64,000 bases of DNA from an uncultured bacterium (lineage in GTDB: Bacteria > Hydrothermota > Tepidihabitantia > Tepidihabitantales > Tepidihabitantaceae). The translations under genes and the position numbers were made by a program. Under the pieces are notes generated by a model, which was not told the origin of the DNA, searched no databases, and worked only from the letters and a program-made list of their open reading frames with translations. The stretch's first letter is position 1; each line of letters starts with the position of its first letter. Of the stretch, positions 1 to 64,000 are shown one piece after another. Location: assembly GCA_964597845.1 (NCBI GenBank), contig CAZQZR010000003.1, positions 3,427 to 67,426 on the forward strand, written 5' to 3'.

Positions 1-40
1 CCGCTTCGAGAACTTCAGTATCGACGAACCCAAGCCGTAG
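1..40 (+). CDS. 3' end of a CDS cut by the window edge (...RFENFSIDEPKP*)
   Basis: Open frame with G/C-rich third positions ending at TAG 38-40, followed by hairpin 62-85. A second copy at 4350-4426 differs in the overlap only by a GAA/GAG change that is synonymous in this frame. Confidence 0.4.
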   Translation, partial: RFENFSIDEPKP

Positions 41-61
41 CCGAATCGAACTACAACGACA

Positions 62-85
62 GCCGCCCGGCTCTCACCTGGCGGC
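62..85 (+). terminator. GC-rich hairpin downstream of the truncated CDS
   Basis: GCCGCCCGG-ctctca-CCTGGCGGC stem-loop followed by TTCGTTCAAA. The same hairpin recurs at 4496-4519. Confidence 0.4.
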
Positions 86-156
86 TTCGTTCAAACTGCC
101 TGGGTTCTATTTCCTCACTTAACCACTAGACCACTTGACCACTGGGGCACTTTGCT

Positions 157-1620
157 CTACTCCGTCAGCACGACCTTCCAGACCGCTTGCGGCTTGAGGC
201 TTGTGGCTTGCGGTTCTTCGCGGACGAAGTAGACGCCGGGACTCAGCCTGCTCACATCATTCGCGCCGGGCAGGAGGTCCATGACCTTGCGGCCGGTGAT
301 ATCGAACAAGACGCTTACCACCGACCGCCGACCGCTGACCGCTCCGGGCACCAGAAGCACGCCGCGGCAGATCAGCGCCTGCTCGGGCCGCCAGACAGCG
401 GCCGGTTCCCGCTCTTCGACGCCGCCTGACGGGTCAGTCCATCTGACAAAGGTCCGGTTATCGGGAGTTCTGTACGAAATCCAGATGCGGTCTCGCACCG
501 GGTCGTAGAAAATGGCATCCGTGAAGCTGGAAGACGCGGGAGGTTGCACGATTGAATCTAGAGGACTCCATTCTGACCCGTCCCAGACCCGGTAGTAGAA
601 GTTGGAGTCCGCATCCCACACGACCCAGACCTTGTTGTCGCCATCAATCTCCATGTTGCAGAAGAAGCCGGAATGAGAAATGGTATAGACGGAACTCCAG
701 TGCAGGCTGGTATCAAGGCAGGCAGCATAGATTCCGGAATCGGGGCCGTAAGGGTTCCCGCCCCAAACGACCCAGACGTTGCCTTGGTTGTCGGCGGCCA
801 GACCCCTCAGTATGCGTGTGCCTTCACTTGGGCTTGGGTCGAATATCAAACTGTCCGGCCAGTTCCCGGCAGAGTCGGACCGACAGAGAAAGACCCGGTC
901 GTAGTGTGGGTACAATGCGGTGGCTCCTGCCCACCGGTCGCCGTTCGGGGCAACCGTCAGCCTCGAGAATGCGACCTGTTCGCCGGTCGGGAAGGCCACA
1001 ATTGGATGAGCCCCACTCCACAGTGTGTCATCACAAACGTCGGCCCAGATACGATAGTCCTCCCCCACCCAAAAGACCGCCCAGACCTTTCCGATACTGT
1101 CCGACTCCAGAGTGAACCCGGTCGACACGTCCACCTGGGTGTTACCTATGATAAAGATGTCTGACCAGGCAGCCCCATCATAGTACAGCGTCGCGGTCGC
1201 CGAGTCAGACACGCTGTACTCCGCCGAGAAGAGAACCCAGAGTTTCCCATCCCGGGCCCGGGTCGCGTCGAAGCCGCCGAGCCCGCATGCTAGTCCGCCG
1301 GTAAACACCAGCTCGGGCTCCAACCACTGGTTCCCGTCATAGCGGGCGGCGCTGAACGTGCTGCTGTCGAGATTGAATGGGCGATTGAGGAGCAGACACC
1401 ATAGCCGTCCATAGCAGTCAAGGCCGAACCTGCTCTTGGTGGCGATTCCCACCTGCTGGGGAGGCGCCCATTCGTAATGAGGTTGACAGACGGTAGCTGC
1501 TGTTTCGGGGGCAGGCGCCTCCGGAGGCGCCCGACGAAGCGGAGCGGCCCGTATCCCGGTTCCGACCAATGCTGCAACGAGCAATGGGACCAGCCGTTTC
1601 ACATGTGCTCCTCGCGCCAT
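157..1620 (-). CDS. secreted protein of unknown function with T9SS-type C-terminal sorting domain
   Basis: 487-aa ORF with N-terminal signal peptide (LVPLLVAALVGTG) and a W/D-rich repetitive body. C-terminal FDITGRKVMDLLPGANDVSRLSPGVYFV motif is shared with nine other ORFs in this window. Confidence 0.7.
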   Translation of the reverse strand: MARGAHVKRLVPLLVAALVGTGIRAAPLRRAPPEAPAPETAATVCQPHYEWAPPQQVGIATKSRFGLDCYGRLWCLLLNRPFNLDSSTFSAARYDGNQWLEPELVFTGGLACGLGGFDATRARDGKLWVLFSAEYSVSDSATATLYYDGAAWSDIFIIGNTQVDVSTGFTLESDSIGKVWAVFWVGEDYRIWADVCDDTLWSGAHPIVAFPTGEQVAFSRLTVAPNGDRWAGATALYPHYDRVFLCRSDSAGNWPDSLIFDPSPSEGTRILRGLAADNQGNVWVVWGGNPYGPDSGIYAACLDTSLHWSSVYTISHSGFFCNMEIDGDNKVWVVWDADSNFYYRVWDGSEWSPLDSIVQPPASSSFTDAIFYDPVRDRIWISYRTPDNRTFVRWTDPSGGVEEREPAAVWRPEQALICRGVLLVPGAVSGRRSVVSVLFDITGRKVMDLLPGANDVSRLSPGVYFVREEPQATSLKPQAVWKVVLTE

Positions 1621-1629
1621 CTCTTCGGG

Positions 1630-2103
1630 TCAGCGGATGACCAAGGTCTTCAGCAGTCCGCTACCGAGGTCGCTCTCGTATCTGACGAAGTAGCTGCCCG
1701 GCGCCAATCCCCGGCGCCCGGCGACGGGCCGGACCGGCCCAATCCAGTGCGAGCCCGTGCTCAGTTGCTGGTTCGGAACCACTGCTATCACCCTTCCCAT
1801 CGCATCGCATACGGTCAGGCGCAGCCTGGCTGGTTGTGGGATCTCGGCTCGAATACGCAACTCGCCCCTGGCGACAGGCGGAACCCACAGCGAGAACTCG
1901 CGCGGGATGTTCGCGTCTCCGCCCTGCGGGCCGTCGGAGTTCACGATGATAACGCCCTCATCGCCGTGGAACAGCGGCTTGGATGCCTCGATCTGGATGA
2001 CGCCCCCCCCCGTGCGCGTAAACGTATATATGAGCATCGCCGTTGGCATCGGTCCTGGCAGAGCCGAGGATATCATCCTCCTTGTAGACTCCGACTGCGG
2101 CAT
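1630..2103 (-). CDS. C-terminal portion (T9SS-type sorting domain) of the C25 peptidase, out of frame with 1958..3967
   Basis: The ORF ends in ...CDAMGRVIAVV...LAPGSYFVRYES...LVIR (sorting-domain pattern). It joins the upstream C25 frame if the G9 run (C9 on + strand, 2003-2011) is read as G8. Only about 1630-2002 is likely coding. Confidence 0.6.
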   Translation of the reverse strand: MPQSESTRRMISSALPGPMPTAMLIYTFTRTGGGVIQIEASKPLFHGDEGVIIVNSDGPQGGDANIPREFSLWVPPVARGELRIRAEIPQPARLRLTVCDAMGRVIAVVPNQQLSTGSHWIGPVRPVAGRRGLAPGSYFVRYESDLGSGLLKTLVIR

Positions 2104-3967
2104 CTCGAACCGGCTGACCGCCGCTCAGGCGTGCGACATGAGCGTCAATGTAGTAAGGGTTCCATGGGGCTATCTGCCGAGGACTAAAGGTGAGGTCCAA
2201 AGCACCGCTGTCAGCCATCCACACGTGAAGTGAAGGGTCACCCATGAGGTGGTACATCCGATTGTTATCGTGTCCGCTCGGGTTTGGGTACTCGCGGAGC
2301 ATCTCCAGCTTGGCGGCGTTCATCACGATGTTAGTGTAGGTTATCTGGCGGGTGAACGGTATTGTGCACAGTGACTCGTCCAGAACGTGATTCGGAGCGG
2401 TCGCCGAAGGCCTAGTCGCCCCCCACGCGGCGACACCGCCTCCGCCGACGTGCTCTACCCATGTTTCGCTGTGTCCCTCGTCTCCGCCCTGAGCAGGATG
2501 GATGTTGCCACAGCAGCAACATATCTCATAGACGAGTGGGAGCCAATCGGAGTTCGTCAACTGAAGTATGTGTCCGTTCTCGAAGTACTCGTTATACGTG
2601 TTCCACTTCTCCCACGATTGCTGTAGACCGTGGCCGCGGTAGTTGATCGTGCCGTAGCCGCCCCCGCTGTTAATCTTGTCCATCAGAGTGGCGTTTGTGA
2701 CCCCAGGGTCGCTTCCGTGCTGTCGATGGCACGAGATTCCCAGCTCTTCGAGTCGTGCGGCGATACGTTCCTTGCACGCCTGGTACTCCGAATTCATCCA
2801 ATTGCTGACCATGAGGACCCTGGTGTTCTTCCAGTTGGGGCCCGTGTACCGCTCGTAGCGCATCTCCTTTTGGATGACTGCGGAGACCACCGCGGGGTCG
2901 CTGGTGGAAATCCTGCCCAAGTCCACGTCGGCGATGTCGTCGTCCGAACCGCCGGCAACACAAGCATACCAATGGTCGCTCCAGATAAAGCCTCCCCCCG
3001 TGTATGGCCAACCCGGCGGAGAGGGAATAAGGTCATGGTCGCCGACGAAGAGCACGAACAGCTCGTATGCCTGGGGGTTGTACCATGAGGCGATCCACGC
3101 ACGGATGGTATTCACGTCGCGCGGTATCTCGCTGCCGATGCAGTGCACCTGCGTCGCGTATCCCTGCATGCACTTCCAGACACGCAGCGGCTCGACCGCT
3201 TGCCTGAGCGCTGGTGTGTCCTCGCCCAGGACGATCATGAACTTCAGCGGGAGTTGCGCGCCCGGTTCCGAGATGCCCAGGTAGCCGAAGTTCGACAGGC
3301 TTCCGGCGTATGCCCGGTAGTAGGGTGAAGTAACGACCGCAGGCAGTGCGCTCCCTCCTGCAAACGTGTACGTCACGGTCAGAGTTCGGTACACGACGAG
3401 CTTCCGCTGCACCGGGTTGAAATGGAACGGGCGCACGATGGCGACTGCGGCACCCAGTTCCCTCCATACGCCGAGTTCGTGCGCCGTGGCAACATCGCCA
3501 AGGGCCGGAAAGTACGCGTCGGCACCATAGACCGCGTTGTCAATCACGAACGGGTTCGACTGACCGGGATAGCTGTCGACCTCAGGGATCTGTGCCGGGA
3601 ACACGTAGTAGCCCTCAAGCTCCAACTGATCCCCGAGCTCGACCTGAGATAACGGCTCCACGCCCGGAGCGAATCCGATCAGTCGAGTTACTTGCGGGAG
3701 TTCCGGTTGGCTCAGATCACTCATCACCCCTTCTCCTGGAAGTGAAAGATTCTGGTATGTCACACCGTCCTCTGCCACCGTGTCCTCAACGTACATGCCG
3801 TGGATGGTCACCTCGAACGTCACATACGCAGGGCTGGCGCTGACGATGTTGACGGTTGGGGGAGTCGGCCCGGCGCTGTCGAACGGGACCCAGACCGGCT
3901 CTGCACTTGCCGCGCCGAACGCGAGCATGAGGATCACGATGAGGGACCCCATAGTTCGTCTGCTCAT
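1958..3967 (-). CDS. gingipain-like cysteine peptidase (family C25), N-terminal propeptide plus catalytic domain; frame broken at its 3' end
   Basis: Start trimmed to MSRRTMGSLIVILMLAFGAASA (signal peptide), 5 nt after AAGGAGG. Propeptide-like N-domain. C25 hallmarks INYRGHG (His) and EICCCCG (Cys), plus HWYACVAGGSDDDIADVDLGRIS. Confidence 0.8.
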   Translation of the reverse strand: MSRRTMGSLIVILMLAFGAASAEPVWVPFDSAGPTPPTVNIVSASPAYVTFEVTIHGMYVEDTVAEDGVTYQNLSLPGEGVMSDLSQPELPQVTRLIGFAPGVEPLSQVELGDQLELEGYYVFPAQIPEVDSYPGQSNPFVIDNAVYGADAYFPALGDVATAHELGVWRELGAAVAIVRPFHFNPVQRKLVVYRTLTVTYTFAGGSALPAVVTSPYYRAYAGSLSNFGYLGISEPGAQLPLKFMIVLGEDTPALRQAVEPLRVWKCMQGYATQVHCIGSEIPRDVNTIRAWIASWYNPQAYELFVLFVGDHDLIPSPPGWPYTGGGFIWSDHWYACVAGGSDDDIADVDLGRISTSDPAVVSAVIQKEMRYERYTGPNWKNTRVLMVSNWMNSEYQACKERIAARLEELGISCHRQHGSDPGVTNATLMDKINSGGGYGTINYRGHGLQQSWEKWNTYNEYFENGHILQLTNSDWLPLVYEICCCCGNIHPAQGGDEGHSETWVEHVGGGGVAAWGATRPSATAPNHVLDESLCTIPFTRQITYTNIVMNAAKLEMLREYPNPSGHDNNRMYHLMGDPSLHVWMADSGALDLTFSPRQIAPWNPYYIDAHVARLSGGQPVRDAAVGVYKEDDILGSARTDANGDAHIYVYAHGGGRHPDRGIQAAVPRR

Positions 3968-4206
3968 GGATGCCTCCTTAGAGCATTCAGTCGTTGCATC
4001 CTCGCGCCTCGGGTGCCGGTGTCGTTCTTCGGCTCGGTGCCGCCGTGCTGGTTCAGAGCCGCGCACAAATGCACGCGGTCGAACCGGACAACCCACAAGG
4101 GATTATGCAACTTCTAGTGGCGGGGGTCAACGTTGGGTAAGTTCTTAAACTACGTATGTTACGTGAACATTCGCGCCTGACCTTCTCCTGGAGTAGTAAG
4201 AAAACG

Positions 4207-4275
4207 CTGTCAAGCCGCCGGGGTGATAGAAAGGCAACGCCGCCCGAGGGGGCGGAACGTTGTCCGGTTCCGGTC
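4207..4275. repeat. about 70-nt structured repeat, copy 1 (partner at 7379..7447)
   Basis: ctgtcaRRcYgccggSgKgatagaaagRcaacgccgcccg..ggcggaRcgttgtccggttccggtcgggcgg is shared by both loci with a few mismatches. It contains the outer stem GCCGCCCGA/TCGGGCGGC and an inner CCGCCC/GGGCGG hairpin. Confidence 0.6.
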
Positions 4276-4349
4276 GGGCGGCCCTGTCTGCGTGCGGCCC
4301 CGCGCAGGCAGGGCGGCTATCTTACTTGAACTTCTTCTGCAGAGTCTGG

Positions 4350-4426
4350 ACCCGGGCGAGCTCGACTTTGACGTCCTCGCCGCGATCCGCTTCGAGAACT
4401 TCAGTATCGACGAGCCCAAGCCGTAG
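4350..4426 (+). pseudogene. duplicated 3'-end fragment of the CDS seen at 1..40
   Basis: 25 codons (DPGELDFDVLAAIRFENFSIDEPKP*) with about 90% G/C at third positions. No credible start codon or upstream coding signal. Sequence identical to 1-40 except one synonymous change. Confidence 0.4.
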
Positions 4427-4495
4427 CGCCCGCGCTGTCATTCCGACCGAGGCGCTCTGCGCCGAGTGGAGGAATCTCTCAGCGACCCAACGACA

Positions 4496-4519
4496 GCCGC
4501 CCGGCTCTCACCGGGCGGC
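4496..4519 (+). terminator. hairpin, second copy of the 62-85 hairpin
   Basis: GCCGCCCGG-ctctca-CCGGGCGGC perfect 9-bp stem. It is separated from the TAG by about 50 extra nt relative to copy 1. Confidence 0.4.
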
Positions 4520-4550
4520 TGCCTGATCACCAGGCTTCTAGTCCGTCACT

Positions 4551-4686
4551 CGACCCCTTGACTCCTCGAGTCCTCCTCTGTCTTCAATCCTCTACCTCTG
4601 CCTTCTGCATTCTGACCTCTGACTTCTGACTTCGGCCGTCCTGGCTCGACCCCTTGAATCCTCGACTCCTCGACCCCTTCTCGACT
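4551..4686. repeat. pyrimidine-rich heptamer-period word repeat spacer
   Basis: gactcct cgagtcc tcctctg ... cctctga cttctga cttcgg. The segment cttctgcattctgacctctgacttctgac is the inverted relative of 43347-43395. Confidence 0.6.
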
Positions 4687-4785
4687 CTACTCCATCAGTA
4701 CGACTTTTGCAGAGAATCTCTGTCCTTCTACTGCCAGCGTGCAGAAGTACACCCAGGCCGGCACGCTCCGGCCTCTTGCGTTCCT
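4687..4785 (-). pseudogene. remnant of a T9SS-type sorting domain
   Basis: The minus frame reads ...PAWVYFCTLAVEGQRFSAKVVLME*, matching the C-terminal pattern of the intact sorting domains. It is preceded by an in-frame stop, and an LDPG fragment lies in another frame. Confidence 0.5.
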
Positions 4786-5241
4786 CTATCCCGGGTCAAG
4801 CGGCAAGCGCCCGGCGGCTGTGCTTCGCCTCTCAATGGCCTGCCGGCGATATCGGACTCGTGCGGCCACAATCAATCCCTGACATACTTAACATGTCTGC
4901 ATGAATATGGAGTTAAGGTCCCTGACCGAGGGAGGCTCTGGAATCGCCAGTGCCGGATGCGAGCGAAATGAGTGGAGTCGTCCCACTGGCACTAATCTTC
5001 AGCAGATGAAAGCGAGGCAGTAACGCACGGCTTGACACCTAAGCCAGTAATGTCCCCGAAATTCCCCAGACGGCCGGCGCACCGGGTCCTCGGACTCAAT
5101 CCCGGTTGAAAGTGCGCCGTGATCGAGTCTGTGGTTACGGAAACTCCCTTGCGAATGCAGTGACTCCAACACCGCCTCCCACGACTTGCGCTCGCCAAGG
5201 GCCTCGTCCGGGTCGGGCGAAACGGACAGAGCCGAACAAAC

Positions 5242-5269
5242 TTGACAGGTGCTCACGCTTCGGTATCTT
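5242..5269 (+). promoter_or_regulatory. sigma70-like promoter
   Basis: TTGACA-N16-TATCTT about 90 nt upstream of the ATG at 5362. Confidence 0.45.
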
Positions 5270-5361
5270 GTGACCGGCATGTGCGTCGTGGAGTCAGTTC
5301 TTCTCTCGCTCCTCTCTGATCTTGAGTCCGGCGCCCTGATCGTATCCCGGAGCCGGAACCG

Positions 5362-7176
5362 ATGAAGCTGGAATCGGTGAAGGGCGCCCGGCGCATCGCA
5401 ATCGCCGCCGGGCTGTTCTTGGTAGTCGCCGGGCTGGCCTTGGTGCTCAGCGGCCTTCTGGACAAGCTTCTGCTCTCCGCGGTCTCGCTGATGAAGGGAG
5501 GCGCGCCGGCCCCGCTCTGGCTCAACCGGATGCGCTTCAGTGCCACGTTTGCCCTAGTCTGCGGGGGTCTGCCCCTCACCCTCGGTTCCCTGGCGCCCGC
5601 GAGCTGGTTCTCGTCCGCGGCGCGAATCCTGAAGGAGCGCTACCTACTCGTGGGCGCGATAGCCGTCCTGGTCCTGTTGTGGCTGCCGCCGGTGCTGGTC
5701 GGACACAGCGTAACACTGGCCGGACACCGATACTGGTGGCTCGACGACGACGCAATGATCTCGATGCGGTATGCCCGGAATCTGGCGACCGGCGCAGGAC
5801 TTGTCTGGAATCCGGGCGTGCGGGTCGAAGGCTACACCAACTTCCTGTGGACCCTGTTCATGGCCCTGGTTCACCTCTTCCCCATCCCGGCCGCGAAGAC
5901 CTCCCTGGTCGTGATGCTGGCCAACCTGGTTCTGGCCGCGGCGACGGTGCCGGTGATCGCCCGGCTCGTGCGCCTGCTGGGCGGCGGCGCGCTTGCGACC
6001 GCCGCGTCGCTCGCCGGCTACGTGCTCTGCCAGGACACGATGTACTGGGCCACGTCGGGCTCCGAGAGCACCCTGCTCACGCTCCTGTTCCTGTGGGCCG
6101 CGTATCGAATCCTGCGCGAATCGCAACTGGACCGGCCCCGGCCGGCGACCTACCTGCTCATCGCGATCATGTCGCTGGTCCGGGCCGACGCCGTCTTTCT
6201 CTGCTGTCTGTTGGGCACGCTCGCCCTGGTTCTCACCCGGAATCGGCGGCCGGTGCTCCTCTATTTCGGCCTGTCGCTCCTGCTGCCCGTGGTCCACGAG
6301 CTGTTCCGACTCCACTACTACCACGCGCTCCTGCCCAACACCGCCTACCTGAAGACCGCGCATTGGCCTGGCCGGACCCAGGCCGGCCTGCTCTACGTCC
6401 GCCAATTCATCGCCCACTATCCCTTCGTGATCGTGCTGGCCATAGCCGGCGCGTTCGGCCGGTCCCGGTGGGCGCTGCGCGCATTCGTGGCCGTGTTTCT
6501 CGTCTATGCGGCCTATATCGCCTACCTGGGCGGCGACACCTTGTACCATTTCCGCTTCTTCGTGCCGGTTCTGCCTCTGGTCATGGTGCTGGCGTTCGCG
6601 GGCATCCAGCGCCTGCACCCGGCGGTGCGGCTGACGCTCGTCGTCCTCGGCCTCGCGAGCACGCCGCTCATCGCCTTCAACTACACCGACTACCTGAGAT
6701 ACAACCAGGAAGACGCCGACTACGTCCGAATCGGTCTGCTGCTCAAGCAGAACACGCGGGTTACGGCCCGGGTCGCTGACTTCCAGGCAGGCACGACCTT
6801 CTACTACTCCGAGCGGTACGGCATCGATTTCCTGGGCAAGTCGGATTCCCACATCGCACATATGCCGGTCGTGTCCAGCGGCCGGAAGCCCGGCCTCAAC
6901 AAGTTCGATTTCGACTATTCGCTGGGTGTACTCAAGCCGGATCTGGTGATCGCCAACTTCAAGCTGCCGGTCACTGAAGACTCGATGCGCAGGGCGTCGG
7001 TCGGCGACTGGGCCTATCACGGGCAGCTCTACTTCAACTCCATATTCCGCGAGCACTACCTACCCAACCCAGTCGCGTGCGAGACCCGGCGCACGATCTT
7101 CGCCGCCGACTGGTCGCCTGAGCGGGACCGGATAAACGACTGGAAGGACCTGTCGGCCGAAACCCAAGGTCCATAG
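5362..7176 (+). CDS. polytopic membrane glycosyltransferase (GT-C fold, arabinosyl/mannosyl-transferase-like)
   Basis: 604 aa with many hydrophobic helices. N-terminal WWLDDDAMISMRYARNLATGAGLVWNPGVRVEGYTNFLW motif is typical of GT-C membrane glycosyltransferases. Confidence 0.7.
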   Translation: MKLESVKGARRIAIAAGLFLVVAGLALVLSGLLDKLLLSAVSLMKGGAPAPLWLNRMRFSATFALVCGGLPLTLGSLAPASWFSSAARILKERYLLVGAIAVLVLLWLPPVLVGHSVTLAGHRYWWLDDDAMISMRYARNLATGAGLVWNPGVRVEGYTNFLWTLFMALVHLFPIPAAKTSLVVMLANLVLAAATVPVIARLVRLLGGGALATAASLAGYVLCQDTMYWATSGSESTLLTLLFLWAAYRILRESQLDRPRPATYLLIAIMSLVRADAVFLCCLLGTLALVLTRNRRPVLLYFGLSLLLPVVHELFRLHYYHALLPNTAYLKTAHWPGRTQAGLLYVRQFIAHYPFVIVLAIAGAFGRSRWALRAFVAVFLVYAAYIAYLGGDTLYHFRFFVPVLPLVMVLAFAGIQRLHPAVRLTLVVLGLASTPLIAFNYTDYLRYNQEDADYVRIGLLLKQNTRVTARVADFQAGTTFYYSERYGIDFLGKSDSHIAHMPVVSSGRKPGLNKFDFDYSLGVLKPDLVIANFKLPVTEDSMRRASVGDWAYHGQLYFNSIFREHYLPNPVACETRRTIFAADWSPERDRINDWKDLSAETQGP

Positions 7177-7194
7177 TCGCAACTAGAGTACGTC

Positions 7195-7215
7195 GCCCCG
7201 CCCTTCAGGGCGGGC
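7195..7215 (+). terminator. hairpin after the glycosyltransferase gene
   Basis: GCCC(C)GCCC-ttca-GGGCGGGC directly downstream of the stop at 7176. Confidence 0.4.
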
Positions 7216-7310
7216 GTATTCCCCATGAGCGCTTCGGGCGGAAGAGCTTCGGGGACACAGTGTTCGTTGTGCCCGTCCATGCCCGGCGTCTCCCCCGCCA
7301 TCAGCGCAAG

Positions 7311-7359
7311 CCGTGAGCCGTAGACCGTAAGCCGTACACCGTAGACCGTAGTCCGTCTC
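7311..7359. repeat. clean heptanucleotide array (CCGTRNN)x7
   Basis: ccgtgag ccgtaga ccgtaag ccgtaca ccgtaga ccgtagt ccgtctc; seven units in perfect 7-nt phase; intergenic. Confidence 0.8.
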
Positions 7360-7378
7360 GGCTCGCCCTCCTCGGTTC

Positions 7379-7447
7379 CCTGTCAGACTGCCGGCGGGAT
7401 AGAAAGACAACGCCGCCCGTGGAGGCGGAGCGTTGTCCGGTTCCGGT
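7379..7447. repeat. about 70-nt structured repeat, copy 2 (partner at 4207..4275)
   Basis: See 4207..4275. This copy lies about 135 nt downstream of the stop of the minus-strand gene 7580..8470. Confidence 0.6.
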
Positions 7448-7579
7448 CGGGCGGTGCGTTCGACGACCGAAGTTGCCCGGTCCGGCAGACCACTGACGGC
7501 GGCCCCCACGCCAACACGCACCTCATACTGCAGCGACAATGGAGCAAACTCTGAATCCCGGGCCGCCTTGCGCCGTCGA

Positions 7580-8470
7580 CTATTTGCTGGTCGCGAGCTG
7601 GACCGACACCGAGAGTTCCGGGTTCTCGGTCGTCGCGCCGCCCGGGCCGTGGCCGCCACCGTGCATGCCGCCACCGGACCTGCCTCCGCCAAATCCGCCC
7701 GGCCCGCCACGGCCGCCACCTTCCGTTCCGCCTCCGCCTCCTCCGCCCCATCCGGACGGACGCCCGGACCCCCTCTGGTCCCGGAATGCGGCGCGTTCTT
7801 CCGCGCTCAGCCCCGCGCTGACCGCGACCTGTACCCGTTCTCCGGCCCGGGCATGCACGGCATAGAAACCGGCAAGACCCGTGTCGGCCAGCGGGACGCT
7901 GAATTCGTACACGCACATGCCGTTGTCGTCCTTAAACCCGGCGGCCGGGCCCTGGCTGCCGTCTGCCGACAGGTCGGTCTCAGATTTGTCGGGCAGGGTT
8001 ACGAGCAGCTTGCCCTGCCACTCGGCCCGCATGTGCTCCATCCTCGGCGGCATCCCGTTGAAGCCGGACCCGGAATCGGGCCGGGCTCCCGCCTGATCGT
8101 CCGTCCGCTGACGTTCCGGACCTTGAGGCAGGCGGTAGCTGGTGGTCTGCCGGTGCGAGTTAGTCACGCGCACGGTCAGGCCGCCCATCGCGGCCGACCG
8201 CGCCCAGTGTTCGTCATTGGCCCGGAACTTGGCCATGACGTAGACCTGCCGGGCGTCGTTGACCACGGTCATCTGCAGGCCGTCTTTCATCTGGTACGCG
8301 GCCTGCTGTCCGGTCCAGTCCGAAGGGTCGCCGTCGGCAGTCAGCGTGCCCGGGGCCCAGCCGCTGGCCAACTGCGCGGTCGCGGCGCAACCAATAAGAA
8401 GTGCGGCCCCGGCTGCTGTCAGCAACGCCAGGGCGGCACTCCCGATCAATGTCTGAGGCTCACATTCCAT
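7580..8470 (-). CDS. lipoprotein of unknown function with Gly-rich C-terminal tail
   Basis: 296 aa. Signal peptide with lipobox (LLIGC). C-terminal GGGGGGGTEGGGRGGPGGFGGGRSGGGMHGGGHGPGG. Confidence 0.65.
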   Translation of the reverse strand: MECEPQTLIGSAALALLTAAGAALLIGCAATAQLASGWAPGTLTADGDPSDWTGQQAAYQMKDGLQMTVVNDARQVYVMAKFRANDEHWARSAAMGGLTVRVTNSHRQTTSYRLPQGPERQRTDDQAGARPDSGSGFNGMPPRMEHMRAEWQGKLLVTLPDKSETDLSADGSQGPAAGFKDDNGMCVYEFSVPLADTGLAGFYAVHARAGERVQVAVSAGLSAEERAAFRDQRGSGRPSGWGGGGGGGTEGGGRGGPGGFGGGRSGGGMHGGGHGPGGATTENPELSVSVQLATSK

Positions 8471-8555
8471 GCAGTCTTAGACACACCTGCCGCCATGTCC
8501 CTGTGCCCAACGCGGCCGGTGACCCGCAGCCTGAATCCGTCGCACCGCTGCCGAC

Positions 8556-8583
8556 TTGACTTTGAGGCCGGGGCTGGTAAGCT
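8556..8583 (+). promoter_or_regulatory. sigma70-like promoter giving a near-leaderless speB mRNA
   Basis: TTGACT-N16-TAAGCT, with only 11 nt between the -10 hexamer and the ATG at 8595. No Shine-Dalgarno sequence. Confidence 0.45.
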
Positions 8584-8594
8584 GGCTCGACTGC

Positions 8595-9428
8595 ATGGCC
8601 TTCTACTACGCAACGGCAAGCGCCTCCGATGCCCGCGTCATCATCGTCGGGATGCCGCTTGACCGCACGAGTTCCTTCATCCCCGGCGCGCGATTCGGCC
8701 CGGACGTGATCCGCGCGGCCGCGGACAACATCGAGTCTTTCAGCCCCTATCAGAAGCGTGACATCTCAGGCATCAAGGTCCACGACGCGGGCAATCTCGC
8801 GTTCGCGTTCCCGACCGCGACCGCTCCGCTGGAGCTTATCGCCGCTGCGACCGGCGAGAGCGTCGCCCGTGGCGCAAAACAGCTTGCCCTCGGCGGCGAG
8901 CATACCATTACGCCGCCAATCGTGGCCGAACTGGCAAAGGGCTTTCCCGACCTGTGTGTGATCCAGTACGACGCACACTCTGACCTGCGCCAGGATTTCC
9001 TGGGTGAGCAGGTCTGCCACGCGACCGCGATGGCGCGCGTGCTGGACACGATTCCGCGCGACCGGCTGTTCCAGCTCGGCATCCGCTCTTTCTCACAGGC
9101 CTCGGAGATGTCCGAGCCGAACCTGTTCCCGTTTGAGGTGCTTGCGCCGGTCGAGCGGGTCCGGGCCGCAATCGGTACGCGGCCGGTCTACGTGACGCTG
9201 GACATCGACGTGCTTGACCCAGGCGTGATGCCTGACGTGCAAACGCCCCAGCCGGGCGGATGTTCATACCGGGACCTTGCGCTGTCTTTGGCCGGGCTCG
9301 CCGGACTTGCGGTTGTCGGCTGTGACTTGGTCGAGGTCTGCCCGAGGACGATGCAGCCGTCAGCCGGGGCCGCCGCTGCAGCCGAGCTCGCAAGAGAACT
9401 CTGCCTGCTACTCACCCACACCGCATAG
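8595..9428 (+). CDS. speB: agmatinase (arginase/ureohydrolase family)
   Basis: Motifs GGEHTITPP, DAHSDL and LDIDVLDP. Start set at MAFYYATASASDARVIIVGMPLD; the upstream TTG of the ORF track (8556) is the -35 box. Confidence 0.85.
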   Translation: MAFYYATASASDARVIIVGMPLDRTSSFIPGARFGPDVIRAAADNIESFSPYQKRDISGIKVHDAGNLAFAFPTATAPLELIAAATGESVARGAKQLALGGEHTITPPIVAELAKGFPDLCVIQYDAHSDLRQDFLGEQVCHATAMARVLDTIPRDRLFQLGIRSFSQASEMSEPNLFPFEVLAPVERVRAAIGTRPVYVTLDIDVLDPGVMPDVQTPQPGGCSYRDLALSLAGLAGLAVVGCDLVEVCPRTMQPSAGAAAAAELARELCLLLTHTA

Positions 9429-9431
9429 TCG

Positions 9432-9510
9432 GAGAATAGTGAATAGTAAATAGAGAATTGTGAAACTCGAATCCGCCTTTCACTATTCACCATTCTCAAT
9501 TCACTATTCC
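9432..9510. repeat. long imperfect hairpin built from heptamer words (gaatagt family)
   Basis: gagaatagtgaatagtaaatagagaattgtgaaa / tttcactattcaccattctcaattcactattcc are inverted arms around a 12-nt loop, immediately after the speB stop. The word ttctcaattcactattc recurs at 48251-48275. Confidence 0.6.
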
Positions 9511-9565
9511 GCTGTGTCTTGCGGTTCTCTTTCCGCACAACCGTCCAATGAGGAGGTAACCAACC

Positions 9566-9730
9566 ATGTGTTGTCGTGCTTGCTCTGGCTACGAGCTTTG
9601 CCGGGCCAAGGGCAAACTGTCCGAAGACTGCTGCTCGCAGTGTCGCTATTTCGATTCGTGCATGGAAGAACCGGCACAGGAGAAAACCAAGCATAAGGCC
9701 GCGCCCTATCACCGGGCCGCCCGGCCGTAG
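9566..9730 (+). CDS. small cysteine-rich protein (54 aa), not in the ORF track
   Basis: GAGGAGG lies 8-9 nt upstream of the ATG. Product MCCRACSGYELCRAKGKLSEDCCSQCRYFDSCMEEPAQEKTKHKAAPYHRAARP has 8 Cys in the first 32 residues. Third-position G/C is about two thirds. Confidence 0.5.
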   Translation: MCCRACSGYELCRAKGKLSEDCCSQCRYFDSCMEEPAQEKTKHKAAPYHRAARP

Positions 9731-9808
9731 CCCAACCAGCGAACCAGTTCGCAGTTAGGAGTTAGGAGTCAGGAGACGGTCCGACTGCTACCTGCTACCT
9801 GCTAACTC

Positions 9809-11932
9809 CTAAGGACTGACCAGGGCAACGCGCTCGACGCGCACCCCGCGCGGGGAGTTCACCACGAGCAGGTAGAGCCCGCTCGCCTTGTTCTGTGGCC
9901 GCCAGACCGCCTGGTGCCGCGCCGCCTCGACCCGCAGTTCGGCAACCGGCCGGCCATCGATCGTTCGCACTCCCACACTGGTCGCATCGTACGGCAACCC
10001 ATCGATCACGACGCCGCTATGCACCCCGAGAATGCACGGGTTCGGATAGACCCGCAGATGGTTCGCGGTGGTCTCCGGCGCCACGGAGTAATTGTATACG
10101 GACAGGCCGCGTTGCGTCCCGATCAAGGCGAGCCCGAGGTCGTCGCTCAGCGCCATCGCCGAGTAGAACCCGACAAACCCCTGGAGGTTCGCGATGAGGC
10201 CGCTGTTCTGGGGCGTGAAGCTGGTCCAGTTCCGGGCAACCTGGTCGTAGATTGAGAGCCCGGCCTCGGTCAAGAGCCACACGCGGTCCGATGCGTCGAC
10301 GCGGACTCGGTAGACGTTGTTCGCGAGGATGCCGCTGTTGGCGGTGGTGAAGACCTGGAACGAAGAACCGTTCCACGTCGCCGCGCCCTGCGGGGTCGCA
10401 ACCCAGACGCGGTCCTGTCCGTCAACCGCCACCGACCTGACTTCAGCCGACGGCAACCCGCCGGAAAGCACGGCATAGGAATCGTCGGACCGGTCGTGCA
10501 GGGTCCCGCCGTAGTCAATCATCACCAGCCCGACGGTCAGGCCCAACCAGGCCCGGCCGCGCGAGTCGAACGCAAACTCGTAGAGCCCGCCCGGCGGCGG
10601 CGCCAGGCCCGCGACCTCGAACACGGTCTGCTGAAGAACGGAGTCCACCGCGACTACGGTCCCACCGCCGTTGAAAACCCACTTGGTGTCATACTGGTCG
10701 ATGCCAAATGCGTCAATGATGTTCCAACTGGACAGGTCGCCCCATTGCACCTTCTGCCACGAGCCATCCGAGGGGTCGTACGCGGCCAGCCCGCCGTTGC
10801 CGGAGAAGTGCGCGAGCCAGATCCGGTTCTTGGAATCAACCCGCACCTGGACTGGTACGGGTAGCACGCTCCACATCACCGAAACCTGCCCTACCGAATC
10901 CACCAATGATATGGCGGAACCGTAGTGGCACAGGTAGATGTCGCCGGTCGAGCGGATAGCGCAGTCGGAAACCGCTGCGGACCAGATGCAGTTGCTGTAA
11001 TACGAGCTCCATGACTGGCCCGAGAAAGCATAGCGCAAACCTGACCCGTAGAGTTCGTTGCCTCCACAACCGACCCAAAGTGCGTCGGCAAAGTGCAAAA
11101 CCCGCGTGTCCTCATTGAGAATCACCGAGAATCGGGATGAATCGGCTCCGTCGCCCTCGTACAGCCCGGCTTGCGTCGCCAGGTAGATTCTCGGCCCGGA
11201 CACGACCAGTTGGTACACCTCAGTCGGCTCGCCAAAGCCGACGACCTTCCTGAACCCCGTGCTCTCTCTTATCGCCAGCCCTCGCTCGGTAGCGAGCAAC
11301 AGGCTGTCGTGCCACAGCGCGACGGCCCGCACCGAGTCGCCGAACGGCTGACGATAAGGCGTCCAGGACGTGAATCCGCGGTCAACCGCCACAACACCGC
11401 GATTGGTGCCCACCCAGTATTCGCTCAAGGCCGCGACGCAGAGTATCTGGTCGCTCAGCAACTCCGGCACCCGGGCCATGGTGAACCGGACGATGCTGTC
11501 GTCATCGAAGTCGAGGAACGTGCCGCGTGTCTCAATCACGTATAAGCCCTGGTCCGAACCGCAGAGCAGCCGGTCCCCATCCCATATCATGGTCCTGATC
11601 CGCAGGGCAAGGTCGTTAGGCCGGTACTGCCGGACCAGGCCGCTGTCCGGCTCAATCACGGCCATGCCGCCGCCATCGGTCCCGACCCAGAGGTCGCCGG
11701 CCGCATCCCGGCCGATACACAGGCACCGGTTCGTCGGCAACCCATCCGAATTCACGAACGTCCGGCGCAGCAGGGGCTCGGGCAGGATGTCGAGCGCGAC
11801 GACGCCGCCGTTGGTCGCAAGATACATGACCGAATCGGTACCGACCATACCTCTGATGAAGTTCGTGTTGGTATAGGACTGCCAGGCACCGGTGCTGCCG
11901 GTCGCGAGGAGAAGGAGGAGTAGTCCTGTCAT
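9809..11932 (-). CDS. beta-propeller protein (two-component-regulator-propeller-like repeats) with T9SS-type sorting domain
   Basis: 707 aa with signal peptide. Repeated ...G.LWVGT.GG....D... blades. C-terminal ...ASGLYLLVVNSPRGVRVERVALVSP. Confidence 0.65.
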   Translation of the reverse strand: MTGLLLLLLATGSTGAWQSYTNTNFIRGMVGTDSVMYLATNGGVVALDILPEPLLRRTFVNSDGLPTNRCLCIGRDAAGDLWVGTDGGGMAVIEPDSGLVRQYRPNDLALRIRTMIWDGDRLLCGSDQGLYVIETRGTFLDFDDDSIVRFTMARVPELLSDQILCVAALSEYWVGTNRGVVAVDRGFTSWTPYRQPFGDSVRAVALWHDSLLLATERGLAIRESTGFRKVVGFGEPTEVYQLVVSGPRIYLATQAGLYEGDGADSSRFSVILNEDTRVLHFADALWVGCGGNELYGSGLRYAFSGQSWSSYYSNCIWSAAVSDCAIRSTGDIYLCHYGSAISLVDSVGQVSVMWSVLPVPVQVRVDSKNRIWLAHFSGNGGLAAYDPSDGSWQKVQWGDLSSWNIIDAFGIDQYDTKWVFNGGGTVVAVDSVLQQTVFEVAGLAPPPGGLYEFAFDSRGRAWLGLTVGLVMIDYGGTLHDRSDDSYAVLSGGLPSAEVRSVAVDGQDRVWVATPQGAATWNGSSFQVFTTANSGILANNVYRVRVDASDRVWLLTEAGLSIYDQVARNWTSFTPQNSGLIANLQGFVGFYSAMALSDDLGLALIGTQRGLSVYNYSVAPETTANHLRVYPNPCILGVHSGVVIDGLPYDATSVGVRTIDGRPVAELRVEAARHQAVWRPQNKASGLYLLVVNSPRGVRVERVALVSP

Positions 11933-12163
11933 TTTCTACTACACGATACTACCGGGCAAAGGGGCAAGTGGCAATGGCGAAGTTCGGTCCCGAATCCCGA
12001 GAGAGGAACTCACCACCAAGGCACCAAGACACAAAGCCGGGCCTGACTGAAATGCTCCCTGCAGGCCCAGCGTCCCGGCGTTTGTCTCTCCGGGTCCGTC
12101 CTTCGCCATTTTCCCCCTTCCCCTTCACTTTGGCCTTTGTCCTTTCCACTTTCCACTTGTCCT

Positions 12164-13549
12164 TCAGTATGCCCCGCGGCCGCTCACTACGGCCCGCAGG
12201 GTCCGCAGGGCGATTGAGAAGTCCATCCACAGTGACCAGTTGCGGATGTAGTATTCGTCGAGAGTGAGCCGCTCCTTGAACGGCAGCGAGGTCCGGCCCG
12301 ACACCTGCCACAGCCCGGTCATGCCCGGCCGCACGCGCACGATGGTATCGAGCGACTCGCCGATCCGGTCCGATTCTACCGGCAGATATGGTCGCGGCCC
12401 GACCAACGCCATTTCACCCCGCAGGACGTTCCAGAGCTGCGGCAACTCGTCGAGACTGAAACGCCTGAGCAACCGGCCGATAGGGGTAACCCGCGGGTCA
12501 TCGGTGATGCGGGCGTACTTGAGCCATTCCGCCCGCACCTGCTCGTCATTGGCCAGCATGTCGGCCAGCCGCTGCTCCGCGTCGCAATACATCGTCCTGA
12601 ATTTCAGGCAGTCGAACAGCCGCCGGTCTCGTCCAATCCGCTTCTGACGGAAGAAAACAGGCCCCTTCGAGGAGACCTTGACCAGCAGTGCCAGCAGCAG
12701 GAACAAAGGCGCGAGCAGGACGAGCAGCGGCACGGTGCCGACCAACTCCAGCACCGACTTGGTGAACGTGTTCAGAGGCCGAAGCAGGCTGTACCGGTAC
12801 TTCATCACGAGAATGCTGCCCACTTGTTCGACCTCCGCGGCCGTGCTTTGCAGCAACGCCGCGGTCGGGATAACGAGCGTCTCCGCGAACCTGCGCTCGG
12901 CGAACTTGAACACGACCCGCATCTCCTCCGGCGTAAATGAATCCGATACCACGACCAGCGCCGCGTCGAGCGATGTCACCTCGGCCAACACGCTCTCCAG
13001 CGCCCCGCTGCCGGCGTCATGCGGTATCTGCCGGCCCGCGACATAGCCGAGGGCCCGGTGCCGGGTCAGCTCCGTGCAGAACTGCTCGGCTGCCGGACCG
13101 CCGCCCAGGATGACCAGTTGCTGCCGACCCAGCCTGACCGCTGCCAGAATCCACTTGAGTAGGGCACGAGTAGCCGGCGCGATGACCATGCTGAACGCGA
13201 GCGCGAGCAGCACCGCCACGCGCGACACAATCCAGATCCGCCAGAGGAAGAGGAGTATCATGACCGCGGCGGTCGCAATGATGACGCCACGTACATAGCG
13301 GCGGGTTTCTTCCCAGGCCACCAGCCGCTTCGTGTACAGCCCTTCGTAGGCGAAGACGAACGGATAGACGGCCAGCACGAAAGCCTTCTCGGTCAGCATG
13401 TTAATCTGCAGGCCCGGCGGAAACGCGTACGGCACGCCGGTCTGGAACCAGTTGCGCACGAGGTAGCCAAGCGCGTAGCTGGCGAACACGGCCGCGGCAT
13501 CGCCGAGAACGAGCACGACCGTGGCGACGAACCGCTGGGACCGGCTCAT
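12164..13549 (-). CDS. polyprenyl-phosphate sugar phosphotransferase (WbaP/EpsB-like, Bac_transf family)
   Basis: 461 aa with N-terminal TM helices. C-terminal FRQKRIGRDRRLFDCLKFRTM ... DELPQLWNVLRGEMALVGPRP. Confidence 0.85.
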   Translation of the reverse strand: MSRSQRFVATVVLVLGDAAAVFASYALGYLVRNWFQTGVPYAFPPGLQINMLTEKAFVLAVYPFVFAYEGLYTKRLVAWEETRRYVRGVIIATAAVMILLFLWRIWIVSRVAVLLALAFSMVIAPATRALLKWILAAVRLGRQQLVILGGGPAAEQFCTELTRHRALGYVAGRQIPHDAGSGALESVLAEVTSLDAALVVVSDSFTPEEMRVVFKFAERRFAETLVIPTAALLQSTAAEVEQVGSILVMKYRYSLLRPLNTFTKSVLELVGTVPLLVLLAPLFLLLALLVKVSSKGPVFFRQKRIGRDRRLFDCLKFRTMYCDAEQRLADMLANDEQVRAEWLKYARITDDPRVTPIGRLLRRFSLDELPQLWNVLRGEMALVGPRPYLPVESDRIGESLDTIVRVRPGMTGLWQVSGRTSLPFKERLTLDEYYIRNWSLWMDFSIALRTLRAVVSGRGAY

Positions 13550-14445
13550 GCTTGACGCGCCCCGGTCTGCCAGGAATACTCGAACTCTCGCAGCCCCACG
13601 AGCCAGCCCGCCTCGGAGAGAAACAGGTATGCGGCGAACGCCACTCGCAAAACCAGCCGGGCCAGCCCGCCTCGACCCAGGCAGAAATAACGCATCAGGG
13701 CTTTCAGGCGCTGATAGTCGCCGAATTGCTGGAACCGACGCCTGACCCCGCCGTAGAAGTGCTCGACGGTCACGCGCGGGTCGAGATACACCTTCCAGCC
13801 CGACTGGCCCAGCCGACGGCAGATGTCCATGTCTTCAGCGTACATGAAGAACCCCTCGTCGAACCCGGCAATACGGTCGATTGCGTCTCGTCGAAAGACC
13901 ACGAGCGTCCCGATAACCGCCTCAACCGAGACCGGTTCCGTCGCAAGGTGGGCTTCGGCATACTGGAAGTCGCGCGCCGGTGCGTAGCGTGGAAAGATGC
14001 GCGCTAGCGGCGAACGCCGGCCCGCGAGAACGTAGCGCAGGCGCGGAAGGCGCCGCGCCGACGGCTGCGGCGAACCGTCCGGATAATGGAGTTGCGGCGA
14101 AACGGCGCCCGCCTCCGGGTGTTCGTCCATGAACCGGACCAGTCCGGTCATCGCCGGCGTCGAGAAAACGAGGTCGGGATTGGCCACCGCCACGTACCGG
14201 CCGCGGGCGTGCCTGTATCCCCGGTTGAACGCGGCACCGTAGCCGGCGTTGCGCCCAAGCAGCAGGAGTCTCGCCCCGTGCCGGCGACAGACCGACGCGA
14301 CCTCGGCCCGGTCCCGCGACGCGTTGTCTACGACTAGAGTCTCGATTGCCATGCTCGGCTCCGCATCATGGAGCGAGGAAAGCGCGCGGTCCAGCAGCCG
14401 TGCCGAATTGTAGTTGATGAACACGATGGTCAGTTCCAGAGGCAT
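13546..14445 (-). CDS. family 2 glycosyltransferase
   Basis: LTIVFINYNSARLLDRALSSL...VVDNASRD (GT2 N-terminal signature). Start trimmed to MPLELTIV so it does not overlap the hydrogenase gene. 4-nt overlap with the downstream transferase. Confidence 0.8.
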   Translation of the reverse strand: MPLELTIVFINYNSARLLDRALSSLHDAEPSMAIETLVVDNASRDRAEVASVCRRHGARLLLLGRNAGYGAAFNRGYRHARGRYVAVANPDLVFSTPAMTGLVRFMDEHPEAGAVSPQLHYPDGSPQPSARRLPRLRYVLAGRRSPLARIFPRYAPARDFQYAEAHLATEPVSVEAVIGTLVVFRRDAIDRIAGFDEGFFMYAEDMDICRRLGQSGWKVYLDPRVTVEHFYGGVRRRFQQFGDYQRLKALMRYFCLGRGGLARLVLRVAFAAYLFLSEAGWLVGLREFEYSWQTGARQA

Positions 14446-14483
14446 CAAGGACAGTCTATGGCTGCGGCCCTCCTCTTCAAGAC

Positions 14484-15941
14484 CTAGCTTGCCAGTTGCC
14501 GGACGAGCTCCCCATCGCGACGCCGGATGTCGATCACGACCGTGGGCCGGCCCAGCACGTGCGAGGCACAGGCCATACACGGATCATAGGCGCGGAAGAA
14601 CATCTCGACCATGTTCAGTAACCCATCGCTGACCTTGCCTTTGTGAATTAACTCCTTAGCGGCCTCGCGCACCGACATACATATCGGGCCGTTGTTGTTC
14701 GTGGTTGCGACAATCAGGTTCACGCTTTCAATCATCCGGTCTTCGGTCAACCGGTAGTGGTGAAAGAGAGTCCCGCGGGCCGCCTCGACCACACCGACAC
14801 CCTCCGGTTTCATGTCGAACTTCATGTTCCGGATGTCGGTGCCGGTTATGCCCGGGTCGGTCGCGAGTTCCAGCGCCCGTTCCGCGGCGTAGAGCAGCTC
14901 GACGAGCCTTGCCCAATGGTACGCCAGTGTGGAGTTGACCGGCTTGGCGCCGAACGTAGCGAACAGCTTGCGATACGCGGCGTCGGCCCCGGGCGTTGCC
15001 ATCCCGTCGGCGGCGTTGAGCCTGCCCAAAGGTCCGACCCGGTACAAACCCGAATCCGGGCCGTCAACCAGGCCCTTGTACCCGATTGCTTTCAGGTACG
15101 TTGCCTTAACGTAGCTCCAGTCGAGCACGTGCTCGGCGATGTAGTCCAGGTAGTCACTGCCATTGAACCGGGCAAACTCCTTGCCCTGCTGGTCGGTGAC
15201 CCGGACCGGGCCGTCGTAGAAGCTTACCCGGTTCTGCTCGTCCACCATGCCCATGTTGTACACCGCGAGACCCAGTTTCGGGTTCTGTATCAGTGCCATG
15301 TACGCGGGGTTCTTCAGCACGACGTCCTCGAACAACTGCAGGGTGAACTTGGCGAAGTCTACGCACGACCGCGCCATCGTCTCAATCTCTTTGCGGCCTT
15401 CTTCCGACAGTGCCTTCGTCTGCCCGCCGGGAACGCCGCTCACCGGGTGGGTCGGCTTGCCGCCGAGAATCTCGGTAATCCGCTGGCCATAAGCCCGGTG
15501 CTTGATGACCTCCCTCGCCGTCTCCATCCCGACCTTCTCGATGACGCCGAGAATGTTTCGCTTCTCCTTCGGCGCGTCCGGCCCGACCACGAAGTCCGGC
15601 CCGCCCAGGAAATAGAAGTGCAGGATGTGGTCGTAGATGATGTAGCCGTGGTATATCAACTCGCGAAGCTTGCGCGCGGTCTCGGTCGGTTGAACCCCGA
15701 AGGCCGCGTCAAGCGCCTTGGTTGCGGCGTAGTGGTGGGCGACCGGACAAACCCCGCAGATTCGGCTGGTAAGCTGGGGCATGTCCTCGGCCTTCCGACC
15801 GACGCAGAACTGCTCGAACCCGCGCAGCTCCGGCACCTGCAGATAGGCGTTCTCGACCTCGCCCTTGTCGTCGAGGAAAATCTCAATCTTGCCGTGTCCC
15901 TCGAGCCGCGTAATCGGGTCAATCGTAATCCGCGTGCTCAC
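14484..15941 (-). CDS. [NiFe] hydrogenase large subunit (group 3, Mvh/F420-non-reducing-like)
   Basis: RLEGHGKIEIFLDDKG; N-terminal Ni-binding RICGVCPVAHH; C-terminal DPCMACASH followed by a 24-aa extension. Confidence 0.9.
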   Translation of the reverse strand: MSTRITIDPITRLEGHGKIEIFLDDKGEVENAYLQVPELRGFEQFCVGRKAEDMPQLTSRICGVCPVAHHYAATKALDAAFGVQPTETARKLRELIYHGYIIYDHILHFYFLGGPDFVVGPDAPKEKRNILGVIEKVGMETAREVIKHRAYGQRITEILGGKPTHPVSGVPGGQTKALSEEGRKEIETMARSCVDFAKFTLQLFEDVVLKNPAYMALIQNPKLGLAVYNMGMVDEQNRVSFYDGPVRVTDQQGKEFARFNGSDYLDYIAEHVLDWSYVKATYLKAIGYKGLVDGPDSGLYRVGPLGRLNAADGMATPGADAAYRKLFATFGAKPVNSTLAYHWARLVELLYAAERALELATDPGITGTDIRNMKFDMKPEGVGVVEAARGTLFHHYRLTEDRMIESVNLIVATTNNNGPICMSVREAAKELIHKGKVSDGLLNMVEMFFRAYDPCMACASHVLGRPTVVIDIRRRDGELVRQLAS

Positions 15942-16915
15942 TTCTGCCTCCGGTTGCTGATGGTCGCATCGGCCAGGCCGTACATGTAGAACGTGCCGAC
16001 CGGGTCTTTGACTTTCGCCAGCAGCTTCTCGGTCTCCGGCCCGGTAATGTCCTTCTCATCATCCACTCTCAGCACTGACGCCAGCGCGGAGATCATCTTG
16101 CCACCCTGGTCCCCGACCTCCGGCGTCGGGCCCATGCAGCCGGTGCACGGCCAGTTGCCGTTGATACACCGCTGGCCGCAGCCGCCGCGCGTAACCGGTC
16201 CCATGCACACGATGCCCTGCTCCAGGAAGCAGACACCCGGGTCTGCCTGGATTTCCCAGACGCGCTTGACGTCCGGCATCTTCTTGGCCGCGTTCTTGTT
16301 TCGGTCGCACTCGTCGCACAAGGCCTTGGCCGGACCCAGCACCGCACCCTTAGCCGGCAGGTTGCCCTCGAAGATCGCCGTCATGGCGTCGAGAATCCTC
16401 GGCACCGCGGGCGGGCATCCCGGCAGGTAGTAGTCGACATCGACCACCCGGTTCAGGGGCGACACCCGGTCATAGAACTCGGGCAGCGACACTTCGCCCT
16501 CCGGGACTTTGCCCTTCACGAGCGGCCTCGTGCCGTCCGGGTTGACGACCGACGGTTCCTCGGTGTAGACGTGCTTGAGTATCTGCTCGCGGCCGAACAG
16601 GTTGGCAAGCCCCGGGATGCAGCCGTGATGGGCACACGAACCGAAAGCAACCAGCACCTTCGACTTCTTCCGCAGCAGGTGGGCCAGCTCCTCCTGCTCC
16701 GAGTTCCGTATCGAGCCGTTGAAGAAGCAGACGTCCATGAACCGGTCCGGCATTGCCTTCACGTCCGCGTACTTCGTGTCCATCGCAACGGGCCAGAACA
16801 GGATGTCGGCCCGCTCGAGCACGTCCAGGATTTTCTCATTAGTGTCGAGCACGGCGATCTCGCAGCCTCCGCACGAGGCTGCCCAGTAGAAACCGAACTT
16901 CAGTTTATCTGGCAA
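15938..16915 (-). CDS. [NiFe] hydrogenase small subunit (MvhG-like)
   Basis: FYWAASCGGCEIAVLD and GSCAHHGCIP Fe-S ligand motifs. 4-nt overlap with the large subunit gene. Confidence 0.85.
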   Translation of the reverse strand: MPDKLKFGFYWAASCGGCEIAVLDTNEKILDVLERADILFWPVAMDTKYADVKAMPDRFMDVCFFNGSIRNSEQEELAHLLRKKSKVLVAFGSCAHHGCIPGLANLFGREQILKHVYTEEPSVVNPDGTRPLVKGKVPEGEVSLPEFYDRVSPLNRVVDVDYYLPGCPPAVPRILDAMTAIFEGNLPAKGAVLGPAKALCDECDRNKNAAKKMPDVKRVWEIQADPGVCFLEQGIVCMGPVTRGGCGQRCINGNWPCTGCMGPTPEVGDQGGKMISALASVLRVDDEKDITGPETEKLLAKVKDPVGTFYMYGLADATISNRRQK

Positions 16916-16969
16916 ATGAATCCTCCGAGGTAACTCAGGGCGAAGAGCATAGACGAAACACCCCCCAAG

Positions 16970-18643
16970 TCAAGCGCCCTCGCCCTCGCTTCTCCTCGTT
17001 TTCCCGGCCAGCACGGTCGCCGCTGCGAGGTAGAGAAACGGCATCGCCGGCACTCGGAATCGACCGTCGGTGAACGGCAGGGCAGCTACCACGAAGTATA
17101 ACCCAATGACGAGTAGCATCAGCTTCTCTGCCCGCCACCGCCTGAATGCCAGTGAAACCAGCGCCAGTAGAAAGGCCCCGATTGCGGTCAGCAGTTCGAA
17201 CCCGGCCAGGAGCCATATCGCGAGCCTTACGCCAGTGGAACCATAGTCCCGGTTCAGCAGCACGCTCCCCTGGGTCCCCGGCACCTTGGCATGAAGCATC
17301 CTCAGCACGAGGTCGTCCGACTTGATACCGGCAATGACCTTTGGCACGCCACGCAGGCATATCCAGGCGTAGCGGAGCGGGTCGTGGAGGATGATACTTG
17401 TCGCCTTGCGCGTCATCAGGTCGGCGAGCTCCAACGGGTTGTCCGTGGCGAGTCTCGCGGTGAAGTCGTGCGCGAGTTCTATCCTCGCGCTGTCCTGCGA
17501 GACGTGCTGCTCACCGCCTAGCACCGAGGCCGCGTTGGCATAGAGCAGGTTGTACCCGCCGTTCGAGGTGAGGCTGAACCGGTGAAAGTGATAGTAGTTC
17601 CGCGCCGCCCAGATTCCGGGCAGCAGCGAGAACGCAACCAGCATCAAGACCAACCCGCGCCAGTTCCTCCTCGCAGCCAGCGCGATTCCGAACGGCACGA
17701 ACGCAAGCAGGGCAACCGGCCTCACGAGCACCGCGAACCCCAGCACCAGCCCGGCCGCAGCCACACTCAACGCCCGGCTCGGCGTCCCCGCTCTCCCTTT
17801 GCCATTTCCCCTTTCCCATTCGCGCCTCGGTATGCCCGTTCTCCCTTCGCCATTTCCCCTTTCCCCTTCGCGCTTGGCGTCCTTGGCGGTTTCCCTTCCG
17901 CTCCTCACTTCGCCATTTCCCCTTTCCCATTCCTTCTTGGCGTTCTTGGCGTCCTTGGCGGTTTCCCTTCCACTCCTCACTTTGCCATTTCCCCTTTCCC
18001 CTTCTCCCCTTGGCCATCCCCAGACCAGCGCCGCCGCTAATACTACCGTGAACGCAAACAGCACCTCGGACATGACCATGCCCGACGAGAAGATGCTCGG
18101 GATGTCAACCGCAAGCAGTGCTGCACCCAAGAGCCCGACCCGCGAGTTGAACAGCCGGAGTCCGACCAGACCGGTGAGGAACACTGTGAGCCCGGCCAGC
18201 AGCGCCTGCACAATGACAATCGCAGTCACGTTACCGTTAAGGAAAGCAAGCAGCAACGGGTAGCCCGGAGTCCGAAACGTATTCGGAATCCCCGTTCCCA
18301 CTTTGCCGTTTCCCCCTTCCCCTTTGCTCCTCAGATTGCCATTTCCCCTTGAGACTTCTCCCCTTGTGCTCAGCCCTTCGCCATTTCCCCTTTCCCCTTC
18401 GCTTCCGGGCTCCTCGCTCCAGCTATACGATTGCCGGTGCCTGATGCCCGCGCCGAGCAACAGATACTGCTCCGAATCACCCAGCTCTATCTCCCCTCGC
18501 TTCAAGTAGGTTGCTTCCGTCTCAGGCTTCACCGGGTCAGCCGCAACGTAGCTGTGCCCCTTGAACGACGCGGAAACCGCCAGCCTGATGACGACTGCCG
18601 CCACGGCGATGGCCAGTAGCGCTCGGAACTCGCTCTTAGACAC
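16970..18643 (-). CDS. membrane glycosyltransferase (GT39/ArnT-PMT-like) carrying low-complexity inserts
   Basis: 557 aa and polytopic. RTPGYPLLLAF... core typical of ArnT/PMT_2-type enzymes. Two inserts are rich in GERGNGK/ETAKDAK and are encoded by the intergenic word repeats. Confidence 0.7.
   Translation of the reverse strand: MSKSEFRALLAIAVAAVVIRLAVSASFKGHSYVAADPVKPETEATYLKRGEIELGDSEQYLLLGAGIRHRQSYSWSEEPGSEGERGNGEGLSTRGEVSRGNGNLRSKGEGGNGKVGTGIPNTFRTPGYPLLLAFLNGNVTAIVIVQALLAGLTVFLTGLVGLRLFNSRVGLLGAALLAVDIPSIFSSGMVMSEVLFAFTVVLAAALVWGWPRGEGERGNGKVRSGRETAKDAKNAKKEWERGNGEVRSGRETAKDAKREGERGNGEGRTGIPRREWERGNGKGRAGTPSRALSVAAAGLVLGFAVLVRPVALLAFVPFGIALAARRNWRGLVLMLVAFSLLPGIWAARNYYHFHRFSLTSNGGYNLLYANAASVLGGEQHVSQDSARIELAHDFTARLATDNPLELADLMTRKATSIILHDPLRYAWICLRGVPKVIAGIKSDDLVLRMLHAKVPGTQGSVLLNRDYGSTGVRLAIWLLAGFELLTAIGAFLLALVSLAFRRWRAEKLMLLVIGLYFVVAALPFTDGRFRVPAMPFLYLAAATVLAGKTRRSEGEGA
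17787..18012. repeat. word-repeat block (ccatttc/ccctttc and cttggcgtc families) translated inside the GT39 gene
   Basis: About 75-nt unit duplicated in tandem (cttcgccatttcccctttccc...cttggcgtccttggcggtttcccttcc.ctcctca). Encodes GERGNGKVRSGRETAKDAK... The same words occur intergenically at 12120, 33190, 37462 and 50681. Confidence 0.75.
18291..18402. repeat. second word-repeat block inside the GT39 gene
   Basis: ttgccgtttcccccttcccctttgc...ttgccatttcccctt...cgccatttcccctttcccc, encoding EGERGNGEGLSTRGEVSRGNGNLRSKGEGGNGK. Confidence 0.7.
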
Positions 18644-18966
18644 GCACTACTTGTAGCCTGCCCGCGCCGACTGTCAAGCTAAACCGCGCCGGTGCAAGAC
18701 CAGCGCGGGCGGAGTCCGGCAGCTTAACTCCGCCCGCAGTTCGCTTCCGGTCGCGGCTGTCAGCCGGTCTCGTCCCAGGGGTTTGCCGGTGCAAGCCTTT
18801 GCCATTTCCACTTTGGACTTGTGACTTGCGCCCTCGCCATGCATCCTGACCCGGAATACGTTCCGCATGATAAGGATTCTTATCAAGCGTGTTGTCTCAG
18901 TTCCTTGTGTAAGTCCTGAACTATGAATTCACTGTCCCCTACTGCCTGGAAGTGACACCCCCGTCG

Positions 18967-19302
18967 GGGGGAGGCTCTCCCCAAGCCTTTGGCAGGCTCT
19001 TTGGCAAAGCCTCTGCCAAGGCCTTGGGCAAGCCCTCCGGCAAAGCCTCTGCCAAGCTCTTTGGTCAGGCCTCTGGCAAGGTCTTTGCCCCGCTCTTCGG
19101 CAAGGTCTCTCGTAAGGCCTCTGCCGAGGTCTCTGGTAATGTCTTTCCTCAGCTCCTTGGCAGAGTCTCTGGCAAGGTCTCTCCCAAGCTCATTGGCAAG
19201 CTCTTCGACAAGGCCTCTGGCAAAGCCTCTCCCAAGGCCTTTGGCAAGTCCTTGGGCAATGGCTCTGCCAAGCTCTTTCCTCCGTTCTTTGGCAGTACCT
19301 TT
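18967..19302. repeat. 12-nt degenerate tandem array A (28 units, consensus GGCAAGGCCTCT)
   Basis: 28 consecutive 12-mers in perfect phase with no indel. Positions 3, 4, 9, 10 and 12 (..CA....CT.T) are conserved. Open in three reading frames. Confidence 0.85.
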
Positions 19303-19702
19303 GCCCGGTTCCGATACCCGCCCGGCCAGCCGGCCGTCGATCACCGGCGACATTCGATTTGACACCACCCTCATTCGGGGTAATCCTGACCGCCGATGCA
19401 CAGTGGATTCAGCCCAGCCTTGACAGAGGCTGGAAATATAGGAAGTGTGCCAAATCTGACCCGGGCTCCAGTTCACTTTCCAGCATGATTGCTCCTTTCA
19501 TTCGGTCTCAATAAGCAATCTGCACTTTGGCCCCGAAATAATGCACCTTCCTTCGTCCGGCGCGGGACATGAATGAATTGTCCTCAATTCGTATCGTGTC
19601 CCAAGCCGGATTACAGCGCTGTGTCTCGTTAAGTGCCGGAACCTCAGCAACCTACAATCCGCAATCGTCAATCTACAATGCGGAGGGGCCCCGACAGGGG
19701 GA

Positions 19703-19858
19703 GTGGTTCTGACCGTGACTCTAAGACCAAATCTAACCGAGACTCTGACCGAGACTCTATCGTAGGCTCTGTCCGGGACTCTGACCGAGACTCTGTCCTA
19801 GACTCTAAGATAGAATCTGTCCGAGACTCTGTCCTAGACTCTGAGATAGAATCTGTCA
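19703..19858. repeat. 12-nt degenerate tandem array B (13 units, consensus GAGACTCTGTCC)
   Basis: 13 consecutive 12-mers in perfect phase (gagactctgacc gagactctatcg taggctctgtcc ...). Units contain GAC-tct-GTC dyads. Confidence 0.8.
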
Positions 19859-20017
19859 TAACCTGTTTTCCTCCCGCCTCGCGACCTCCGAGATACGCAG
19901 CCGAGTACCCTCTATCGGGACCTTTGCCCAAACCGGCGAATGGCGCAATTGGGCAGCTTGACTCCGGCCGAAACCAGACCTATCCCAGTGCCTGTGGATG
20001 TCGGATTCAGCCCGGCC

Positions 20018-20046
20018 TTGACGGGCACATAATTGAATACTATATC
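20018..20046 (+). promoter_or_regulatory. sigma70-like promoter followed by the CCCCGAAAT motif
   Basis: TTGACG-N17-TATATC, immediately followed by cccgaaattactcccc. Confidence 0.4.
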
Positions 20047-20084
20047 CCCGAAATTACTCCCCGGAATTACTCGGAATTACCTCG

Positions 20085-20112
20085 TTGACATCCACACTCG
20101 CCGTGCTATCAT
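20085..20112 (+). promoter_or_regulatory. sigma70-like promoter upstream of 20193
   Basis: TTGACA-N16-TATCAT about 80 nt upstream of the start. AGGAGG RBS at 20181-20186. Confidence 0.45.
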
Positions 20113-20192
20113 CACCACGATGCAGACCGAATCTGCAGCCTTGACGGAAGCGCGATGGGCAATGTGTCTCCGAATCCCACAGGAGGTGTGAT

Positions 20193-22319
20193 TTGACGAC
20201 GTCTCAACGTCCCCTCGGATCGGCTGCCGTGTTGGCGCTAGCCATGTTCCTAGTCTTGACGGGTCCTAGCTGTAAGAAGAATCATCCACCGCAAAAGCCG
20301 ACGATTGCCGGGCCGACAAGTGGTCGGCCTGGAGATACGCTGGCCTTCACGGTTGAAACGATAGACCCGGATGATGACATCGTATCTTACCTGTTCTCCT
20401 GGGGTGATACCGCGAGCGCCGAATGGACATCGGGGTACCCTAGCGGGCAAAACGTCACGCGGTCAAAGGTCTACATGGACTCCGGCGATTACGTGCTCAA
20501 GGTCAAAGCGCGTGACGTCCACGAACTGGAATCAGACTGGTCTGAGCCGTTTCAGGTCCTCGTCACTGAAGTGATGTCCCCTCCGTCGTTCGTAGGCGGA
20601 CCGGATACGGCTTGGGCTGGGCAGGCAAGCACGTACCGACTGGCTATTGCTCTGGCCCCGGGCTACGTCCGCTACGTGGTCGACTGGGCCGACGGCACCG
20701 TCGACACGACCGCCGCGGCATTCGCGCCGGCCGATACGACAGCCGTCGTCCACGTCTGGAACGCGGGCGGCGCGTTTGACATCAAAGCCAAGGCCTTTCT
20801 CGCGGATCAGCCGGGCGAAGGTTCGGACTGGTCGCCGCCCAAGTCGGTGGCAGTCATCGTCAACAGTCCGCCGGTGGTGGACTCCGTGCAGGCTCCGCCG
20901 GCCGCAGTCAAGAACGTCGAGGCGTTCTTCACTATTTGGGGCAGCGACCCGGACGGCGACAGCCTTCGGGTACTGGTAAACTGGGGCAGCAGCACGACGG
21001 ACACCGGCTACTTCCTGAACCCGTGCAACATCGAAGTCGGCCACGTCTTCACCCAGACAGAGACCGCCATGGTGATTGTCGAGACCCAAGACTGGAAGGG
21101 CACGAAATCTGCGCCGGACACGGTCTATGTGCCGGTCGTCACTGCCGGTGAGGTCGTCTGGTACTGGTGGAGCAACGACCCCGAGAACCATGAAAAACCG
21201 CTGACGACTTCCGTCATCGTGGCCAATGACGGCACGGACGAGGTCGTGCTCGGCAGTTGCGAAGGTGACTACCACTTCTACTCCATCCGCGCCAGCAACG
21301 GCCACAGCAAGAAGAGCGTGACCACCAAGGAGAACGAAGCCTCATTCACCGGCCACCCGGGCCTCGCGAACGGGCACATCATCGTCGGCAGCGACGAAGG
21401 CGAGCTCTACGCCTTGTCGCTGGTCAACAGCCTGCACGTAGACTGGCAGTTCCCGGACAGCGCAGCGGAGCGTGGGACGTACATCGAGTGGGGTGCACCG
21501 GCGTTCAACGGCTACAGCTTCTACATCGGCCATGACGACGACAGCATTTTCAAGTTCACGGACAACGGCGTCGCGGGCACCCGGGTTGCCGGGTACGGCC
21601 TCCGCGCCTCGGTGGTTGACGCGCCGATAGTCGACGCGACGGGCAACGTCATCTTCGGCACGGACTCGGCCTACTTGTACAAGATGGAGGGCAACCTGAG
21701 CTCGGTAATCTGGCGCGTCCGGTTGCTGGGCTTCGGCGAGGTCTACGGACCGATACTCGGCAGCGACGGCACGATTTACTGCGCCTCGGATTCCTCCCGT
21801 CTGTACGCGATTGACCCAACGGACGGCAGCGTGAAAACAGGCTGGCCGGTGACCCTGAATGGCGACGTGTCCCGGCCGGCCCTTGGCCAGTCGGCGCTCT
21901 TCGTCGCCAGCGGCTTCGGCAAGGCCTATTCCATCAATCCTGCGACCGGCACCATCAACTGGGAAAGAGCGCTCACCGAGACCGACGGGTTCTATACCAC
22001 CCCCGTCGTTGCGGCCAACGGCTACGTCTATTTCCAGAGCGACGCCGACCAGCTCTACTGCGTGAATCAGGCCGACGGCACGGTCATCTGGACCTGCAAC
22101 TGCCCGAACTACCTGCCCCGCACCGGTGGCGGCCGCCCGCACCGGCCGCGAAAGACGCAGTTGGTCTGGTACAGCCCGAACCCGTCCATCACGTCCACCG
22201 GTGACATCATCGTTGTCGGCGCGGACGCCTGCTACTGCGTAGACGGCCATGCAGGCCCGCTCGACCCGGCTGCTGCCTGGCCCAAGTGGCAGAAGAATCT
22301 CTACAACTCCGGCAAGTAG
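20193..22319 (+). CDS. lipoprotein with PKD-like repeats and a PQQ/BamB-like beta-propeller
   Basis: 708 aa with TTG start after AGGAGG. Lipobox-like LTGPSC. Three ..Y.F.WGD....W......V..V....G.Y....KA.D......S.WS... modules, then repeated G.vy......G..lYA.d...G propeller blades. Confidence 0.7.
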   Translation: MTTSQRPLGSAAVLALAMFLVLTGPSCKKNHPPQKPTIAGPTSGRPGDTLAFTVETIDPDDDIVSYLFSWGDTASAEWTSGYPSGQNVTRSKVYMDSGDYVLKVKARDVHELESDWSEPFQVLVTEVMSPPSFVGGPDTAWAGQASTYRLAIALAPGYVRYVVDWADGTVDTTAAAFAPADTTAVVHVWNAGGAFDIKAKAFLADQPGEGSDWSPPKSVAVIVNSPPVVDSVQAPPAAVKNVEAFFTIWGSDPDGDSLRVLVNWGSSTTDTGYFLNPCNIEVGHVFTQTETAMVIVETQDWKGTKSAPDTVYVPVVTAGEVVWYWWSNDPENHEKPLTTSVIVANDGTDEVVLGSCEGDYHFYSIRASNGHSKKSVTTKENEASFTGHPGLANGHIIVGSDEGELYALSLVNSLHVDWQFPDSAAERGTYIEWGAPAFNGYSFYIGHDDDSIFKFTDNGVAGTRVAGYGLRASVVDAPIVDATGNVIFGTDSAYLYKMEGNLSSVIWRVRLLGFGEVYGPILGSDGTIYCASDSSRLYAIDPTDGSVKTGWPVTLNGDVSRPALGQSALFVASGFGKAYSINPATGTINWERALTETDGFYTTPVVAANGYVYFQSDADQLYCVNQADGTVIWTCNCPNYLPRTGGGRPHRPRKTQLVWYSPNPSITSTGDIIVVGADACYCVDGHAGPLDPAAAWPKWQKNLYNSGK

Positions 22320-22337
22320 CAGAGCACTTCTGGACCG

Positions 22338-22365
22338 CTGCGGGCCCTCTTTCGAGGGCCCGCAG
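22338..22365 (+). terminator. perfect 12-bp hairpin after 20193..22319
   Basis: CTGCGGGCCCTC-tttc-GAGGGCCCGCAG, 19 nt after the stop codon. Confidence 0.55.
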
Positions 22366-22495
22366 GCGTATGTGAGCAGACCACTTACGAGCTAGGGAAA
22401 TGAGGAACAGTCACTGCTTGGACTGCCGGGGACGGCAACCGTTTTCGCTTCACCCGAATCCCGCGTCCGCTGAGACGAACTCCTGAGCCGCCGCC

Positions 22496-22523
22496 TTGAC
22501 TACCGCGCCCGATTCTGCATAAT
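22496..22523 (+). promoter_or_regulatory. sigma70-like promoter for a leaderless small ORF
   Basis: TTGACT-N16-CATAAT, with 6 nt between the -10 hexamer and the ATG at 22530. Confidence 0.45.
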
Positions 22524-22529
22524 GGCCTC

Positions 22530-22691
22530 ATGCCAAAGACCAACCGCTGGCATCCAGTCATGCTGCCGGACGACTACCTGCGGAAGATGAAGCAGGACCT
22601 CAGCGAGGTCAAGGCTCAGGTCGAGGCTGAGACCCGTCATAAACCCGTTCTGGACGACCCCCCGCCGCCCGACGACGACCCGCCGCCTTGA
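22530..22691 (+). CDS. small hypothetical protein (53 aa), not in the ORF track
   Basis: MPKTNRWHPVMLPDDYLRKMKQDLSEVKAQVEAETRHKPVLDDPPPPDDDPPP. Promoter directly abuts the ATG and third positions are G/C-rich. Confidence 0.4.
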   Translation: MPKTNRWHPVMLPDDYLRKMKQDLSEVKAQVEAETRHKPVLDDPPPPDDDPPP

Positions 22692-22715
22692 CATCAAGGC
22701 CGGCAGAAGTAGTAT
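22688..22715 (+). promoter_or_regulatory. sigma70-like promoter overlapping the small ORF stop codon
   Basis: TTGACA-N16-TAGTAT. It shares the upstream ccgccgccTTGAC context with the promoter at 22496. Confidence 0.4.
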
Positions 22716-22874
22716 TCGCCTGATGGTGGAACCCGAATCCCGTCCGGCCTTGGCGGACATGGAGTTAAGTAATGTGTCCCCGAAATCCCCTCACGAAAGT
22801 AGCATACGTCTGATGGCAAGCTCTGAACCGCGCCGGCGGAACGAAGTCCGGCCTGACTGGGTGAGATAATCACG

Positions 22875-23594
22875 GTGTCACCGGAATCACCGACCGACCT
22901 AACGCACGTCCGGGCCGTTCTGTTCGACCTGTTCCACACTTTGGTTTCGCTTGAGGTGTCGCAGCCGCCCGGCCCCAGCGTGTCGGCGATACTCGACGTT
23001 GACCGGGATACGTGGTGGCGAGCTTGGACCGACAATTCAGATGACTATGTGCTGGGTCGGACCGTGTTGGAAGGTACGCTCCCGGCCCGGGCCCGCGTCG
23101 CCAACCCGGCCGTCACCGATGAACAAGTCCGGCAGGCCCTGCTGGCCCGGCCCGCCCGGTTCCGCCACGCCATCACCCACGTCGAGCCGGAGACCATCGC
23201 CGGCCTGGCTCAACTTCGGACGATGAACCGGCGGCTCGGATTGGTCAGTAACTGCGGCAGGGACGAAATCGCGGCCTGGCCCGACTCACCGCTCGCCCCC
23301 TGCTTTGATACTGCTGTCTTTTCCTGTGACGTCGGCCTCGCCAAGCCCGACCCGGCCATCTACCGCCTTGCCGCGACGCGCCTCGGGGTCGAGCCGGCCG
23401 AGTGCCTCTTCGTCGGTGACGGAGGCAGCGACGAACTCGTCGGTGCCCGCGCCGCAGGCATGACCCCGGTGCTCCTTACCCGCCACCTTGAGGTGATGGG
23501 CCCGCAACGGATCGCTCCCGCCGCCAAGCAGGCCGCGTTCCGCGTTCGCACCGTGCTTGACCTCTGTGCGCTGCTGGAGCTCCCCGGCCGCTAG
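22875..23594 (+). CDS. HAD-superfamily hydrolase
   Basis: Motif I VLFDLFHTLVS, motif II VSNCG, motif IV FVGDGGSDEL. GTG start. Confidence 0.8.
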   Translation: MSPESPTDLTHVRAVLFDLFHTLVSLEVSQPPGPSVSAILDVDRDTWWRAWTDNSDDYVLGRTVLEGTLPARARVANPAVTDEQVRQALLARPARFRHAITHVEPETIAGLAQLRTMNRRLGLVSNCGRDEIAAWPDSPLAPCFDTAVFSCDVGLAKPDPAIYRLAATRLGVEPAECLFVGDGGSDELVGARAAGMTPVLLTRHLEVMGPQRIAPAAKQAAFRVRTVLDLCALLELPGR

Positions 23595-23633
23595 CCAGGG
23601 AAATCGCCGACACCTTACAGCGCCGCTGACCGG

Positions 23634-24263
23634 TCAGTGCGGCGCGCAGGCGGCGATGTCCTGCGGGTTAAGCACGATGCTCGCGACCGAAGCCTCGACC
23701 CGGCGTCGCGCTTCAGGCGAACGGTTGCCCGGACGCAGGTAGCCGAGGTCGGCCGGTTCGAGTTCGATAGTGAACCGGACGCGCGAGTGAAGCACCAGCG
23801 ACTTGTTCGCCCCGTTGTACTGCACCGGCGCAATGAAGACGCTCGCAATGTTGTACCCGAACATCAAGCCTTGATGACCGGTCGTCGCGACTTCCGCCGG
23901 GTAAACGGAACCGTAGTACCTGGAGTCCGCCGGTAAGAACGCGAACGGACCGGGGTCGGAGAGTGGCCGCGGCGGTTGGACCGGATAGACGTCGAACGTG
24001 CCGGGAACAGTCTCGGCTTCCACGACGTCAAGCCGAACGCCTACGACCTTCATGTCCTGAGGCACCACGAGCTGCGCAACCGCAATCGGCACTGCCGGCG
24101 CGCCAATCTCCCACGCGCTCACGCACCGGCCAAGCGAAACGGTCGTCATCCCGTCCATCTCCTTAAGCGTCAGTTGGCCGCGGTCGAACACCAGCTCGCC
24201 GCTCACCGTCGCCGCAGCGGCGAGTGCGACCACGCCGAGGATTGTTCCGAATGCTCTGAACAT
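23634..24263 (-). CDS. free-standing gingipain (C25) propeptide-like domain protein
   Basis: 209 aa with signal peptide. The remainder is collinear with the N-terminal propeptide region of the C25 enzyme at 1958..3967 (..PAVP....L.VP......V...........G.....P.Q.P........Y.....YP......G.........V...P.QYN). No catalytic domain and no sorting domain. Confidence 0.6.
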   Translation of the reverse strand: MFRAFGTILGVVALAAAATVSGELVFDRGQLTLKEMDGMTTVSLGRCVSAWEIGAPAVPIAVAQLVVPQDMKVVGVRLDVVEAETVPGTFDVYPVQPPRPLSDPGPFAFLPADSRYYGSVYPAEVATTGHQGLMFGYNIASVFIAPVQYNGANKSLVLHSRVRFTIELEPADLGYLRPGNRSPEARRRVEASVASIVLNPQDIAACAPH

Positions 24264-24266
24264 GTT

Positions 24267-25721
24267 CTAGTCCTTTCCAGTCTTGATAATCTTCTGGCTA
24301 CGGCCGCTGGTCGGCCCCGGCATGACGTAATAGACGCCAGGCGCGAGCCGACTCACGTCATTGGCACCGGGCGCGAGGTCCAGCACCTTGCGGCCGGCGA
24401 CGTCCAGCAGGGCGGTTTTGGGGACAGTCCCCGTGCGGGGACAGTCCCCGCCAAGGAACAGCACGCCGCGGACGAGGGTCGGGCCGAGCTTGTGGCCTGA
24501 GGCTTGTGGCTTGAAGCTCTCCCCCACCCCGGCCCCGGCCGGTATCCAGACCGGCATCGCCGCTTCGCCAAGCAGGTTCCATTCAAAGAGACACCAACGG
24601 TACGTGGAACTGGTCTCGGCCAGGGGCACGGCATCGGCCCAGGCGTGGACGATGGCTTCGAGGCTGCCCTGGAGCGGGTCGGCGAACAGGCCGCGGACAA
24701 AGCCCTCGACCATCACGAATGACCCGCCCCGCTGGGGATTCTGTCCTGGACCGCCCAGGCCGTAGCGCGAGTTGCTCGCCACGGCCACGCCGCCGCCGTT
24801 CGGGTTCTGCATGAAATACTCGGAAGCGCAGTCCGCGGTGTCGAACTCTCCGGTTGAGCAGCCGACCGTCGTCATGATCGTGTACTTGCCCTGATTGGTA
24901 AACTGCGCCAGTTCCTCGCGGTACATGACGTAACCGTGGTTCATGTAGCCCATGCCCATGCCGAAGTAGTTGCAGTGGTCGGCATGAATCCAGATGTGCT
25001 GGCCCTGGTTAACGAGGTTCCTGACCGCGGTCTCATGGTTGCCGGTGTAGCTGTCGTAGACTCTGGCGCACGGTTTCATGCCGGAGGAGACATAGGCCGA
25101 GTCGTAGAGCTCCATCGTCGTCTCGCAGTAGACCCCGTCGAAGATGTCGAAACCGGAGAGCAGCACGTTGCGCAGGTACGGAGCGTCGGGGTCGGCGGTG
25201 TAGGCAAGGAACTTGCTGACGAACAGGTCCGCACCGGCGGTCGTGGTCGCGGGCACGCGGCCGACGAAGACGTCCGGGTACATGTCGCAGGAGTCCTCGG
25301 GTTCGCCGAACAGCCCGTTCCCGTTGGCATCCCATGTGCCGTCAAGGTCGGAGTAGTAGAGGTCGGCCGGGATGGAATCGAGCAGTATCGGATTGTAGCC
25401 GGTAGCATCGACCCAGGCGCGACGGCAGGGCACGATTTCCACGTCGCCGCCCAGCAGCACGTGGGTCGTGCCCCAGTTGGAGTATGCATACCTGATGAAG
25501 TTGCGAATCTTCTCCGGGTTGTCCCGACCGGAGTAGGAGGCGTATATCGCTGCGGTCGTCACGACCGTGTCGTTCAACCCCAGGGTGCCCGCAACGTAGC
25601 CGCAGAGCGTCGTGAAGTGCGACACGAAGGAATCGCACGTTATCACGACGTGCGGATACTCCTGGCCCGCGGCCGGCATCGCCGCGAGCATCAGCACGAA
25701 GAGCAGAGTCACTCGCTTCAA
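24267..25721 (-). CDS. gingipain-like cysteine peptidase (C25) lacking a propeptide, with T9SS-type sorting domain
   Basis: 484 aa. The signal peptide leads directly into the catalytic domain (VLLGGDVEIVPCRR, LYYSDLDGTWDANGNG, HADHCNYFGMG, TTVGCSTGEF). The sorting domain contains the 30-nt palindromic element. Confidence 0.8.
   Translation of the reverse strand: MKRVTLLFVLMLAAMPAAGQEYPHVVITCDSFVSHFTTLCGYVAGTLGLNDTVVTTAAIYASYSGRDNPEKIRNFIRYAYSNWGTTHVLLGGDVEIVPCRRAWVDATGYNPILLDSIPADLYYSDLDGTWDANGNGLFGEPEDSCDMYPDVFVGRVPATTTAGADLFVSKFLAYTADPDAPYLRNVLLSGFDIFDGVYCETTMELYDSAYVSSGMKPCARVYDSYTGNHETAVRNLVNQGQHIWIHADHCNYFGMGMGYMNHGYVMYREELAQFTNQGKYTIMTTVGCSTGEFDTADCASEYFMQNPNGGGVAVASNSRYGLGGPGQNPQRGGSFVMVEGFVRGLFADPLQGSLEAIVHAWADAVPLAETSSTYRWCLFEWNLLGEAAMPVWIPAGAGVGESFKPQASGHKLGPTLVRGVLFLGGDCPRTGTVPKTALLDVAGRKVLDLAPGANDVSRLAPGVYYVMPGPTSGRSQKIIKTGKD
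24420..24449 (-). repeat. double-palindrome element, in-frame in a C25 peptidase sorting domain
   Basis: GGGGACAGTCCCC-GTGC-GGGGACAGTCCCC, translated (minus strand) as GDCPRTGTVP(K). Confidence 0.9.
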
Positions 25722-25730
25722 CCTATCCTC

Positions 25731-27155
25731 CTAGTCCAGTATCACAACTCTCGCCGTCCCGCGGTCGGTCGGCGAACTCACGAAGTAGACTCCGGGCGCG
25801 AGGCGACGCACGTCGTTCGCGCCGGGATGAAGGTCGAGCACCTTGCGGCCGGTGATGTCGAGCAGGCGACCGCTAACCGCCGACCGCCCACCGCTCACCG
25901 CCTCGGGCAGGAAGAGGACGGAACGTAGGACCGTGGGTCGGAGCTTGGGGCTTGCGGCTTGTGGCTTGGAGCGTTCCTCGACCGCGCTGCTCGACGGCAG
26001 CCACACCGGCATCGTCGGCTCGCCCGCGAGCATGAACTCGTAGTGACACCAGCGCCAGACAACGTTCTCCGGAACCAGCGGCGCGGCCTGGGCCTGGCCG
26101 GTGACGAGGCCAGCAAAAGAGCCGTTGCCCGGACCCTGCCAGAAGCCCCCCAGCGTCTTCTCGCAGTAGAAGGCGGTACCGGTGCGGAACGGGTCCGGGC
26201 TTGTGCCCCACGTCAGGCGGGTGCTGCCGAAGGTCGCGACGCAGCCGCCGGCGGGCACGGTCAGCAGGACCTCGGCGACGCAGTAGCCGGAATCGAATGC
26301 CGAAACCATGCAGCCGGCCGCGACGTTGATGGTGTAGTCAGGGGCGTTGGTCATGTCGTCGAGCTCGCTCCACAACATGAACCAGTTGTGATTCAACCAG
26401 CCGGCGCCCATTATGTTGTAGGAGCAGTGGTCCTGGTGGAGCCAGATGTGCATGCCTTGGTTGAGCCGGAGCTTGACCGAGTCTTCGTGGTTGCCGGAGT
26501 GGCTGTCGTAGACCTTGAATGAATGCATCGAAGGCGGCCGGAGCAGGGTGTCGTACAGCTCGCAGACGTCTTCGCCGTGGTACTCGGACGTGGCATCGAA
26601 CCCGGCAAACAGCACGTTCTCGAGATACGGCTTCGTCGAGTCGCCCGTATAGACGACGTAGCGGTCGGCAAACGCCTCCATCTCGGCGGGCGTCGCGAGC
26701 GGAAGGCGTCCGAGAAAGACGTCGGGAATCAGGTCAACCGAGTCCTCCGCCTCGCCGAACTGGCCGTCGCCGTCCCCGTCCCAGTCGCCATCCAGCGCCG
26801 AGTAGTAAAGCTCGGTCGGAATCGAGTCCTTGTACTCTGGGGTGAGTTCGACCCAGCAGCGCCGGCAGGGAATCTGCTCGTTGTCGCCGGCCAAGAGGAC
26901 GTACGTCGTGCCCCATTCTGAGTACGCCCGCTTGATGAAGTTGCGAATCTTCTCCTGGTCGTCGCGCCCGGACGATGACGCGAGCACGTCCGAGACCGAC
27001 ACGGTCGTGTCGCTGAATCCACGGGACTGGACGCGGGCGCAGAGCGGGGCGAGCGCAGCCGCGAGAGAGTCCGGCACAATTGTCAGGTGGTCGTACTGCG
27101 CCGCGACAGGTGCGGCAAGTACGGCGACAAGCAGCAGGCAGCTCAGACGGTTCAT
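25731..27155 (-). CDS. gingipain-like cysteine peptidase (C25) paralog with T9SS-type sorting domain
   Basis: 474 aa. VLLAGDNEQIPCRR, LYYSALDGDWDGDGDG, HQDHCSY, AAGCMVSAF. At the position where its neighbours carry the palindrome, the sorting domain carries an (ACCGCNG)n word. Confidence 0.8.
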   Translation of the reverse strand: MNRLSCLLLVAVLAAPVAAQYDHLTIVPDSLAAALAPLCARVQSRGFSDTTVSVSDVLASSSGRDDQEKIRNFIKRAYSEWGTTYVLLAGDNEQIPCRRCWVELTPEYKDSIPTELYYSALDGDWDGDGDGQFGEAEDSVDLIPDVFLGRLPLATPAEMEAFADRYVVYTGDSTKPYLENVLFAGFDATSEYHGEDVCELYDTLLRPPSMHSFKVYDSHSGNHEDSVKLRLNQGMHIWLHQDHCSYNIMGAGWLNHNWFMLWSELDDMTNAPDYTINVAAGCMVSAFDSGYCVAEVLLTVPAGGCVATFGSTRLTWGTSPDPFRTGTAFYCEKTLGGFWQGPGNGSFAGLVTGQAQAAPLVPENVVWRWCHYEFMLAGEPTMPVWLPSSSAVEERSKPQAASPKLRPTVLRSVLFLPEAVSGGRSAVSGRLLDITGRKVLDLHPGANDVRRLAPGVYFVSSPTDRGTARVVILD

Positions 27156-27164
27156 CGCGACATT

Positions 27165-28652
27165 CTAGCGGACGACCGCGACGCGAGCAAATGCGCCCGG
27201 TTCGATACCGCGCACGAAGTAGATGCCCGGCGCGAGATGACGCACGTCGTTGGCGCCGGGACGCAGGTCAAGCACCTCTCGCCCGCTGATGTCCAGCAGG
27301 GCGGCTTTGGGGACAGTCCCCGTGCGGGGACTGTCCCCGTTCAGGAACAGCGCACCGCGCACGACGGTGGGCATGCTATACTCCGCTCTCGCCCTGCCGG
27401 CGCCCGCTTCGCTCACCGCCGTGAACGGAAGAAGCAACGTGGCGGAGACGGTGTCGCCGTTGTCCGGAATCGAAAGCGGCATCTCGGTCGAGGAGCCCTG
27501 CGTCTGCCACCCCAGGTGTTTGACCTCGAACAGGTCGACGGAGCCGGTGCGGCCATCGGCCGTGTCGTCCAGGCAGGCGAGGTAGAGCGTGTCCTCTTCG
27601 CCGGTCAGCCACGGCGCGCCGTCGGTCAGGTCGAACGGGATACGCCGGTATGGGAACGGATGGTCGGTGACTGCGGCCCGCCACGACCGGAAGTCCTCGT
27701 GCCACAGGCTGCTCTCCGGCGTGCCGACGCCGAACCGGATTCCGACGCGGTCGCGGGTCGGGTGGCTGAACCGGACCGTGCCGATGAGCACCGGCTGGTA
27801 GTCGATCCGGTCAGTCACGTAGGCGGCGTAGGCGTAGACAATCCGTGTGTCCGCAGTCGCCTGGTAGGACATCCAGAAGTAGCCGCTGTCGCCCCAGGCC
27901 GTGCCCATCGAGTTGACGAGCCGGAACGCACCCGACCCGTCACGCGTGCCCATCGTGTCATCATACCCGACGATGGTCACCGCGTGCCCCGAAATCGGGC
28001 TGCCCTGCATGTCGGCCAGGGTGTAGGTGTTATTATAGTCGCTGATGTGCCAGAAATTGTCGTAGATGACGATGCCGGTGACACAGGTATTGCCGTTGGC
28101 GATGTGCTGGCGGATGAGGTTGACGAAGTTGGGGTCGTTGACGTCGAACCAGAACGCGCTGTCGGTCCGGAACATCATTGCGTTCAGGTACGCCTGCTCG
28201 GTCGGCCAGGTCAGATAGTCAAGGGTATCATATGGACAGTCGGCCATCGTGCCACAGCCCTGCTCGCACATCAGCGCCATCGCTCGGCTGAAAGTGGAAC
28301 TCCCGTTCGTCCCGCGGTTGATCTGGTTGTAGATGAATGCCGGGGCGCCCTGGTGGCTCGGATCGGTGAGGTCCCAGCCCCGTTCGCTGAACTCAAGCTG
28401 GGTCCGGTGGTAATAGCCGAACGCCCATGCGGTGCAGCAGTTCTGCCAGTGCTGGTTGCCGACCGGCGGCATCTCGTGCGACAGGTCGACATAGAGCACC
28501 GTGTCCGCGCACGGCCTCCCCGCCGCGACCGGAACCTCGGTCACCCTGTGAACCCACGGAATGGTATGCATGTCTTCACGGATGACGCCGCCGCAGCCAG
28601 GCGGCGCGACCTGCGCAATAACTACCAGCAGCACGGAGGCAAGAACCGGCAT
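27165..28652 (-). CDS. papain-like cysteine peptidase (C1) with T9SS-type sorting domain
   Basis: 495 aa. GNQHWQNCCTAWAFG (Gln/Cys), SGHAVTIVGYDD (His), NSMGTAWGDSGYFW (Asn/Trp). The sorting domain contains the palindromic element. Confidence 0.85.
   Translation of the reverse strand: MPVLASVLLVVIAQVAPPGCGGVIREDMHTIPWVHRVTEVPVAAGRPCADTVLYVDLSHEMPPVGNQHWQNCCTAWAFGYYHRTQLEFSERGWDLTDPSHQGAPAFIYNQINRGTNGSSTFSRAMALMCEQGCGTMADCPYDTLDYLTWPTEQAYLNAMMFRTDSAFWFDVNDPNFVNLIRQHIANGNTCVTGIVIYDNFWHISDYNNTYTLADMQGSPISGHAVTIVGYDDTMGTRDGSGAFRLVNSMGTAWGDSGYFWMSYQATADTRIVYAYAAYVTDRIDYQPVLIGTVRFSHPTRDRVGIRFGVGTPESSLWHEDFRSWRAAVTDHPFPYRRIPFDLTDGAPWLTGEEDTLYLACLDDTADGRTGSVDLFEVKHLGWQTQGSSTEMPLSIPDNGDTVSATLLLPFTAVSEAGAGRARAEYSMPTVVRGALFLNGDSPRTGTVPKAALLDISGREVLDLRPGANDVRHLAPGIYFVRGIEPGAFARVAVVR
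27309..27338 (-). repeat. double-palindrome element, in-frame in the C1 peptidase sorting domain
   Basis: GGGGACAGTCCCC-GTGC-GGGGACTGTCCCC, translated as GDSPRTGTVP(K). Confidence 0.9.
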
Positions 28653-28655
28653 GCG

Positions 28656-30533
28656 CTACTTCGTAATCACGATGCGGCTGGCCCCGGACCACGCATCTGT
28701 CTGCGTGCGCACGAAGTACACGCCGGGTGCGAGGCGACGCACGTCGTTCGGACCGGGATGCAGGTCGAGCACCTCTCGCCCGCTGATGTCGAGGAGCACG
28801 GTTTTGGGGACAGTCCCCGTGCGGGGACAGTCCCCGTTCAGGAACAGCACACGGCCAATGACCGTGGCGCGCGGCCCGGCCGGTCCGAGCGGGCCAGCGC
28901 TTTCCTCAGCGAGGCCGACCACGTCGTCGCCGAGCACGACGGTGAATGCAACCGGCATCATGATGGTGTTGCCAGCATCGGTGAAGGTCACCTCAAGCCG
29001 GAGCGGAATGGTATCTCCCGGCTGCCCCAGGTCGGACGCCCGAACCAGGAACTGGTCGGCCCGGTTGTCGACGTCGCTCAGGCGACCGACGCCCGGGAAC
29101 GACTTGACCGAGTCCAACACCGTGACGAGCGTATCGAGCGACACCAGCCTTGCGCTGATGCTGTATGCCGAGTCGAGCGGGTGTATGGCCCGGTTCCGAA
29201 TGGTGAACCAGACACGCGCGGTCTCGCCGGGGTCGAGCCGGCCCGACGAGTTGCCCGACCCCGTATCGTTGACCGTGCTCGCCACTGGGTCGAAGTACAC
29301 GCCGGCGATGCGGGCCAGGTAGTAGAGGGTCGGGACGTCTCCGTCAACTTCCTTGCGCATGAGCGCGGAGTCGTTCCAGCAGGCGTAGAACCACGTGTCT
29401 GCTTCGATCGTGAACGCGTAGGTGACGAACTTGCCCCCGGAATCGGATAGCCCCCAGTCAATCTGGATGCCGTTACAGAGGTAGAGGACGTTCGAGGCCT
29501 GGCCGGTCCTCGCGTAGTCGTAGTCGTTGTACATCTGGAACGTGTCAACCACCTCCTGGAGCAGGGCCTGTTCCGGGGGCGAGGAGTAGGTATACCCCCA
29601 CGGGTAGCAGTTGTACCCGCCGAAGCAGTGGAAGTCCTGCTCGGTGCGGAACCGGTGTGCGGCCTCCAGGTCGCGGGCCGCAGTGGCTTCCGCGTCGCTC
29701 CAGGCATAGGGACCACGGTAGGCGTGCGACGAGGGGTTGGGGGATGAACCAACGTTGTCGTAGCCCCACTTGTAGCCGTGGTTGCGGGACGGGTCCACGC
29801 CGATGTTCGGGGGCACGACGACGCGGCGGTTCTTGCGCCAGTAGACGCCCGCGCCGCCCGAGTCCGAGCAGAAAACAGAACAGTCCGGGTTGAGTATCGG
29901 TACCGTATAGATTTCGCGGTTGTTAACCAGCCAGGTGGACAACGGGTCGGTTCCGTAGCCGGACAGAATCTGTTGCAGGAAAGCCATGACAATGGACGTA
30001 CCCATCGGCTCGTCGCCGTGAGTCGAGCCGGAGAAGTAACAGGCCGGCTCGTCCTCCTCCACCGATGCGTTGTCCGATATCTTGAGGCACAGAATGTCGC
30101 GGTTCTGGCTGGTAGTCCCGATGACGAAAAGGCTGCAGATTTCCGGGTACCTGGCCGCGAAGGCGATGACCGAATCCGTCATCTCCCAGTAGGTGTAGTA
30201 GTAGCCGAAGTCCTGGAGGGTCGGCGGCTGGTCCGGGTCTACGCCGGTGAACAGCTGGAACTTCTCGTCGAGGTTGGCCCATGTAACTGCGGTCTCGAGC
30301 CCGCAGTCCCGGATGCGGGCAAGCTGCTCCGCGTCGGTGACAAGGACCAGGTACGTGCCGTTCTCGTCCGTGCCATGAGAACAGATGTAGAGGTCCCCGG
30401 CAAGGTCACCGAGCCGGTCGAGGTCACGGGCGTCGTTGACGTACAGCCTTGCCTCAATGAGCGTCACGGACCGGTCTTGGGCAAACCCGGCTGTCACCAG
30501 GCACACGAGGGCAAGTAGCATCATCCGGTACAT
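28656..30533 (-). CDS. M14 zinc carboxypeptidase with T9SS-type sorting domain
   Basis: 625 aa. AAGGAG RBS and signal peptide. Zn-binding region FSGSTHGDEPMG. The sorting domain contains the palindromic element. Confidence 0.85.
   Translation of the reverse strand: MYRMMLLALVCLVTAGFAQDRSVTLIEARLYVNDARDLDRLGDLAGDLYICSHGTDENGTYLVLVTDAEQLARIRDCGLETAVTWANLDEKFQLFTGVDPDQPPTLQDFGYYYTYWEMTDSVIAFAARYPEICSLFVIGTTSQNRDILCLKISDNASVEEDEPACYFSGSTHGDEPMGTSIVMAFLQQILSGYGTDPLSTWLVNNREIYTVPILNPDCSVFCSDSGGAGVYWRKNRRVVVPPNIGVDPSRNHGYKWGYDNVGSSPNPSSHAYRGPYAWSDAEATAARDLEAAHRFRTEQDFHCFGGYNCYPWGYTYSSPPEQALLQEVVDTFQMYNDYDYARTGQASNVLYLCNGIQIDWGLSDSGGKFVTYAFTIEADTWFYACWNDSALMRKEVDGDVPTLYYLARIAGVYFDPVASTVNDTGSGNSSGRLDPGETARVWFTIRNRAIHPLDSAYSISARLVSLDTLVTVLDSVKSFPGVGRLSDVDNRADQFLVRASDLGQPGDTIPLRLEVTFTDAGNTIMMPVAFTVVLGDDVVGLAEESAGPLGPAGPRATVIGRVLFLNGDCPRTGTVPKTVLLDISGREVLDLHPGPNDVRRLAPGVYFVRTQTDAWSGASRIVITK
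28806..28835 (-). repeat. double-palindrome element, in-frame in the M14 peptidase sorting domain
   Basis: GGGGACAGTCCCC-GTGC-GGGGACAGTCCCC, translated as GDCPRTGTVP(K). Confidence 0.9.
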
Positions 30534-30818
30534 ATCATCTCCTTATCGGACAATCGGCGACTTTCCAGCCATACTCCTTCTTTCAGCCAATGTGGAGTAT
30601 ACACAAGGAGCAGTCTCGGGCAAGCCGCAAGCGGCCGATGCCGCCTGTTTGCAGTGACCAGTTTGCAGGCAAACACCAAACCCCAAGCGCCAATCAAGCC
30701 CTGGTGTCGCATGAAGTCCGGAGGCTCAACGGCTGAGTTCGCGCGGACTTTGGTCATTGGTAGATTCGAGCTTGCTTCGTCATTCGAGCTTCGGAATTCG
30801 AACTTCCCCACAAAGGTT

Positions 30819-30841
30819 GGGGCGCGGACAAGCCGCGCCCC
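30819..30841 (-). terminator. hairpin after the upstream M14 gene
   Basis: GGGGCGCGG-N5-CCGCGCCCC, 22 nt downstream of the stop at 30863, followed on the minus strand by AACCTTTGTGGGG. Confidence 0.45.
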
Positions 30842-30862
30842 GAAGATCCGGACTGCTGCGTT

Positions 30863-33115
30863 CTAGCGCACGACGGTCAGCCGCGCGGTCGAAGTCTTGT
30901 CGGCTGAGAGACGGACGTAGTACACACCGGCGGGCACTGACCTGCCGGTCATGTCCTTCGCGTCCCAGGTGACGGTGTAGGTCCCGGCTTTGCTCATGCC
31001 GGACGCGAGGGTCCGCACCTGCCTGCCGGTCGCGTCATAGACGCCGAGGTTGACCGCACCGGTCCGTTCCAGCGCATAGCTGACCTGCGCGCCGGCGGTC
31101 ACCGGGTTCGGGCCGACCTTGAAGATGGAAGTCACGAGGTTGCCGGTCGGTTCCTGCGCAATCCCCGAGCCGGTGACGACGATGTCCTCAAGCGGGCCAT
31201 GGTCGCTCCAGTCCCACGCCGCGTTGTGCCCGCGCACGCGGTAGTAGTACGTATCCGGGGTCCTGCCGGTAACTTGATACAGCGTGTCGGTGATAGTGTC
31301 CGAAATGACCGTGTGGTTCGCAAAGGCGGGTACGGGCCACACGTCGTCGATGTAAACGCCGGGACCGGTCGTGCCGTCGTCGGTCATGTAGCGAAACCGG
31401 ATGAAAACCGACTTGCCAACCCAGGGCTCAAGCGAGAACGCCTTATACAGCCAGCCCGAGGAATTACCCATGAACCGGTCGTGAAGCTGAATCCACTCCT
31501 TGCCCTCGAGCGACACCTCGGCGACGGTCACGTCGTAGCGGTTCTCGGTGCTGTACCATATCCAGTACTTGAGCGAGTCACCCGTCTGAACGGGGTACGG
31601 GTCCTTGGTCGAGATGTAGTTGGAGATGTTATTGCCGTTGCCGAGCGAAGCGCTGTAGGTACCGCCATGCTTCTGGGTCGTGGACTGAGTCGCGCCCTGC
31701 ACGTTCCACCCACTCAAGTCTGACTCCATGTTGTCCTCGACCACGGACAAACCGGACAGCTCTTCGAGTTCCCACTTGTCCGGGTGGTTCTGCTCGGGCC
31801 GAGTCGGCGTCCAGTGAATCGTGAAGTCGCCGCTGCTGGAGGAATCCATGACCGCGAGAATCGGCCGCGGCACCATGCCCTCAAGCGCGCCCTGGATCGA
31901 GTCCGCGCGGTTGAACAGGTACCAGACTCCGTCGAATACCTCGTGCTCGATAGCATCGAGGTCCGAAGTCGGCTGGTAGAACTGGGTGCCTATCTCGAAG
32001 GTGAACGACATGCAGGGGAACCCGCCGATGTAGTGCGACCAGCCATAGGCCCAGTCAACCGAGATGCAGTTCGACGGGTACAGGTCGTCGCTCCGAGCCG
32101 GGGTGTAATTCCCGCCGTGGAGGGCCGACATCTGCGCCGCTATTCCCTGCGCGAGCGAGGACATGTAGCTCTGGTCCGGGGCGGCCGTACCGTCTCCGTA
32201 CGGGTAAAGTATCAACTCCGAGTAGGAATGCAGCGAAGGATTGGCCAGGAACGTGTGCTGCTTGAAGAACGCGTTCATCGCCTTCACTTCGGTCCCCCAG
32301 GCGCCGCTCGCGCCGAACCATGTTTCGTCGTCGGGTCGGTGGCACGTGCGCGAACCCCTTACCAGGGCGCCCCAGTCAGCCATCCGGTTGCCGTTGCAGG
32401 CGCCGTTGTAGTCGCGGTTCAGGTCGGCGCCGATGTCCGAGCCGAACGGCTGGCGGTTCTTGCGCCACATATGCTGCGACGGATAGTCGTAGATGAAGCC
32501 GTCGACATTCACCACCGGGATGACCCATATCTCGTGGCTATCGATGAAGTCCCGGATCACGGTATCGGTGGCGTAGTTGGTAACCAGCGTGTCGACGAAG
32601 TGGCGGGCCGCCTGGGCCGCCGCCCACTCGCGAGCATGATGCTGGGCGTCGAGCAGGAGTTCCGGCTCGTCCTCGTCAACGGTGACGTTGTCGCTCAGCT
32701 TCACCATATAGATGTAGCGGCCTTCGTAGGACGGGCCGATGCTGTCGAGCATCACGATATCGGGATAGGTCGCTGCCCAGTTCCGCATCACAACCTTCAG
32801 TTCGTCGTAAGACTGGTACGAGCCGTCCTGGACGTATTCACCGTTGCGCGTGTCCATGTCGGCGCAGAGGATTGTGACCGGCAGACCCGACGCCTGGACC
32901 AGCCCGAAGTCGGCACGGTCGAGTAACAGGTCATACGATTCGCCGAGTTTCGCCCCGGCGATATCGATAGACGTACCCTTGAATGTGATGTGCGAGTAGA
33001 GTTCAGGGTAGCTATGCGCGGCGACGCGCACGAGCATGGGACCGGCCGCAGCCGACCCGACCAACAGAACAAGAGAGAGCAGCGACAGCGCTCTCCCGGA
33101 GTGCAGACAGCACAT
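30863..33115 (-). CDS. M14 zinc carboxypeptidase with T9SS-type sorting domain
   Basis: LLDAQHHAREWAA (HxxE Zn site). Start trimmed to MCCLHSGRALSLLSLVLLVGSAAA, 8 nt after GGAGG. C-terminal ...GRSVPAGVYYVRLSADKTSTARLTVVR. Confidence 0.85.
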   Translation of the reverse strand: MCCLHSGRALSLLSLVLLVGSAAAGPMLVRVAAHSYPELYSHITFKGTSIDIAGAKLGESYDLLLDRADFGLVQASGLPVTILCADMDTRNGEYVQDGSYQSYDELKVVMRNWAATYPDIVMLDSIGPSYEGRYIYMVKLSDNVTVDEDEPELLLDAQHHAREWAAAQAARHFVDTLVTNYATDTVIRDFIDSHEIWVIPVVNVDGFIYDYPSQHMWRKNRQPFGSDIGADLNRDYNGACNGNRMADWGALVRGSRTCHRPDDETWFGASGAWGTEVKAMNAFFKQHTFLANPSLHSYSELILYPYGDGTAAPDQSYMSSLAQGIAAQMSALHGGNYTPARSDDLYPSNCISVDWAYGWSHYIGGFPCMSFTFEIGTQFYQPTSDLDAIEHEVFDGVWYLFNRADSIQGALEGMVPRPILAVMDSSSSGDFTIHWTPTRPEQNHPDKWELEELSGLSVVEDNMESDLSGWNVQGATQSTTQKHGGTYSASLGNGNNISNYISTKDPYPVQTGDSLKYWIWYSTENRYDVTVAEVSLEGKEWIQLHDRFMGNSSGWLYKAFSLEPWVGKSVFIRFRYMTDDGTTGPGVYIDDVWPVPAFANHTVISDTITDTLYQVTGRTPDTYYYRVRGHNAAWDWSDHGPLEDIVVTGSGIAQEPTGNLVTSIFKVGPNPVTAGAQVSYALERTGAVNLGVYDATGRQVRTLASGMSKAGTYTVTWDAKDMTGRSVPAGVYYVRLSADKTSTARLTVVR

Positions 33116-33359
33116 TAATGTACCTCCAGATGACTCATTTATGGTAAAAGGGGGAAATGACAAAGGGTAAATGACAAAGTCGGACTTGGGACTTTCCACT
33201 TTCCACTTTCTGCTTTCCTCTCCCAATGATTCTAAGCCGAATGCTGTAGCTGTCAAATTCGCATTGCCGCCGCTTCCACGCTGAGTCCACGACCCTGTGC
33301 TGTAATTCGGGCCGCGCGCCGACAGCGTCGGCACCCATAAGCCTTTGGCGTTCAATCCC

Positions 33360-33387
33360 TTGAAACCCTTTGTCTTCACGCTATAAT
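33360..33387 (+). promoter_or_regulatory. strong sigma70-like promoter of the dehydrogenase/hydratase/citrate-lyase block
   Basis: TTGAAA-N16-TATAAT about 50 nt upstream of the GTG at 33440 (GGAGG RBS). Confidence 0.55.
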
Positions 33388-33439
33388 CCTCACCGACTGC
33401 CTCGGATAGTCAATTGCAGCATTTGATGCGGAGGAAAAC

Positions 33440-34621
33440 GTGGCTGGTAAAACAATCGTAACTATGCCCGGCGACGGCATCGGCAAGACTGTCTTGCCTG
33501 AGGCCATCCGGGTTCTTAATGCAGTCGGGTTCTCGGCAGACTACGTCCAGGCCGACATCGGCTGGGACTTCTGGCGCAAGGAGGGCAACGCCCTGCCGGA
33601 CCGGACTATCAGGCTGCTGGAGCAACACAAGGTCGGGTTGTTCGGCGCGATAACGTCCAAGCCGAAGGACAAGGCCCAGGCCGAGCTCGATCCGGCCCTG
33701 CAGGACAAGGGCTATCAGTACTTCAGCCCGATCGTGACGATGCGCCAGCACTTTGACCTTGACATCTGCATCCGCCCGTGCAAGTCATTCCCGGGCAACC
33801 CACTCAACTTCATCCGCCGAAAGGATGATGGCTTTGAGGAACCGAAGGTCGACGCGGTCATCTTCCGGCAGAATACCGAAGGCCTCTATTGCGGCGTGGA
33901 ATGGACCAACCCGCCTGCCGATGTCCGCAAAGCCATCGAGACCCACAAGAAGATGAAGGCGTTTGCCTCAGTGCCGTCCGATGACATGGCCATATCGCTC
34001 CGCATCTTCACCCGCGCCGCGTGCCGGCGCATCGCCCGCGCCGGGTTCGAGCACGCCAAGCAGTACGGGTACAAGTCCGTTACCATCTGCGAGAAGCCGA
34101 ATGTCATTCGGGAGACGTCCGGCATGATGGAGGCCGAAGCCAGGAAGATCGCCGCGGAATATCCCGGCATCGCGCTCTGGTCCACGAACATCGACGCCCA
34201 GATGATGTGGCTGACCAAGAACCCCGAGGACTATGGCGTCATCGTGTCCGGCAATATGTTCGGCGACATCGTGTCCGACGGATTTGCCGGGCTGGTCGGC
34301 GGGCTCGGCTTCGCGTGCTCGGCGAACATCGGCCGCGAGGTCGCGGTCTTCGAGCCGACCCACGGTTCCGCCCCGAAATACGAGAAACTCTCGCCGTCCA
34401 TCGTCAACCCGATAGCGACGATTCTCGCCGCCGGCATGATGCTCGACCACATCGGCGAGAACGAGAAATCGAAACGCATAGGCGCCGCGGTGGCTGGGGT
34501 GATAGCCAAAGGCAAGGTGCGCACCTACGACATGCTCCGGCTGACCGGCGGCCCCGACGTATTCAAGTCCGGCGCGGCCACGACCGAGCAGATGACCGAC
34601 GCGATTATCGCGGAACTGTGA
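33440..34621 (+). CDS. isocitrate/isopropylmalate/homoisocitrate dehydrogenase family protein
   Basis: 393 aa. N-terminal MPGDGIGKTVLPEA, central NTEGLYCG, C-terminal NMFGDIVSD...GSAPK, characteristic of beta-decarboxylating dehydrogenases. Confidence 0.85.
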   Translation: MAGKTIVTMPGDGIGKTVLPEAIRVLNAVGFSADYVQADIGWDFWRKEGNALPDRTIRLLEQHKVGLFGAITSKPKDKAQAELDPALQDKGYQYFSPIVTMRQHFDLDICIRPCKSFPGNPLNFIRRKDDGFEEPKVDAVIFRQNTEGLYCGVEWTNPPADVRKAIETHKKMKAFASVPSDDMAISLRIFTRAACRRIARAGFEHAKQYGYKSVTICEKPNVIRETSGMMEAEARKIAAEYPGIALWSTNIDAQMMWLTKNPEDYGVIVSGNMFGDIVSDGFAGLVGGLGFACSANIGREVAVFEPTHGSAPKYEKLSPSIVNPIATILAAGMMLDHIGENEKSKRIGAAVAGVIAKGKVRTYDMLRLTGGPDVFKSGAATTEQMTDAIIAEL

Positions 34622-34628
34622 GACGAAA

Positions 34629-35204
34629 GTGGTAACTGCCAAGAACATCGAAGAGCTGTTCCACGACCAGCTCTCCTCAATCGAAAACGCGGACACTCGC
34701 AAGCAGACAATAGCGACATGGGTCGAGGCGGCGAAGCAGGGCGGCTGGAAATCGGTCGAAGACCTCAAGGCCATGCCCTTCACGCTCCTGACCAAGACCC
34801 ACGGCATCTCGCTGGTAGAACACACGATTGCGGTGACCGAAGGCGCGCTCGCCCTTGCCGACGCCCAGGAGAGCGCCTACTCAACCATGCCCTACAAGGT
34901 GAACATGGACCGCCTGATTGCCGGCGGCCTGCTGCACGACGTCGGCAAACTGCTTGAAACCGAGAAAGACGAGAAAGGCGGATTCCGCAAGAGCCTGAAG
35001 GGCATGTACACGCGCCATCCCATCTCCGGGGCGATTCTTGCTGCCAAGTGCGGCCTGCCCGAAGACATCGTGAACACCATTGCCTGCCATGCAAAGGAAG
35101 GCGAAGGCGCCCCGAAAGTGCTTGAGACCGTGCTCATCCACCAGGCCGACTTCGCCACGTTCGACCCGCTCGTGATGTTGGAGAAGGGCCAGCTCATTCC
35201 CTGA
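34629..35204 (+). CDS. HD-domain protein
   Basis: 191 aa with GGLLHDVGK (HD motif). Confidence 0.7.
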   Translation: MVTAKNIEELFHDQLSSIENADTRKQTIATWVEAAKQGGWKSVEDLKAMPFTLLTKTHGISLVEHTIAVTEGALALADAQESAYSTMPYKVNMDRLIAGGLLHDVGKLLETEKDEKGGFRKSLKGMYTRHPISGAILAAKCGLPEDIVNTIACHAKEGEGAPKVLETVLIHQADFATFDPLVMLEKGQLIP

Positions 35205-35206
35205 CC

Positions 35207-37054
35207 ATGGCGACGATTGTCGAGAGAATAATCGCGGCCCATTCCCCGACCAGGTCGGCTAGGCCCGGCGATATCGTCGAGCTTGGGATTGACGTAAGGG
35301 TCGCGCGCGACTTCGGCGGCGCGAACGTCGTCAAGAACCTCGAAGACTACGGACTCGGTGTGGACGACACGAAGAAGACGTTTTTCACCTTCGACTGCAA
35401 CCCGACCGGCTCAGACCAGAAGTACGCGACGAACCAGCAGGCCTGCCGCATCTTTGCCCGCAACCACGACATCAAGGTCTACGACGTGGACGCCGGCATC
35501 GGCACCCACCTTGCAGTAGACCTCGGGCTGGTCGGTCCGGGCAACACCCTCGTCTCGACCGACTCGCACGCCAATATCCTCGGCGCAATCGGAGCATTCG
35601 GCCAGGGCATGGGCGACCAGGATATCGCCCACGCCTGGGCGTTCGGCAAGGTCTGGTTCGAAGTCCCGGCCACGGTGAAGGTCGAACTGGTCGGCATGCC
35701 GAGGCCGGGCGCCGGCCCCAAGGACGTCGGGCTCGCCCTGCTCCGGCACTTCGGCGCCAATGGCCTGCTCGGCCTTGCCGCTGAAGTCTACGGCGAGTAC
35801 GCGGACAAACTCAGCCTCGCCGGACGCATGACCATATCGTCGCTGGGCACCGAAATGGGTGCAATCATCATCTTCTTCCCACCGAACCAGGCCGTGCTCG
35901 ACTACTGCCGTCTAGCAGGGGCCAGGGGTCAGGGACCAGGGAACGGGGACCAAACCCCGTCCCCCGAACCCAGCACCCCGATCCCCGTCTATTACGCCGA
36001 CCCGAACGCGACCTACGAACGCACCGAGCAAGTCGACATCACCGGTCTCGAACCCCTCATCTCCCGGCCCGGCCACCCCGAAGACGTGGTCACGGTCGCC
36101 TCTATCGCCGGCCGCAAGATTGACTCGGCCTTCATTGGCTCGTGCACCAACGGCCGGATGGAAGACTTGAAAGCCGCTGCCGGAGTACTCAAGGGACGCA
36201 AAGTCGCGCCCGGCGTAGTCCTGAAAATCGTCCCCGCAACCGACGCTATCTGGCAGGAAGCGTTGCGCAGCGGTGTCATCGAGACCTTCAAGAAAGCCGG
36301 TGCGCTGGTCGGCAACGCCGGCTGCGCGGGCTGCGCTGCCGGCCAGATCGGCCAGAACGGCCCGGCCGAGGTCACGGTCTCGACCGGCAACCGGAATTTC
36401 GCCGGCAAGCAGGGCAAAGGCGACGTCTACCTCGCTTCGCCTGAAACCGTAGCCGCATCCGCTGTCGCCGGCGCCATCGTCAACCCCGGCGCGATACCGG
36501 TCAGGCCGGCGCTGTTCAAACCCAAACCCATGTCCCGGTTGTCGCACGAACGCCGCACGCCGCCTCCCGCGCCGATTGTCGTCGAAGGCCGGGTCTGGCT
36601 CATCCCCAGAGACAATATCGACACCGACATGATCTTCCACAACCGGCATATCGCCATAACCGACATTCGCGAAATGGGCCAGTACTGCTTCGGGAATCTA
36701 CCCGGCTGGGAGCACTTCAGCAAGAACGCGCAGCCCGGCGACGTCGTCGTAACCGGCAGGAACTTCGGGGCCGGCTCCTCGCGCCAGCAGGCGGTTGACT
36801 GTCTCAAGAGCCTGAAGGTCGGCCTCGTCATCGCCCGCTCTTTCGGCGCCATCTACTTCCGCAACGCGGTCAACGCCGGGCTCCCGGTGATGGCGGCCGA
36901 CCTCATGGAATCGGGTATGAAGGACGGAGACCGGATTCGGGTGAACATGGCGACCGGTGAGATTGAACTGATGGTAACGGGCGTGAAGGTCCACGGTCGC
37001 CCGTTTCCGCCGGTCCAGCTCGAGATCTACAAGAATGGCGGCCTGCTGGGCTAG
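35207..37054 (+). CDS. aconitase-family hydratase, LeuC-like catalytic domains fused to a LeuD-like swivel domain
   Basis: 615 aa. N-terminal IVERIIAAHS...GDIVELGIDVRVARD and STDSHANI. C-terminal GRVWLIPRDNIDTDMI...GRNFGAGSSRQQA. Low-complexity insert ARGQGPGNGDQTPSPEPSTP. Confidence 0.8.
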   Translation: MATIVERIIAAHSPTRSARPGDIVELGIDVRVARDFGGANVVKNLEDYGLGVDDTKKTFFTFDCNPTGSDQKYATNQQACRIFARNHDIKVYDVDAGIGTHLAVDLGLVGPGNTLVSTDSHANILGAIGAFGQGMGDQDIAHAWAFGKVWFEVPATVKVELVGMPRPGAGPKDVGLALLRHFGANGLLGLAAEVYGEYADKLSLAGRMTISSLGTEMGAIIIFFPPNQAVLDYCRLAGARGQGPGNGDQTPSPEPSTPIPVYYADPNATYERTEQVDITGLEPLISRPGHPEDVVTVASIAGRKIDSAFIGSCTNGRMEDLKAAAGVLKGRKVAPGVVLKIVPATDAIWQEALRSGVIETFKKAGALVGNAGCAGCAAGQIGQNGPAEVTVSTGNRNFAGKQGKGDVYLASPETVAASAVAGAIVNPGAIPVRPALFKPKPMSRLSHERRTPPPAPIVVEGRVWLIPRDNIDTDMIFHNRHIAITDIREMGQYCFGNLPGWEHFSKNAQPGDVVVTGRNFGAGSSRQQAVDCLKSLKVGLVIARSFGAIYFRNAVNAGLPVMAADLMESGMKDGDRIRVNMATGEIELMVTGVKVHGRPFPPVQLEIYKNGGLLG

Positions 37055-37065
37055 CCGTGCGGGCG

Positions 37066-37326
37066 TCAGCGGCCGAGCTTCTTAATTCTCTCCGGCCGGC
37101 GCGCGAGCATGTAGATCAGCGCGCCAATCCAGTGCGTGAACACGATAACCAATGCCCAAATGAGCCGGTCGTTGCCTTCATCGGTCTCGCGCGTCAGCAC
37201 CTCGACCAGCATCCATATCCAGAGCACTGTCCCGGCGACGCCAATCAGCCCGCCGGACAGGCAGATCATCAGCCAAAGCCAGCCCATCGTGCCGGCCACG
37301 AGCACCGCGGGAAAACTACTGTGCAT
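37066..37326 (-). CDS. small membrane protein with PLD-nuclease N-terminal (PLDc_N) domain
   Basis: 86 aa with two TM helices. WIWMLVEVLTRE....WALVIVFTHWIGALIYMLARRP. Confidence 0.7.
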   Translation of the reverse strand: MHSSFPAVLVAGTMGWLWLMICLSGGLIGVAGTVLWIWMLVEVLTRETDEGNDRLIWALVIVFTHWIGALIYMLARRPERIKKLGR

Positions 37327-37335
37327 GAGTACTTC

Positions 37336-37363
37336 AGAATACCCGCGCCTCAGACGGCGTCAA
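37336..37363 (-). promoter_or_regulatory. sigma70-like promoter giving a near-leaderless mRNA
   Basis: Minus strand TTGACG-N16-TATTCT, with 9 nt between the -10 hexamer and the ATG at 37326. Confidence 0.4.
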
Positions 37364-37510
37364 GCCGCACCGGCCGCGAGTTGTCGACCATTCCCGTCAG
37401 CCTTCCATTGTCATCGTTCGTCGTAATCCTCTACCCCGCATTCGCGCTAGCGTCCCCTTTGCTCGGTCCTTTGCCATTTCCACTTTCCACTTTTGCCTTT
37501 GCCTGAACAC

Positions 37511-37538
37511 TTGCCGTCCTCCGGGTTTGCCCTATAAT
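37511..37538 (+). promoter_or_regulatory. sigma70-like promoter upstream of the leuC-like gene
   Basis: TTGCCG-N16-TATAAT about 40 nt upstream of the ATG at 37580 (GAGG RBS). Confidence 0.5.
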
Positions 37539-37579
37539 TGAGCACTGTCTGAAAGACAAGCCAATTGAGTGAGGTTTCT

Positions 37580-38842
37580 ATGCCAATGACGTTTGCCGAA
37601 AGAGTGCTCAGCCGCAAGGCAGGCAAGAAGGCTGTCCGGGCGGGTGAACTCGTCACCTGCAAGCCCGACCGGCTCCTGATGCACGACAATGCCGCGGCCA
37701 TCACCGACAAGGTGGCAAAGGACCTGGCCGAGTTCGGGATCGCGGACCCGGAACAGCCGGTCATCGTCCTCGACCACGTGATTCCGGCCTCAGACGAAAA
37801 GACCGCTACAAGCCACAAGAAGATCCGCGAGTTCGTCCAGAGATACGGCATCAAGCACTTCTTCGACATCGGCACCGGCATCTGCCACCAGGTGATGGTC
37901 GAAAAGGGACTGGTCCTGCCCGGCACGCTCGCAGTCGGTTCGGACTCGCACACCTGCTCCTACGGCGCGGTGAACACGTTTGCCACCGGCGTCGACCGGA
38001 CCGAGGCGGCGTCCCTGCTCCTCACCGGCGAGACATGGTTCAAGGTCCCCGAGACAATCCGCATTACCCTCAAGGGCCGGCTGCCGGAGATGGTGGCGGC
38101 CAAGGACCTCATCCTGACCATCATCGGCAAGATCGGCGCCGACGGCGCGGACTACTGCTCAGTCGAGTTCTGGGGTGACATCGGCAGCCTGACGATTGAC
38201 GACCGGTTCACCATCGCGAACATGGGCGTCGAGATGGGTGCGAAGAACGCTGTCTTCCCGGTGGACGAAATCACGAAGGGCTATCTGCAGGAAGTCGGCG
38301 TGAAGCGCATATCGTGGAACCCCGAGTGGGCGGATGATGGCGCGACCTATCGGCAGGAGCTGACGTGGAACATGGCCGAGGTCGTGCCGGCGATTGCCGT
38401 CCCGCACAAGGTTGACAAGTACAAGCCCGTCACCGAGATGGCCGGCCTGGAGATTCAGCAGTGCCTGATTGGCACGTGCACGAACGGACGGGCGAGCGAC
38501 CTCGCGGTCGCGGCGAGAATACTCTGCGGCAAGAAGGTCTCTCAGAATACGCGGCTGCTGATACTCCCCGCCTCCCGGGCTGAACTCGAGAAGGCACTCG
38601 ACGCCGAGGACATCCAGACCCTTGTTTCTGCCGGCGCGGTCCTGCTGCCCCCAGGCTGCGGGCCGTGCCTCGGCGCGCACCAGGGCTGCCTTGCGCCCGG
38701 CGAGAAGTGCCTTTCGACTGCAAACCGCAACTTCAAAGGCCGGATGGGCTGCAAGGACGCCGAAATCTACCTTGCCTCGCCCGCAACCGTGGCCGCGACC
38801 GCACTCACCGGCAAGATTACTGACCCGCGTGAATTCGCATGA
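37580..38842 (+). CDS. leuC: 3-isopropylmalate dehydratase / homoaconitase large subunit family
   Basis: MTFAERVLSRKAG...ELVTCKPDRLLMHDN, GSDSHTC, CGPCLG, ANRNFKGR (aconitase-family Fe-S ligand region). Substrate assignment is uncertain. Confidence 0.8.
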   Translation: MPMTFAERVLSRKAGKKAVRAGELVTCKPDRLLMHDNAAAITDKVAKDLAEFGIADPEQPVIVLDHVIPASDEKTATSHKKIREFVQRYGIKHFFDIGTGICHQVMVEKGLVLPGTLAVGSDSHTCSYGAVNTFATGVDRTEAASLLLTGETWFKVPETIRITLKGRLPEMVAAKDLILTIIGKIGADGADYCSVEFWGDIGSLTIDDRFTIANMGVEMGAKNAVFPVDEITKGYLQEVGVKRISWNPEWADDGATYRQELTWNMAEVVPAIAVPHKVDKYKPVTEMAGLEIQQCLIGTCTNGRASDLAVAARILCGKKVSQNTRLLILPASRAELEKALDAEDIQTLVSAGAVLLPPGCGPCLGAHQGCLAPGEKCLSTANRNFKGRMGCKDAEIYLASPATVAATALTGKITDPREFA

Positions 38843-38876
38843 CTTTGGACTTGAGACTTTGGACTTAGGACTTAAC

Positions 38877-39404
38877 ATGAAGATATGGGCCTACGGCGAT
38901 GACATCAACACCGACATGCTGTTCCCGGGCAAGTACACTTACACGTGTGCCAAACCGGACGAGATCAAACCGCATCTGCTCGAAGACCTTGACCCTGAGT
39001 TCGCCAAAGCAGTCCAGCCCGGCGACATCATCATCGCGGGCAAGAACTTCGGGTGTGGCTCTTCGCGGGAACAGCCGGTCGTGGGACTCAAAGCGGTCGG
39101 CATCGAAGCGATTGTGGCCAGGAGCTACGCCCGCATCTTCTATCGCGCGGCCATCAACCAGGGCCTGCTGCTGATTGAGTGCCCGGACGCGGTCGCCGCG
39201 TACGCACGGGACATGACTGGAACCGCCGAGGTTCCGGACCGTGTCCCAAGAGTCCAGCTTGACCTGAAACAGAGCACCATCAAGGTCGGTGACCAGACGT
39301 TCAAGTTCCCGACACTGCCCCCGGAAATCCTGGCGATACGTGACGCCGGGGGCCTGCTTGAATACACTCGTGCCCGGCTCCGGGCAAAGAAGGAGGCCAG
39401 ATGA
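38877..39404 (+). CDS. leuD: 3-isopropylmalate dehydratase / homoaconitase small subunit family
   Basis: 175 aa. MKIWAYGDDINTDMLFPGKY...GKNFGCGSSREQP. Start trimmed from the ORF-track 38622. Confidence 0.8.
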   Translation: MKIWAYGDDINTDMLFPGKYTYTCAKPDEIKPHLLEDLDPEFAKAVQPGDIIIAGKNFGCGSSREQPVVGLKAVGIEAIVARSYARIFYRAAINQGLLLIECPDAVAAYARDMTGTAEVPDRVPRVQLDLKQSTIKVGDQTFKFPTLPPEILAIRDAGGLLEYTRARLRAKKEAR

Positions 39405-40792
39405 GCGCACAGTCGAAAGGACGCAAAGCCACGAAAGCACGAAAGCACGAAGAGGAATCCGTTTCTTCTGTTTCGTGTCTTCGTGGCTCAACTCCGGTCG
39501 GTGTTCGTGCATCCCAGGCCGGTCGCCGCGGTCCGGACGTCCGTTCCGACCTTTGGGTCGAACTCGAACTGCGCAAGTCCGGCGGCATCGAACTGAACCT
39601 TAAGAGCAAGGTTGACTTCATGTACGGCGAGGCCAACCGCAAGCTCGTACTCGATACGCTCAAGACCCTCGGAGTCGAGCACGCCCGTGTGGACATCGAA
39701 GACACCGGCGCTCTCCCTTTCGTCATCATGGCCCGACTGGAGACCGCTGTCAGGCGAGCTGCGCTCGCCAAGTCCGAAGTCCAAAGTCAGAAGGCCAAAG
39801 TAGCGGAGGTTCTGCCTGAACCAGGGCCGTCCTTCACGAGGCCTTCGGCGCGCGACCGTTGGCGCCGGTCCCGACTCTACCTGCCCGGCAACGAGCCCAG
39901 GTTCATGATCAATGCCAGAATCCACAAGCCGGACGCGGTCATCCTCGACCTCGAGGATTCGGTTCCGGCTCCGGACAAAGATGCGGCCCTGCTCGTCGTC
40001 CGCAATGCACTCTATGCGCTCGACTTCGGCGACTGCGAGCGTATGGTACGCATCAACCCGCTTCCGGCCGGGCTCGAGGAAGTAGAGCCGCTGGTCCACG
40101 CCGGAGTCAACGTCATTCTCATTCCCAAGTGCGAGTCCGCAGAACAGGTCAAAGCAGTCGACGCCCGCATCTCCTCCGCCCTTTCCTCACTCGCAACCCG
40201 CAACTCGCAACTCGTAACCTACCTGATGCCTATTGTCGAAACCTGCGAAGGCATGTTCAAGGCGCGAGAGATTGCCGGCGCATCGCCGCGCGTCGTCGCG
40301 CTGACCTACGGGCTCGAAGACTACCTGCTCGACCTCGGCGGCATCAAAACAACGGCGGGGCTTGAGAGCCTGTGGGCGCGGTCCCAGGTCGCAAACGCGG
40401 CCAAGGCCGCCGGCATCCAGGCCATCGACACGGTCTTCGCCGACATCGATGACACGGCCGCGCTGCAGGCCAGTTGCCAGGCCGCAAAGGAACTCGGGTT
40501 CGAAGGCAAGGGCTGCATCCACCCGCGCCAGGTCCCGGTCGTAAACGAGGCGTTCTCCCCATCACCCGCGGAAATCGAGAAAGCTCAGCAGATAGTGGTG
40601 GCATTCAAGGAAGCGCAGGCCCGGGGCCGCAACGTCGTCAGCGTTGGTTCGAAGATGATAGACCCGCCGGTCGTGGAACGCGCCCTGCGCACGATCGCAA
40701 TGGCAACGGCAATGGGTTCAGGGGGTCAAGGGTCCTCGGGTTCAGCCCAGACCCCCCGGACCCCGGAACCCCAGAACCCCTCGGAGTCCTAG
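39401..40792 (+). CDS. citE: citrate lyase acyl-carrier (CitD-like) fused to citrate lyase beta / citryl-CoA lyase (CitE-like)
   Basis: ATGA overlap with the leuD-like stop. Residues about 50-120 (DLWVELELRKSGGIELNLKSKVDFMYG...VDIEDTGALPFVIMARLE) are CitD-like. The rest (RSRLYLPGNEPRFM...DAVILDLEDSV) is HpcH/CitE-like. Both termini are encoded by repeat words. Confidence 0.75.
   Translation: MSAQSKGRKATKARKHEEESVSSVSCLRGSTPVGVRASQAGRRGPDVRSDLWVELELRKSGGIELNLKSKVDFMYGEANRKLVLDTLKTLGVEHARVDIEDTGALPFVIMARLETAVRRAALAKSEVQSQKAKVAEVLPEPGPSFTRPSARDRWRRSRLYLPGNEPRFMINARIHKPDAVILDLEDSVPAPDKDAALLVVRNALYALDFGDCERMVRINPLPAGLEEVEPLVHAGVNVILIPKCESAEQVKAVDARISSALSSLATRNSQLVTYLMPIVETCEGMFKAREIAGASPRVVALTYGLEDYLLDLGGIKTTAGLESLWARSQVANAAKAAGIQAIDTVFADIDDTAALQASCQAAKELGFEGKGCIHPRQVPVVNEAFSPSPAEIEKAQQIVVAFKEAQARGRNVVSVGSKMIDPPVVERALRTIAMATAMGSGGQGSSGSAQTPRTPEPQNPSES
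39428..39487. repeat. word-repeat hairpin translated as the N-terminus of the CitD-E fusion
   Basis: GCCACGAAAGCACGAAAGCACGAAGAGGAA-tccg-TTTCTTCTGTTTCGTGTCTTCGTGGC. There is no alternative in-frame start downstream. Confidence 0.7.
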
Positions 40793-42400
40793 ATGCAACT
40801 CGTCAAGAACGCGCTCGGCCGCATGGTCCCGACCGAGGTCAACGGCAAGCCGGCAATCCCATTCCCCGGAGTAGGTAAGCACCGGCCCACCGGCCGCAAG
40901 GCCTGCCCGCAAATCCCGACCTGCCTTGATTACCCGGAAGACGGCAACAAAGTCGTGGCCGACTTGAGGACCGCGATCGAGAAGGCCGGTATCCGCAACG
41001 GCACGACTCTCTCGACCCACCACCACTTCCGCGACGGCGATACACTCCCACTCCAACTCTTCGACCTCTGCGCCGAAATGGGTCTTAAGGACTTGGTCTG
41101 GTATCCTTCGGCCGCCTTCCCGTGCCACGCGCCGATAACCAAACATCTCGACTCCGGCGTCATCCACCACATCGAAGGCAGCTTAAACGGCCCCTTGGGA
41201 GACTACTGCACCCAGGGCAAGATGCGCGGGCTGGGCGTGCTCCGCTCGCACGGCGGCCGTGCCCAGGCGATTCAGGATGGTGAAATCCACATCGACATCG
41301 CGGTTGTCGCCGCGCCGACTGCCGACCAGTTCGGCAACGCCAACGGGGTCCACGGCGACACGGCCTGCGGCGTGCTCGGCTACGCCCCCGCCGACGTAAC
41401 CTATGCCGACCGGACTATCGTAGTCACCGACAACCTGGTCCCCTTCCCGGCAATCCCCATCCAGCTCTCGGGCACGTACGTCGACATGGTCGTACAGCAG
41501 GACCATATCGGCGACCCAAAGAAAATCGTCTCGGGCACGACCCAGATTACGCGCAGCCCGGACCGGCTCTACATCGCCGAACTGACCGCGAAGTTCATCC
41601 GTGACGCCGGCATCATGCGCGACGGGTTCAGCTTCCAGGCGGGCGCCGGCGGCGTCTCGCTCGCCTTCGCCATCTACCTTGCCGACATGATGAAGCAGAA
41701 CGGGGTCAAAGCAGGCTGGCTCCACGGCGGCTCGACCCGGTACCTCGTGAAGATGCTCGAGGACGGCCTTGCGCCCGCGCTGGTTGACGGGCAGGCATTC
41801 GACGAGGACGCAATCCGCTCCATCGCGGTCAACCGCGGCCACATCTCCACCAGCCCCCTGGTCAGCTACAACTTCCACGCCAAAGGCAACTACATCAACC
41901 TGCTCGACGTGGCCGTGCTCGGCGCGACCGAAGTGGACACGAACTTCAACGCCAACGTCGTCACCCATTCGGACGGCCGCCTGCGCCACGGCATCGGCGG
42001 CTGGCAGAACTGCATGTACGCCCGCTGCACGATACTCTCGGTACCCGCCATGCGCGACCGGATGCCGGTCATCGTTGACGAAGTAACCACGCTCTGCGCC
42101 CCGGGCGAACTTGTAGACGTCATCGTCACCGAGCTCGGAATCGCCATCAACCCCAGACGACAGGACCTGCTCGATGCGGTCAAAGGCAAGGGCCTCCCGG
42201 TCCGGCCCATCGAAGACATCAAGGCCGAGGTCGAGCGCATCTGCGGCAAACCGGCCCGTCAGGCGCGCGAAAACGGGGACTGTCCCGCGCCGAGTTCGAC
42301 GCAGGCGCTCCGGGGGACTGTCCCCAGTTTTCGCCGAGTCGTAGCCGTCGTCAAATGGGTTGACGGCACGGTACTCGACTCGGTGTACCAAGTCAGTTAG
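40793..42400 (+). CDS. citF: citrate lyase alpha subunit (citrate CoA-transferase)
   Basis: 535 aa with the ATG directly after the CitE stop. CitF-like length and N-terminus (NALGRMVPTEVNGK...PF.G). C-terminal region interrupted by a palindromic-element variant. Confidence 0.8.
   Translation: MQLVKNALGRMVPTEVNGKPAIPFPGVGKHRPTGRKACPQIPTCLDYPEDGNKVVADLRTAIEKAGIRNGTTLSTHHHFRDGDTLPLQLFDLCAEMGLKDLVWYPSAAFPCHAPITKHLDSGVIHHIEGSLNGPLGDYCTQGKMRGLGVLRSHGGRAQAIQDGEIHIDIAVVAAPTADQFGNANGVHGDTACGVLGYAPADVTYADRTIVVTDNLVPFPAIPIQLSGTYVDMVVQQDHIGDPKKIVSGTTQITRSPDRLYIAELTAKFIRDAGIMRDGFSFQAGAGGVSLAFAIYLADMMKQNGVKAGWLHGGSTRYLVKMLEDGLAPALVDGQAFDEDAIRSIAVNRGHISTSPLVSYNFHAKGNYINLLDVAVLGATEVDTNFNANVVTHSDGRLRHGIGGWQNCMYARCTILSVPAMRDRMPVIVDEVTTLCAPGELVDVIVTELGIAINPRRQDLLDAVKGKGLPVRPIEDIKAEVERICGKPARQARENGDCPAPSSTQALRGTVPSFRRVVAVVKWVDGTVLDSVYQVS
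42275..42325 (+). repeat. palindromic element variant with expanded spacer, in-frame in citF
   Basis: GGGGACTGTCCC-N26-GGGGACTGTCCCC, flanked by the inverted GCGAAAAC / GTTTTCGC. Translated as GDCPAPSSTQALRGTVP. Confidence 0.8.
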
Positions 42401-42712
42401 GAGTTAGCAGTTAGCAGTTAGGAGTTGGCAGACCGCTGACTCCGTCCAGCTCAGGCACAAGCGCAAGCCCTAGGCTGGCTCAAGCGCAAGCTCAAGCACA
42501 AGCTGGCCCGCCGTTTTGGCCTTTGGCTTTTGGCTTCTCCGCCTCCACACTTCTGCGCTCTAGCCTCTAGCTTCTTCACTCTGACTTCGTCTCTTCGATG
42601 CCTTCTTGGTGGACTCCGGTTCGGACTTGGCGATCTTGGCGTCCTTGGCGGTTCAATCTCGGCTTCCGGGTCGGTTTCTGGACTCCTGCCTCCTGCCCGG
42701 TAGAATCCCAGG

Positions 42713-43480
42713 GTGAACAAAGCCTGGCGGCTTCCTATCCGTCTCGTCACGACGATAGTGCTAGTCGGCATCGGTATCCTCGTCATGAACCTGCCCGCCC
42801 TGCTCCGGCGGCAGCGGCTGCCGGCTCTGGGCCTGACCGCCGCGACCACGTTCACAGACTCGGCCAATGTACCTGCGGGAACTCCCCTGCCAGACTCGGC
42901 CGCAGTGATGGTCGCGCTCGGACGCGTGTTTGACCCGGAAATCGGCATCTCCATAGTTGATCTGGGACTCGTGAACTCCCTGCGCATCGACTCTGCCGGC
43001 ACGGTCAAGGCAACCATCATACTCACCACTCCCGAGTGCCCGTATGTGCAGCACCTTGGGGTCCAGGCAACAAAGGAGGTCATCGCGGTCCGGGGGGTAC
43101 GCCGGGTCAGAGTCCGCCTGGACCCGACGCTTCCCTGGGACCCGAGCCGTCTGACACCGGAGGCAAGGGAGCTCTACCGCAAGCGGTTTGGTGGGGGACT
43201 GCCACGGCTCCCCGGGGACTGGCACGGCTTTCCTCCGGGGAAAACCGTGCCTGTACCCAATCCCAGGCAAAACCGTGGCTGTACCACCCCAGAACCGAGA
43301 CAGAAGTTCACCACCAAGACACAAAGACACGAAGGCGGGCGCGGGCGAAGTCAGAGGTCAGATACCAGAAGTCAGAATGCAGAAGTCCGGAGTCCGGGTC
43401 TTGGCGAACTTGGCGTCCTTGGCGGTTCAATATCGGATTCGGGCACCAGCAGCAATGATGATTCTGAAACTGGTCGCTAA
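42713..43480 (+). CDS. DUF59 / Fe-S assembly (MIP18-like) domain protein whose ORF runs on through repeat DNA
   Basis: Core VFDPEIGISIVDLGLV...TTPECPYVQHLG...V.V.L...PWDPSRLTPEA. The last about 90 codons are encoded by hairpin/word repeats. The N-terminus may start later, at MVALG (42908). Confidence 0.6.
   Translation: MNKAWRLPIRLVTTIVLVGIGILVMNLPALLRRQRLPALGLTAATTFTDSANVPAGTPLPDSAAVMVALGRVFDPEIGISIVDLGLVNSLRIDSAGTVKATIILTTPECPYVQHLGVQATKEVIAVRGVRRVRVRLDPTLPWDPSRLTPEARELYRKRFGGGLPRLPGDWHGFPPGKTVPVPNPRQNRGCTTPEPRQKFTTKTQRHEGGRGRSQRSDTRSQNAEVRSPGLGELGVLGGSISDSGTSSNDDSETGR
43190..43450. repeat. composite repeat block (nested inverted repeats plus heptamer arrays)
   Basis: GCCACGG..GGCACGG..CCGTGCC..CCGTGGC nested dyads. 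accaccaagacacaaag paired with cttggcgtccttggcggt. The array gaagtca gaggtca gatacca gaagtca gaatgca gaagtcc ggagtcc lies at 43347-43395. Confidence 0.7.
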
Positions 43481-44093
43481 GGCCCTGCTGCTCGGTCTCT
43501 CCACCGGCCTGTTCTGCGCCGGGTTCTGTGTTCCGCTGGTCGGCCCGCTGCTGCTTTCGGATGAGAACCGAAGCGTCAGACGCTCGGCGTCCCGTGTCGG
43601 CCTCTTCCTTGCGGGAAGGCTCGTTGCCTACCTGCTGTTCGGACTGGTGTTCGGTGCGCTAGGCGGCGCGCTCAGCCGCGTGTGGGGCATCAAAGCCGTG
43701 CTGCTACCGCTGGTGTATGCGCTCCTTGGAGTGCTGATGATTATCTACGCTGTGGTTCAGTCATTCCCGCATGTCGGGCTCTGCCGTGCGGTCAGCCCGC
43801 GCATCCGGTCTGGCTGGTACCTAGTCTTGGTCGGCTTCCTTGCCGGCATCAACCTCTGCCCGCCGTTCCTGCTCGCGGTCACGACGGTCATGGACATCGG
43901 CGGCGCTTGGCAGGGAGCCCTGTTCTTCTTCGTCTTCTTCCTCGCCACGAGTGTCTACCTACTGCCCCTCTTCTTCGCCGGGCTCGTGAGCCGTTTCTCG
44001 GCAGTCCGCTTCGCCGGCCGCGTCGCAGCCGTACTCGCCGGCGTCTACTTCATCTACCTCGCCGCCCGCACTCTCCTCAGCCGCGCCCGCTAG
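43455..44093 (+). CDS. integral membrane protein (DsbD_2/TauE-like, 6 TM) with CxxxC in the first helix
   Basis: 212 aa. MMILKLVAKALLLGLSTGLFCAGFCVPLVGPLL..., uniformly hydrophobic helices. Start trimmed from 43188. Confidence 0.6.
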   Translation: MMILKLVAKALLLGLSTGLFCAGFCVPLVGPLLLSDENRSVRRSASRVGLFLAGRLVAYLLFGLVFGALGGALSRVWGIKAVLLPLVYALLGVLMIIYAVVQSFPHVGLCRAVSPRIRSGWYLVLVGFLAGINLCPPFLLAVTTVMDIGGAWQGALFFFVFFLATSVYLLPLFFAGLVSRFSAVRFAGRVAAVLAGVYFIYLAARTLLSRAR

Positions 44094-45403
44094 CGCTGCA
44101 CGACGACCTTCCGCGCCCGGCCCAAGTCCCCCTCCCCGCGCCCCTCGTTTCTGACGAAGTAGACGCCGGGCTTCGCGCTCACGACCCTCCGCCCCATCGC
44201 GTCGAACGCGACCGCGCCGGGCGGCAGGCTGCGTACAACCGTTGCCGCGCCAGTCGCCATCCGCCCGTCGCCATTCGCCGTCTCCTCGATACTGGGCCGT
44301 AAACTCCGATAGCATGTCAGACATCTGCCACGCCTGTCATGCAGGCCGACATAGATGCGACCGTTTCGGTCCGAAGTAATGTCCGCAGCAATTGAGTAGC
44401 TTTCCGTCACGGCCTCTGGGGGCGACCAACCGTTGCCCCGGTTGTAGCTCACGACGAGTATCGTGTCAGGCCGCGTCCAGCAAGTCCAGACCCAACCAAG
44501 CGGGTCGGTACAGACCATCGGCGCAGACCACCGCCGGTCGGTAGTCACGATGCGCTGGTCAATCATGCCACCCTGCGAGAACGTGGCTGACCATAGCGCG
44601 CCCGACGAGTCGAGGTACACTATCCACATGTGGCCGGACGAATCGCCGGTCGCCGCGTAGGAACCGCCACAGTCCAAGCTCGCCAGCCGACGAATTGTAT
44701 CCGGCAGTACTTGGTCAATCAGAATCTCGCTCACACCGTAGGTCGAGTGACTGCATACTGCCCAAAGGCCCGAGTCGGGTCTCGCAACCATCAGCGGCAA
44801 CCCATAGTCTATGAACAAGGGGCTGCCAGAACCCTCCGCAATCGAGTGCGGCCATATCCACGTGTCGCCTTGAAACATACTGTACAACGCGGAAGTACAT
44901 AAGCCGGGAAGCGGCGCGTACTGCACGCAGATGCCCATGTACCAGTCACCCTGCTTGCCAACGGCAAAGCTCTGGCCCACAGAGCCGGGGCCGGGCAAGG
45001 CCTGCCGCTCCGGCCCCCAGCCCAGAGAGTCGTGCACACGGGTGCAGATGCCCCACGAGTCATCGTCGGTGTAGTATGTGCCGTTGTACCACGACAGCCA
45101 AACCCTATCCTGTGCATCCGTACCCGCAGCAAGACAATACACGAACGTGTCCGCAACAAGCACGCGAGCGTCGGACCAGGAGTCACCCATGCTCCAATGT
45201 GCGAAGGCGCAGCTCATGTCCGGCCAACCGTTGTCGACGCTGTAGAAAGCCCACAGCGTGTCGCCGCCGGCCATGGCGAACTGGAAGTCATCGACATAGT
45301 GCAACGCCGTGTCCACACCAACGTCAATGGGCTCCGACCACTGGCCGAGGCAAACAGAGCAAAGGGCGCAGGCCACTGCAAGTAGTGCGAGCTTCGACTT
45401 CAT
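44090..45403 (-). CDS. secreted protein of unknown function with T9SS-type sorting domain
   Basis: 437 aa with signal peptide and a W/D-rich repetitive body. C-terminal LPPGAVAFDAMGRRVVSAKPGVYFVRNEG. Confidence 0.7.
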   Translation of the reverse strand: MKSKLALLAVACALCSVCLGQWSEPIDVGVDTALHYVDDFQFAMAGGDTLWAFYSVDNGWPDMSCAFAHWSMGDSWSDARVLVADTFVYCLAAGTDAQDRVWLSWYNGTYYTDDDSWGICTRVHDSLGWGPERQALPGPGSVGQSFAVGKQGDWYMGICVQYAPLPGLCTSALYSMFQGDTWIWPHSIAEGSGSPLFIDYGLPLMVARPDSGLWAVCSHSTYGVSEILIDQVLPDTIRRLASLDCGGSYAATGDSSGHMWIVYLDSSGALWSATFSQGGMIDQRIVTTDRRWSAPMVCTDPLGWVWTCWTRPDTILVVSYNRGNGWSPPEAVTESYSIAADITSDRNGRIYVGLHDRRGRCLTCYRSLRPSIEETANGDGRMATGAATVVRSLPPGAVAFDAMGRRVVSAKPGVYFVRNEGRGEGDLGRARKVVVQR

Positions 45404-45412
45404 GGCACCTCC

Positions 45413-47728
45413 TTACCTGACGACAACCTTCCGCATCCTACCCGACCCCTGACCCCTGGCCCCTGGCCCCTCTCCTACGAAGTACACGCCGGGCCTCGCG
45501 CTTACAACCCTCCGCCCCATCGCGTCGTACACCACCGCTCCGGGCGGCAGGCTGCGGATGACCGTGGCTGCCGGCCTGAAGCTTGAGGCCGGAGGGCCGA
45601 AGCTCTCTTCGATTCCCCCGCCCGAGTCCCGTAGGACCGAAATGGTCGCCCCGCGGTAGTTCGCTACGTAGACCCGGCCTTGGTCCGGGTCCCAGACTGC
45701 GTCGCTCGGCGTGTGGTCGACCCCGACGGTCGCGAGCACGCTGTCGGTCGTTCCGTCAATGACCGTGACATCGTTGCTGTAGGAGTTCGCGCAGTAGACC
45801 CTGTCGTTCTCGGCGTCGTAACAAAGGGCAACCGGCTCCTCACCGACGGGCACCGTCGCGACGGCCGAGTCGGTCGCGCAGTCGATTACCGTCACCGTGG
45901 CGTCGCCCGAGTCCGCGCAGTAGACCTTGTTGCCGCGCGGGTTGTAGCAGAGGGCGACTGGCAGGAGTCCCACGTCCACCGAATCGATGACTTCGTTCGT
46001 TGCGCCGTCGAAGACGGTCACGTTGCGGCTCGTGTTGTTCGCGCAGTAGACCTTCTGCTCCCGGGGATTGAAGCAAAGTGCCCTGGGTCGCCTTCCCGCG
46101 GTGACATGGGTGACCTGGTTCGTCGTGCCGTCGATCACGGACACGTATTCGCAAGCATTGTTCGCGCAGTAAACGGCGTCGCTCTGGGAGTCGTAGCAGA
46201 GGGCTTCCGGCCAGTCTCCCACGGTGACCGTAGTGATGACCTGGTCCGTCGCGCCGTCGATCACGGTCACGGACCTGCCGTAGCGGTTGGCGCAATAGAC
46301 CCTGTTGTGCGGGCTCCAGCAGAGGGCGCAGGGATAGTCGCCGACCCTGATCGTGGCAAGCGCCGAGTCCGACGCGCCGTCGATCACGGTCACGGTCGAG
46401 TTCCCCGAGTCAGCGCAGTAGACCTTGTTGCCCTGCGGGTTGTAGCAGAAGGCGCAGGGCCAGACTCCGGTCGTGACGTTGGCGACGATCCGGTTCGTGG
46501 CACCGTCGATCACGCCCACGGCGCCGCTGGTCTGGTTCGCGCTGTATACCTTGTCATCTACAGGGTTGTAGCCGAGGGCACGAGGCCGGTCTCCTACCAC
46601 CACAGTGGCAACGATGCTGTCGGCCTTGCAGTCTATCACCGTCACGTCGTCTCTGACGTGATTGGGGCAGTAGACACTGCTGTTCCGGGGGTTGTAGCAC
46701 AGGGCCGGAATGCTGACGGGCATCTGCACGGCGGCAACCACTTCGTCGGTCGCCCCGTCGACGGCGACCAGGCTGCGGCCGCCGTGACCGACAAACCAGA
46801 CCCGGTTGTTGCCCGCGTCGTAGCAGAGACCCCAGCACTTCCCGTCCGGTATCGTCGCGAGGACCGAATCGGTCTCGCCGTCGATTACCGTGAGCGTCGC
46901 TTTCGGATTCGGACCGGCGCTGTTGTTCTGGCAATAGATCTTGTTATTGACCGGATTGTAGCACAGGTCGCTGGGGGCGTAGCCCGCGGCGACTGTCGCG
47001 ACGACCGCGTTCGTCGCCGCGTCTATCACGGTCACGTTCCTGCGCATGAAGTTCGCGCAGTAGATCTTGTTGCTCCTGGGGTTGTAGCAGACAACGGTGG
47101 GAAAGAGGCTGCAGGTCGCCGCGGCTACGACGACGTTCGTCTCACCGTCTATCACGACCAGGTTGTTGGTGTCCGTGTTCAGCGCGCAGTACACCTTGTT
47201 GTCATCCGGGTTGTAGCAGAGGGCCCGCGGGCTGTTGCCGACGGCGATTGACGCGATGATACAATCGGAGCTGCCGTCGATGACGGTGACGCTGTCGCTC
47301 ATCTTGTTCGCGACGTAGACCCTGTTGTCATGGCTGTTGTAGCAGAGAGCGTACGGCTGGTTCCCGGTGGCCACGGTGGTGATGGCCTGATTGGTAGCCC
47401 CATCAATCACCGTCACGTTGTCGTCGTGCATGCTCGCGGCGTAGATCTTGTTGTTCGCCGGGTTGCAGCAAAGGGACGACACGCGCTCCATGCCTCTGCC
47501 GGCGGGTATCCGGGCTATCTTCTGGTTCGTCGCGCAATCGATGGCAACCACGCAATCTCCCTCCTCGCCGCCAACGTACATGGTGTTGGTGACGGAGTTG
47601 AGCGTGATGCAGCGCGGTCCGGTCATCCCCCCGAGTGAATCCGGCAACACGATTGTCGTCTCCGGCCACTGGGCATTGACGGCTGACAGCAAGCAGCCTA
47701 CGGCTAACAGTACAGAAACGTACTTCAC
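45413..47728 (-). CDS. YVTN-family beta-propeller repeat protein with T9SS-type sorting domain
   Basis: 771 aa. About 40-residue repeats (..N.VTVIDGATN.V.ATV.VG..P.ALCYNP..NKVYCAN..). C-terminal LPPGAVVYDAMGRRVVSARPGVYFV. Confidence 0.8.
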   Translation of the reverse strand: MKYVSVLLAVGCLLSAVNAQWPETTIVLPDSLGGMTGPRCITLNSVTNTMYVGGEEGDCVVAIDCATNQKIARIPAGRGMERVSSLCCNPANNKIYAASMHDDNVTVIDGATNQAITTVATGNQPYALCYNSHDNRVYVANKMSDSVTVIDGSSDCIIASIAVGNSPRALCYNPDDNKVYCALNTDTNNLVVIDGETNVVVAAATCSLFPTVVCYNPRSNKIYCANFMRRNVTVIDAATNAVVATVAAGYAPSDLCYNPVNNKIYCQNNSAGPNPKATLTVIDGETDSVLATIPDGKCWGLCYDAGNNRVWFVGHGGRSLVAVDGATDEVVAAVQMPVSIPALCYNPRNSSVYCPNHVRDDVTVIDCKADSIVATVVVGDRPRALGYNPVDDKVYSANQTSGAVGVIDGATNRIVANVTTGVWPCAFCYNPQGNKVYCADSGNSTVTVIDGASDSALATIRVGDYPCALCWSPHNRVYCANRYGRSVTVIDGATDQVITTVTVGDWPEALCYDSQSDAVYCANNACEYVSVIDGTTNQVTHVTAGRRPRALCFNPREQKVYCANNTSRNVTVFDGATNEVIDSVDVGLLPVALCYNPRGNKVYCADSGDATVTVIDCATDSAVATVPVGEEPVALCYDAENDRVYCANSYSNDVTVIDGTTDSVLATVGVDHTPSDAVWDPDQGRVYVANYRGATISVLRDSGGGIEESFGPPASSFRPAATVIRSLPPGAVVYDAMGRRVVSARPGVYFVGEGPGARGQGSGRMRKVVVR

Positions 47729-47935
47729 GGCACCTCCTAAGTGTCTGTCACCCCGACCGAAGTGGAGGGGTCTTTCCGGAGAGATTCATCGACTCGCTCC
47801 GCTTGTTCAGAATGACTTCAGCAGCTTCATGGCATCTCCCAGACGCCAGATTATCGGCCGCCACTGCGTCTTGTCAATGGGCAAGGGACTTTGGCGTACG
47901 GGAGCAAAGCTCCCGCCTTTCCCGAGCCCGGCTTC

Positions 47936-47961
47936 CGAAAAGCGGCAGCTCGCGCTGCCGC
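47936..47961 (-). terminator. canonical intrinsic terminator
   Basis: Minus strand GCGGCAGC-gcga-GCTGCCGC followed by TTTTCGG, 11 nt after the TAG at 47973-47975. Confidence 0.6.
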
Positions 47962-47972
47962 AGTCCAAGGTG

Positions 47973-48071
47973 CTACTTGCGCCTGAGTTGGCGGTCGAGG
48001 CCGTCGAGGGCCAGCTCGGCGAATTTGCGGGCCTGCTCGGCGTCCGGCCGGTCTTTGAGCGCATCGGCCAA
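47973..48071 (-). CDS. possible small ORF (32 aa from TTG; open frame extends to 48149)
   Basis: LADALKDRPDAEQARKFAELALDGLDRQLRRK with about 87% G/C at third positions. GGAG lies 6 nt before the TTG. Followed by an intrinsic terminator. There is no ATG/GTG in the 58-codon open frame. Confidence 0.3.
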   Translation of the reverse strand: MADALKDRPDAEQARKFAELALDGLDRQLRRK

Positions 48072-48311
48072 GACCTTCTCCCGCTCAGGCGACCCGGGTT
48101 GAGTGTCGTAGACTGCGCGGTTGGTATCTTCCTCTGTCCCGCCATTCGCCTACTTCCTTCAGAAGTAGGGCCAGTTTCCAGCACCCCGGCGCACGCTTCC
48201 CGTTCGGCCCAGTTTCCTATATGTCCCCTCGAAATCGAGCCCCGAAATCCTGTAACTTCTCTATTCTCAATTCACTATTCACTCTTGCCGAAACTCCCCT
48301 ACCCCATCCCC

Positions 48312-48647
48312 TAGACTGTTTGGTGAATTGTCCGGAGAATCATCTAGAGAGCAATCCGGCAGACTATCCTCCAGACTATCCGCCAGACAATCTGGAGAAT
48401 CATCTAGACGACTATCCAGCAGACTATCTGGAAGACAATCTCCCGGAGAATGTGGAGGACAATCTGGACCGCAGTCTGGAGAACCATTCAGCCGACTATT
48501 CCGCAGATTGCCCGGAGAATCATCTGGAGAGCAATCTGGAGGATTATCCGGAGAGCAATCGGGCAGACAATCTACCCGATTATTCGGTAGATTGTCTGGT
48601 GAATTGCCTGGCGGATTATCTGGAGAACTATCCGGGGAATTCTCGTC
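48312..48647. repeat. 12-nt degenerate tandem array C (28 units, consensus NRGAYWATCYGG)
   Basis: 28 consecutive 12-mers in perfect phase with no indel (agaatcatctag agagcaatccgg cagactatcctc ...). Positions 3-4 GA, 7-8 AT and 11-12 GG are conserved. Open in three reading frames. Begins about 20 nt after the HerA terminator. Confidence 0.85.
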
Positions 48648-48666
48648 CAAAGGCCTAAACAGACAG

Positions 48667-48692
48667 CCGGGGCGCGGAATTCCGCGTCCCGG
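48667..48692 (-). terminator. palindromic hairpin after the HerA-like gene
   Basis: CCGGGGCGCGGAATTCCGCGTCCCGG, followed on the minus strand by CTGTCTGTTTAGG, 24 nt after the stop. Confidence 0.5.
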
Positions 48693-48715
48693 CATGAATC
48701 GGTAAACGGCCCGGA

Positions 48716-50362
48716 CTACAGGTCTTTTCTTCGCGCGCGCCAGCGCCTGACGATGCGGTCCACGTCCATCTCCTTGATGCCGCTCGACCACCATTTGGCG
48801 AACTCGACGTCCGAGCTCGTCGGCTTCGGGTTCGGGCAATCGATCATCACCCGTGTCGGCAGGGCCACGCAGTCACCGAGTATCAGCGCTTCGCCGGTCC
48901 GGAGCGACGGCAGCATGTCCATCAAACCTGAAAGCGAATCCGGCACCAGCTTTCGGACGTACGCCTGGTCCTCCGGGTTCGTGAGCCGCATGGCGATGAA
49001 GCTGTTACACTGGGAGAGCACGGTTTCGGACAGTTCCTTGGGCCGCTGGCTGACGATGATTGTGCCGATGCCGTACTTCCGGCCCTCCTTGGTAAGCCGT
49101 TCGATCGCGGTCTTCGCTGCCTGGAGCTTATAGTCGTTGCGGTTAGGCACATAGTTGTGTGCCTCTTCGAATACCAGCAGTATCGGGAAACGGTCGCGCT
49201 CCGGATTCCAGAGGTTGAACTCAAACACGATGCGTGAAACGACCGCGGCCACCACGCCGACCGCCTCGGTGGGAACGCCGCTCAGGTCGACAACCGCCAT
49301 CCTGTTCCCCGTGTCGATCGAAAGGAACTCCCTGAGTAGCCGCACGAGGCTGTCGTTGTTCGTATAAGTGGAGGGCGAGAACATGAACCTGAACCGCGGG
49401 TCGCTCACTTTGCTGTCGAGCCGCAGCAGGAACCGGTCGAATTCACCGTACAACGGCCCCGGCTGCATGTCGCCGTCGTTGTTCGGCACCATCTGGATGT
49501 TCCAGTTCCTTATCTGGCCAAGCATGTCCTCAATCTGAAAGAAGATCGGAGAATCCGCGGTCACCCGCTCGCCCTTGCGCAATCGGTCACTCCCGACCGT
49601 GCCTTCCCGCGCCCGCACCAGCGCATCACGCAGAATCGTAATCTGGTTCTTGGCCGAGAACTCGTTCATGTCTATAGTCAGGTCCTGGAACTCGTCGAAG
49701 CTGAGCAGCCAGTACGGCAACTCGACCTTGTCCGCCTCAATCAGCGTGACCTTTTCCGGGAACGCCGACGCATACTCGCCGTGCAGGTCAAGTACGATGA
49801 TGTGAGCGTCAGGGTACTTGCGAATCGCCTCCTGCAGAATCGAGACGACCGTGCAGGATTTGCCGCAACCCGTCGTGCCGACCACCGCGATGTGCTGCCC
49901 GAAGAAACGGTCGACGTTGATGAAGGCGCGCTGGTCCTCGGCCTGCGACGGCCGGCCGAACGAGAAGTCGTACTCATTGTACTCGGAGAAGATGCTCTTC
50001 AGTTCGTCGGGGCCCACCATTCTCACGATTTGGCCAACGGTGGGGTAAACGGCCACTCCGCGGATGAACCCGCCGTTGGCCCCCATCGTACCGATGAGTA
50101 TGCAGTCCGCTATCTTCCGCCCGGCGGTCGGACAAGCCGGGTCAAGAGCCGCTGACGACAGGTGGCCTGCGTTCATGCTGATGGACGAAACGATGCCGAT
50201 GACACTGCGGTCTCGGACCGCGATCTTGATGTGCGAGCCGGGCTGCCCCGGGAAGTAGTCCAGGGCCAGCGGAACCGTCGTGTCTACGTGCAACTCTACG
50301 AGCGCCCGCTCGCCGTTCACCTCGACGACGAAGCCGATGTCAATATCACTATTTGCTGTCAT
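48716..50362 (-). CDS. HerA-like (DUF87) P-loop ATPase
   Basis: 548 aa. N-terminal barrel-like IGFVVEVNGERALVEL. Walker A VVGTTGCGKS, Walker B ILLVFEEAH, GIGTIIVSQRP. AAGGAG RBS. Confidence 0.85.
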   Translation of the reverse strand: MTANSDIDIGFVVEVNGERALVELHVDTTVPLALDYFPGQPGSHIKIAVRDRSVIGIVSSISMNAGHLSSAALDPACPTAGRKIADCILIGTMGANGGFIRGVAVYPTVGQIVRMVGPDELKSIFSEYNEYDFSFGRPSQAEDQRAFINVDRFFGQHIAVVGTTGCGKSCTVVSILQEAIRKYPDAHIIVLDLHGEYASAFPEKVTLIEADKVELPYWLLSFDEFQDLTIDMNEFSAKNQITILRDALVRAREGTVGSDRLRKGERVTADSPIFFQIEDMLGQIRNWNIQMVPNNDGDMQPGPLYGEFDRFLLRLDSKVSDPRFRFMFSPSTYTNNDSLVRLLREFLSIDTGNRMAVVDLSGVPTEAVGVVAAVVSRIVFEFNLWNPERDRFPILLVFEEAHNYVPNRNDYKLQAAKTAIERLTKEGRKYGIGTIIVSQRPKELSETVLSQCNSFIAMRLTNPEDQAYVRKLVPDSLSGLMDMLPSLRTGEALILGDCVALPTRVMIDCPNPKPTSSDVEFAKWWSSGIKEMDVDRIVRRWRARRKDL

Positions 50363-50498
50363 GTTTGATTACTCCTTAGCGGGCGGCCGCCCGGCCGGAG
50401 GACTCTCTTCGGGTTGTACATTATGCGGAAAGAGCCGAACCTGCGGTCAAGTCCGCTCTGAATGGGAAGCACGCGACGTAACCAGTCAATCGACAGTA

Positions 50499-50527
50499 AC
50501 AATAGCCGAGTTTGGCGGCGGCGTCAA
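50499..50527 (-). promoter_or_regulatory. sigma70-like promoter of the HerA-like gene
   Basis: Minus strand TTGACG-N17-TATTGT about 140 nt upstream of the ATG. Confidence 0.4.
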
Positions 50528-50563
50528 CTGGCGGGATATTCCCGAGAACCGTGATAGGAACTT

Positions 50564-50698
50564 ACCACCAAGACACGAAGAGGAAGGGATGAAGCCGGAA
50601 AGGCTGAAGCCGGAAAAACCTGAGTTCGGGTTCGTCCTTCATCCCTCATCCTTCATCCTTTCCGCGACATGCTTGGCGGTCTTGGCGTCCTTGGCGGT
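50564..50698. repeat. long nested hairpin made of word repeats (A-B...B'-A')
   Basis: accaccaagacacgaag / aggaagggatgaag ... cttcatccctcatccttcatcc / cttggcggtcttggcgtccttggcggt. The outer and inner arms are each imperfect reverse complements. Confidence 0.7.
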
Positions 50699-50726
50699 TC
50701 TATATCGGTTTCCGGGATATTGTCGG

Positions 50727-50754
50727 TTGACTGAGCCGCGAAATCGTTTAACAT
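50727..50754 (+). promoter_or_regulatory. sigma70-like promoter of the radical SAM gene
   Basis: TTGACT-N16-TAACAT about 120 nt upstream of the ATG at 50874. Confidence 0.4.
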
Positions 50755-50873
50755 CTGACGGTGATACTGAAGTCAGAAAGAACCGACGTGCGTGGACACG
50801 CAGCCAAGGTGCTCCCCGCGCCGGCCGCTGCTCGCTCCGCCCAACTCCCTATCGAGAGGGCACGGTAGCACTC

Positions 50874-51578
50874 ATGCGCATCGTCGGGTTCACTGAAACC
50901 TCGCTACTCGACTGGCACGGCCGGATCGCCGCCGTCCTGTGGATCAGCGACTGCAACTTCTGTTGTCCGTTCTGTCATAACCACCAGGTCGCCGACGACG
51001 ACCCGAGCCTGCCGGAAGTACCGTGGGACGAAATCGCCCGGACGCTCGACCGCAAACGCGACTGGTATGACGGCGTGGTCCTGACCGGCGGCGAGCCGCT
51101 GATGCACCCCGAGGTCTTCGAGTTGTGCCGGCGCATCAAGGACATCGGCCAGCCGGTAAAGGTGGACACGAACGGCTCATTCCCCTACGCGCTCAAGGAC
51201 CTGGTTGACCGGCAGCTCGTGCAAGCCGTTGCCATGGATGTGAAGGCACCGCTCAGCGCACGATACGCCAGAGCCGCCGGCCGGCCGGTTGACCTCGCGC
51301 CGCTGCGCCGGACCATCAAGCTCCTAATCGAATCCGGCATCGAGCACGAGTTCCGCAGCACGCTCGTGCCCGGTCTCATCAACCCGGATGACATCGTGGC
51401 CATCGGTGAAGCGGTCAAAGGCGCCCAGGCTGTCGCTCTGCAGGCATACGTGCCCGAACGGGCAAGAGTCAAGGGATTCGGCGGAGGAAAGTCTTACTCG
51501 CAGTCTGAAGTTGACGCCATGGCCGAAGTCTTGAGACGGTCGGTCAAGGAAGTCAGGATTCGCGGCAGCTTCGCCTGA
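50874..51578 (+). CDS. radical SAM activating enzyme (anaerobic ribonucleotide reductase activase NrdG-like family)
   Basis: 234 aa. SLLDWHG..A.VLWISDCNFCCPFCHN (CX3CX2C), VVLTGGEPLMH, VKVDTNG. Start trimmed from 50280. Confidence 0.8.
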   Translation: MRIVGFTETSLLDWHGRIAAVLWISDCNFCCPFCHNHQVADDDPSLPEVPWDEIARTLDRKRDWYDGVVLTGGEPLMHPEVFELCRRIKDIGQPVKVDTNGSFPYALKDLVDRQLVQAVAMDVKAPLSARYARAAGRPVDLAPLRRTIKLLIESGIEHEFRSTLVPGLINPDDIVAIGEAVKGAQAVALQAYVPERARVKGFGGGKSYSQSEVDAMAEVLRRSVKEVRIRGSFA

Positions 51579-52225
51579 AGCCCCTTTCCGAATACCCGTT
51601 CGAATCCTGATATGACCGCCGCCCGCACCGAGCTGTCGGCTGTGACTCCGCCCTCGCGGCAAACCGAGGTCATTTCAACTTCCGGCATCCCGCAGGGATT
51701 AATGAGATGGAACCAGTCGAGGTCGACCGACACGTTCAGGGCGAACCCGTGGAAGGTGACGCGGCGCCTGACCGCCACGCCAATTGAAGCAATCTTCCGC
51801 TCGTCGCACCAGACCCCGATATGGCCTGGTCTAGGCCCCGCTCGCACTCCGAGTTCCCCGAGCGCAGCACACAACGCCGCCTCTACCCGCTCGACGAACC
51901 CGCGCACGCTGGCCAGTTCCTGCTCCAGTTTGAATACCGGGTAGCCGACCAGTTGGCCCGGGCCGTGGAACGTTACGTCGCCGCCCCGCTCGATGCGGTG
52001 CAGCGCCACACCGCGGCGCGCCAGTTCGGCCTCGCTCACGAGCAGATTCGATGTCCTCGCCGACCGGCCCAGCGTGATTACCGGCTCGTGCTCGAGCAGC
52101 ACGAGGACGTCCGGTATCGCGTCCTCGGCGCGGAGCCGCCACAGCTCGCGCTGCAGTTCGAGCCCCCGGCCGTACTCGACCCGGCCCAGGCTGAGCAGCG
52201 CGGCGCTGCCCCTACCGGTTGACAA
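51494..52225 (-). CDS. lipB: lipoyl(octanoyl) transferase
   Basis: GRVEYGRGLELQ...VLLLEHEPVITLGR...RGGDVTFHGPGQLVGYP...KIASIGV. The 3' end overlaps the convergent radical SAM gene by 85 nt. Confidence 0.85.
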   Translation of the reverse strand: MSTGRGSAALLSLGRVEYGRGLELQRELWRLRAEDAIPDVLVLLEHEPVITLGRSARTSNLLVSEAELARRGVALHRIERGGDVTFHGPGQLVGYPVFKLEQELASVRGFVERVEAALCAALGELGVRAGPRPGHIGVWCDERKIASIGVAVRRRVTFHGFALNVSVDLDWFHLINPCGMPEVEMTSVCREGGVTADSSVRAAVISGFERVFGKGLQAKLPRILTSLTDRLKTSAMASTSDCE

Positions 52226-53615
52226 TGTGGACGGCTTTGGAGTGGATGGCTTCGGCGGCCTCGAACAGCAGCTCGCTCATCGTCGGGTGGGCGTGCACGA
52301 CCCGGCCGATGTCGGCCGCGGTAAGGCCCAGTTCGACCGCGACCGCTGCCTCGGCAATCAGGACGTCGGCGCCGGGCGCGGCCAGTTGCACTCCCAGCAC
52401 TTTGTCGGTCTGGGCATCGACTACCATCTTGCACAGGCCGTCGCTCCGGCCCAGGGTCAGAGACCGCCCCACCGCCGACAGCGGTACTCGACTCACCTTA
52501 ACCTTGAGGTCCTGGTTCGCGGCCTCGGCTTCGTTGAGGCCGACCGACGCTACCTCAGGGTCGGTGTACACACAGGACGGGACCGCCTTGAAACGCCACT
52601 GCCGGCCGCCGGCAAGGGACTCTGCCAGCGCGATTCCATCGGCCATTGCCCGGTGCGCCAGCAGGAGGCCCGGCTTCACGTCACCGATGGCATAGACGTG
52701 GCCGGCGCTGGTCCGGTACTTCTGGTCGACCGCAATGAAACCCCGTTCATCAACCCGCACCCCGGCCTTGTCCAGTTCCAGGCCGGTCAAGAGCGGCTTG
52801 CGCCCGACCGCCACCAGCACCGCGTCCGCCTCGACCGAGGACTCGGTTTCGCCGTCCGCATACCTGACCCGCAGCCCCGGCTCGCGGTCCAGCCCCGACA
52901 CCTTGACCCCGAGATGGAACTCGACGCCCTCGCTCCCGATCGCCTTCCTGAGCGCGGCGCTGACCTCGAGGTCGAACCCGGGCAGCAATTGCGGCATCAG
53001 CTCGAGTACGGTCACACTCGCGCCCAGCCGGCGGAAGATGGTCGCGAACTCAAGACCGATTGCGCCGGCGCCAATGACGACGACCCGGGTCGGAAGCCGG
53101 GTCAGGTTCAGTGCGCCGGTCGAATCGAGCACGGACTGGCCGTCCGGCTCGAAGCCGGGCAGCACGACGGGCTCTGAGCCGGTCGCGATGACAATGTTGT
53201 CCGCGCCCATCTCGACCTCGGTTCCGTCCGGCTGCGCAACCATGACCCGCCGCGCGTCGAGGAAACGCGCCGTGCCCTTGACCACCTCGACGCCGTTCGA
53301 CCGGAGCAGGAACTCGACCCCGCGCACCAGCCGGTCGACAACCCGCGTCTTCCAGCCGTACAGCGCCTGGATGTCAATCTGCGGCTGCCCGAACACGACA
53401 CCCATGCGCCGCGCTTCGGCGGCGTTGCGCACCGTGGCTGCGGCGTGCAGCAGGGACTTCACCGGGATGCAGCCCCAGTTCAGGCAGATGCCGCCGACGC
53501 GCTCCCGCTCGATGACGACGACTTTGCGGCCAAGCTGCGCCAGCCTGATTGCGGCGACGTACCCGGCCGGCCCGGCGCCGACAATAAGGACGTCGGCCTT
53601 ATGTACGGTACTCAT
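52212..53615 (-). CDS. lpdA: dihydrolipoyl dehydrogenase
   Basis: VLIVGAGPAGYVAAIRLAQLG, redox-active GGICLNWGCIPVKSL, C-terminal HAHPTMSE. Start trimmed to MSTVHKADV; the upstream codons are ccaattg repeat DNA. Confidence 0.9.
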   Translation of the reverse strand: MSTVHKADVLIVGAGPAGYVAAIRLAQLGRKVVVIERERVGGICLNWGCIPVKSLLHAAATVRNAAEARRMGVVFGQPQIDIQALYGWKTRVVDRLVRGVEFLLRSNGVEVVKGTARFLDARRVMVAQPDGTEVEMGADNIVIATGSEPVVLPGFEPDGQSVLDSTGALNLTRLPTRVVVIGAGAIGLEFATIFRRLGASVTVLELMPQLLPGFDLEVSAALRKAIGSEGVEFHLGVKVSGLDREPGLRVRYADGETESSVEADAVLVAVGRKPLLTGLELDKAGVRVDERGFIAVDQKYRTSAGHVYAIGDVKPGLLLAHRAMADGIALAESLAGGRQWRFKAVPSCVYTDPEVASVGLNEAEAANQDLKVKVSRVPLSAVGRSLTLGRSDGLCKMVVDAQTDKVLGVQLAAPGADVLIAEAAVAVELGLTAADIGRVVHAHPTMSELLFEAAEAIHSKAVHIVNR

Positions 53616-53624
53616 CGGGAATGA

Positions 53625-53740
53625 CCAATTGCCAATTGCCAATTCCCAACGAATCCCCCAAGACCGAATGACTCGGCCGTTCGTGCTCCATCATTTCCTG
53701 ATTCGTTGGTCATTAGGAATTGGGGCTTGGGAATTGCCGG
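53625..53740. repeat. long imperfect hairpin of heptamer words (ccaattg family) between lpd and the acyl-CoA dehydrogenase gene
   Basis: ccaattgccaattgccaattcccaacgaatc ... gattcgttggtcattaggaattggggcttgggaattgccgg. Confidence 0.65.
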
Positions 53741-53747
53741 TCTTTCC

Positions 53748-54899
53748 TCACCAAGCCGTGCCCTTGATCAGCTCGGACGCGATCACCAGCCGCTGAATCT
53801 GGTTGGTGCCCTCGTAGATCTGCGTGATCTTCGCGTCGCGCATCATCTTCTCAACCGGGTAGTCGCGCATGTAGCCGTAACCGCCGAGGATCTGCACCGC
53901 ATCGGTTGTCACCCTCATCGCCGTGTCCGACGCAAGCACCTTGGCCATCGAGGCGATTGCCGAGGTGTTCCTCGCGCCCGCGTCCGCCGCTCGAGCCGCC
54001 TGGTAGATGAGGTTCCGCGACGCTTCGACCTGGATTGCCATGTCCGCGAGCATCATCTGCACCGCCTGGAAGCTGGCAATCGGCGCATCGAACTGGATCC
54101 GGGTCCGGGCGTATTCGAGCGCCTCGTCCAGCGCGCCGGCCGCGATACCCAGGGCCTGCGCGCCGACCCCGGGCCGGGTCCGGTCAAACGTCCTCATCGT
54201 GTGGATGAAGCCGTGCCCCTCCTTGCCGCCAATCAGGTTCGCCGCCGGTACGCGGCAGTCCTGGAACACGAGCTCCGCGGTCTTGGAGCAACGGATGCCC
54301 ATCTTGTCTTCAATCTTGCCGTAAGTGAAACCGGGCGTGCCATCCTCGATGATGAACGCCGAAAGCCCGCGCGCGCCCCGGGACGGGTTGGTGCTGGCGA
54401 TGACCGAGTAGATCTTCGCCACGCTGCCGTTGGTGATGAACTGCTTGGTGCCGTTCAGCACGTAGTAGTCGCCGTCGCGCCGCGCCCGGGTCTTGACGTT
54501 ACTCGAATCCGAGCCAGCGCTCGCCTCGGTGATGGCAAACGCGGCCAGCTCGCCCGCGGCCAACCGGGGCATGAATCTCCGCTTCTGGTCATCGGTCCCG
54601 CCGATGAGTATCGGGAACGCGCCCAGCCCGCACGCGGCGTAGCACAGCCCGGCCGCCCCGTCAACCCGGCACAGCTCCTCGACAACGATACACATCTCCA
54701 TGATGCCGCCGCCCAGACCGCCGTACTCCTCCGGGAAGTAAACGCCCATCAGGCCGAGGTCGGCCATTCCCTTCATCAGCTCGAAGGGGAACTCGCCGGT
54801 CCGGTCCAACTCGGCCCGGACCGGTTTCATCTTCTCCTGGGCGAACCGCCGCGCCAAGTCACGGATTTCCTTCTGCGTATCGGTAAAGAAGTACTCCAA
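53748..54899 (-). CDS. acyl-CoA dehydrogenase (butyryl-CoA dehydrogenase-like)
   Basis: 383 aa. AFAITEASAGSD, GFTYGKIEDKMG, QILGGYGYMRDYPVEKMMRDAKITQIYEGTNQIQ. Confidence 0.9.
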   Translation of the reverse strand: MEYFFTDTQKEIRDLARRFAQEKMKPVRAELDRTGEFPFELMKGMADLGLMGVYFPEEYGGLGGGIMEMCIVVEELCRVDGAAGLCYAACGLGAFPILIGGTDDQKRRFMPRLAAGELAAFAITEASAGSDSSNVKTRARRDGDYYVLNGTKQFITNGSVAKIYSVIASTNPSRGARGLSAFIIEDGTPGFTYGKIEDKMGIRCSKTAELVFQDCRVPAANLIGGKEGHGFIHTMRTFDRTRPGVGAQALGIAAGALDEALEYARTRIQFDAPIASFQAVQMMLADMAIQVEASRNLIYQAARAADAGARNTSAIASMAKVLASDTAMRVTTDAVQILGGYGYMRDYPVEKMMRDAKITQIYEGTNQIQRLVIASELIKGTAW

Positions 54900-54916
54900 A
54901 CTCTGCTCCTTTGCGA

Positions 54917-55012
54917 ACTAGTTAGCAGTTAGCAGTGAAGAGTTAGTGAGGAAACCAACTCCTGACTCCTAACCCTTGACTCTTAACTCCTAACTCACTG
55001 TCCTACTGCTGC
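54917..55012. repeat. word-repeat inverted pair (tagcagt / taggagt family)
   Basis: ctagttagcagttagcagtgaagagttagtgagg ... ctcctgactcctaacccttgactcttaactcctaactcactgtcctactgctg. The same word family occurs at 9745-9815 and 42395-42430. Confidence 0.6.
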
Positions 55013-56018
55013 CGGCCCGCTGCCGGACTTCTCGGGCGACCCGTTCCAGCGCCGGTCTCATCTGCTCCAGGGTCCGGCGATACACATCAACAGTCATGCC
55101 GACCGGATCGCCGACCTCGACGTCACGACCGACGAACGACAAGAGCAGGCGCGTCCGGCCGGCCGCATCCGGCGCCAGTTCCACGACCCGCTCTCTGTGA
55201 TACTCCTCCATCACCAGGACAAGATCAGCGGCCCCGATCATCTCCGGTCCCATCTGCTGCGCACGATGCCGGGTCAGGTCCAGCCCGGCCTCGCGCATCA
55301 CCTGCACCGCCATGGCTGTCGCCGGGCCGCCGACCGGCGCATTGGTGCCGGCCGAATAGACAAAGGCCGGTATTCCCTCCAGCATCTCTGCCAGCGCGGC
55401 CGAGGCCATCGGGCTGCGACACGAATTGCCCGTACAAACCACCAGCACCGAGAAGAACAGGCCGGGGCCCAGCCGCACCAATTCCCCGAGTTCGAGTTCG
55501 AGGTCAAGTATTGCCAACTTTCCCCGTCTGTCAACGACGGCCGGGCGCGCGCCGAAATTCACGCCGGTCGGGCCCGGCCCGCCCGTCCCGCCGGTGACGA
55601 CAATCGAAGCAAGCTCGCCCAATTCGTCGGCCAGCCTGCCGGGCTCAGTCTCCTCTTCCGGTACGCCGAACCAGACCTCTCCATCGGCCCGCCGGACAAT
55701 CTCCTTCGTGAGGGGTTCCGCAGCAAGAGCCACGCCGGATCGTCCGGTGTCAAACCGGCCGACTACCGGCCCGGCCATCACCTTGAGCGCAAGTTCCTGG
55801 TAGTGCCGCTCCATGCCGGCCAGCTCGGACTCCAGCTTGTCCGGGCCGGCGACGAGTCGGTGCGGATCGCCGAACCGGGCGAGTTCGGCGCGATTTCGAC
55901 TGAGCACGCAGTAACCATTGAGCATCGGGACAACGGCCAGCCCGCGTGCCATCTCGACCACGACCTGCCCGGCGACTTCCGCAACGTTCCTCGGCTGACT
56001 TCTTACGAACTTCGGCAC
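54990..56018 (-). CDS. YrdC/Sua5-like domain fused to a low-molecular-weight protein-tyrosine phosphatase domain
   Basis: C-terminal half VLVVCTGNSCRSPMA (CX5R(S/T) P-loop) ... DPVG. The N-terminal half weakly resembles YrdC/Sua5 (...PTGVNFGARPAVVDRRG). Confidence 0.6.
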   Translation of the reverse strand: MPKFVRSQPRNVAEVAGQVVVEMARGLAVVPMLNGYCVLSRNRAELARFGDPHRLVAGPDKLESELAGMERHYQELALKVMAGPVVGRFDTGRSGVALAAEPLTKEIVRRADGEVWFGVPEEETEPGRLADELGELASIVVTGGTGGPGPTGVNFGARPAVVDRRGKLAILDLELELGELVRLGPGLFFSVLVVCTGNSCRSPMASAALAEMLEGIPAFVYSAGTNAPVGGPATAMAVQVMREAGLDLTRHRAQQMGPEMIGAADLVLVMEEYHRERVVELAPDAAGRTRLLLSFVGRDVEVGDPVGMTVDVYRRTLEQMRPALERVAREVRQRAGSSRTVS

Positions 56019-56021
56019 TGG

Positions 56022-57293
56022 CTAGCCGACGCGGTGGGCGAGTCCCCGCGCGCCGATGTCATGGCGGTAGTACATCCCTTGGAAGTGAATCCGCTCCAGC
56101 CGCTTGTAGGCCCGGTCCCGGGCCTCGGCGAGGGAGTGCCCGATGCCCGTGACGCCCAGCACCCGTCCGCCGCTCGTGACGACCCGGTTCTCGTCCAGCC
56201 GGGTCCCGGCATGGAACACGACCGCCTCGTCACGGCCGACCAGATCCCCGGTAACCTGCATGCCCTTATGGTAGGAACCGGGGTAGCCTTCTGCTGCGGC
56301 AACCACGCACAGCGCCGCGCGGTCGGCCGCAACCGCAACCTTGTGCTCGCGCAGCCGGCCGTCGACGCAGGCCAGCGCCAACTCGGCAAGGTCGCCGTCA
56401 AGCAGCGGCAGGATGACCTGAGTTTCCGGGTCGCCGAACCGGCAGTTGAACTCCAGCACGCGCGGCCCGTCAGCGGTCAGTATCATGCCGGCGTAAATGA
56501 CTCCGCGGTAGTCGATCTCGCGCCGGGCGAGTTCGGTAAGAAGCGGGGAGAACACCTGCCGCTGGACCTCCCCCTGCAGAGCCGCGGTCATCGCCGGCGC
56601 CGGCGCGTAAGCGCCCATGCCCCCGGTATTCGGGCCTTCGTCGCCGTCAAGCAGCCGCTTATGGTCCTGGGACGGCGGAAGCAATTGCACGCTCCGGCCG
56701 TCGCACAGGCCGATCATCGAGACCTCTTCCCCATCGAGGAACTCCTCGATGACGATGGCCCTGCCCGCCTCGCCGTACCGGCCTTCGACGAGCATGCCCG
56801 ACGCCGCCCGCTCGGCTTCATGCCGGTTCCGGGCAATGACTACGCCCTTGCCCGCGGCCAGCCCTGCCGCCTTCACCACAACCGGCATAGGCTGCTTCCT
56901 TACGTATTTGCGGGCCGTGTCGTAGTCGGTGAAAGCCTGGAATCGCGCGGTGGGAATTCCCGCCGCCATCATCAACTCCTTGGCAAAGGCCTTGTCGCCC
57001 TCAATCCGCGCCCCGCTCATTCCCGGGCCGAGAACCTTCAACCCGTGGCGCTCGAGATCGTCGGCGGCGCCGGCCACGAGCGGCCCCTCGGGGCCAACGA
57101 TTGTCAGGTCAATCTTCTGCTTCATGGCAAACTGGGCCAGCCCGCTCAAGTCCACTATGGAAATCGGCTCGCACCGGGCGATGTGCCTGATTCCGGCATT
57201 ACCCGGGGCGCAGAAGACCTCGTGACCGTGATTAGCGAGGTGCCAGACGAGCGCGTGCTCCCGGCCCCCGCCGCCGACAACAAGAACTCTCAA
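56022..57293 (-). CDS. purD: phosphoribosylamine-glycine ligase
   Basis: MRVLVVGGGGREHALVWHL..., ATP-grasp region, C-terminal GGRVLGVTG. TTG start overlapping the upstream stop (TTGA). Confidence 0.9.
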   Translation of the reverse strand: MRVLVVGGGGREHALVWHLANHGHEVFCAPGNAGIRHIARCEPISIVDLSGLAQFAMKQKIDLTIVGPEGPLVAGAADDLERHGLKVLGPGMSGARIEGDKAFAKELMMAAGIPTARFQAFTDYDTARKYVRKQPMPVVVKAAGLAAGKGVVIARNRHEAERAASGMLVEGRYGEAGRAIVIEEFLDGEEVSMIGLCDGRSVQLLPPSQDHKRLLDGDEGPNTGGMGAYAPAPAMTAALQGEVQRQVFSPLLTELARREIDYRGVIYAGMILTADGPRVLEFNCRFGDPETQVILPLLDGDLAELALACVDGRLREHKVAVAADRAALCVVAAAEGYPGSYHKGMQVTGDLVGRDEAVVFHAGTRLDENRVVTSGGRVLGVTGIGHSLAEARDRAYKRLERIHFQGMYYRHDIGARGLAHRVG

Positions 57294-57862
57294 TGCTTAA
57301 GTAGTCTCTCCAGTTTCGCCGCCTTCATCGCTGCGGCCCAACTTCCGAAATACCTGATCGCGGCCGCGTGCAGAGTGCGGTACTTCTTGCGCACGGGGAT
57401 GGTCGTGCGCAGTTCCACGCCCTCACGGCGCATGCGCTTGATTTCAGCAACAATCTCTCCTTTCGACCATTCCTTCTGACGCTTGATCTTCATGTAATCG
57501 AGCCCGGCGGCGTTGATCGCCTGCCGCCAGGAGCCAAAATAGACCGCGGCCGCCCCGACCAGCCCGCCGTGTTTCACCTCGGCGGCACTGACGTACAACG
57601 GCTCGCCCGCGGCCTCAAGCTCGCGGATCCGCGCCACGATCTTCCTCCGGCTCCAGAAACACTTGCGCCGGATTTCCTCGTAATCGAGCCCGGCGGCCTT
57701 GATGGCATTTTCCCAACTGCCGCAGTACTTCCTCCCGGCATAGGCGAGCGCGGGGTAGTTGCGGGCGATGTGGCCGGAGTTGAACTGCTTGCCTTTGCTG
57801 CTCAACTCGCCAATCACCCGGAGCACCTCTTCTTTGGACCATCGCTTGTAAGAACGCTTCAT
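57290..57862 (-). CDS. protein made of three homing-endonuclease-associated (HNH-repeat-like) repeats, no nuclease domain
   Basis: 190 aa = 3 x about 60 aa of WS+.EI...I.......G..L...........A....YFGSW..A...AGLDY. Confidence 0.55.
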   Translation of the reverse strand: MKRSYKRWSKEEVLRVIGELSSKGKQFNSGHIARNYPALAYAGRKYCGSWENAIKAAGLDYEEIRRKCFWSRRKIVARIRELEAAGEPLYVSAAEVKHGGLVGAAAVYFGSWRQAINAAGLDYMKIKRQKEWSKGEIVAEIKRMRREGVELRTTIPVRKKYRTLHAAAIRYFGSWAAAMKAAKLERLLKH

Positions 57863-57933
57863 AGTATCCTCCCGTTAGAATCTATCCTAACCTTCTGAAA
57901 TTGTCAAGGGGTTTCGGCACATGCCTCGCCGGC

Positions 57934-57961
57934 TTGACAACGCAATCTGGCGCTCTAATAT
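57934..57961 (+). promoter_or_regulatory. sigma70-like promoter giving a leaderless glyS mRNA
   Basis: TTGACA-N16-TAATAT, with 7 nt between the -10 hexamer and the ATG at 57969. No Shine-Dalgarno sequence. Confidence 0.5.
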
Positions 57962-57968
57962 CCTCGCG

Positions 57969-60122
57969 ATGAAGCAACTGCTCCTTGAAATCGGTACTGA
58001 AGAAATCCCGGCCTCGTTCCTTAAGCCGGCGGCGCTCGACCTTGAGCGCCGGGTTCGGGCCGCGATTTCGGAAAATGACATACCGGCTGGCGTGTCCGAG
58101 CTCTTCTCGACCCCGCGCCGGCTCGCGCTCCGCCTAAGCGACGTCGCCGACGGCAGGCCTGCCCAGGTCATTGAACTCCAGGGCCCGCCCCGCAAGGCCG
58201 CGTTCGACGCCCAGGACAACCCCACCAGGACCGCGGTCGGATTCAGCGCGGCCCACGGCAAGACCCCGGCGGACCTGTACTTCAAACAGACTCCGCGCGG
58301 CGAATACGTCTTCCTGAAGAAACAGACCGACCCGTTGCCGACCACCAAAGTGCTGCAGGAAAGGCTGCCCGGAATCATCCCCACCCTGCCATTCCCCAAG
58401 AACATGCGCTGGGACGCAAGCGGCCTCAGGTTCGCCCGACCTATCCGCTGGCTCGTCTGCCTGTTTGGCCCGGATGCGGTCGAGTTCACACTCGGCGAAC
58501 TCAAGTCCGGCGCCGACTCCCGCGGGCTCCGCAACTCGAAGCCTTCTCAGTTTCGCGTCCCGAGCCCGGCCGAGTACGAAACCGCGCTAAAGGCGCACGG
58601 CGTCATCGCGTCGCACGACGCCCGGCGCAAGACCATCGCGGCGGACTTGCTTCGCCTGGCCGGCACGGTCAGCGGCCAGCCGGTCGAGGACGACGAACTA
58701 TTGGACGAGACCACGGACATCACCGAATCCCCGGAACTGCTCCTCTGCTCATTCAACCCGGACTACCTCTCCCTGCCCGGCGAAGTACTGGTAACCGCGC
58801 TCAAGAAGCACCAGCGCTGCTTCTCCGTTCAGGGGGACTGTCCCCGCACGGGGACTGTCCCCAAAGCCGCGCCTGCCCTCCTCCCCCGTTTTGTCGCCGT
58901 CACCAATACGCCCGGCTGCGACCACGCAGTGGTGACCGGCTGGTACGAGAGAGCCGCCGAGTCGCGACTGCGCGACGCCCGTTTCTTCGTCGAGTCCGAC
59001 CTGAAACGCGGCCTCGAAGCGCTGGTCGATGAGGAAAAGCAAGTCACGTGGATCGAAGGCATGGGCACCTACTTCGACAAAACCCAGCGCCTGCGCGAAC
59101 TCTGCCGCCACCTGACAGCGCAGACCCCGAACACCGACGCGATCGCGCTGGACCGGGCCGCCCTGCTCTGCAAGGCCGACCTGCTCACAGAGATGGTACG
59201 CGAGAAGGAGTTTACCTCGCTGCAGGGCCGCATCGGTGGCATCTACGCGCGTACCATGGGTGAACCGCCGTCCGTTGCCGACGCGATTGCCGAGCACTAC
59301 CTGCCCCGTTTCACCGGCGACAAGCTGCCGGCGACCCGTGACGGCGCGCTGCTCAGCATTGCCGACAAGCTCGACAACATCGTCGCCACCTTCCTGAGTG
59401 GCGAAATTCCCACCGGCTCCGAAGACCCGTTCGCCCTGCGCCGCCAGGCAACCGGGCTCCTCACCATCGTGCTCAAACAGAACCTGCCGATTGATATCGG
59501 TGAACTGGTCGCGGCCGCGCTCCGGCTCCTCCCCGCAGCGAAGAACGAATACGCGTCCCAGATTCCCGGCCTGTTCCGCGAACGGCTCAATGCCCTTCTC
59601 GCCGAACAGGGAATCCGGTACGACATCGCGGCCGCGGTCATGGAGACCAGTTGGCAGCAGCCGGCCCAGGCTCTGGTCCGGGCCAATGCGCTGGCCGCGT
59701 TCCGCGACGACCCCGAGTTCCTAAGGCTCGTAGTCGGTCAGAAGCGCGTGGCCAACATCCTGAAGGGACAAACCGCCTGGGGACTGTCCCCGCATGGGGA
59801 CTGTCAGGGGACTGTCCCCGAACGGGGACTGTCCCCAAAACTCAAAGAGCGACTTCTCACCGAACCCACCGAGCAGCAACTCTGGACCGAAGCGCAGAAG
59901 GTCGAGCCCGACCTTAACCAAAGCCTTGCCGCGCACGACTACCGGCGCGCCTTCAAGTTACTTCTCGGCCTCCGTCCGACGATAGACAAGTTCTTTGAGG
60001 ACATACTGGTGATGGCCAAGGATGAGAAGGTGCGAGAGAACCGCCTTAGCCTGCTCGGGTACGTCCGCTCCCTATTCGGCAGAGTCGCGGACCTGTCGAA
60101 GATAGTCATTGAAGGAGAATAG
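57969..60122 (+). CDS. glyS: glycine-tRNA ligase beta subunit
   Basis: MKQLLLEIGTEEIPASF..., FSTPRRLA, typical GlyS N-terminus and length apart from two palindromic-element inserts. No glyQ is adjacent. Confidence 0.9.
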   Translation: MKQLLLEIGTEEIPASFLKPAALDLERRVRAAISENDIPAGVSELFSTPRRLALRLSDVADGRPAQVIELQGPPRKAAFDAQDNPTRTAVGFSAAHGKTPADLYFKQTPRGEYVFLKKQTDPLPTTKVLQERLPGIIPTLPFPKNMRWDASGLRFARPIRWLVCLFGPDAVEFTLGELKSGADSRGLRNSKPSQFRVPSPAEYETALKAHGVIASHDARRKTIAADLLRLAGTVSGQPVEDDELLDETTDITESPELLLCSFNPDYLSLPGEVLVTALKKHQRCFSVQGDCPRTGTVPKAAPALLPRFVAVTNTPGCDHAVVTGWYERAAESRLRDARFFVESDLKRGLEALVDEEKQVTWIEGMGTYFDKTQRLRELCRHLTAQTPNTDAIALDRAALLCKADLLTEMVREKEFTSLQGRIGGIYARTMGEPPSVADAIAEHYLPRFTGDKLPATRDGALLSIADKLDNIVATFLSGEIPTGSEDPFALRRQATGLLTIVLKQNLPIDIGELVAAALRLLPAAKNEYASQIPGLFRERLNALLAEQGIRYDIAAAVMETSWQQPAQALVRANALAAFRDDPEFLRLVVGQKRVANILKGQTAWGLSPHGDCQGTVPERGLSPKLKERLLTEPTEQQLWTEAQKVEPDLNQSLAAHDYRRAFKLLLGLRPTIDKFFEDILVMAKDEKVRENRLSLLGYVRSLFGRVADLSKIVIEGE
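58833..58862 (+). repeat. double-palindrome element, in-frame in glyS
   Basis: GGGGACTGTCCCC-GCAC-GGGGACTGTCCCC, translated as GDCPRTGTVP(K). Same orientation and frame relative to the host gene as the three sorting-domain copies. Confidence 0.9.
59779..59836 (+). repeat. tandem/partial copies of the palindromic element, in-frame in glyS
   Basis: GGGGACTGTCCCC-gcat-GGGGACTGTC-a-GGGGACTGTCCCC-gaac-GGGGACTGTCCCC, translated as GLSPHGDCQGTVPERGLSP. Confidence 0.9.
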
Positions 60123-60636
60123 TGGTCTAGTGGTCAAGTGGGTCAGTGGTCGAGTGACCGACAGACGCGATTCGCCGCTCCGCCTCCGGACTTCTGCAAT
60201 CTGCATTCTCCTGCTCCTTTCCACTTGCGCTCCCACCCCTCGCCCCCCGTCCCTTACACCTCGCCCCGAACTCCTGACCACCGAACTGCGCATCAAGGAA
60301 GCTCGCGTCTTCGCCGAAGTCGTCAGCAAGCCGGAAGACCGGAACCTCGGCCTTATGTTCCGGCGCAGCCTCGCACCGGATTCGGGCATGCTCTTCGTGT
60401 TTGACACCGACGACTATCAGCGTTTCTGGATGAAGAACACACTCATTCCATTGAGCATCGCCTTTGTCACCCGCGACTCGCTCATCACCGACATCCTCGA
60501 AATGGCCCCGCTCGACACGACCACGCCCTATCTCTCGTCGAAGGCCGTGCGCTACGCGATTGAGATGAACTCGGGCTGGTTCCAGACCCACGGTCTGAAA
60601 CCCGGTGACACCGTCAGAGGTCTCCCACCCCACTAG
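60109..60636 (+). CDS. DUF192 family protein (probable lipoprotein)
   Basis: LGLMFRRSLAPDSGMLFVFD....FWMKNTLIPLSIAF.......IEMNSGWF. N-terminal LLLLSTC. The start is uncertain; the TTG at 60109 overlaps the glyS end and a word repeat. Confidence 0.65.
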   Translation: MKENSGLVVKWVSGRVTDRRDSPLRLRTSAICILLLLSTCAPTPRPPSLTPRPELLTTELRIKEARVFAEVVSKPEDRNLGLMFRRSLAPDSGMLFVFDTDDYQRFWMKNTLIPLSIAFVTRDSLITDILEMAPLDTTTPYLSSKAVRYAIEMNSGWFQTHGLKPGDTVRGLPPH

Positions 60637-61214
60637 CCCGGGCCCGGCGACTAACTCTCGATTTCATCCACTTTATCATTGTGCTCACTGCTAACAATCT
60701 GAGCTGCCGCCAGATATGAAGACAACCAAGAAACGTACTGGAGTAGATGAGCAAGACTTCCACACAGGACGCGCCTTCCGATCCCAGCATGCTACTTGAT
60801 TCCGTTTGTTCCCACAGCATGACATGCTGCTCCAAGCCCCTTTTGTCCCTCAAGACCCACAAGTCCCCTCCACCCCTATGGCATGGGATTCTTGCCACTC
60901 CTGTCGCAGCCCGGTACGTCTCTGCTATCTCAACTACTTACGCCAGTTCAGGCGAACTGACCAACGCGACTTGCGCCCAGTGAGCCCGCGGACCAACGAC
61001 CTGACCGACCGAGGACCAGTACCTTGATTCCGGGATTGGCGGACAGCTCTCTCGCCTCAGTGCAGGCCGGAGCCGCAAGCCGCTGTCGCAGACCGTGAGT
61101 GGTTAACCGAAGTCCATCGTCCAAGGCGTCCCCACTGCTGTTTTCCTATGTCCCATTTTGACCTCTGACTCCGCCCTTCCCGCCTTATCCCTCTCGCCGT
61201 CGCCTTGACATTCC

Positions 61215-61247
61215 GGAAGAAAGAAGAAAGCCGGGCAACACCCGGCT
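61215..61247 (-). terminator. canonical intrinsic terminator of the TPR gene
   Basis: Minus strand AGCCGGG-tgttg-CCCGGCT followed by TTCTTCTTTCTTCC, 22 nt after the stop. Confidence 0.65.
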
Positions 61248-61268
61248 GTCAAGAGCAATACAAGTGGA

Positions 61269-62714
61269 CTACTTCTTCACTCCCGCTGCCTCCTGCCGTA
61301 CCGTGTTCATCATCGAGAGCACGCAGGCGATACCCTCCTCATTCAGCCCGACTTCAACGAACAGCTCTTCCATCCGCTTCCGTCCCAGCTTGCCCTCACA
61401 CTTGGTCAGCTCGTTCAGCATCGACCTGGGTCCGTCGGCCGCCCCGATCTTCAGGGACAAACACAGCGCCGCGGCCAACTCCGGCACGGCCTGATCATGC
61501 TTCCCCATGTCCATCAAAATTGTCCCAACGCTGGCAAGGCTGCACGCCACGCCCTGCTGATACCCGATCTCACGGTGAATCGCCAGCGCCTCCTGCAGGT
61601 ACTTCAGAGCCCTGTCGGGCTCGGCTTTGTCGCGGTAGACAAGCCCGATGTTGCCGAGGTCGCTCGCGACGACCCGCTGATACCCGATTTCACGGTCGAT
61701 CGCCAGTCCTTCCTCGAAGCACTCCAGCGCCTTGTCGAGTTCGCCCTTGACGCGGAAGATACTCCCGATGTTGCCGAGCCGGTCCGCCGCGCCCTGCTTG
61801 TGACCGACTTCGCGGTCTATGGCCAGCGCCTCTTTGTAGTACTTGAGCGCCTTGTCGAGTTCGCCCTTGTCGCGGTAGATAAGCCCGATGTTGCCGAGGT
61901 CGCTCGCCACGCCCTGCTGATAATCAATTTCGCGGTCTATCGTGAGCGCTTCCTCATAGCACTTCAGCGCCTTGTCGGATTCACTTTTGTTGCGGTAGAT
62001 AGTCCCGATGTCGCCGAGGTCGCTCGCCACGGCTCGCCGATATCCGATCTTGCGGTGAATCGCCAGCGCTTCCTCGTAGCACTTCAGCGCCTTGTCGGGC
62101 TCGCCCATGTCGTGGTAGATGAGCGCGATTTCGCCGATGTCTGATGCCTCGCCCCGATGATGCCCGATTTCACGGTGAATCGCCAGCGCCGCCTCCATGT
62201 ACTTCAGCGCCTGCTTGGGTCCGCCCTTGTCCCGATGGATGTTCGCCATGTTGACGAGGTTTGTCGCCGCCTCCTCCCGAGACGCGACTTCACGGTCTAT
62301 CGCCAGCGCTTCCTCGTAGCATTTCAGCGCCCTGTCAGGTTCGCCCTTCGTGCCGCAGATGAACCCGATGTCACCGAGGGCCGCGGCCTTCCCCAGCTTG
62401 TCCCCGAACTGCTCTGCCAGCCGGACCGATTCCTCGTAGTTCCTGAGCGCGTCGTCCAGGCGGCCCGGGCGGTAGCAGCACAACCCGATCAGGTTAAACA
62501 GCGCGACGAGCTGCTTCCCCTCGGCCAGCTTTGTCGCTTCCCGGAAGTGGCCAATTGCTTTGTCCCACTTGTTCGCACGCATGGCGGCATGACCAAGGTC
62601 GTACAGTTTTCTGATCGCGGGCTCAGACTCCGGCAGGCCGCCGAGGTATCCCATCAAGCCTCCATCTGGGAGCGCAGACTTGCGGCCCCATTCCACAGAA
62701 CGCCGGAACCGCAA
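61269..62714 (-). CDS. tetratricopeptide-repeat protein
   Basis: 481 aa. About nine 40-aa units of ALK.YEEALAI.REIG...G.A..LGNIG.IYRDKGE.DK. Confidence 0.8.
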   Translation of the reverse strand: MRFRRSVEWGRKSALPDGGLMGYLGGLPESEPAIRKLYDLGHAAMRANKWDKAIGHFREATKLAEGKQLVALFNLIGLCCYRPGRLDDALRNYEESVRLAEQFGDKLGKAAALGDIGFICGTKGEPDRALKCYEEALAIDREVASREEAATNLVNMANIHRDKGGPKQALKYMEAALAIHREIGHHRGEASDIGEIALIYHDMGEPDKALKCYEEALAIHRKIGYRRAVASDLGDIGTIYRNKSESDKALKCYEEALTIDREIDYQQGVASDLGNIGLIYRDKGELDKALKYYKEALAIDREVGHKQGAADRLGNIGSIFRVKGELDKALECFEEGLAIDREIGYQRVVASDLGNIGLVYRDKAEPDRALKYLQEALAIHREIGYQQGVACSLASVGTILMDMGKHDQAVPELAAALCLSLKIGAADGPRSMLNELTKCEGKLGRKRMEELFVEVGLNEEGIACVLSMMNTVRQEAAGVKK

Positions 62715-62959
62715 TGCCCCAGTCGAATCTTCAACAAGCGGCAGCAGTTCATCAGTCTATTGACGAGAAACGAGCGCGGGTGATTGTCCAGCTACTTGGG
62801 GAGCGACGAGAGCTAATTGGGGATGAAAGATCTTTCACCGACGTCAACGAGACGCTGCGCATCGGCTGCCGACTACTGGCTCACGAATGTGACTTACCGC
62901 AGGTTTCCGTGCTTCCGGGTCGTTCGCGGGAAACACCCTCCGCCATCCGCCGTTTCTCC

Positions 62960-63328
62960 CTATGCGTTCGCCTCCTGGAGTACTCGGCGGTTCATTCTCA
63001 GCCGCAACTCGTCGTAGTACGTCCTCACCATCCCCTGCATCACCTTCGGGTCCAGCCCCAGAGCTTTCCCGTGCTGGATCTCGGTCTCAATCTGCTCAAC
63101 CAGGTCCTCGCCCTCGTACCGGCAGAACAGCGCGCCTACGGTCGGCGCAAACTCGAGGTGAGAGCCGAACGGCGCCATAGCCATGCCCAGCCGGCTCAGG
63201 CACGCGCCCGCGATGAGCCTGGCGGGCAGCCGTTGCGCCACGGCTCGCTGCTCGCCTGGGTCAGTCCACCGTATCTCATCCAGCACCTTCACCGTCTCAG
63301 GCTCAAGTTCCTGCTCTAGCAACTCCAT
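62960..63328 (-). CDS. hypothetical protein
   Basis: 122-aa ORF of ordinary composition upstream of, and co-directional with, the TPR gene. No motif recognised. Confidence 0.5.
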   Translation of the reverse strand: MELLEQELEPETVKVLDEIRWTDPGEQRAVAQRLPARLIAGACLSRLGMAMAPFGSHLEFAPTVGALFCRYEGEDLVEQIETEIQHGKALGLDPKVMQGMVRTYYDELRLRMNRRVLQEANA

Positions 63329-64000
63329 AGTCCACCTCTCATTTCCGTCATCATGTGTCTGTCTACGTTTCGACCCCGAATCCTGTGCCTTGTCCTTTCG
63401 CCCAGTCCTCGAACGCGGTCATCCGAGCCGCACGAACCCTGCGAGTATCCAAGAGCGCCGAATTCTCTCCGAACTGCGACACTCTCTTAGTGTACGAACG
63501 AATCTCCAGGCGCAAGACAGCACCGAATCCCCCGGCCGGCACCGAAGTAGCTCGACAGACCCGGTGCCCGAGCCGTACTGCGCCTTGCCCTGGTTACGCG
63601 TGGTCTATCGGACGGGCCAATGGTTGGGGGCCGATTCGTGAAAATGACTTGGGTGTGGGCTAGACCCCAAGAAGGAGGCTAGGACGCCGGCCCCCCGATG
63701 AATGTGTGCGGACGCTACCCAGGTGAACCGTATCGCCTTGGTACGCAGCCAAGCTCTCGGCTTGACGGTGCCCTCGGCCTTGGTCTGCAACCGGCAGTGC
63801 CTTGCCGGATTGCGCCCGTGGCAGGTCCGCCACCTGTTTCCCCGGCTCCGAGAAGAGCGTGTATCCCTCTTTCGTACTAACCCGAGGCGTACGCGTGACT
63901 GAGTGAAACCAGGAAAGCTCGTTGACGAATGAAGCGGAGAGGATCGAGTCTTGTGAGACTCAGGACAACGGCAGAGGCTGAGATGGCTGAGAGACCCGTG

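Follow-up and report, generated by a model that had tools for sequence, protein, structure and literature searches.

Tandem 12-nt arrays in gene-free regions

The window, meaning the whole 64-kb stretch of DNA analyzed, contains a gene-free region of 1,549 bp (18644–20192) between a minus-strand PMT-like glycosyltransferase gene and a plus-strand PQQ beta-propeller lipoprotein gene. ORFs inside this region have no Pfam matches and none is a recognizable gene. The region holds two arrays of 12-nt units, A and B. An earlier note on this DNA recommended a search for more arrays, and a sliding-lag scan of the window identified a third, array C, which that note had missed. Array C is flanked by a beta-propeller gene on one side and by the 3' end of a HerA-like ATPase gene on the other. 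The features of both regions are listed below; loci of relatives carry the prefix L.

18869–18917, plus strand: A-type leader blocks, namely the 16-bp palindrome GATAAGGATTCTTATC (18869–18884) and TGTGTAAGTCC (18907–18917), conserved in register with L155 and L156
18952–18971, plus strand: GTG (ATG in relatives), then the GC hairpin CCCCCGTCGGGGGG, then AGGCTC, conserved
18967–19302, plus strand: array A, 28 units of 12 nt, family register GGC AAG GYC TYT
19359–19424, plus strand: post-A module read from the sequence, a sigma-70-like TTGACA-16-TAATCC (19359–19386) followed by GGATTCAGCCCAGCCTTGAC (19405–19424)
19564–19602, no strand assigned: REP-like palindrome GGGACATGAATGAATTGTCC..CGTGTCCC between A and B, with a 92% match to a copy inside truA of L001 and an 80% match to one in L003
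19655–19701, plus strand: B leader, heptamers CAATCCG CAATCGT CAATCTA CAAT and then the hairpin CCCCGACAGGGGG, with the same layout in L020, L032 and L033
19703–19858, plus strand: array B, 13 units of 12 nt, register GAC CGA GAC TCT, core AGACTCT
19859–19894, plus strand: B-type trailer (GTCATAACCTGTTTTCCTCCCGCCTCGCGACCTCCGAGAT), a diverged copy of the 30-nt block GTTTCAAACCCGTCTCGCGACCTCCGAAAC
19958–20112, plus strand: promoter-like sites TTGACT-17-TATCCC, GGATTCAGCCCGGCCTTGAC, TTGACG-17-TATATC and TTGACA-16-TATCAT, consensus matches only
48257–48313, plus strand: C leader, TTCACTA-type heptamers and a C-rich tract
48321–48644, plus strand: array C, 27 units of 12 nt in strict register, GGA GAA TCA TCT / GGC AGA CTA TCC
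48667–48692, no strand assigned: GC hairpin CCGGGGCGCGGAATTCCGCGTCCCGG separating array C from the 3' end of the HerA-like gene

The earlier note had described A and B as 28 and 13 consecutive units in strict register within about 1.5 kb of gene-free DNA, and both parts of this description are confirmed. Neither array has an internal indel. Self-match at lag 12 is 0.59 in A and 0.67 in B, it is 0.04–0.37 at lags that are not multiples of 12, and it peaks at lag 36 (0.68 and 0.77, respectively). For each array TRF gave period 12 together with a higher-order period of 36 nt, and a repeat search of the A/B region found copy spacings that are multiples of 12 throughout. Array A extends to about 29–30 units when the flanking part-units are included. 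The consensus units, GGCAAGGTCTTT for A and GAGACTCTGACC for B, differ from those proposed previously at near-tied positions only. C9 is invariant in array A (28/28 units) and T10 nearly so (26/28), while TCT is found in 13/13 units of array B. The two arrays had also been called phase-locked. Each keeps its own register, yet 736 nt (61 x 12 + 4) separate their starts and they are not in mutual phase. Local dyads are present within units; the suggested tie between the dyad of B and the GGGGAC/GTCCCC palindromes found no support. Pairing of A with B was considered and rejected because the 76–80% complementarity is explained by their common quasi-palindromic core.

The arrays belong to a family of dispersed cassettes

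Arrays A, B and C and the B-type arrays of L020, L033 and L154 fall into one unit register, G-N-C-A-R-R-N-N-N-T-C-Y, when the hairpin is oriented 5'. Seven cassettes of relatives (three A-type and four B-type, with DNA for six) come from other metagenomes. A-type and B-type copies share one architecture of leader, hairpin, array and trailer; neither this plan nor the spread of the family had been noticed in the earlier note. A 5' CCCC..GGGG hairpin is common to A and B; together with GGGGGAG(T)GGCTC it precedes the A-type arrays and 4/5 B-type arrays, the leader of L154 being different, and short heptamer repeats lie ahead of it. The array heads read CCCCCGTCGGGGGG-AGGCTC in A, CCCCGACAGGGGG-AGTGGTTC in B and CCCCCCCGACGGGGGG-AGTGGCTC in L020, and the hairpin of the A type plus GGGGGAGTGGCTC also heads B-type arrays. 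About 90 nt of leader are shared by the A-type copies, including the palindrome GATAAGGATTCTTATC and the block TGTAAGTCC, and [A/G]TGACACCCCCG..GGGGGGAGG is conserved in the window, L155 and L156. Between the A-type leader blocks the sequence is near random relative to L155 and L156. B-type copies have a trailer of about 50 nt in common. The post-A motif at 19405–19424 is duplicated at 20003–20022 and has a homologous copy in L156.

Cassettes are scattered over different genomic settings. B-type copies occupy at least four contexts (the window, L020/L032, L033 and L154) and A-type copies three, one of which continues into another 12-nt array and an IS30-like element. The L020 and L032 cassettes have the same carboxyltransferase gene on the leader side and adjoin variable restriction-modification genes; they differ on the downstream side, where one has a DNA methylase cluster and the other has a type I restriction-modification operon. 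At least three arrays are present in 64 kb of chromosome. In 5/5 cassette contexts with readable neighbors the leader side faces a divergent gene, and sigma-70-like sites, which are consensus matches, lie between the arrays and the co-oriented downstream genes. The arrays therefore appear to sit upstream of promoters in long intergenic regions. Within the 19958–20112 cluster, TTGACA-16-TATCAT (20085–20112) scored 11/12 in a consensus scan and the other sites were picked out by reading. No plasmid-type partition or replication partner genes adjoin the arrays, whose neighbors encode the PMT-like glycosyltransferase, the PQQ beta-propeller lipoprotein and the HerA-like ATPase. No DNA-binding gene was found to travel with the cassettes, and no tRNA or tmRNA was found in the window.

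The cassettes were compared with several known types of element. The motif GGATTCAGCCCRGCCTTGAC is not an IS end, because the IS30-like inverted repeats begin just past GGATTCAGCCCRGCCTTGAC. Terminal inverted repeats of a convincing kind did not emerge from an inverted-repeat scan of the A/B region; as a candidate target-site duplication, a direct repeat resembling GACCTCCG flanks the L020 copy, seen by eye only. The arrays are not CRISPR arrays, in which unique spacers would separate repeats of 25–40 nt, as their units are contiguous 12-mers. Nor does the 30-nt trailer (GTTTC...GAAAC) behave as a CRISPR repeat, since it occurs once per cassette and has no match in viral contigs. A 12-nt-spaced GACTCY pattern in viral contigs was judged non-specific because Asp-Ser coding repeats would match it too.

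Register and unit order are conserved between species

The earlier note proposed that register is under constraint and that the arrays are not young slippage microsatellites; indels and variable phase in related genomes would have spoken for slippage. Comparison of relatives for unit number and phase gave the opposite result, which supports the proposal. The arrays are colinear unit by unit at 13–17% substitution and small indels are absent. L020 and L033, both B-type with 28 units each, differ by 47 substitutions in 336 nt without an indel, and past the leader heptamers and the trailer these two loci cannot be aligned. Array A of the window and L155 differ by 64 substitutions in 369 nt, again without an indel; per-unit identity is 7–12/12 over 30 units and then falls to the random level. 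Global alignments of the flanks, which are largely unalignable, contain 3–11 gaps per ~150 nt, compared with 0 small indels among the 111 array substitutions of these two independent pairs. Length changes involve whole units only. In the alignment of the four A-type peptides the only two gaps span 8 residues (2 whole units) and 44 residues (11 whole units), and B-type arrays have 13, 17 or 28 units. Array A is 84.8% identical to L155 and the homologous leader 63.6% (Fisher p = 3e-5).

A neutral microsatellite or VNTR was rejected on three grounds: low identity between units (adjacent units within an array match at 59–67% of positions), no copy-number polymorphism among near-identical strains and no phase-breaking indels.

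Presence of the arrays varies among strains and relatives

Array C is found in L025–L028 with 1–2 substitutions and the same 27 units, next to an identical HerA-like protein. It is absent from L020 and L022–L024, whose HerA-like protein is at least 90% identical. L022–L024 carry at this site an ORF-less group II intron right after the terminator hairpin (Rfam E = 3e-29), and L020 carries heptamer repeats. Identity between L028 and the window is complete through array C and breaks off abruptly at the array edge. Contigs with the same glycosyltransferase gene are identical to the window across A and B. The closer strains reached through the HerA-like and glycosyltransferase genes are either identical to the window or without the array.

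The organism belongs to candidate division WOR-3. More distant relatives were reached through homologues of the lipoprotein gene, which are 60–71% identical in candidate division WOR-3 genomes and at most 77% identical on metagenome contigs, apart from one 114-residue lipoprotein fragment that is identical to the window. No array lies beside the gene at that position in 19 loci (best 77% identity). In other intergenic regions, the same contigs contain pairs of 12-nt arrays with quite different units (L003, 1100–1363 and 1621–1968; L002, 2087–2362 and 2410–2589). Across ~333 kb of related sequence, in which several loci overlap or duplicate one another, 28 long periodic tracts have period 7/14, 25 have period 12/24 and 7 have any other period. 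Heptamer arrays, including CAGTTAG (reverse complement CTAACTG), are abundant in the genome of the window, which also carries many further repeat families.

These observations bear on whether the arrays are a selfish or neutral satellite-like family that has no host function. In such a family the monomer length would be inherited, unequal recombination in register would alter the arrays, and cassettes would reach variable intergenic sites through recombination or hitch-hiking; the apparent conservation would reflect recent exchange. The replacement of array C by a group II intron or heptamers in some strains, the lipoprotein genes of more distant relatives that have no adjacent array, the proximity of cassettes to variable restriction-modification genes and an IS30-like element, the identity break in L028 and the richness of the genome in other repeats are all in keeping with this explanation. 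We nevertheless consider it unlikely. Unit number and order are kept at 13–17% divergence without a small indel in either independent pair, copy number is invariant among near-identical strains, and one reading frame stays open in nine arrays.

Coding signals are mixed

The 12-nt period equals four codons, and the arrays could be small genes for a disordered tetrapeptide-repeat peptide, (G-K-A/V/L-S/F)n in A, (D-R-D-S)n in B and (G-R/E-L/Q-S)n in C. Translation would start at the conserved ATG/GTG, and frame, length and gross composition would matter whereas exact residues would not. Of the six frames, only the register frame (x-K/R-x-S) is free of stops in 9/9 arrays, each other frame being broken in at least one. 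Shuffling of columns predicts 3.95 stops in this frame for C (P 0.003), 2.0 for L020 (P 0.057) and 2.5 for L033 (P 0.044), and none is observed. For A and B the same procedure predicts 0 stops in the open frames, as expected from the earlier suggestion that frames there stay open merely because the units lack stops. An ATG/GTG is kept just ahead of the hairpin in A-type copies, which align without frame-breaking gaps and begin M-T-P-P/S-x-G-G-G. The deposited form of P0013 begins M-G-G-G, and an in-frame ATG four codons upstream restores M-T-P-P-M-G-G-G. B (GAC CGA GAC TCT) and L020 (GAC AGA GAC TCC) have two consensus differences, both of which are synonymous. Gene callers chose the register frame in L020, L032, L033, L154, L155 and L156.

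The substitution pattern is not that of a protein gene. Mean information at the three codon positions of array A in the family frame is 0.98, 0.82 and 1.07, in agreement with the previous observation that A lacks a wobble pattern. Substitutions are distributed over codon positions 22:23:19 in A and 19:9:19 in the B-type pair, with no third-position excess, and pN/pS is 1.22 (A) and 0.64 (B-type), no lower in the register frame than in others. Between A of the window and L155, pS in the open frame is 0.149, so synonymous sites are far less diverged than the neighboring leader. The second codon of B-type units is always NNA and encodes R, I, L, V or K, so that it is the nucleotide core AGACTCY which is conserved. 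Constraint therefore acts at least partly on the nucleic acid.

Codon usage is poor as well. GC3 is 0.31–0.67 in the arrays compared with 0.78 in window genes, and window genes seldom use the recurring array codons TCT, AGA and TTT (3.2, 2.7 and 4.6 per thousand, respectively), TCT and AGA ranking with the least used of all. The mean codon score of genes is 0.36, and the register frame scores 0.23 in A, -0.15 in B and -0.84 in C. Sense-frame starts have no Shine-Dalgarno sequence, while a clear AGGAGG precedes many genes of this genome, and a stable GC hairpin directly follows the start codon. B-type copies have no conserved start, and in the same strain a gene caller took the antisense frame of array A. 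Pfam searches with all array ORFs gave nothing meaningful, an exact look-up in a protein collection found none with those start codons, and a protein search with the antisense A ORF had no matches. AlphaFold2 predicted no secondary structure for the register-frame peptide (pLDDT 50). A tetrapeptide product, which was among three causes put forward in the earlier note, is possible because one frame is open in all nine arrays. That frame has a neutral pN/pS, and we regard the product as less likely than not, yet as the main rival of the reading that we prefer.

Folding is not a property of the whole family

A structured transcript was another of the three proposed causes. Arrays A and C fold better than shuffled sequences on both strands (z -3.8 to -6.1), and with the local dyads in units this would fit non-coding RNAs whose sequence is constrained by folding. 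However, B-type sense RNA is no more stable than shuffles (z -1.41 for L020 and -0.93 for B), and tandem quasi-palindromic units give low z-scores by construction. Rfam yielded no match at gathering score in the whole window and only chance-level hits over 18600–20250 (E 0.5–0.8). Folding is not a whole-family property, and constraint by RNA structure is a very improbable explanation of the arrays.

Two other roles for a transcript were rejected. Rut sites, with YC dimers every 12 nt, would call for C-rich, G-poor sequence, which the arrays do not have, and the strong self-pairing of A and C also speaks against them. Motifs for a CsrA-type GGA sponge or a Shine-Dalgarno/anti-Shine-Dalgarno mimic, assessed by eye, are inconsistent in strand and do not occur in all arrays.

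A phased lattice as the preferred reading

The third proposed cause, a protein-binding array, is compatible with the data. The reading that we favor, with less than even confidence, is that A, B and C are copies of a lineage-specific, dispersed and modular non-coding intergenic cassette whose iterons form a phased binding lattice. The cassette consists of a leader (heptamers and a CCCC-N3/4-GGGG hairpin), 13–29 degenerate 12-nt iterons and a short trailer, and would act as nucleic acid instead of as a conventional protein gene. A repeated or oligomerizing nucleic-acid-binding factor may read the lattice. DNA is the favored target, because sigma-70-like promoters follow the arrays at a distance of 150–300 nt and the intergenic regions concerned are long and mostly divergent, and an effect on the neighboring promoters can be envisaged; the sense transcript is the alternative target. 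In such a lattice, spacing could be altered by whole units only while many bases would be free to change. Arrays would grow or shrink by in-register recombination in steps of 12, 24 or 36 nt, and whole cassettes might move between intergenic sites by copying or exchange, these sites being hot spots of other mobile DNA too.

Several observations weigh against the lattice. Unit sequences differ among A, B and C, so a single sequence-specific reader must tolerate much variation. Substitutions between the orthologous A arrays of the window and L155 are nearly even over the 12 unit positions, which is not what a short recognition motif predicts. The open frame in nine arrays, the scarcity of stops relative to shuffles and the kept ATG/GTG are coding-like signals. 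The lower divergence of arrays compared with their flanks could stem from recombination history instead of selection, as the edge break in L028 illustrates, and the cassettes are not accompanied by a DNA-binding gene.

If the register constraint is real, annotation has missed a functional class of bacterial intergenic DNA or has called it 'hypothetical protein', and the arrays would allow a test of selection that acts on spacing or frame but not on sequence. Cassettes occur in the lineage at roughly one per 20–30 kb. They also mark hot spots of recombination and insertion, since a group II intron site, genes for restriction-modification and an IS element adjoin them. That long repeats are confined to periods 7 and 12 may point to a specific machinery that generates or reads them in this uncultured phylum.

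Comparison with known systems

Omega heptads, ParR/parC, the ACTC boxes of ParG and TubR/tubC, which involve ribbon-helix-helix or winged-helix proteins, resemble the arrays in that many short direct repeats adjoin one another in strict register, often have dyad cores and lie upstream of promoters, and their reader protein polymerizes along DNA. The tubC locus contains iterons, and some tubC sites are made of 12-bp repeats. These centromeres and iterons differ in having 4–20 well-conserved units beside partition or regulator genes, with one or few per replicon. The arrays here have 13–29 degenerate units and lack a partner gene, and 64 kb of chromosome holds at least three of them.

The tandem repeats of Borgs, extrachromosomal elements of Methanoperedens, are essentially perfect copies. 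They are described as pervasive, both intergenic and within ORFs (PMC9879509). They share with the arrays the tandem direct arrangement in an uncultured lineage, and repeats within ORFs make disordered low-complexity peptide regions (PMC9879509). Borg repeats are described as recently formed and rapidly evolving (PMC9879509), whereas the arrays here are degenerate, with 13–17% divergence and a stable unit number.

Heptamer direct repeats (TAACTGA) of Beggiatoaceae, Cyanobacteria and Bacteroidetes are intergenic and have one fixed period (PMC4679880). They are likewise abundant short tandem repeats, and the WOR-3 genome is also full of heptamer arrays. However, their period is 7 and most sets have only 2–6 copies (up to 43) (PMC4679880), and no peptide repeat can be encoded by them; the 12-nt arrays are longer and are conserved between species.

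Among published layouts the closest is that of BrickBuilt, a MITE/minisatellite of Porphyromonas gingivalis with a leader, a spacer-less 23-nt array and a tail (Klein et al. 2015, PMC4596501), which the cassettes resemble in their modular plan and in their many dispersed, non-identical copies, which are always intergenic. BrickBuilt is sometimes mis-annotated as hypothetical genes and carries promoter elements (PMC4596501), and the cassettes resemble it in both respects, with promoter-like sites. It differs in having a well-conserved 23-nt unit within an inverted-repeat MITE (PMC4596501), compared with 12 nt and about one third degenerate positions in the present arrays, whose unit sequences vary between copies and in which one frame is open.

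Set beside these systems, the 12-nt arrays of WOR-3, together with the 7-nt arrays, could represent an undescribed 'register-only' class, a suggestion that we make with considerable reserve. In this class phase, unit number and one open frame would be kept across species although the sequence is neutral with respect to coding, and the arrays would be either a chromosomal nucleoprotein lattice with an oligomerizing factor or ORFs whose translation outweighs their product.

Group II intron at the array C site

In related loci L022, L023 and L024, the site next to the 3' end of the HerA-like ATPase gene holds an ORF-less group II intron, which begins a few bases past the HerA terminator hairpin.

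L022 11290-11935: group II intron (RF02001, E = 3e-29); also in L023 and L024

In the window strain, this same site is occupied by the array C cassette, a 12-nt tandem array with its leader and trailer.

Neighbours and parts of the 12-nt cassettes

Cassettes resembling array A (A-type) are adjoined by additional 12-nt arrays in two related loci, and short sequences found in or near the window's arrays recur in related loci.

L156 432-728; L155 579-793: additional 12-nt arrays
Window 19865-19894; L154 301-330; L020 20601-20630; L032 10551-10580: 30-nt block GTTTCAAACCCGTCTCGCGACCTCCGAAAC of the B-type trailer
Window 18689-18698, 18786-18795; L002 2524-2533; L003 1959-1968: 10-mer CCGGTGCAAG
Window 19564-19602 (between arrays A and B); L001 13342-13389; L003 17677-17722: REP-like palindrome GGGACATGA..GAATTGTC..CGTGTCCC

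The minus strand of the L156 array would encode a repeat of the His-rich form (G-H-H-x / G-Y-D-C)n, and an IS30-like element with an rve domain and 25-nt inverted repeats is inserted a short way downstream. The GTTTCAAACCCGTCTCGCGACCTCCGAAAC block looks like a CRISPR repeat (GTTTC...GAAAC), yet each cassette carries just one. The CCGGTGCAAG 10-mer lies within or beside 12-nt array regions of three different genomes; both window copies are found shortly upstream of array A (chance expectation 0.23). In L001 and L003 the REP-like palindrome lies inside an ORF that looks like truA, the gene for a tRNA pseudouridine synthase, and apparently leaves its frame intact. The L003 ORF also has extra copies of GGGGACTGTCCC.

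Repeats and palindromes within genes

Other repeats of the window were observed within, or mostly within, ORFs.

17795-18011, 18384-18399: TTTCCCC / CTTGGCGTC blocks, inside PMT-like glycosyltransferase ORF 16970-18643
61545-62379: 120-nt repeat, 7 copies, 73% matches, inside long minus-strand ORF 61269-62714
24420-24449, 27309-27338, 28806-28835, 42275-42325, 58833-58862, 59779-59836: GGGGACTGTCCCC palindrome sites

The TTTCCCC / CTTGGCGTC blocks translate as GERGNGE-type inserts in the glycosyltransferase and also occur in intergenic DNA (L020 21090-21150, L001 12737-12808). The start or length of this gene may vary, as suggested by the 443-aa cluster member P0009. The 120-nt repeat probably encodes an ordinary protein repeat of 40 residues. 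The GGGGACTGTCCCC palindrome has 13 sites in the window vs 0.24 expected by chance, mostly as pairs spaced 17 nt apart, and judging from coordinates most sites fall within long ORFs. In this it is similar to palindromic elements whose insertion into genes preserves the reading frame.

Heptamer arrays

Tandem arrays of heptamers are abundant in the intergenic regions of the window, often accompanied by their own reverse complement to give a long hairpin.

9434-9509, 9753-9812, 42394-42536, 4589-4678: heptamer arrays, examples among many

One window heptamer, CAGTTAG (reverse complement CTAACTG), is similar to TAACTGA, a direct repeat described in Beggiatoaceae, Cyanobacteria and Bacteroidetes (PMC4679880).

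Follow-up and report, generated by a model that had tools for sequence, protein, structure and literature searches.

A 36-nt palindromic repeat lying in-frame in peptidase, glyS and citF genes of a WOR-3 bacterium: a probable miniature mobile element of the REP/REPIN kind

Palindromic units and their host genes

The window (the whole 64-kb stretch of DNA analysed here) contains three minus-strand peptidase ORFs, 24267-25721, 27165-28652 and 28656-30533, whose products match Peptidase_C25, C1 and M14, respectively. The initial annotation had reported a 30-mer in each of them, at 24420-24449, 27309-27338 and 28806-28835, and all three were found there, with the translation GD(C/S)PRTGTVPK that it had given. 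These copies are real, but six to seven more units had been overlooked, which lie in-frame in glyS (two sites) and citF. With the 13-mer unit, GGGGACWGTCCCC, we counted 13 units at up to one mismatch in the window against 0.19 expected, and none of 100 shuffled windows contained 13. Twelve of the units were perfect and one had a single mismatch; no additional copy was found in the window at two mismatches. The features are as follows.

24414..24449, minus strand: 36-nt element, in-frame, in a loop of the C-terminal domain that the C25 peptidase ORF 24267-25721 encodes; 13-mer, GCAC, 13-mer, AAAACC tail; encodes GDCPRTGTVPKT
27303..27338, minus strand: 36-nt element in the C1 peptidase ORF 27165-28652; tail AAAGCC; the unit centres are A and T, so that the 13-bp hairpin is perfect; encodes GDSPRTGTVPKA
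28800..28835, minus strand: 36-nt element in the M14 peptidase ORF 28656-30533; tail AAAACC; encodes GDCPRTGTVPKT
42269..42332, plus strand: long variant, in-frame near the C-terminus of the citF ORF 40793-42400; two units (42275 and 42313, one with 1 mismatch) 25 nt apart, bordered by inverted GAAAAC/GTTTTC; encodes GDCPAPSSTQALRGTVP
58833..58868, plus strand: 36-nt element, in-frame in the glyS ORF 57921-60122 at hot spot 1; tail AAAGCC; encodes GDCPRTGTVPKA
59779..59842, plus strand: array at glyS hot spot 3, in which three complete units plus a truncated one span 59779-59836; GCAT and GAAC serve as spacers, AAAACT as tail; frame different from that at hot spot 1; encodes GLSPHGDCQGTVPERGLSPK

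The glyS 30-mer at 58833-58862 has the same sequence, frame and orientation as the peptidase 30-mers, and the peptide of the citF variant, GDCPAPSSTQALRGTVP, recurs as an insertion in the GlyS protein of a different WOR-3 genome (P0021). No Rfam family matched the window. Outside the elements, GGGAC, GGGGAC and GTCCCC occurred at close to the Markov expectation, and restriction-like avoidance was rejected.

In the peptidases, the palindrome-bearing loops of the C-terminal domains (CTDs) are 14 aa long, the same length as the loop of the paralogue 25731-27155, and loop position and length are identical in all five CTDs of the window. The equal lengths mean that the repeat is a replacement and not a net insertion in the peptidases. 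Insertion had initially been argued from the paralogous CTDs; it stands on other data (see below), but the paralogue argument itself is weak because of these equal loop lengths. The 30-mer is 97-100% identical among the CTDs and the flanks only 64-76%, and the palindrome-bearing CTDs do not form a clade by flank sequence. The domain is common to proteins of WOR-3 metagenome-assembled genomes (MAGs), and many of the metagenome copies among the matches listed sit in the same loop. Its labelling as a T9SS sorting domain rests on a single sub-threshold TIGR04183 match, that of the M14 protein, which scored 16.3 bits where the cut-off is 23; none of the others matched.

Anatomy and distribution of the 36-nt module

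The 36-nt unit seen in WOR-3-like metagenome DNA consists of the 13-mer, GCAC, the 13-mer again and an ARDRCC tail. The exact GCAC 30-mer occurs at at least 117 metagenome loci. Among the matches listed, 133 of 141 spacers measure 4 nt, and the tail, which reads GGYHYT on the opposite strand, is conserved at 131 doublets. The initial annotation had drawn a unit of about 45 nt with the conserved flanks CGGYTTT...GTTCAGG. GGYTTT is indeed the conserved tail of the element, but GTTCAGG represents host LFLN codons and is not conserved elsewhere, so the unit is 36 nt and not about 45. Neither a GTAG nor a CGTC tag was found at one end, the conserved flank being ARDRCC. Flanking direct repeats, as would mark a target-site duplication, were not in excess at any offset in the metagenome copies listed. 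The palindrome class GGGGNNWNNCCCC comprises 16 forms, and the AC/GT form is the one present here.

The pair of 13-mers had been thought to form two hairpins or a cruciform. A single hairpin is predicted instead, with a stem of 13 bp and GCAC as its loop; its energy is -14.1 kcal/mol for DNA (z = -5.2) and -26.2 for RNA. As a single strand, the propagating form in this WOR-3 lineage has a T.T mismatch at the centre of the hairpin and leaves its tail unpaired. The earlier observation that the sequence has no stop codon in any of the six frames is correct, but the same holds for 16-29% of random 36-mers of this composition, and we rejected it as a remarkable property.

Coding sites accounted for 93 of 124 copies among the matches listed (75%); positions drawn at random from those loci were coding in 75.7% of cases. 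The coding contexts that carry the 30-mer are diverse (about 60 unrelated ones among the matches listed), and both orientations and all six reading frames were seen at the metagenome sites listed. Neighbouring arrays in different genes shared the same DNA-strand orientation in 17 of 21 pairs, and in 6 of 8 where the host genes face opposite ways, although the pairs are few and possibly not independent. Against a fixed DNA-strand orientation, the copies of the window switch orientation with gene direction.

Filled, decayed and empty sites in GlyS orthologues

DNA and protein alignments of GlyS orthologues from close WOR-3 relatives revealed sites that are filled, decayed or empty at three loop hot spots. 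These results indicate that the repeat is an inserted element and not a domain segment. In this respect the original proposal of an in-frame insertion, rather than an ordinary part of the sorting domain, was supported, by this presence/absence pattern, of the kind that it had suggested looking for in peptidases of relatives, by the same 30-mer in glyS and citF, and by the high identity of the 30-mer among CTDs with divergent flanks. In detail, hot spot 1 (58833..58868) is empty in L127 and L129 and decayed in L126. At hot spot 3 (59779..59842) the orthologues carry 0, 2 or 4 units, the array at a single site thus varying between 0 and 4 units. GlyS site 2 of L127 holds a longer variant with internal sequence, GGGACATGACCGG...TCGGATCGTGTCCC. 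On the tree, filled sites are distributed patchily within a GlyS clade of at least 74% identity and are absent from all deeper relatives. Relative to the solved GlyRS structure 7LU4, the insertions fall where the alignment has gaps.

Filled and empty GlyS sites differ in length by +27, +18 and +12 nt and not by a clean +36, so that we consider either insertion followed by loop trimming or partial templated replacement. The net length change at filled sites spans +12 to +54 nt, with native residues replaced rather than displaced. Even when empty, hot spot 3 reads GGGACTGCC, which has 7 bases in common with the unit. It should be added that a 30-aa length difference in the lipoamide dehydrogenase of L126 was rejected as an insertion, since it reflects a start-codon call.

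The 13-mer in other phyla and its link to Y1_Tnp genes

Among the matches listed, the 13-mer doublet is present in many phyla, and in-frame copies were also seen in MiaB of Omnitrophota and in an aminoacyl-tRNA-synthetase-like ORF of Patescibacteria. The 4-nt spacers in six different phylum-level taxa all fit GMAY (6/6). In three loci selected by DNA pattern (L074, L063 and L113; Planctomycetota, Eubacterium), a RAYT-like Y1_Tnp gene has the 13-mer on both sides. These genes match Y1_Tnp above the Pfam cut-off, with E-values of 1e-13 to 3e-15, and homologues are also present in L016, L019 and L116. Y1_Tnp was found in 6 of 120 loci chosen by DNA pattern only, compared with 0 of 250 other loci, among the matches listed.

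The proteins carry the RAYT motifs NHYH/NHFH/NHIH/NHVH (NH[VYF]H, HUH), YVDQNP/YVERNP/YIHYNP/YDELNP (Y---NP) and WSS. Enzymes of subclass 2.1 have NH[VYF]H, Y---NP and SS motifs (Table 1, PMC6006769), and a C-terminal HTH has been reported for them. For the RAYTs here, a C-terminal HTH (Bac_DnaA_C, HTH_23, HTH_28) gave no Pfam match at E up to 1, the source paper having used its own profiles, and because no HTH domain was detected we do not place them in subclass 2.1. Three further RAYTs belonging to this protein family, P0171, P0140 and P0180, are bordered by other repeats (GGGGACATTCT..., GGGGACGGGCAC and GGGGTCAGGC, respectively), so the 13-mer is specific to part of the RAYT family. Other G4..C4 palindrome doublets also exist: control scans of viral contigs returned 4 loci for GGGGACWGTCCCC, 14 for GGGGTCWGACCCC, and 0 and 0 for two more, counts that are low throughout.

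A RAYT search, which the initial annotation had recommended, combined an HUH...Y motif screen with tblastn using four RAYTs and found none in WOR-3-like DNA. No Y1_Tnp gene turned up in any of the WOR-3 DNA covered, namely the window, syntenic loci and WOR-3-like contigs totalling about 0.8 Mb, a sample in which a single-copy gene is easily missed.

Origin of the repeat

By comparison with the published motif, GGGGACWGTCCCC is composed of two GGGGWSAS end motifs that overlap and are inverted relative to each other. We conclude that the repeat probably belongs with the mobile elements of the REP/REPIN kind, as a miniature, palindromic and non-autonomous member. We infer that a RAYT acts on the WOR-3 copies by a single-strand cut-and-paste or copy mechanism in which the tail plays a role. 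A RAYT-like enzyme would, in trans, recognise the hairpin and the tail while the DNA is single-stranded, most likely at the replication fork, and would cut the module and rejoin it at new sites without target duplication. Array copy number would then change by slippage or recombination between the 17-nt units. Since the 36-nt module is stop-free in six frames and copies in protein surface loops would survive selection, it could accumulate in genes as it does elsewhere.

The variable length changes at filled GlyS sites, where native residues are replaced and not displaced, are also what would be seen if the repeat spread without a dedicated transposase, through microhomology repair of double-strand breaks or stalled forks in genes from ectopic copies, with slippage resizing the arrays. 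The 7 bases that GGGACTGCC shares with the unit, the unchanged CTD loop lengths and the arrays of 0-4 units at a single site fit this route as well. We regard it as unlikely to be the main one, because the 13-mer flanking Y1_Tnp genes in several phyla, the asymmetric tail at 131 sites and the GMAY spacer across phyla are left unexplained; it may nevertheless operate alongside transposition.

Copies of the element stay perfect in orthologues that are only 75-84% identical. Together with the near absence of mismatched units in the window (12 perfect, one with a single mismatch, none with two) and the shared strand orientation of adjacent copies, this could reflect a motif held by selection or molecular drive via point mutation and recombination, such as a DNA uptake sequence or a sequence bound by a protein that organises the chromosome. 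Such an origin appears quite improbable, since filled and empty sites differ by length and not by substitutions, the whole 36-nt module is copied with its spacer and tail, unrelated phyla have it in common (a misfit with a species-specific uptake signal), and GGGGAC/GTCCCC hexamers outside the elements are at about the expected frequency.

The 13-mer can also be read as two abutting inverted repeats of 6-8 nt, and longer variants with internal sequence exist (42269-42332 and GlyS site 2 of L127), as for a MITE of a DDE-type insertion sequence whose terminal inverted repeats start with GGGGAC. Terminal repeats of DDE elements are usually far longer than the ends here. With no target-site duplication at any offset, and with no transposase genes other than Y1 HUH genes found beside the repeat, we consider this origin very improbable. 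Least probable of all is a conserved segment of a T9SS-type CTD inherited by gene duplication, which would account for the common loop position and length in the five window CTDs and for the many metagenome copies in that loop, but is refuted as a full explanation by the 30-mer in glyS, citF and about 60 unrelated coding contexts, by the core being far more conserved than its flanks and by the lack of a clade of bearing CTDs; duplication or gene conversion may have contributed to part of the spread among CTDs.

Relation to known repeats

The TIRYT repeats are among the known systems closest to this putative REP/REPIN-type element. GGGGWSAS, or GGGG[AT][CG]A[CG], is the repeat motif of TIRYT, that is, TnpA-Y1 subclass 2.1 or RAYT group 1, and the TIR repeats of TIRtrons form dimers and clusters, some of them self-complementary, flank Y1_Tnp genes and have a wide, patchy distribution (Di Nocera 2013, PMC3733652; Quentin 2018, PMC6006769; Bertels 2017, PMC5581495). 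The sequence GGGGACAG fits this motif (G-G-G-G-W(A)-S(C)-A-S(G)), and the repeat here likewise flanks Y1_Tnp genes (L074, L063, L113), occurs in dimers and clusters and is widely and patchily distributed. It differs in being cut to a 13-nt self-complementary unit and in being abundant and mostly intragenic, whereas the published TIRYT families have been described as of moderate abundance, with few repeated 16-mers flanking group-1 RAYTs.

With the REP/REPIN-RAYT systems of Proteobacteria it shares a doublet hairpin with a stem mismatch and an adjoining short conserved single-stranded sequence, the lack of target duplication, many perfect copies and a putative enzyme that would be single-copy and act in trans. 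Unlike them, it carries no GTAG/CGTC tag and is not extragenic, its coding fraction of 75% equalling that of random positions. Known REPINs are also much longer than the 36-nt element.

The initial annotation had likened the repeat to Rickettsia palindromic elements (RPEs) and set it apart from REP/BIME elements. The likeness holds for location: copies lie in-frame in unrelated, often housekeeping, genes and are translated as extra loop residues, as are RPEs and intragenic REPs, and as in RPEs they vary in presence among orthologues and their dimers encode short peptides. The contrast in mechanism is unsupported, given that the 13-mer flanks RAYT-like Y1_Tnp genes elsewhere and fits GGGGWSAS. 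The resemblance to RPEs is one of behaviour only, since sequence family, size (36 nt) and host (WOR-3) differ and a transposase association is visible for the 13-mer family in other phyla. RPE-1 is about 100-150 nt long. Cyanobacterial small dispersed repeats, fungal mitochondrial double-hairpin elements and GC clusters are likewise very small mobile palindromes that can sit in coding sequence, with unrelated sequences and hosts; we know of no enzyme for any of them. In-frame palindromic repeats are known, intragenic REPs occur in Opitutus terrae and other species (PMC3733652), and Di Nocera et al. 2013 (PMC3733652) equate the intragenic CGTC repeats of Rickettsia conorii with RPE-4 and RPE-6. 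Neither the 13-mer nor the encoded peptides gave a relevant result in literature searches. We conclude that the 36-nt repeat is previously undescribed, unusually small and gene-tolerant, and belongs to a known class, the repeats that adjoin TIRYT/RAYT-type transposase genes in other phyla.

Implications

A broader reading, which we put forward tentatively and with some doubt, is that the GGGGACWGTCCCC doublet is one horizontally spreading substrate of RAYT group 1 common to many phyla, inserting regardless of coding and kept perfect by enzyme turnover, and that, so far unrecognised, it is a major contributor of loop insertions to the essential proteins of uncultivated bacteria. If true, this would concern WOR-3, Omnitrophota, Patescibacteria/Saccharibacteria, Planctomycetota, Armatimonadota and others, and proteins including aminoacyl-tRNA synthetases and tRNA-modifying enzymes.

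The repeat would link a new 36-nt sequence to the least understood RAYT group (group 1/TIRYT), whose repeats were considered sparse, and biochemical work on a group-1 RAYT could use the 36-mer with its tail as a concrete test substrate. In a candidate phylum, such repeats colonise coding as freely as non-coding sequence and produce lineage-specific insertions in phylogenomic marker proteins; repeated peptides, GTVP, GDCP, GLSP, GDSP and GQSP among them, could lead annotation astray. Assemblies may also break at the repeats; many of the RAYT-bearing contigs are only 1-2 kb long.

Palindrome copies in the window

The window has 13 occurrences of the 13-nt palindromic unit GGGGACWGTCCCC with no more than one mismatch, against an expectation of 0.19; none of 100 shuffles matched this count, and permitting two mismatches yielded zero extra copies in the window. 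The three 30-mers (two units joined by GCAC) that the initial annotation had named in peptidase genes were confirmed, but its list was incomplete, the copies in glyS and citF having been overlooked.

Copies of the palindrome in the window
24420, 27309, and 28806: 30-mers in minus-strand ORFs, whose products match Peptidase_C25, C1, and M14
42275–42325: two units with 25 nt between them, near the citrate lyase alpha C-terminus
58833–58862: the same 30-mer, overlooked at first, in the glycyl-tRNA synthetase beta subunit gene; reads QGDCPRTGTVPKA
59779–59836: array in the glycyl-tRNA synthetase beta subunit gene, three complete units plus a truncated one, in a different frame; WGLSPHGDCQGTVPERGLSPK

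The copy at 58833–58862 matches the peptidase copies in its orientation and reading frame within the host gene. GlyS homologues carry the name candidate division WOR-3, and the C-terminal domains of the window's peptidases are shared with a WOR-3 MAG locus (L057), where GDSPHSGTVP lies in-frame within a 1111-aa ORF.

Structure of the element

At least 117 metagenome loci, mostly of 61–66% G+C, contained the exact GCAC-spaced 30-mer. About 0.8 Mb of such DNA held 177 arrays, 131 of them doublets, and the spacer was 4 nt in 133 of 141 cases in these WOR-3-like arrays. One array flank is strongly conserved as ARDRCC (e.g. AAAGCC, AAAACC, AGTGCC) and the opposite flank is variable; the module is therefore 36 nt long, rather than about 45 nt as first proposed. 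It is predicted to fold into a single 13-bp hairpin with a central T·T mismatch, a GCAC loop, and an unpaired tail. No target-site duplication was found at the metagenome copies.

Location and orientation relative to genes

Coding regions were called with a codon model whose training set was Pfam-supported genes of the WOR-3-like lineage. Among the matches listed, 89 of 117 non-redundant sites were called coding, in both orientations and all six frames, with GDCPRTGTVP (28), GDSPRAGTVP (18), GTVPVRGQSP (15), GTVPARGLSP (13), GLSPHGDCPQ (7), and minor forms as the encoded peptides. When duplicate contexts were kept, 93 of 124 sites (75%) were coding, compared with 75.7% of random positions in the same loci; thus, the element does not avoid genes in WOR-3-like DNA. 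Of 49 pairs of neighboring arrays on a contig, 42 had the same DNA-strand orientation, as did 17 of 21 pairs in different genes, including six of the eight whose host genes face oppositely. This shared orientation fits the strand-specific insertion known for HUH Y1 enzymes, in a small sample to which the window is an exception.

Filled, decayed, and empty sites in GlyS

Comparison of 60 GlyS orthologues, with a base length of ~690 aa, demonstrated that the repeat is an insertion. They have three hot spots in common, at which the peptide encoded by the palindrome may be present, decayed, or missing, and the inserts fall on alignment gaps relative to the solved GlyRS 7LU4. The DNA shows hot spot 1 filled in the window, empty in the orthologous loci L127 and L129, and decayed in L126 (GGGGACTGCACCC, spacer AAAC). 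At hot spot 2 the window is empty, L126 and L129 hold the doublet, and L127 carries a different hairpin element; the unit count at hot spot 3 is 0, 2, 3.7, or 4. In the GlyS tree, deeper relatives (≤66% identity) are all empty at all three hot spots, and the clade of ≥74% identity is a patchy mosaic of filled sites, indicating repeated gain and loss. The long citF variant of the window recurs as a GlyS insert in another genome (P0021).

The hairpin in L127 (~11200–11260) belongs to a second in-frame insert family, GGGACATGACCGG...TCGGATCGTGTCCC, which is translated as RDMT...DRVP, has GGGAC/GTCCC ends in common with the 13-mer, and uses the same hot spots; it is also present in GlyS P0007, P0012, P0022, P0023, P0032, P0035, and P0046. 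The L126 gene (~11670–11700) has a 27-nt insert, GCACTGTCCGACAGGGGCCGCCGAGGCC, found in no other orthologue and containing the palindrome CTGTC-C-GACAG.

Replacement in the peptidase domains

The insertion reading of the initial annotation, borne out by GlyS, gains little from the peptidases: in the window, the loops of the five related C-terminal domains measure 13–14 aa with or without the palindrome, so the repeat there substitutes for sequence with no net addition. A duplicated segment diverging in the ordinary way was ruled out, because the 30-mers are 97–100% identical between domains whose flanks are 64–76% identical, and by these flanks the palindrome-bearing domains are not mutual closest relatives. 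The corresponding loop of a WOR-3 MAG domain retains two GGGGAC motifs 17 nt apart, which looks like a decayed doublet.

Palindrome-less loops (25867–25902 and 312–342) consist of a run of some five GCGGTNN heptamers and read AVSGGRSAVSG in translation, and the domain loop generally seems to be built of short repeats. At 24488–24516, immediately upstream of the C-terminal domains, is a copy of the repeated motif GCTTGTGGC, which reads KPQA on the coding strand; another copy is at the C-terminus of ORF 157–1620. Seven tandem 120-nt units (73% matches) at 61545–62379, within minus-strand ORF 61269–62714, probably encode a 40-residue protein repeat.

Distribution in other phyla

When one genome per species was scanned for pairs of units no more than 30 nt apart, at least 120 loci from very many phyla were found. 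Below 55% G+C, where ORF length carries information, ORFs of at least 150 aa held 24 of the 48 matches listed (41 expected); about half of these doublets are therefore intergenic. An Omnitrophota MiaB has three in-frame doublets at gaps relative to the solved MiaB 7MJZ. Single in-frame doublets occur in a Patescibacteria ORF and a Saccharibacteria ORF that, judging from conserved motifs, resemble methionyl-tRNA synthetase and a class I aminoacyl-tRNA synthetase, respectively. Six 4-nt spacers from six phylum-level taxa, oriented by the central T, are all GAAC, GAAT, or GCAC, and this agreement favors a common origin of the doublet over convergence.

Low-G+C Bacillaceae isolates (Lederbergia L049, Bacillus salacetis L095, Neobacillus L105, Niallia L106) carry many GGGGGACWGTCCCCC copies (in L049, 6 units within 8 kb) adjoining ...TAACGCG-like flanks, which look like a distinct repeat family on the same core. 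The IMG/VR contig GVMAG-S-404869-41, labeled as a giant-virus MAG, has at least seven doublets of a related palindrome, GGGGTCWGACCCC (loci L296, L365, L371, L374, L376, and L378).

Candidate transposase and known repeats

A Planctomycetota locus (L074) contains a 202-aa ORF matching the transposase family Y1_Tnp (E = 3e-15), with units ~25–200 nt away on either side. In Eubacterium (L063) and another Planctomycetota locus (L113), homologues bearing HUH and Y---NP motifs also have units on both sides, and further homologues lie inside L016, L019, and L116. Among the matches listed, chosen by DNA pattern alone, Y1_Tnp homologues were thus present in 6 of 120 loci, and in none of 133 viral or 117 WOR-3-like loci; no RAYT was found in the WOR-3 DNA examined. 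Other retrieved RAYT-family members have differing GGGGAC... or GGGGTC... flanks.

RAYT-like genes flanked by inverted repeats are known as TIRYT, TnpA-Y1 subclass 2.1, or Bertels group 1; their repeats, present in several phyla as dimers or clusters, share the motif GGGGWSAS (GGGG[AT][CG]A[CG]) (PMC3733652, PMC6006769). GGGGACAG matches this motif. Among RAYT groups, group 1 spans the broadest range of hosts; it shows some indications of horizontal transfer, and few repeated 16-mers were found in its flanks (PMC5581495). GGGGWSAS repeats beside tyrosine transposases have already been described, as have intragenic REPs in Opitutus terrae and Rickettsia conorii, RPE-4 and RPE-6 in the latter (PMC3733652). 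No description of the 13-nt unit or 36-nt module was found in the literature searched. These two, the abundance and total absence of gene avoidance in WOR-3, and the presence in essential genes across several candidate phyla appear to be new.

For a Xanthomonadales RAYT (L380–L382), the flanking hairpins, located downstream of the Y1_Tnp gene, are REPIN-like (GGGGACATTCTGG...CCAGAATGTCCCC); they represent a repeat other than the 13-mer with the same GGGGAC/GTCCCC ends.

Follow-up and report, generated by a model that had tools for sequence, protein, structure and literature searches.

A 12-nucleotide-phased array from a WOR-3 bacterium belongs to an array class coupled to a homologue of adnaviral capsid proteins

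The type III partition systems of plasmids and phages use a centromere, tubC, built of tandem 12-bp iterons that are bound by TubR dimers as a filament. Ribbon-helix-helix proteins also occupy short repeats, as omega of pSM19035 does on its 7-bp heptads and ParR on the 10-11-bp iterons of parC. Prokaryotic minisatellites and the heptameric STRR sequences of cyanobacteria are short, degenerate tandem repeats with locus-specific units, intergenic and confined to one lineage. In SIRV2 and AFV1, viruses of the realm Adnaviria, one dimer of the major capsid protein (MCP) wraps exactly 12 bp of A-form DNA (PMC5517147), and in PFV2 564 bp are taken up in 47 local turns of the solenoid, that is, 12.0 bp per local turn (PMC7189273). 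The 2025 ICTV profile of Adnaviria gives archaeal hosts only and calls the fold unique (PMC12282232).

Here we present an analysis of array C, a tandem array with a period of 12 nucleotides that lies in a 64-kb stretch of DNA (the window, 64,000 nucleotides) whose host, judged by its HerA protein, is a bacterium of candidate division WOR-3. Array C belongs, as an orphan, to a hitherto undescribed, WOR-3-specific class of arrays. Their usual companion is a gene, immediately downstream on the same strand, for a small protein homologous to adnaviral MCPs. Literature searches found nothing relevant on 12-bp or dodecamer repeats in prokaryotes or on tandem repeats in WOR-3, and no report linking WOR-3 with Adnaviria.

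Functionally, adnaviral nucleocapsids and TubR-tubC-type tracks are the closest described systems; neither is a family to which the locus can be assigned, since there is no virus, plasmid, TubZ or TubR here and MCPs have, to our knowledge, no sequence-periodic target. With the nucleocapsids the arrays share a partner protein that is a homologue in sequence and fold, and their period equals the 12 bp that make up the viral asymmetric unit together with one dimer. Adnaviria, however, are viruses of archaea, whereas the gene described here is chromosomal in bacteria and stands beside housekeeping genes; and the viral coating is sequence-independent, while binding here would follow a periodic track. 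We know of no 12-bp sequence periodicity in adnaviral genomes. The comparison with TubR-tubC, made by gene content, yields tandem 12-bp direct repeats as the track of a dimeric filament and a cis site that adjoins the gene of the putative binding protein, but the winged-helix TubR, the ~7 repeats of one sequence, the TubZ GTPase and the plasmid or phage setting were not seen here.

The remaining systems are more distant. Ribbon-helix-helix systems resemble the present one in their contiguous short repeats ahead of promoters, in cooperative binding (predicted here) and in a role in autoregulation, as a centromere, or both, and the 7-nt arrays found alongside the 12-nt ones resemble omega heptads; they differ in fold, in period and in copy number (4-10 against 24-28 here), and no partner ATPase travels with the arrays. 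Nucleosome-positioning sequences, with their dinucleotide period of ~10 bp, offer an analogy only: there too the period is fitted to the local turn of the wrapped DNA and fixes its rotational setting, but eukaryotic and archaeal histones wrap B-form DNA and the period is near 10.2 bp. Finally, minisatellites and STRR sequences share the short, degenerate, intergenic repeats with locus-specific units in a single lineage, but a fixed companion gene is lacking there and conservation of register is not known, whereas here the period, the 24-28 units and the position relative to the gene are constant.

Array C and its surroundings

The features of the locus are listed below in window coordinates. 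L105, which holds a paralogue of the array, is a contig from the window's own sample that reaches 4.6 kb to the left of the window and was found via the ORF at 5362-7176, the ORF at 157-1620 having given no match.

48150-48168: small hairpin CTACTTC-CTTCA-GAAGTAG, matching L105 3915-3933; the left limit of the paralogue alignment, which began at 48150
48218-48250, + strand: motif TATATGTCCCCTCGAAATCGAGCCCCGAAATCC, consisting of TATATGT (-10-like), then CCCCTCGAAAT and CCCCGAAAT; kept in L004 and L105
48257-48287, + strand: module leader of ~4 tandem heptamers, TTCTCTA TTCTCAA TTCACTA TTCACTC (TRF, 48257-48283, period 7)
48288-48311: two in-phase C-run units, CCGAAACTCCCC TACCCCATCCCC, capping array C; kept in the L105 paralogue
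48312-48635, no strand: array C core, 27 in-phase 12-nt units (leave-one-out PWM, lag-12)
48636-48647: degenerate 28th unit, GGAATTCTCGTC (PWM -4.1)
48666-48693: GC-rich palindromic hairpin between array C and the HerA stop, with 16-nt arms that are 94% complementary
48716-50362, - strand: gene for a HerA/DUF87 ATPase (PF01935, 9e-35)

An earlier note on this DNA had placed a 12-nt array, the third in the window, at 48312-48647, and both the position and the phase hold: array C is a genuine third member of the set. At lag 12 it matches itself at 0.59, where 5000 shuffles give 0.25 +/- 0.024 (z = 14) and reach 0.35 at best; the values are 0.51 at lag 24 and 0.09 at lag 6. Over 324 nt, the lag-12 level of array C is attained at only one other place in the 64-kb window, array A. 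Of the 28 units that had been counted, 27 consecutive ones score positive in the leave-one-out PWM (+2.3 to +15.6, the background 99th percentile being +2.0), and the last is degenerate; there are no indels over the whole length. Array A, with which equality had been noted, does have 28 units in 336 nt by the same PWM method; array C has 27 and the degenerate one. Because unit identity is only ~60-70%, TRF breaks array C into pieces. The units abut directly, without spacers, and no cas domains were found in the neighbours; a CRISPR array was rejected on these grounds.

The + strand consensus, NRGAYWATCYGG, is near CAGA-NNN-TCTG. Unit positions said to be fixed as GA, AT and GG turned out to be strong preferences only (G3 in 16 of 28 units, A4 in 24, A7 in 21, T8 in 26, C9 in 23, G11 in 19 and G12 in 23). 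The palindromic character ascribed to many units is real as an approximation to CAGA-NNN-TCTG, with a column-permutation p of 0.076 for dyad symmetry. Self-complementarity is strong, and each strand folds much more stably than its shuffles (z = -6.8 and -7.4).

At one end, every array of the class is capped by G/C runs: in array C by CTCCCCTACCCCATCCCC at 48294-48311, in other members by GGGGGAGTGAC and GACCGTCCCCGGGACGGTC. The leader heptamers of array C are kept in the paralogue, and in L004 their units are replaced. Further out in the left flank, the motif that had been noticed there is present, and its CCCCGAAAT element occurs seven times in the window, always on the + strand, against 0.47 expected. 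It is not specific to arrays: it also lies near the promoters of ordinary + strand genes at 5054, 20046 and 22778, and is a general promoter-proximal motif of + strand genes. The TATATGT/CCCCTCGAAAT/CCCCGAAAT region may itself act as a promoter.

On the other side, the hairpin at 48666 begins 19 nt past 48647, in agreement with the ~20 nt given before, and is the probable terminator of HerA; it has no counterpart in L105 and so lies outside the duplicated module. Four contigs with identical HerA carry the same array C with 0-2 SNPs and unchanged length. A proposed co-occurrence of 12-nt arrays with HerA genes did not survive comparison. Synteny with all more distant relatives extends through the region upstream of HerA and breaks off precisely at the HerA stop codon; in a relative with 98% HerA identity a gene takes the place of the array, and HerA relatives at 60-75% identity were found to have no arrays there. 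Arrays at HerA are restricted to part of the clade with >80% HerA identity, and what follows HerA in relatives is one of 4-5 unrelated 12-nt array types, or none. Arrays of the same class occur beside rnpA-rpmH, DUF502, DUF192 and other genes, without HerA. Given the synteny break at the stop codon and the absence and turnover of arrays in relatives, HerA is a neighbour of array C and not its partner, and a HerA-associated element was rejected. Orthology of array C with the L042 and L075 arrays was likewise rejected, as only the ends align.

The array class and its capsid-like companion

Two further arrays of the class, both orphans identified by PWM, lie in the window.

18973-19308, array A: 28 in-phase 12-nt units, GCCTCTGGCAAG, 336 nt
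19708-19863, array B: 13 in-phase units, TCTGACCGAGAC

An A-like array of 28 units sits downstream of HerA in L046, and the orthologue of array B in L005 differs from it by a concerted CGG/CTG change. Across 738 kb of related DNA no periods recur other than 12 and 7. Within 334 kb of WOR-3 loci, strong self-match segments fall at lag 12 (n = 14, with a harmonic at 24) and at lag 7 (n = 17, plus harmonics). Lags 9, 15 and 18 are nearly empty, with 1, 2 and 1 segments, so that a multiple of three fails to explain the period of 12. Unit sequences are wholly different between array types, and unit counts across these unrelated sequences cluster at 24-28 (28 in array A, A_L046, L094 and L104; 27 in array C, TITA and C_L042). 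Dyad symmetry is significant at p < 0.05 against column-permuted controls in 8 of the 9 arrays directly upstream of a capsid-like gene and is absent from some arrays (KL, p = 0.45-0.83; C_L042, p = 0.78).

The earlier note had staked its reading on conservation of the array and its unit number in relatives, and the class shows both. Among seven orthologous arrays of the TITA type, six are 312 nt long and one is 324 nt, the sole indel being one whole unit; register is kept at an array p-distance of 0.24, while pS of HerA is 0.32. Substitutions per unit position range from 5-6 (AC, positions 1-2) up to 24. The control intergenic region upstream of HerA in related genomes has many indels of every length. 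For array C itself, the paralogue on L105 keeps 27 units without an indel at 16% divergence.

Several other regularities were followed and set aside. A 17-bp inverted repeat flanking the TITA arrays was rejected as a class feature because it is not general, and neither an enrichment of GANTC methylation sites nor a CsrA-type GGA sponge is common to the array types. Heptamer (7-nt) arrays accompany the 12-nt arrays, and GGGGACNGTCCCC palindromes are found in the same regions.

In most of the HerA relatives, a conserved gene of 123-125 aa (MSDVTRRIERWQKKY...) lies 3' of the array on the same strand; it was absent from the earlier note. The array-gene association was counted over all loci, for full-length genes preceded by 400 nt or more of sequence and representing ~8 distinct genomic contexts. 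The 400 nt ahead of the gene contain a lag-12 array, on the same strand, in 19 of 20 cases, and in the twentieth it lies at ~420-600 nt; arrays make up 2.4% of the 738 kb surveyed. Family members from unrelated contexts (beside rnpA, DUF4412, DUF502, DUF192 and a C25 peptidase) each have 460-990 nt without called genes just upstream, and all of the readable upstream stretches held a 12-nt array, with a lag-12 match of up to 0.89. The usual order is one or more arrays, a G/C run or GGGNACNGTNCCC palindrome, ~50 nt, a TTGACA-17-TAnnnT promoter, a Shine-Dalgarno sequence and ATG. Additionally, three protein subfamilies that differ in their N-terminal arm pair with three unit types: the RIERWQKKYSP arm with GGTGACCATCAC, RWKAKYN with GGCRAGTCACTC and RIEAWKAKLTP with CTGAGACTGAMC, three groups that are not phylogenetically independent.

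The 123-aa protein is a homologue of the MCP of adnaviruses (SIRV2, AFV1 and PFV2), as shown by Pfam, by profile comparison with the PDB and by structure prediction with Foldseek. It matches PF12193 (Sulfolobus virus coat protein) with an E-value of 2.9e-8 and a score of 34.3 bits, above the curated cutoff of 25.2; the same model is matched by 20 of 26 members of the family. The top matches of the family profile in the PDB are 6wq0, 3j9x (SIRV2) and 5w7g/3fbz (AFV1), at 1e-4 to 1e-2. An AlphaFold2 model of the protein (pLDDT 91.5) has five helices, which in the prediction form a long N-terminal helix and a four-helix bundle, as in the MCPs of Adnaviria. The top eight Foldseek matches of this model are all adnaviral MCPs, with TM-scores up to 0.68; 3j9x is matched with probability 1.00 and TM 0.68, 3fbz with an rmsd of 2.7 A and 3f2e with a TMt of 0.80. 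Resemblance is particularly marked in the N-terminal arm (SQRYAKWQAKF in SIRV2, TRRIERWQKKY in the companion).

The protein database lists 1641 family members at E <= 1e-3; every one is annotated as hypothetical, and the named sources are WOR-3. No relative of the family was found in IMG/VR, and other virus genes were not seen at the loci of the capsid-like gene, where housekeeping genes (rnpA-rpmH-yidC-mnmE, scpB, plsX) lie alongside and toxin-antitoxin and restriction genes come after them. An adnavirus or provirus, for which a linear genome with terminal inverted repeats and further virion or replication genes by the MCP gene would be expected, was rejected in view of these neighbours and of the empty IMG/VR search.

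Partial copies of this gene are also present in the genome that carries array C.

L105 ~4368-4676: 5'-truncated capsid-like gene, within the module at L105 3960-4679
Window 4325-4426, + strand: 3' remnant of the capsid-like gene, its last 33 codons, ...DVLAAIRFENFSIDEPKP* (E 0.008 among 1052 ORF fragments)

The paralogue of array C, at L105 3915-4420, lies ~300 nt past the left edge of the window and is collinear with window 48150-48635. It shares the hairpin, the TATATGT/CCCCTCGRAAT leader, the heptamers, the C-runs and the 27 units, at a divergence of 15.7% in the array and 10% in the leader and with no gap; the alignment breaks down after ~48630. Immediately 3' of the paralogue array, the capsid-like gene is represented by its final 68 codons (profile positions 56-123, E 1.5e-31). 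For array C no such gene was found within 400 nt downstream on the same strand, and it is filed as an orphan copy since the gene adjoins its paralogue and not array C itself. Orphan arrays are common (A, B and C, and those of L042, L046, L008 and L040). Array C and its 160-nt leader are thus a duplicate of the left-edge module that ends at the HerA terminator, its gene having been lost or never present.

The remnant at 4325-4426, which stands after two - strand genes, repeats, in direct orientation, the 3' end of the truncated copy (L105 4600-4679; E 0.0006, profile A4), and the same pattern of 3'-end repeats occurs twice in L098. As such repeats flank genes, the 3' end of the capsid-like gene looks like an integration site for accessory islands. 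Neither the 64-kb window nor the adjoining 4.6 kb on its left was found to contain an intact capsid-like gene; the truncated copy and the remnant are all that is present there, and the intact partner may be missing from this genome.

What the arrays may do

In the earlier note a DNA-binding protein was proposed as the thing to look for, which was the most sensible choice. The reading that we prefer, at about even confidence, is that arrays of this class are loading tracks for the capsid-like protein and that array C is an orphan phased binding track of this kind. Array C would then be a non-coding, cis-acting DNA element with ~27 dyad-like 12-bp registers, and the partner of the class would be the MCP homologue encoded immediately downstream on the same strand. 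In the mechanism that we infer, the bacterial homologue would bind cooperatively along the array as dimers, one to each unit, with the 12-bp sequence period offering every dimer the same register, face and dyad. G/C runs are A-philic sequence, and those at one end of the array could aid nucleation of an A-form complex. In complete modules the filament would end ~50 nt from the sigma70-like promoter of the gene, where it could feed back on gene expression or spread into adjoining DNA.

A wider reading, which we offer tentatively and hold to be possible though doubtful, is that WOR-3 bacteria have a chromosomal DNA-wrapping system made of the MCP homologue and its 12-bp-phased loading tracks, the first cellular relative of the capsid fold. 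The arrays would be nucleation or 'packaging' sites for A-form nucleoprotein filaments, and these might silence or protect adjacent DNA or package the accessory islands (toxin-antitoxin, restriction-modification) at the 3' end of the gene. Such a system could be the cellular source from which the Adnaviria capsid arose, or else an adnavirus-like element of bacteria that was domesticated.

Homology alone does not imply a need for specific 12-bp units, since viral MCPs coat DNA without known sequence preference. The association of array and gene is equally compatible with an array that serves another factor as regulatory DNA ahead of the gene, or with an RNA leader. Against this background four other explanations have to be weighed.

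The first, which we consider unlikely, is that the arrays are relic minisatellites, neutral products of replication slippage or unequal exchange beside G/C-run hairpins, and that their place upstream of the gene comes from being inherited together with it, in a module that duplicates or moves, rather than from function. Turnover is indeed rapid downstream of HerA, where array types replace one another and an array is lost at 98% HerA identity; higher-order blocks of 24, 36 and 60 nt are found within arrays; the CGG/CTG change between array B and its L005 orthologue is concerted; many arrays are orphans; and the p-distance of the TITA arrays, 0.24, is near the pS of HerA. A neutral relic, however, does not account for a choice of periods limited to 12 and 7, nor for a register and unit number kept, with no sub-unit indel, over a pS of 0.32 and over the 16% divergence of the paralogue, when the control region has accumulated many. 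Position-specific conservation inside the unit, the clustering of unrelated unit types at 24-28 units and the constant position and strand of the array relative to the gene in ~8 contexts also argue against it.

A non-coding RNA is a distinctly less probable source of the pattern. It would be transcribed from the + strand, starting at TATATGT/CCCCGAAAT and running for ~440 nt, and would form long imperfect hairpins or titrate an RNA-binding protein, perhaps the capsid-like one. The -10-like box and conserved leader upstream, together with the hairpin downstream, fit a transcription unit, but the -35 of array C is poor and the hairpin has no U-tract on the + strand. In the paralogue the leader is more conserved than the array, and the array and truncated gene share one strand with no promoter between them; modules of the AGTC type, by contrast, have a good TTGACA-17-TAnnnT promoter between array and gene. 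The folding of array C, so marked on either strand, is not class-wide, since z is ~0 for TITA_L085, C_L042 and L046_1 among the 14 arrays folded. On seven orthologous regions the covariation term of RNAalifold was positive, which is unfavourable, and no helix was doubly compensated; Rfam 15 had no matches in the window at gathering score, and none of these tests revealed a conserved structure.

We give the same low standing to the possibility that the array binds a different DNA-binding protein, in the manner of iterons, centromeres or operators such as tubC or the omega heptads, with the capsid-like gene as the regulated target. Tandem, in-phase, dyad-like units just upstream of the promoter of that gene are what such a site would look like, and the heptamer arrays and GGGGACNGTCCCC palindromes may be sites of other factors in the same regions. 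Yet no candidate regulator gene travels with the module in the contexts examined, where the capsid-like gene is the sole constant neighbour, and the match to the 12-bp step of the viral proteins would be left as a coincidence.

The last and by far the least probable explanation is that array C encodes a small protein of tetrapeptide repeats, either from a 145-aa ORF at 48221-48658 on the + strand or from an xPDx frame on the - strand. In its favour, three frames run through array C without a stop, and the ORF is collinear in array C and the L105 paralogue; one gene caller predicted a product of 112 aa in one sample and one of 160 aa on the paralogue. The GC3 of the three frames, however, is 0.31, 0.32 and 0.53, against 0.74-0.85 in nine host genes; no Shine-Dalgarno sequence was found for the 145-aa ORF, whose ATG lies inside the -10-like TATATGT; and there is no Pfam match. 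The decisive test is the comparison with the paralogue, in which the 51 differences over 324 nt are spread flat over codon positions (15/20/16), and array C is therefore non-coding. Related arrays are open in other registers or lack a start codon, as does the open frame of the KL-type array in L008. The TITA-type arrays have a weak excess of third-position changes (47/43/74), but every candidate frame has stops in 2-3 of the seven orthologues, and pN/pS is 0.62-0.95 over all six frames by Nei-Gojobori (~0.66 where the coding reading is judged), while HerA in the same genomes has a pN of 0.036 at its pS of 0.32. Arrays A and B have, on the - strand, a Shine-Dalgarno sequence ahead of an ATG (GGAGGAAA-N6-8-start), a lead that was dropped since the ORFs end mid-array and array C has nothing alike; a 'leucine every fourth residue' across arrays was rejected as post-hoc frame picking.

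Implications

We know of no precedent for a virus-capsid-like protein coupled to phased chromosomal DNA in bacteria. Even if binding of the capsid-like protein to the arrays should fail, the strict coupling of array and gene and the conservation of register would stay new and unexplained. If the loading-track reading is true, it would explain a lineage-wide and so far unannotated class of intergenic arrays, and would provide the first DNA sequence period, of 12 bp, matched to the step of a protein that wraps A-form DNA. The nearest parallel would be nucleosome positioning, with another wrapper and another form of DNA.

Each pair of array and gene is a ready set of cognate DNA and protein for biochemistry and cryo-EM. 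If the reading is borne out, the adnavirus capsid fold would gain a cellular, bacterial relative, and the origin of the realm's capsid, a long-standing question, would become open to direct test.

Array length, edges and turnover

Across 12-nt arrays built from unrelated units, in the window and in the related WOR-3 loci L046, L094, L104, L085 and L042, unit counts cluster at 27-28 (~324-336 bp), which would fit an array length that is preferred or cannot be exceeded. The earlier note had remarked that arrays A and C hold 28 units each, and this coincidence fits the general clustering at 27-28. At the edge of array C, a related locus (L004) with an identical HerA, the ATPase gene adjoining the array, and a near-identical array falls to ~75-80% identity with the window just left of the array, from ~48300 leftwards, and there its heptamer units are replaced relative to the window. 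Either recombination has had a breakpoint here, at the edge of the array, or the assembly is chimeric.

Array B (19708-19863) has an orthologue at 12189-12434 of L005, and a 45-nt flank (CGGGAGRAAAACAGGYTATGACAGATTCTAT) is common to both. One unit position differs between the two in nearly all units (TCTCGG in the window, TCTCTG in L005), a pattern that points to concerted evolution. In the L005 array, the sole SD-led frame has a stop mid-array.

The TITA-type intergenic region

For arrays of the TITA type, the region from the HerA stop to the start of the capsid-like gene, a homologue of the adnavirus major capsid protein, was compared in L033, L044, L045, L077, L080, L085 and L088. Indels are nearly absent from the entire 747 nt, array and flanks alike. 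The flanks measure 195 and 240 nt in six of the seven sequences, and their indels are limited to a single +1/-1 pair and a deletion of 9 nt, despite 25-35% substitution. The flanks show no period-3 signal. The array and its terminal palindrome are enclosed by a 17-nt inverted repeat in which changes fall on one side only, and which was not found when sought around other array types. The final two units of TITA arrays are themselves the GGGGACNGTCCCC motif, a palindrome that looks like an operator, occurs in tandem elsewhere and is also present ~40 nt upstream of the capsid-like gene's SD.

Inverted repeat and palindromes
L085 746-762 and 1068-1084, and orthologues: GCATCTGGGTCTTCGTC / GACGATGACCCAGACGC, 15/17 pairs
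Window 59773-59836; L085 1215-1255 and orthologues: tandem GGGGACNGTCCCC, 17-28-nt spacing

Other repeats of the window

The motif CCCCGAAAT occurs seven times in the window, all on the + strand, against 0.47 copies expected. Four of the copies precede genes on the + strand, each 0-2 nt 3' of a TAATGT/TATAT box, and these often take the form of CCCCGRAAT direct repeats spaced 13-14 nt apart; the motif is likely a promoter-proximal element.

Only periods of 12 and 7 are enriched in the WOR-3 loci, and L097 and L098 differ by one 7-nt unit gained or lost. Triplets of the 9-mer CTTGGCGNN, together with a heptamer block, are a recurring composite element.

Repeats in the window
5054, 19531, 20046, 22778, 27987, 34371, 48240 (+): CCCCGAAAT
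9434-9509, 9753-9812, 38841-38873, 42394-42431, 43347-43387, 48257-48283, 50631-50660, 54957-54996: heptamer blocks (examples)
17934-17960, 42626-42650, 43400-43424, 50672-50698 (+): CTTGGCGNN triplets
16970-18643 (-): ORF, 557-aa membrane protein
61545-62379 (in - strand ORF): seven copies of a 120-nt repeat, 73% match

Tandem heptamers, three to six per site, stand in nearly every intergenic region of the window, with a unit that varies by locus (TTCACTA, GAATAGT, CAGTTAG, GACTTTG and others), and the CTTGGCGNN triplets usually follow directly after such a block. The 557-aa ORF holds several TTTCCCC heptamer blocks and CTTGGCG 9-mers, especially at 17795-18011 and 18300-18400, which translate as GNGKWE/ERGNGE repeats; repeat elements of the intergenic type appear to lie inside this open frame, or the ORF is several genes. 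The 120-nt repeat, presumably a 40-residue protein repeat, bears no relation to the 12-nt arrays.

The capsid-like gene and its arrays

A repeat of the capsid-like gene's final 25-33 codons follows accessory-gene blocks (TA modules, a C25 peptidase and large secreted proteins), as expected if islands integrate into the 3' end of that gene. In L075 and L097/L098, two arrays of different type lie in tandem upstream of the gene: first KL-type (AAAGCTCNNTNN), then AGTCAC-type.

Repeated 3' ends and tandem arrays
Window 4325-4426; L105 (contig extending the window leftwards) 4600-4679; L098 ~6917-6990 and ~9750-9830: 3'-end repeats
L075 1040-1600; L097/L098 4220-4770: KL-type plus AGTCAC-type arrays

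The same tandem and gene are seen in two unrelated genomic contexts, and therefore the arrays-plus-gene block behaves as one module.
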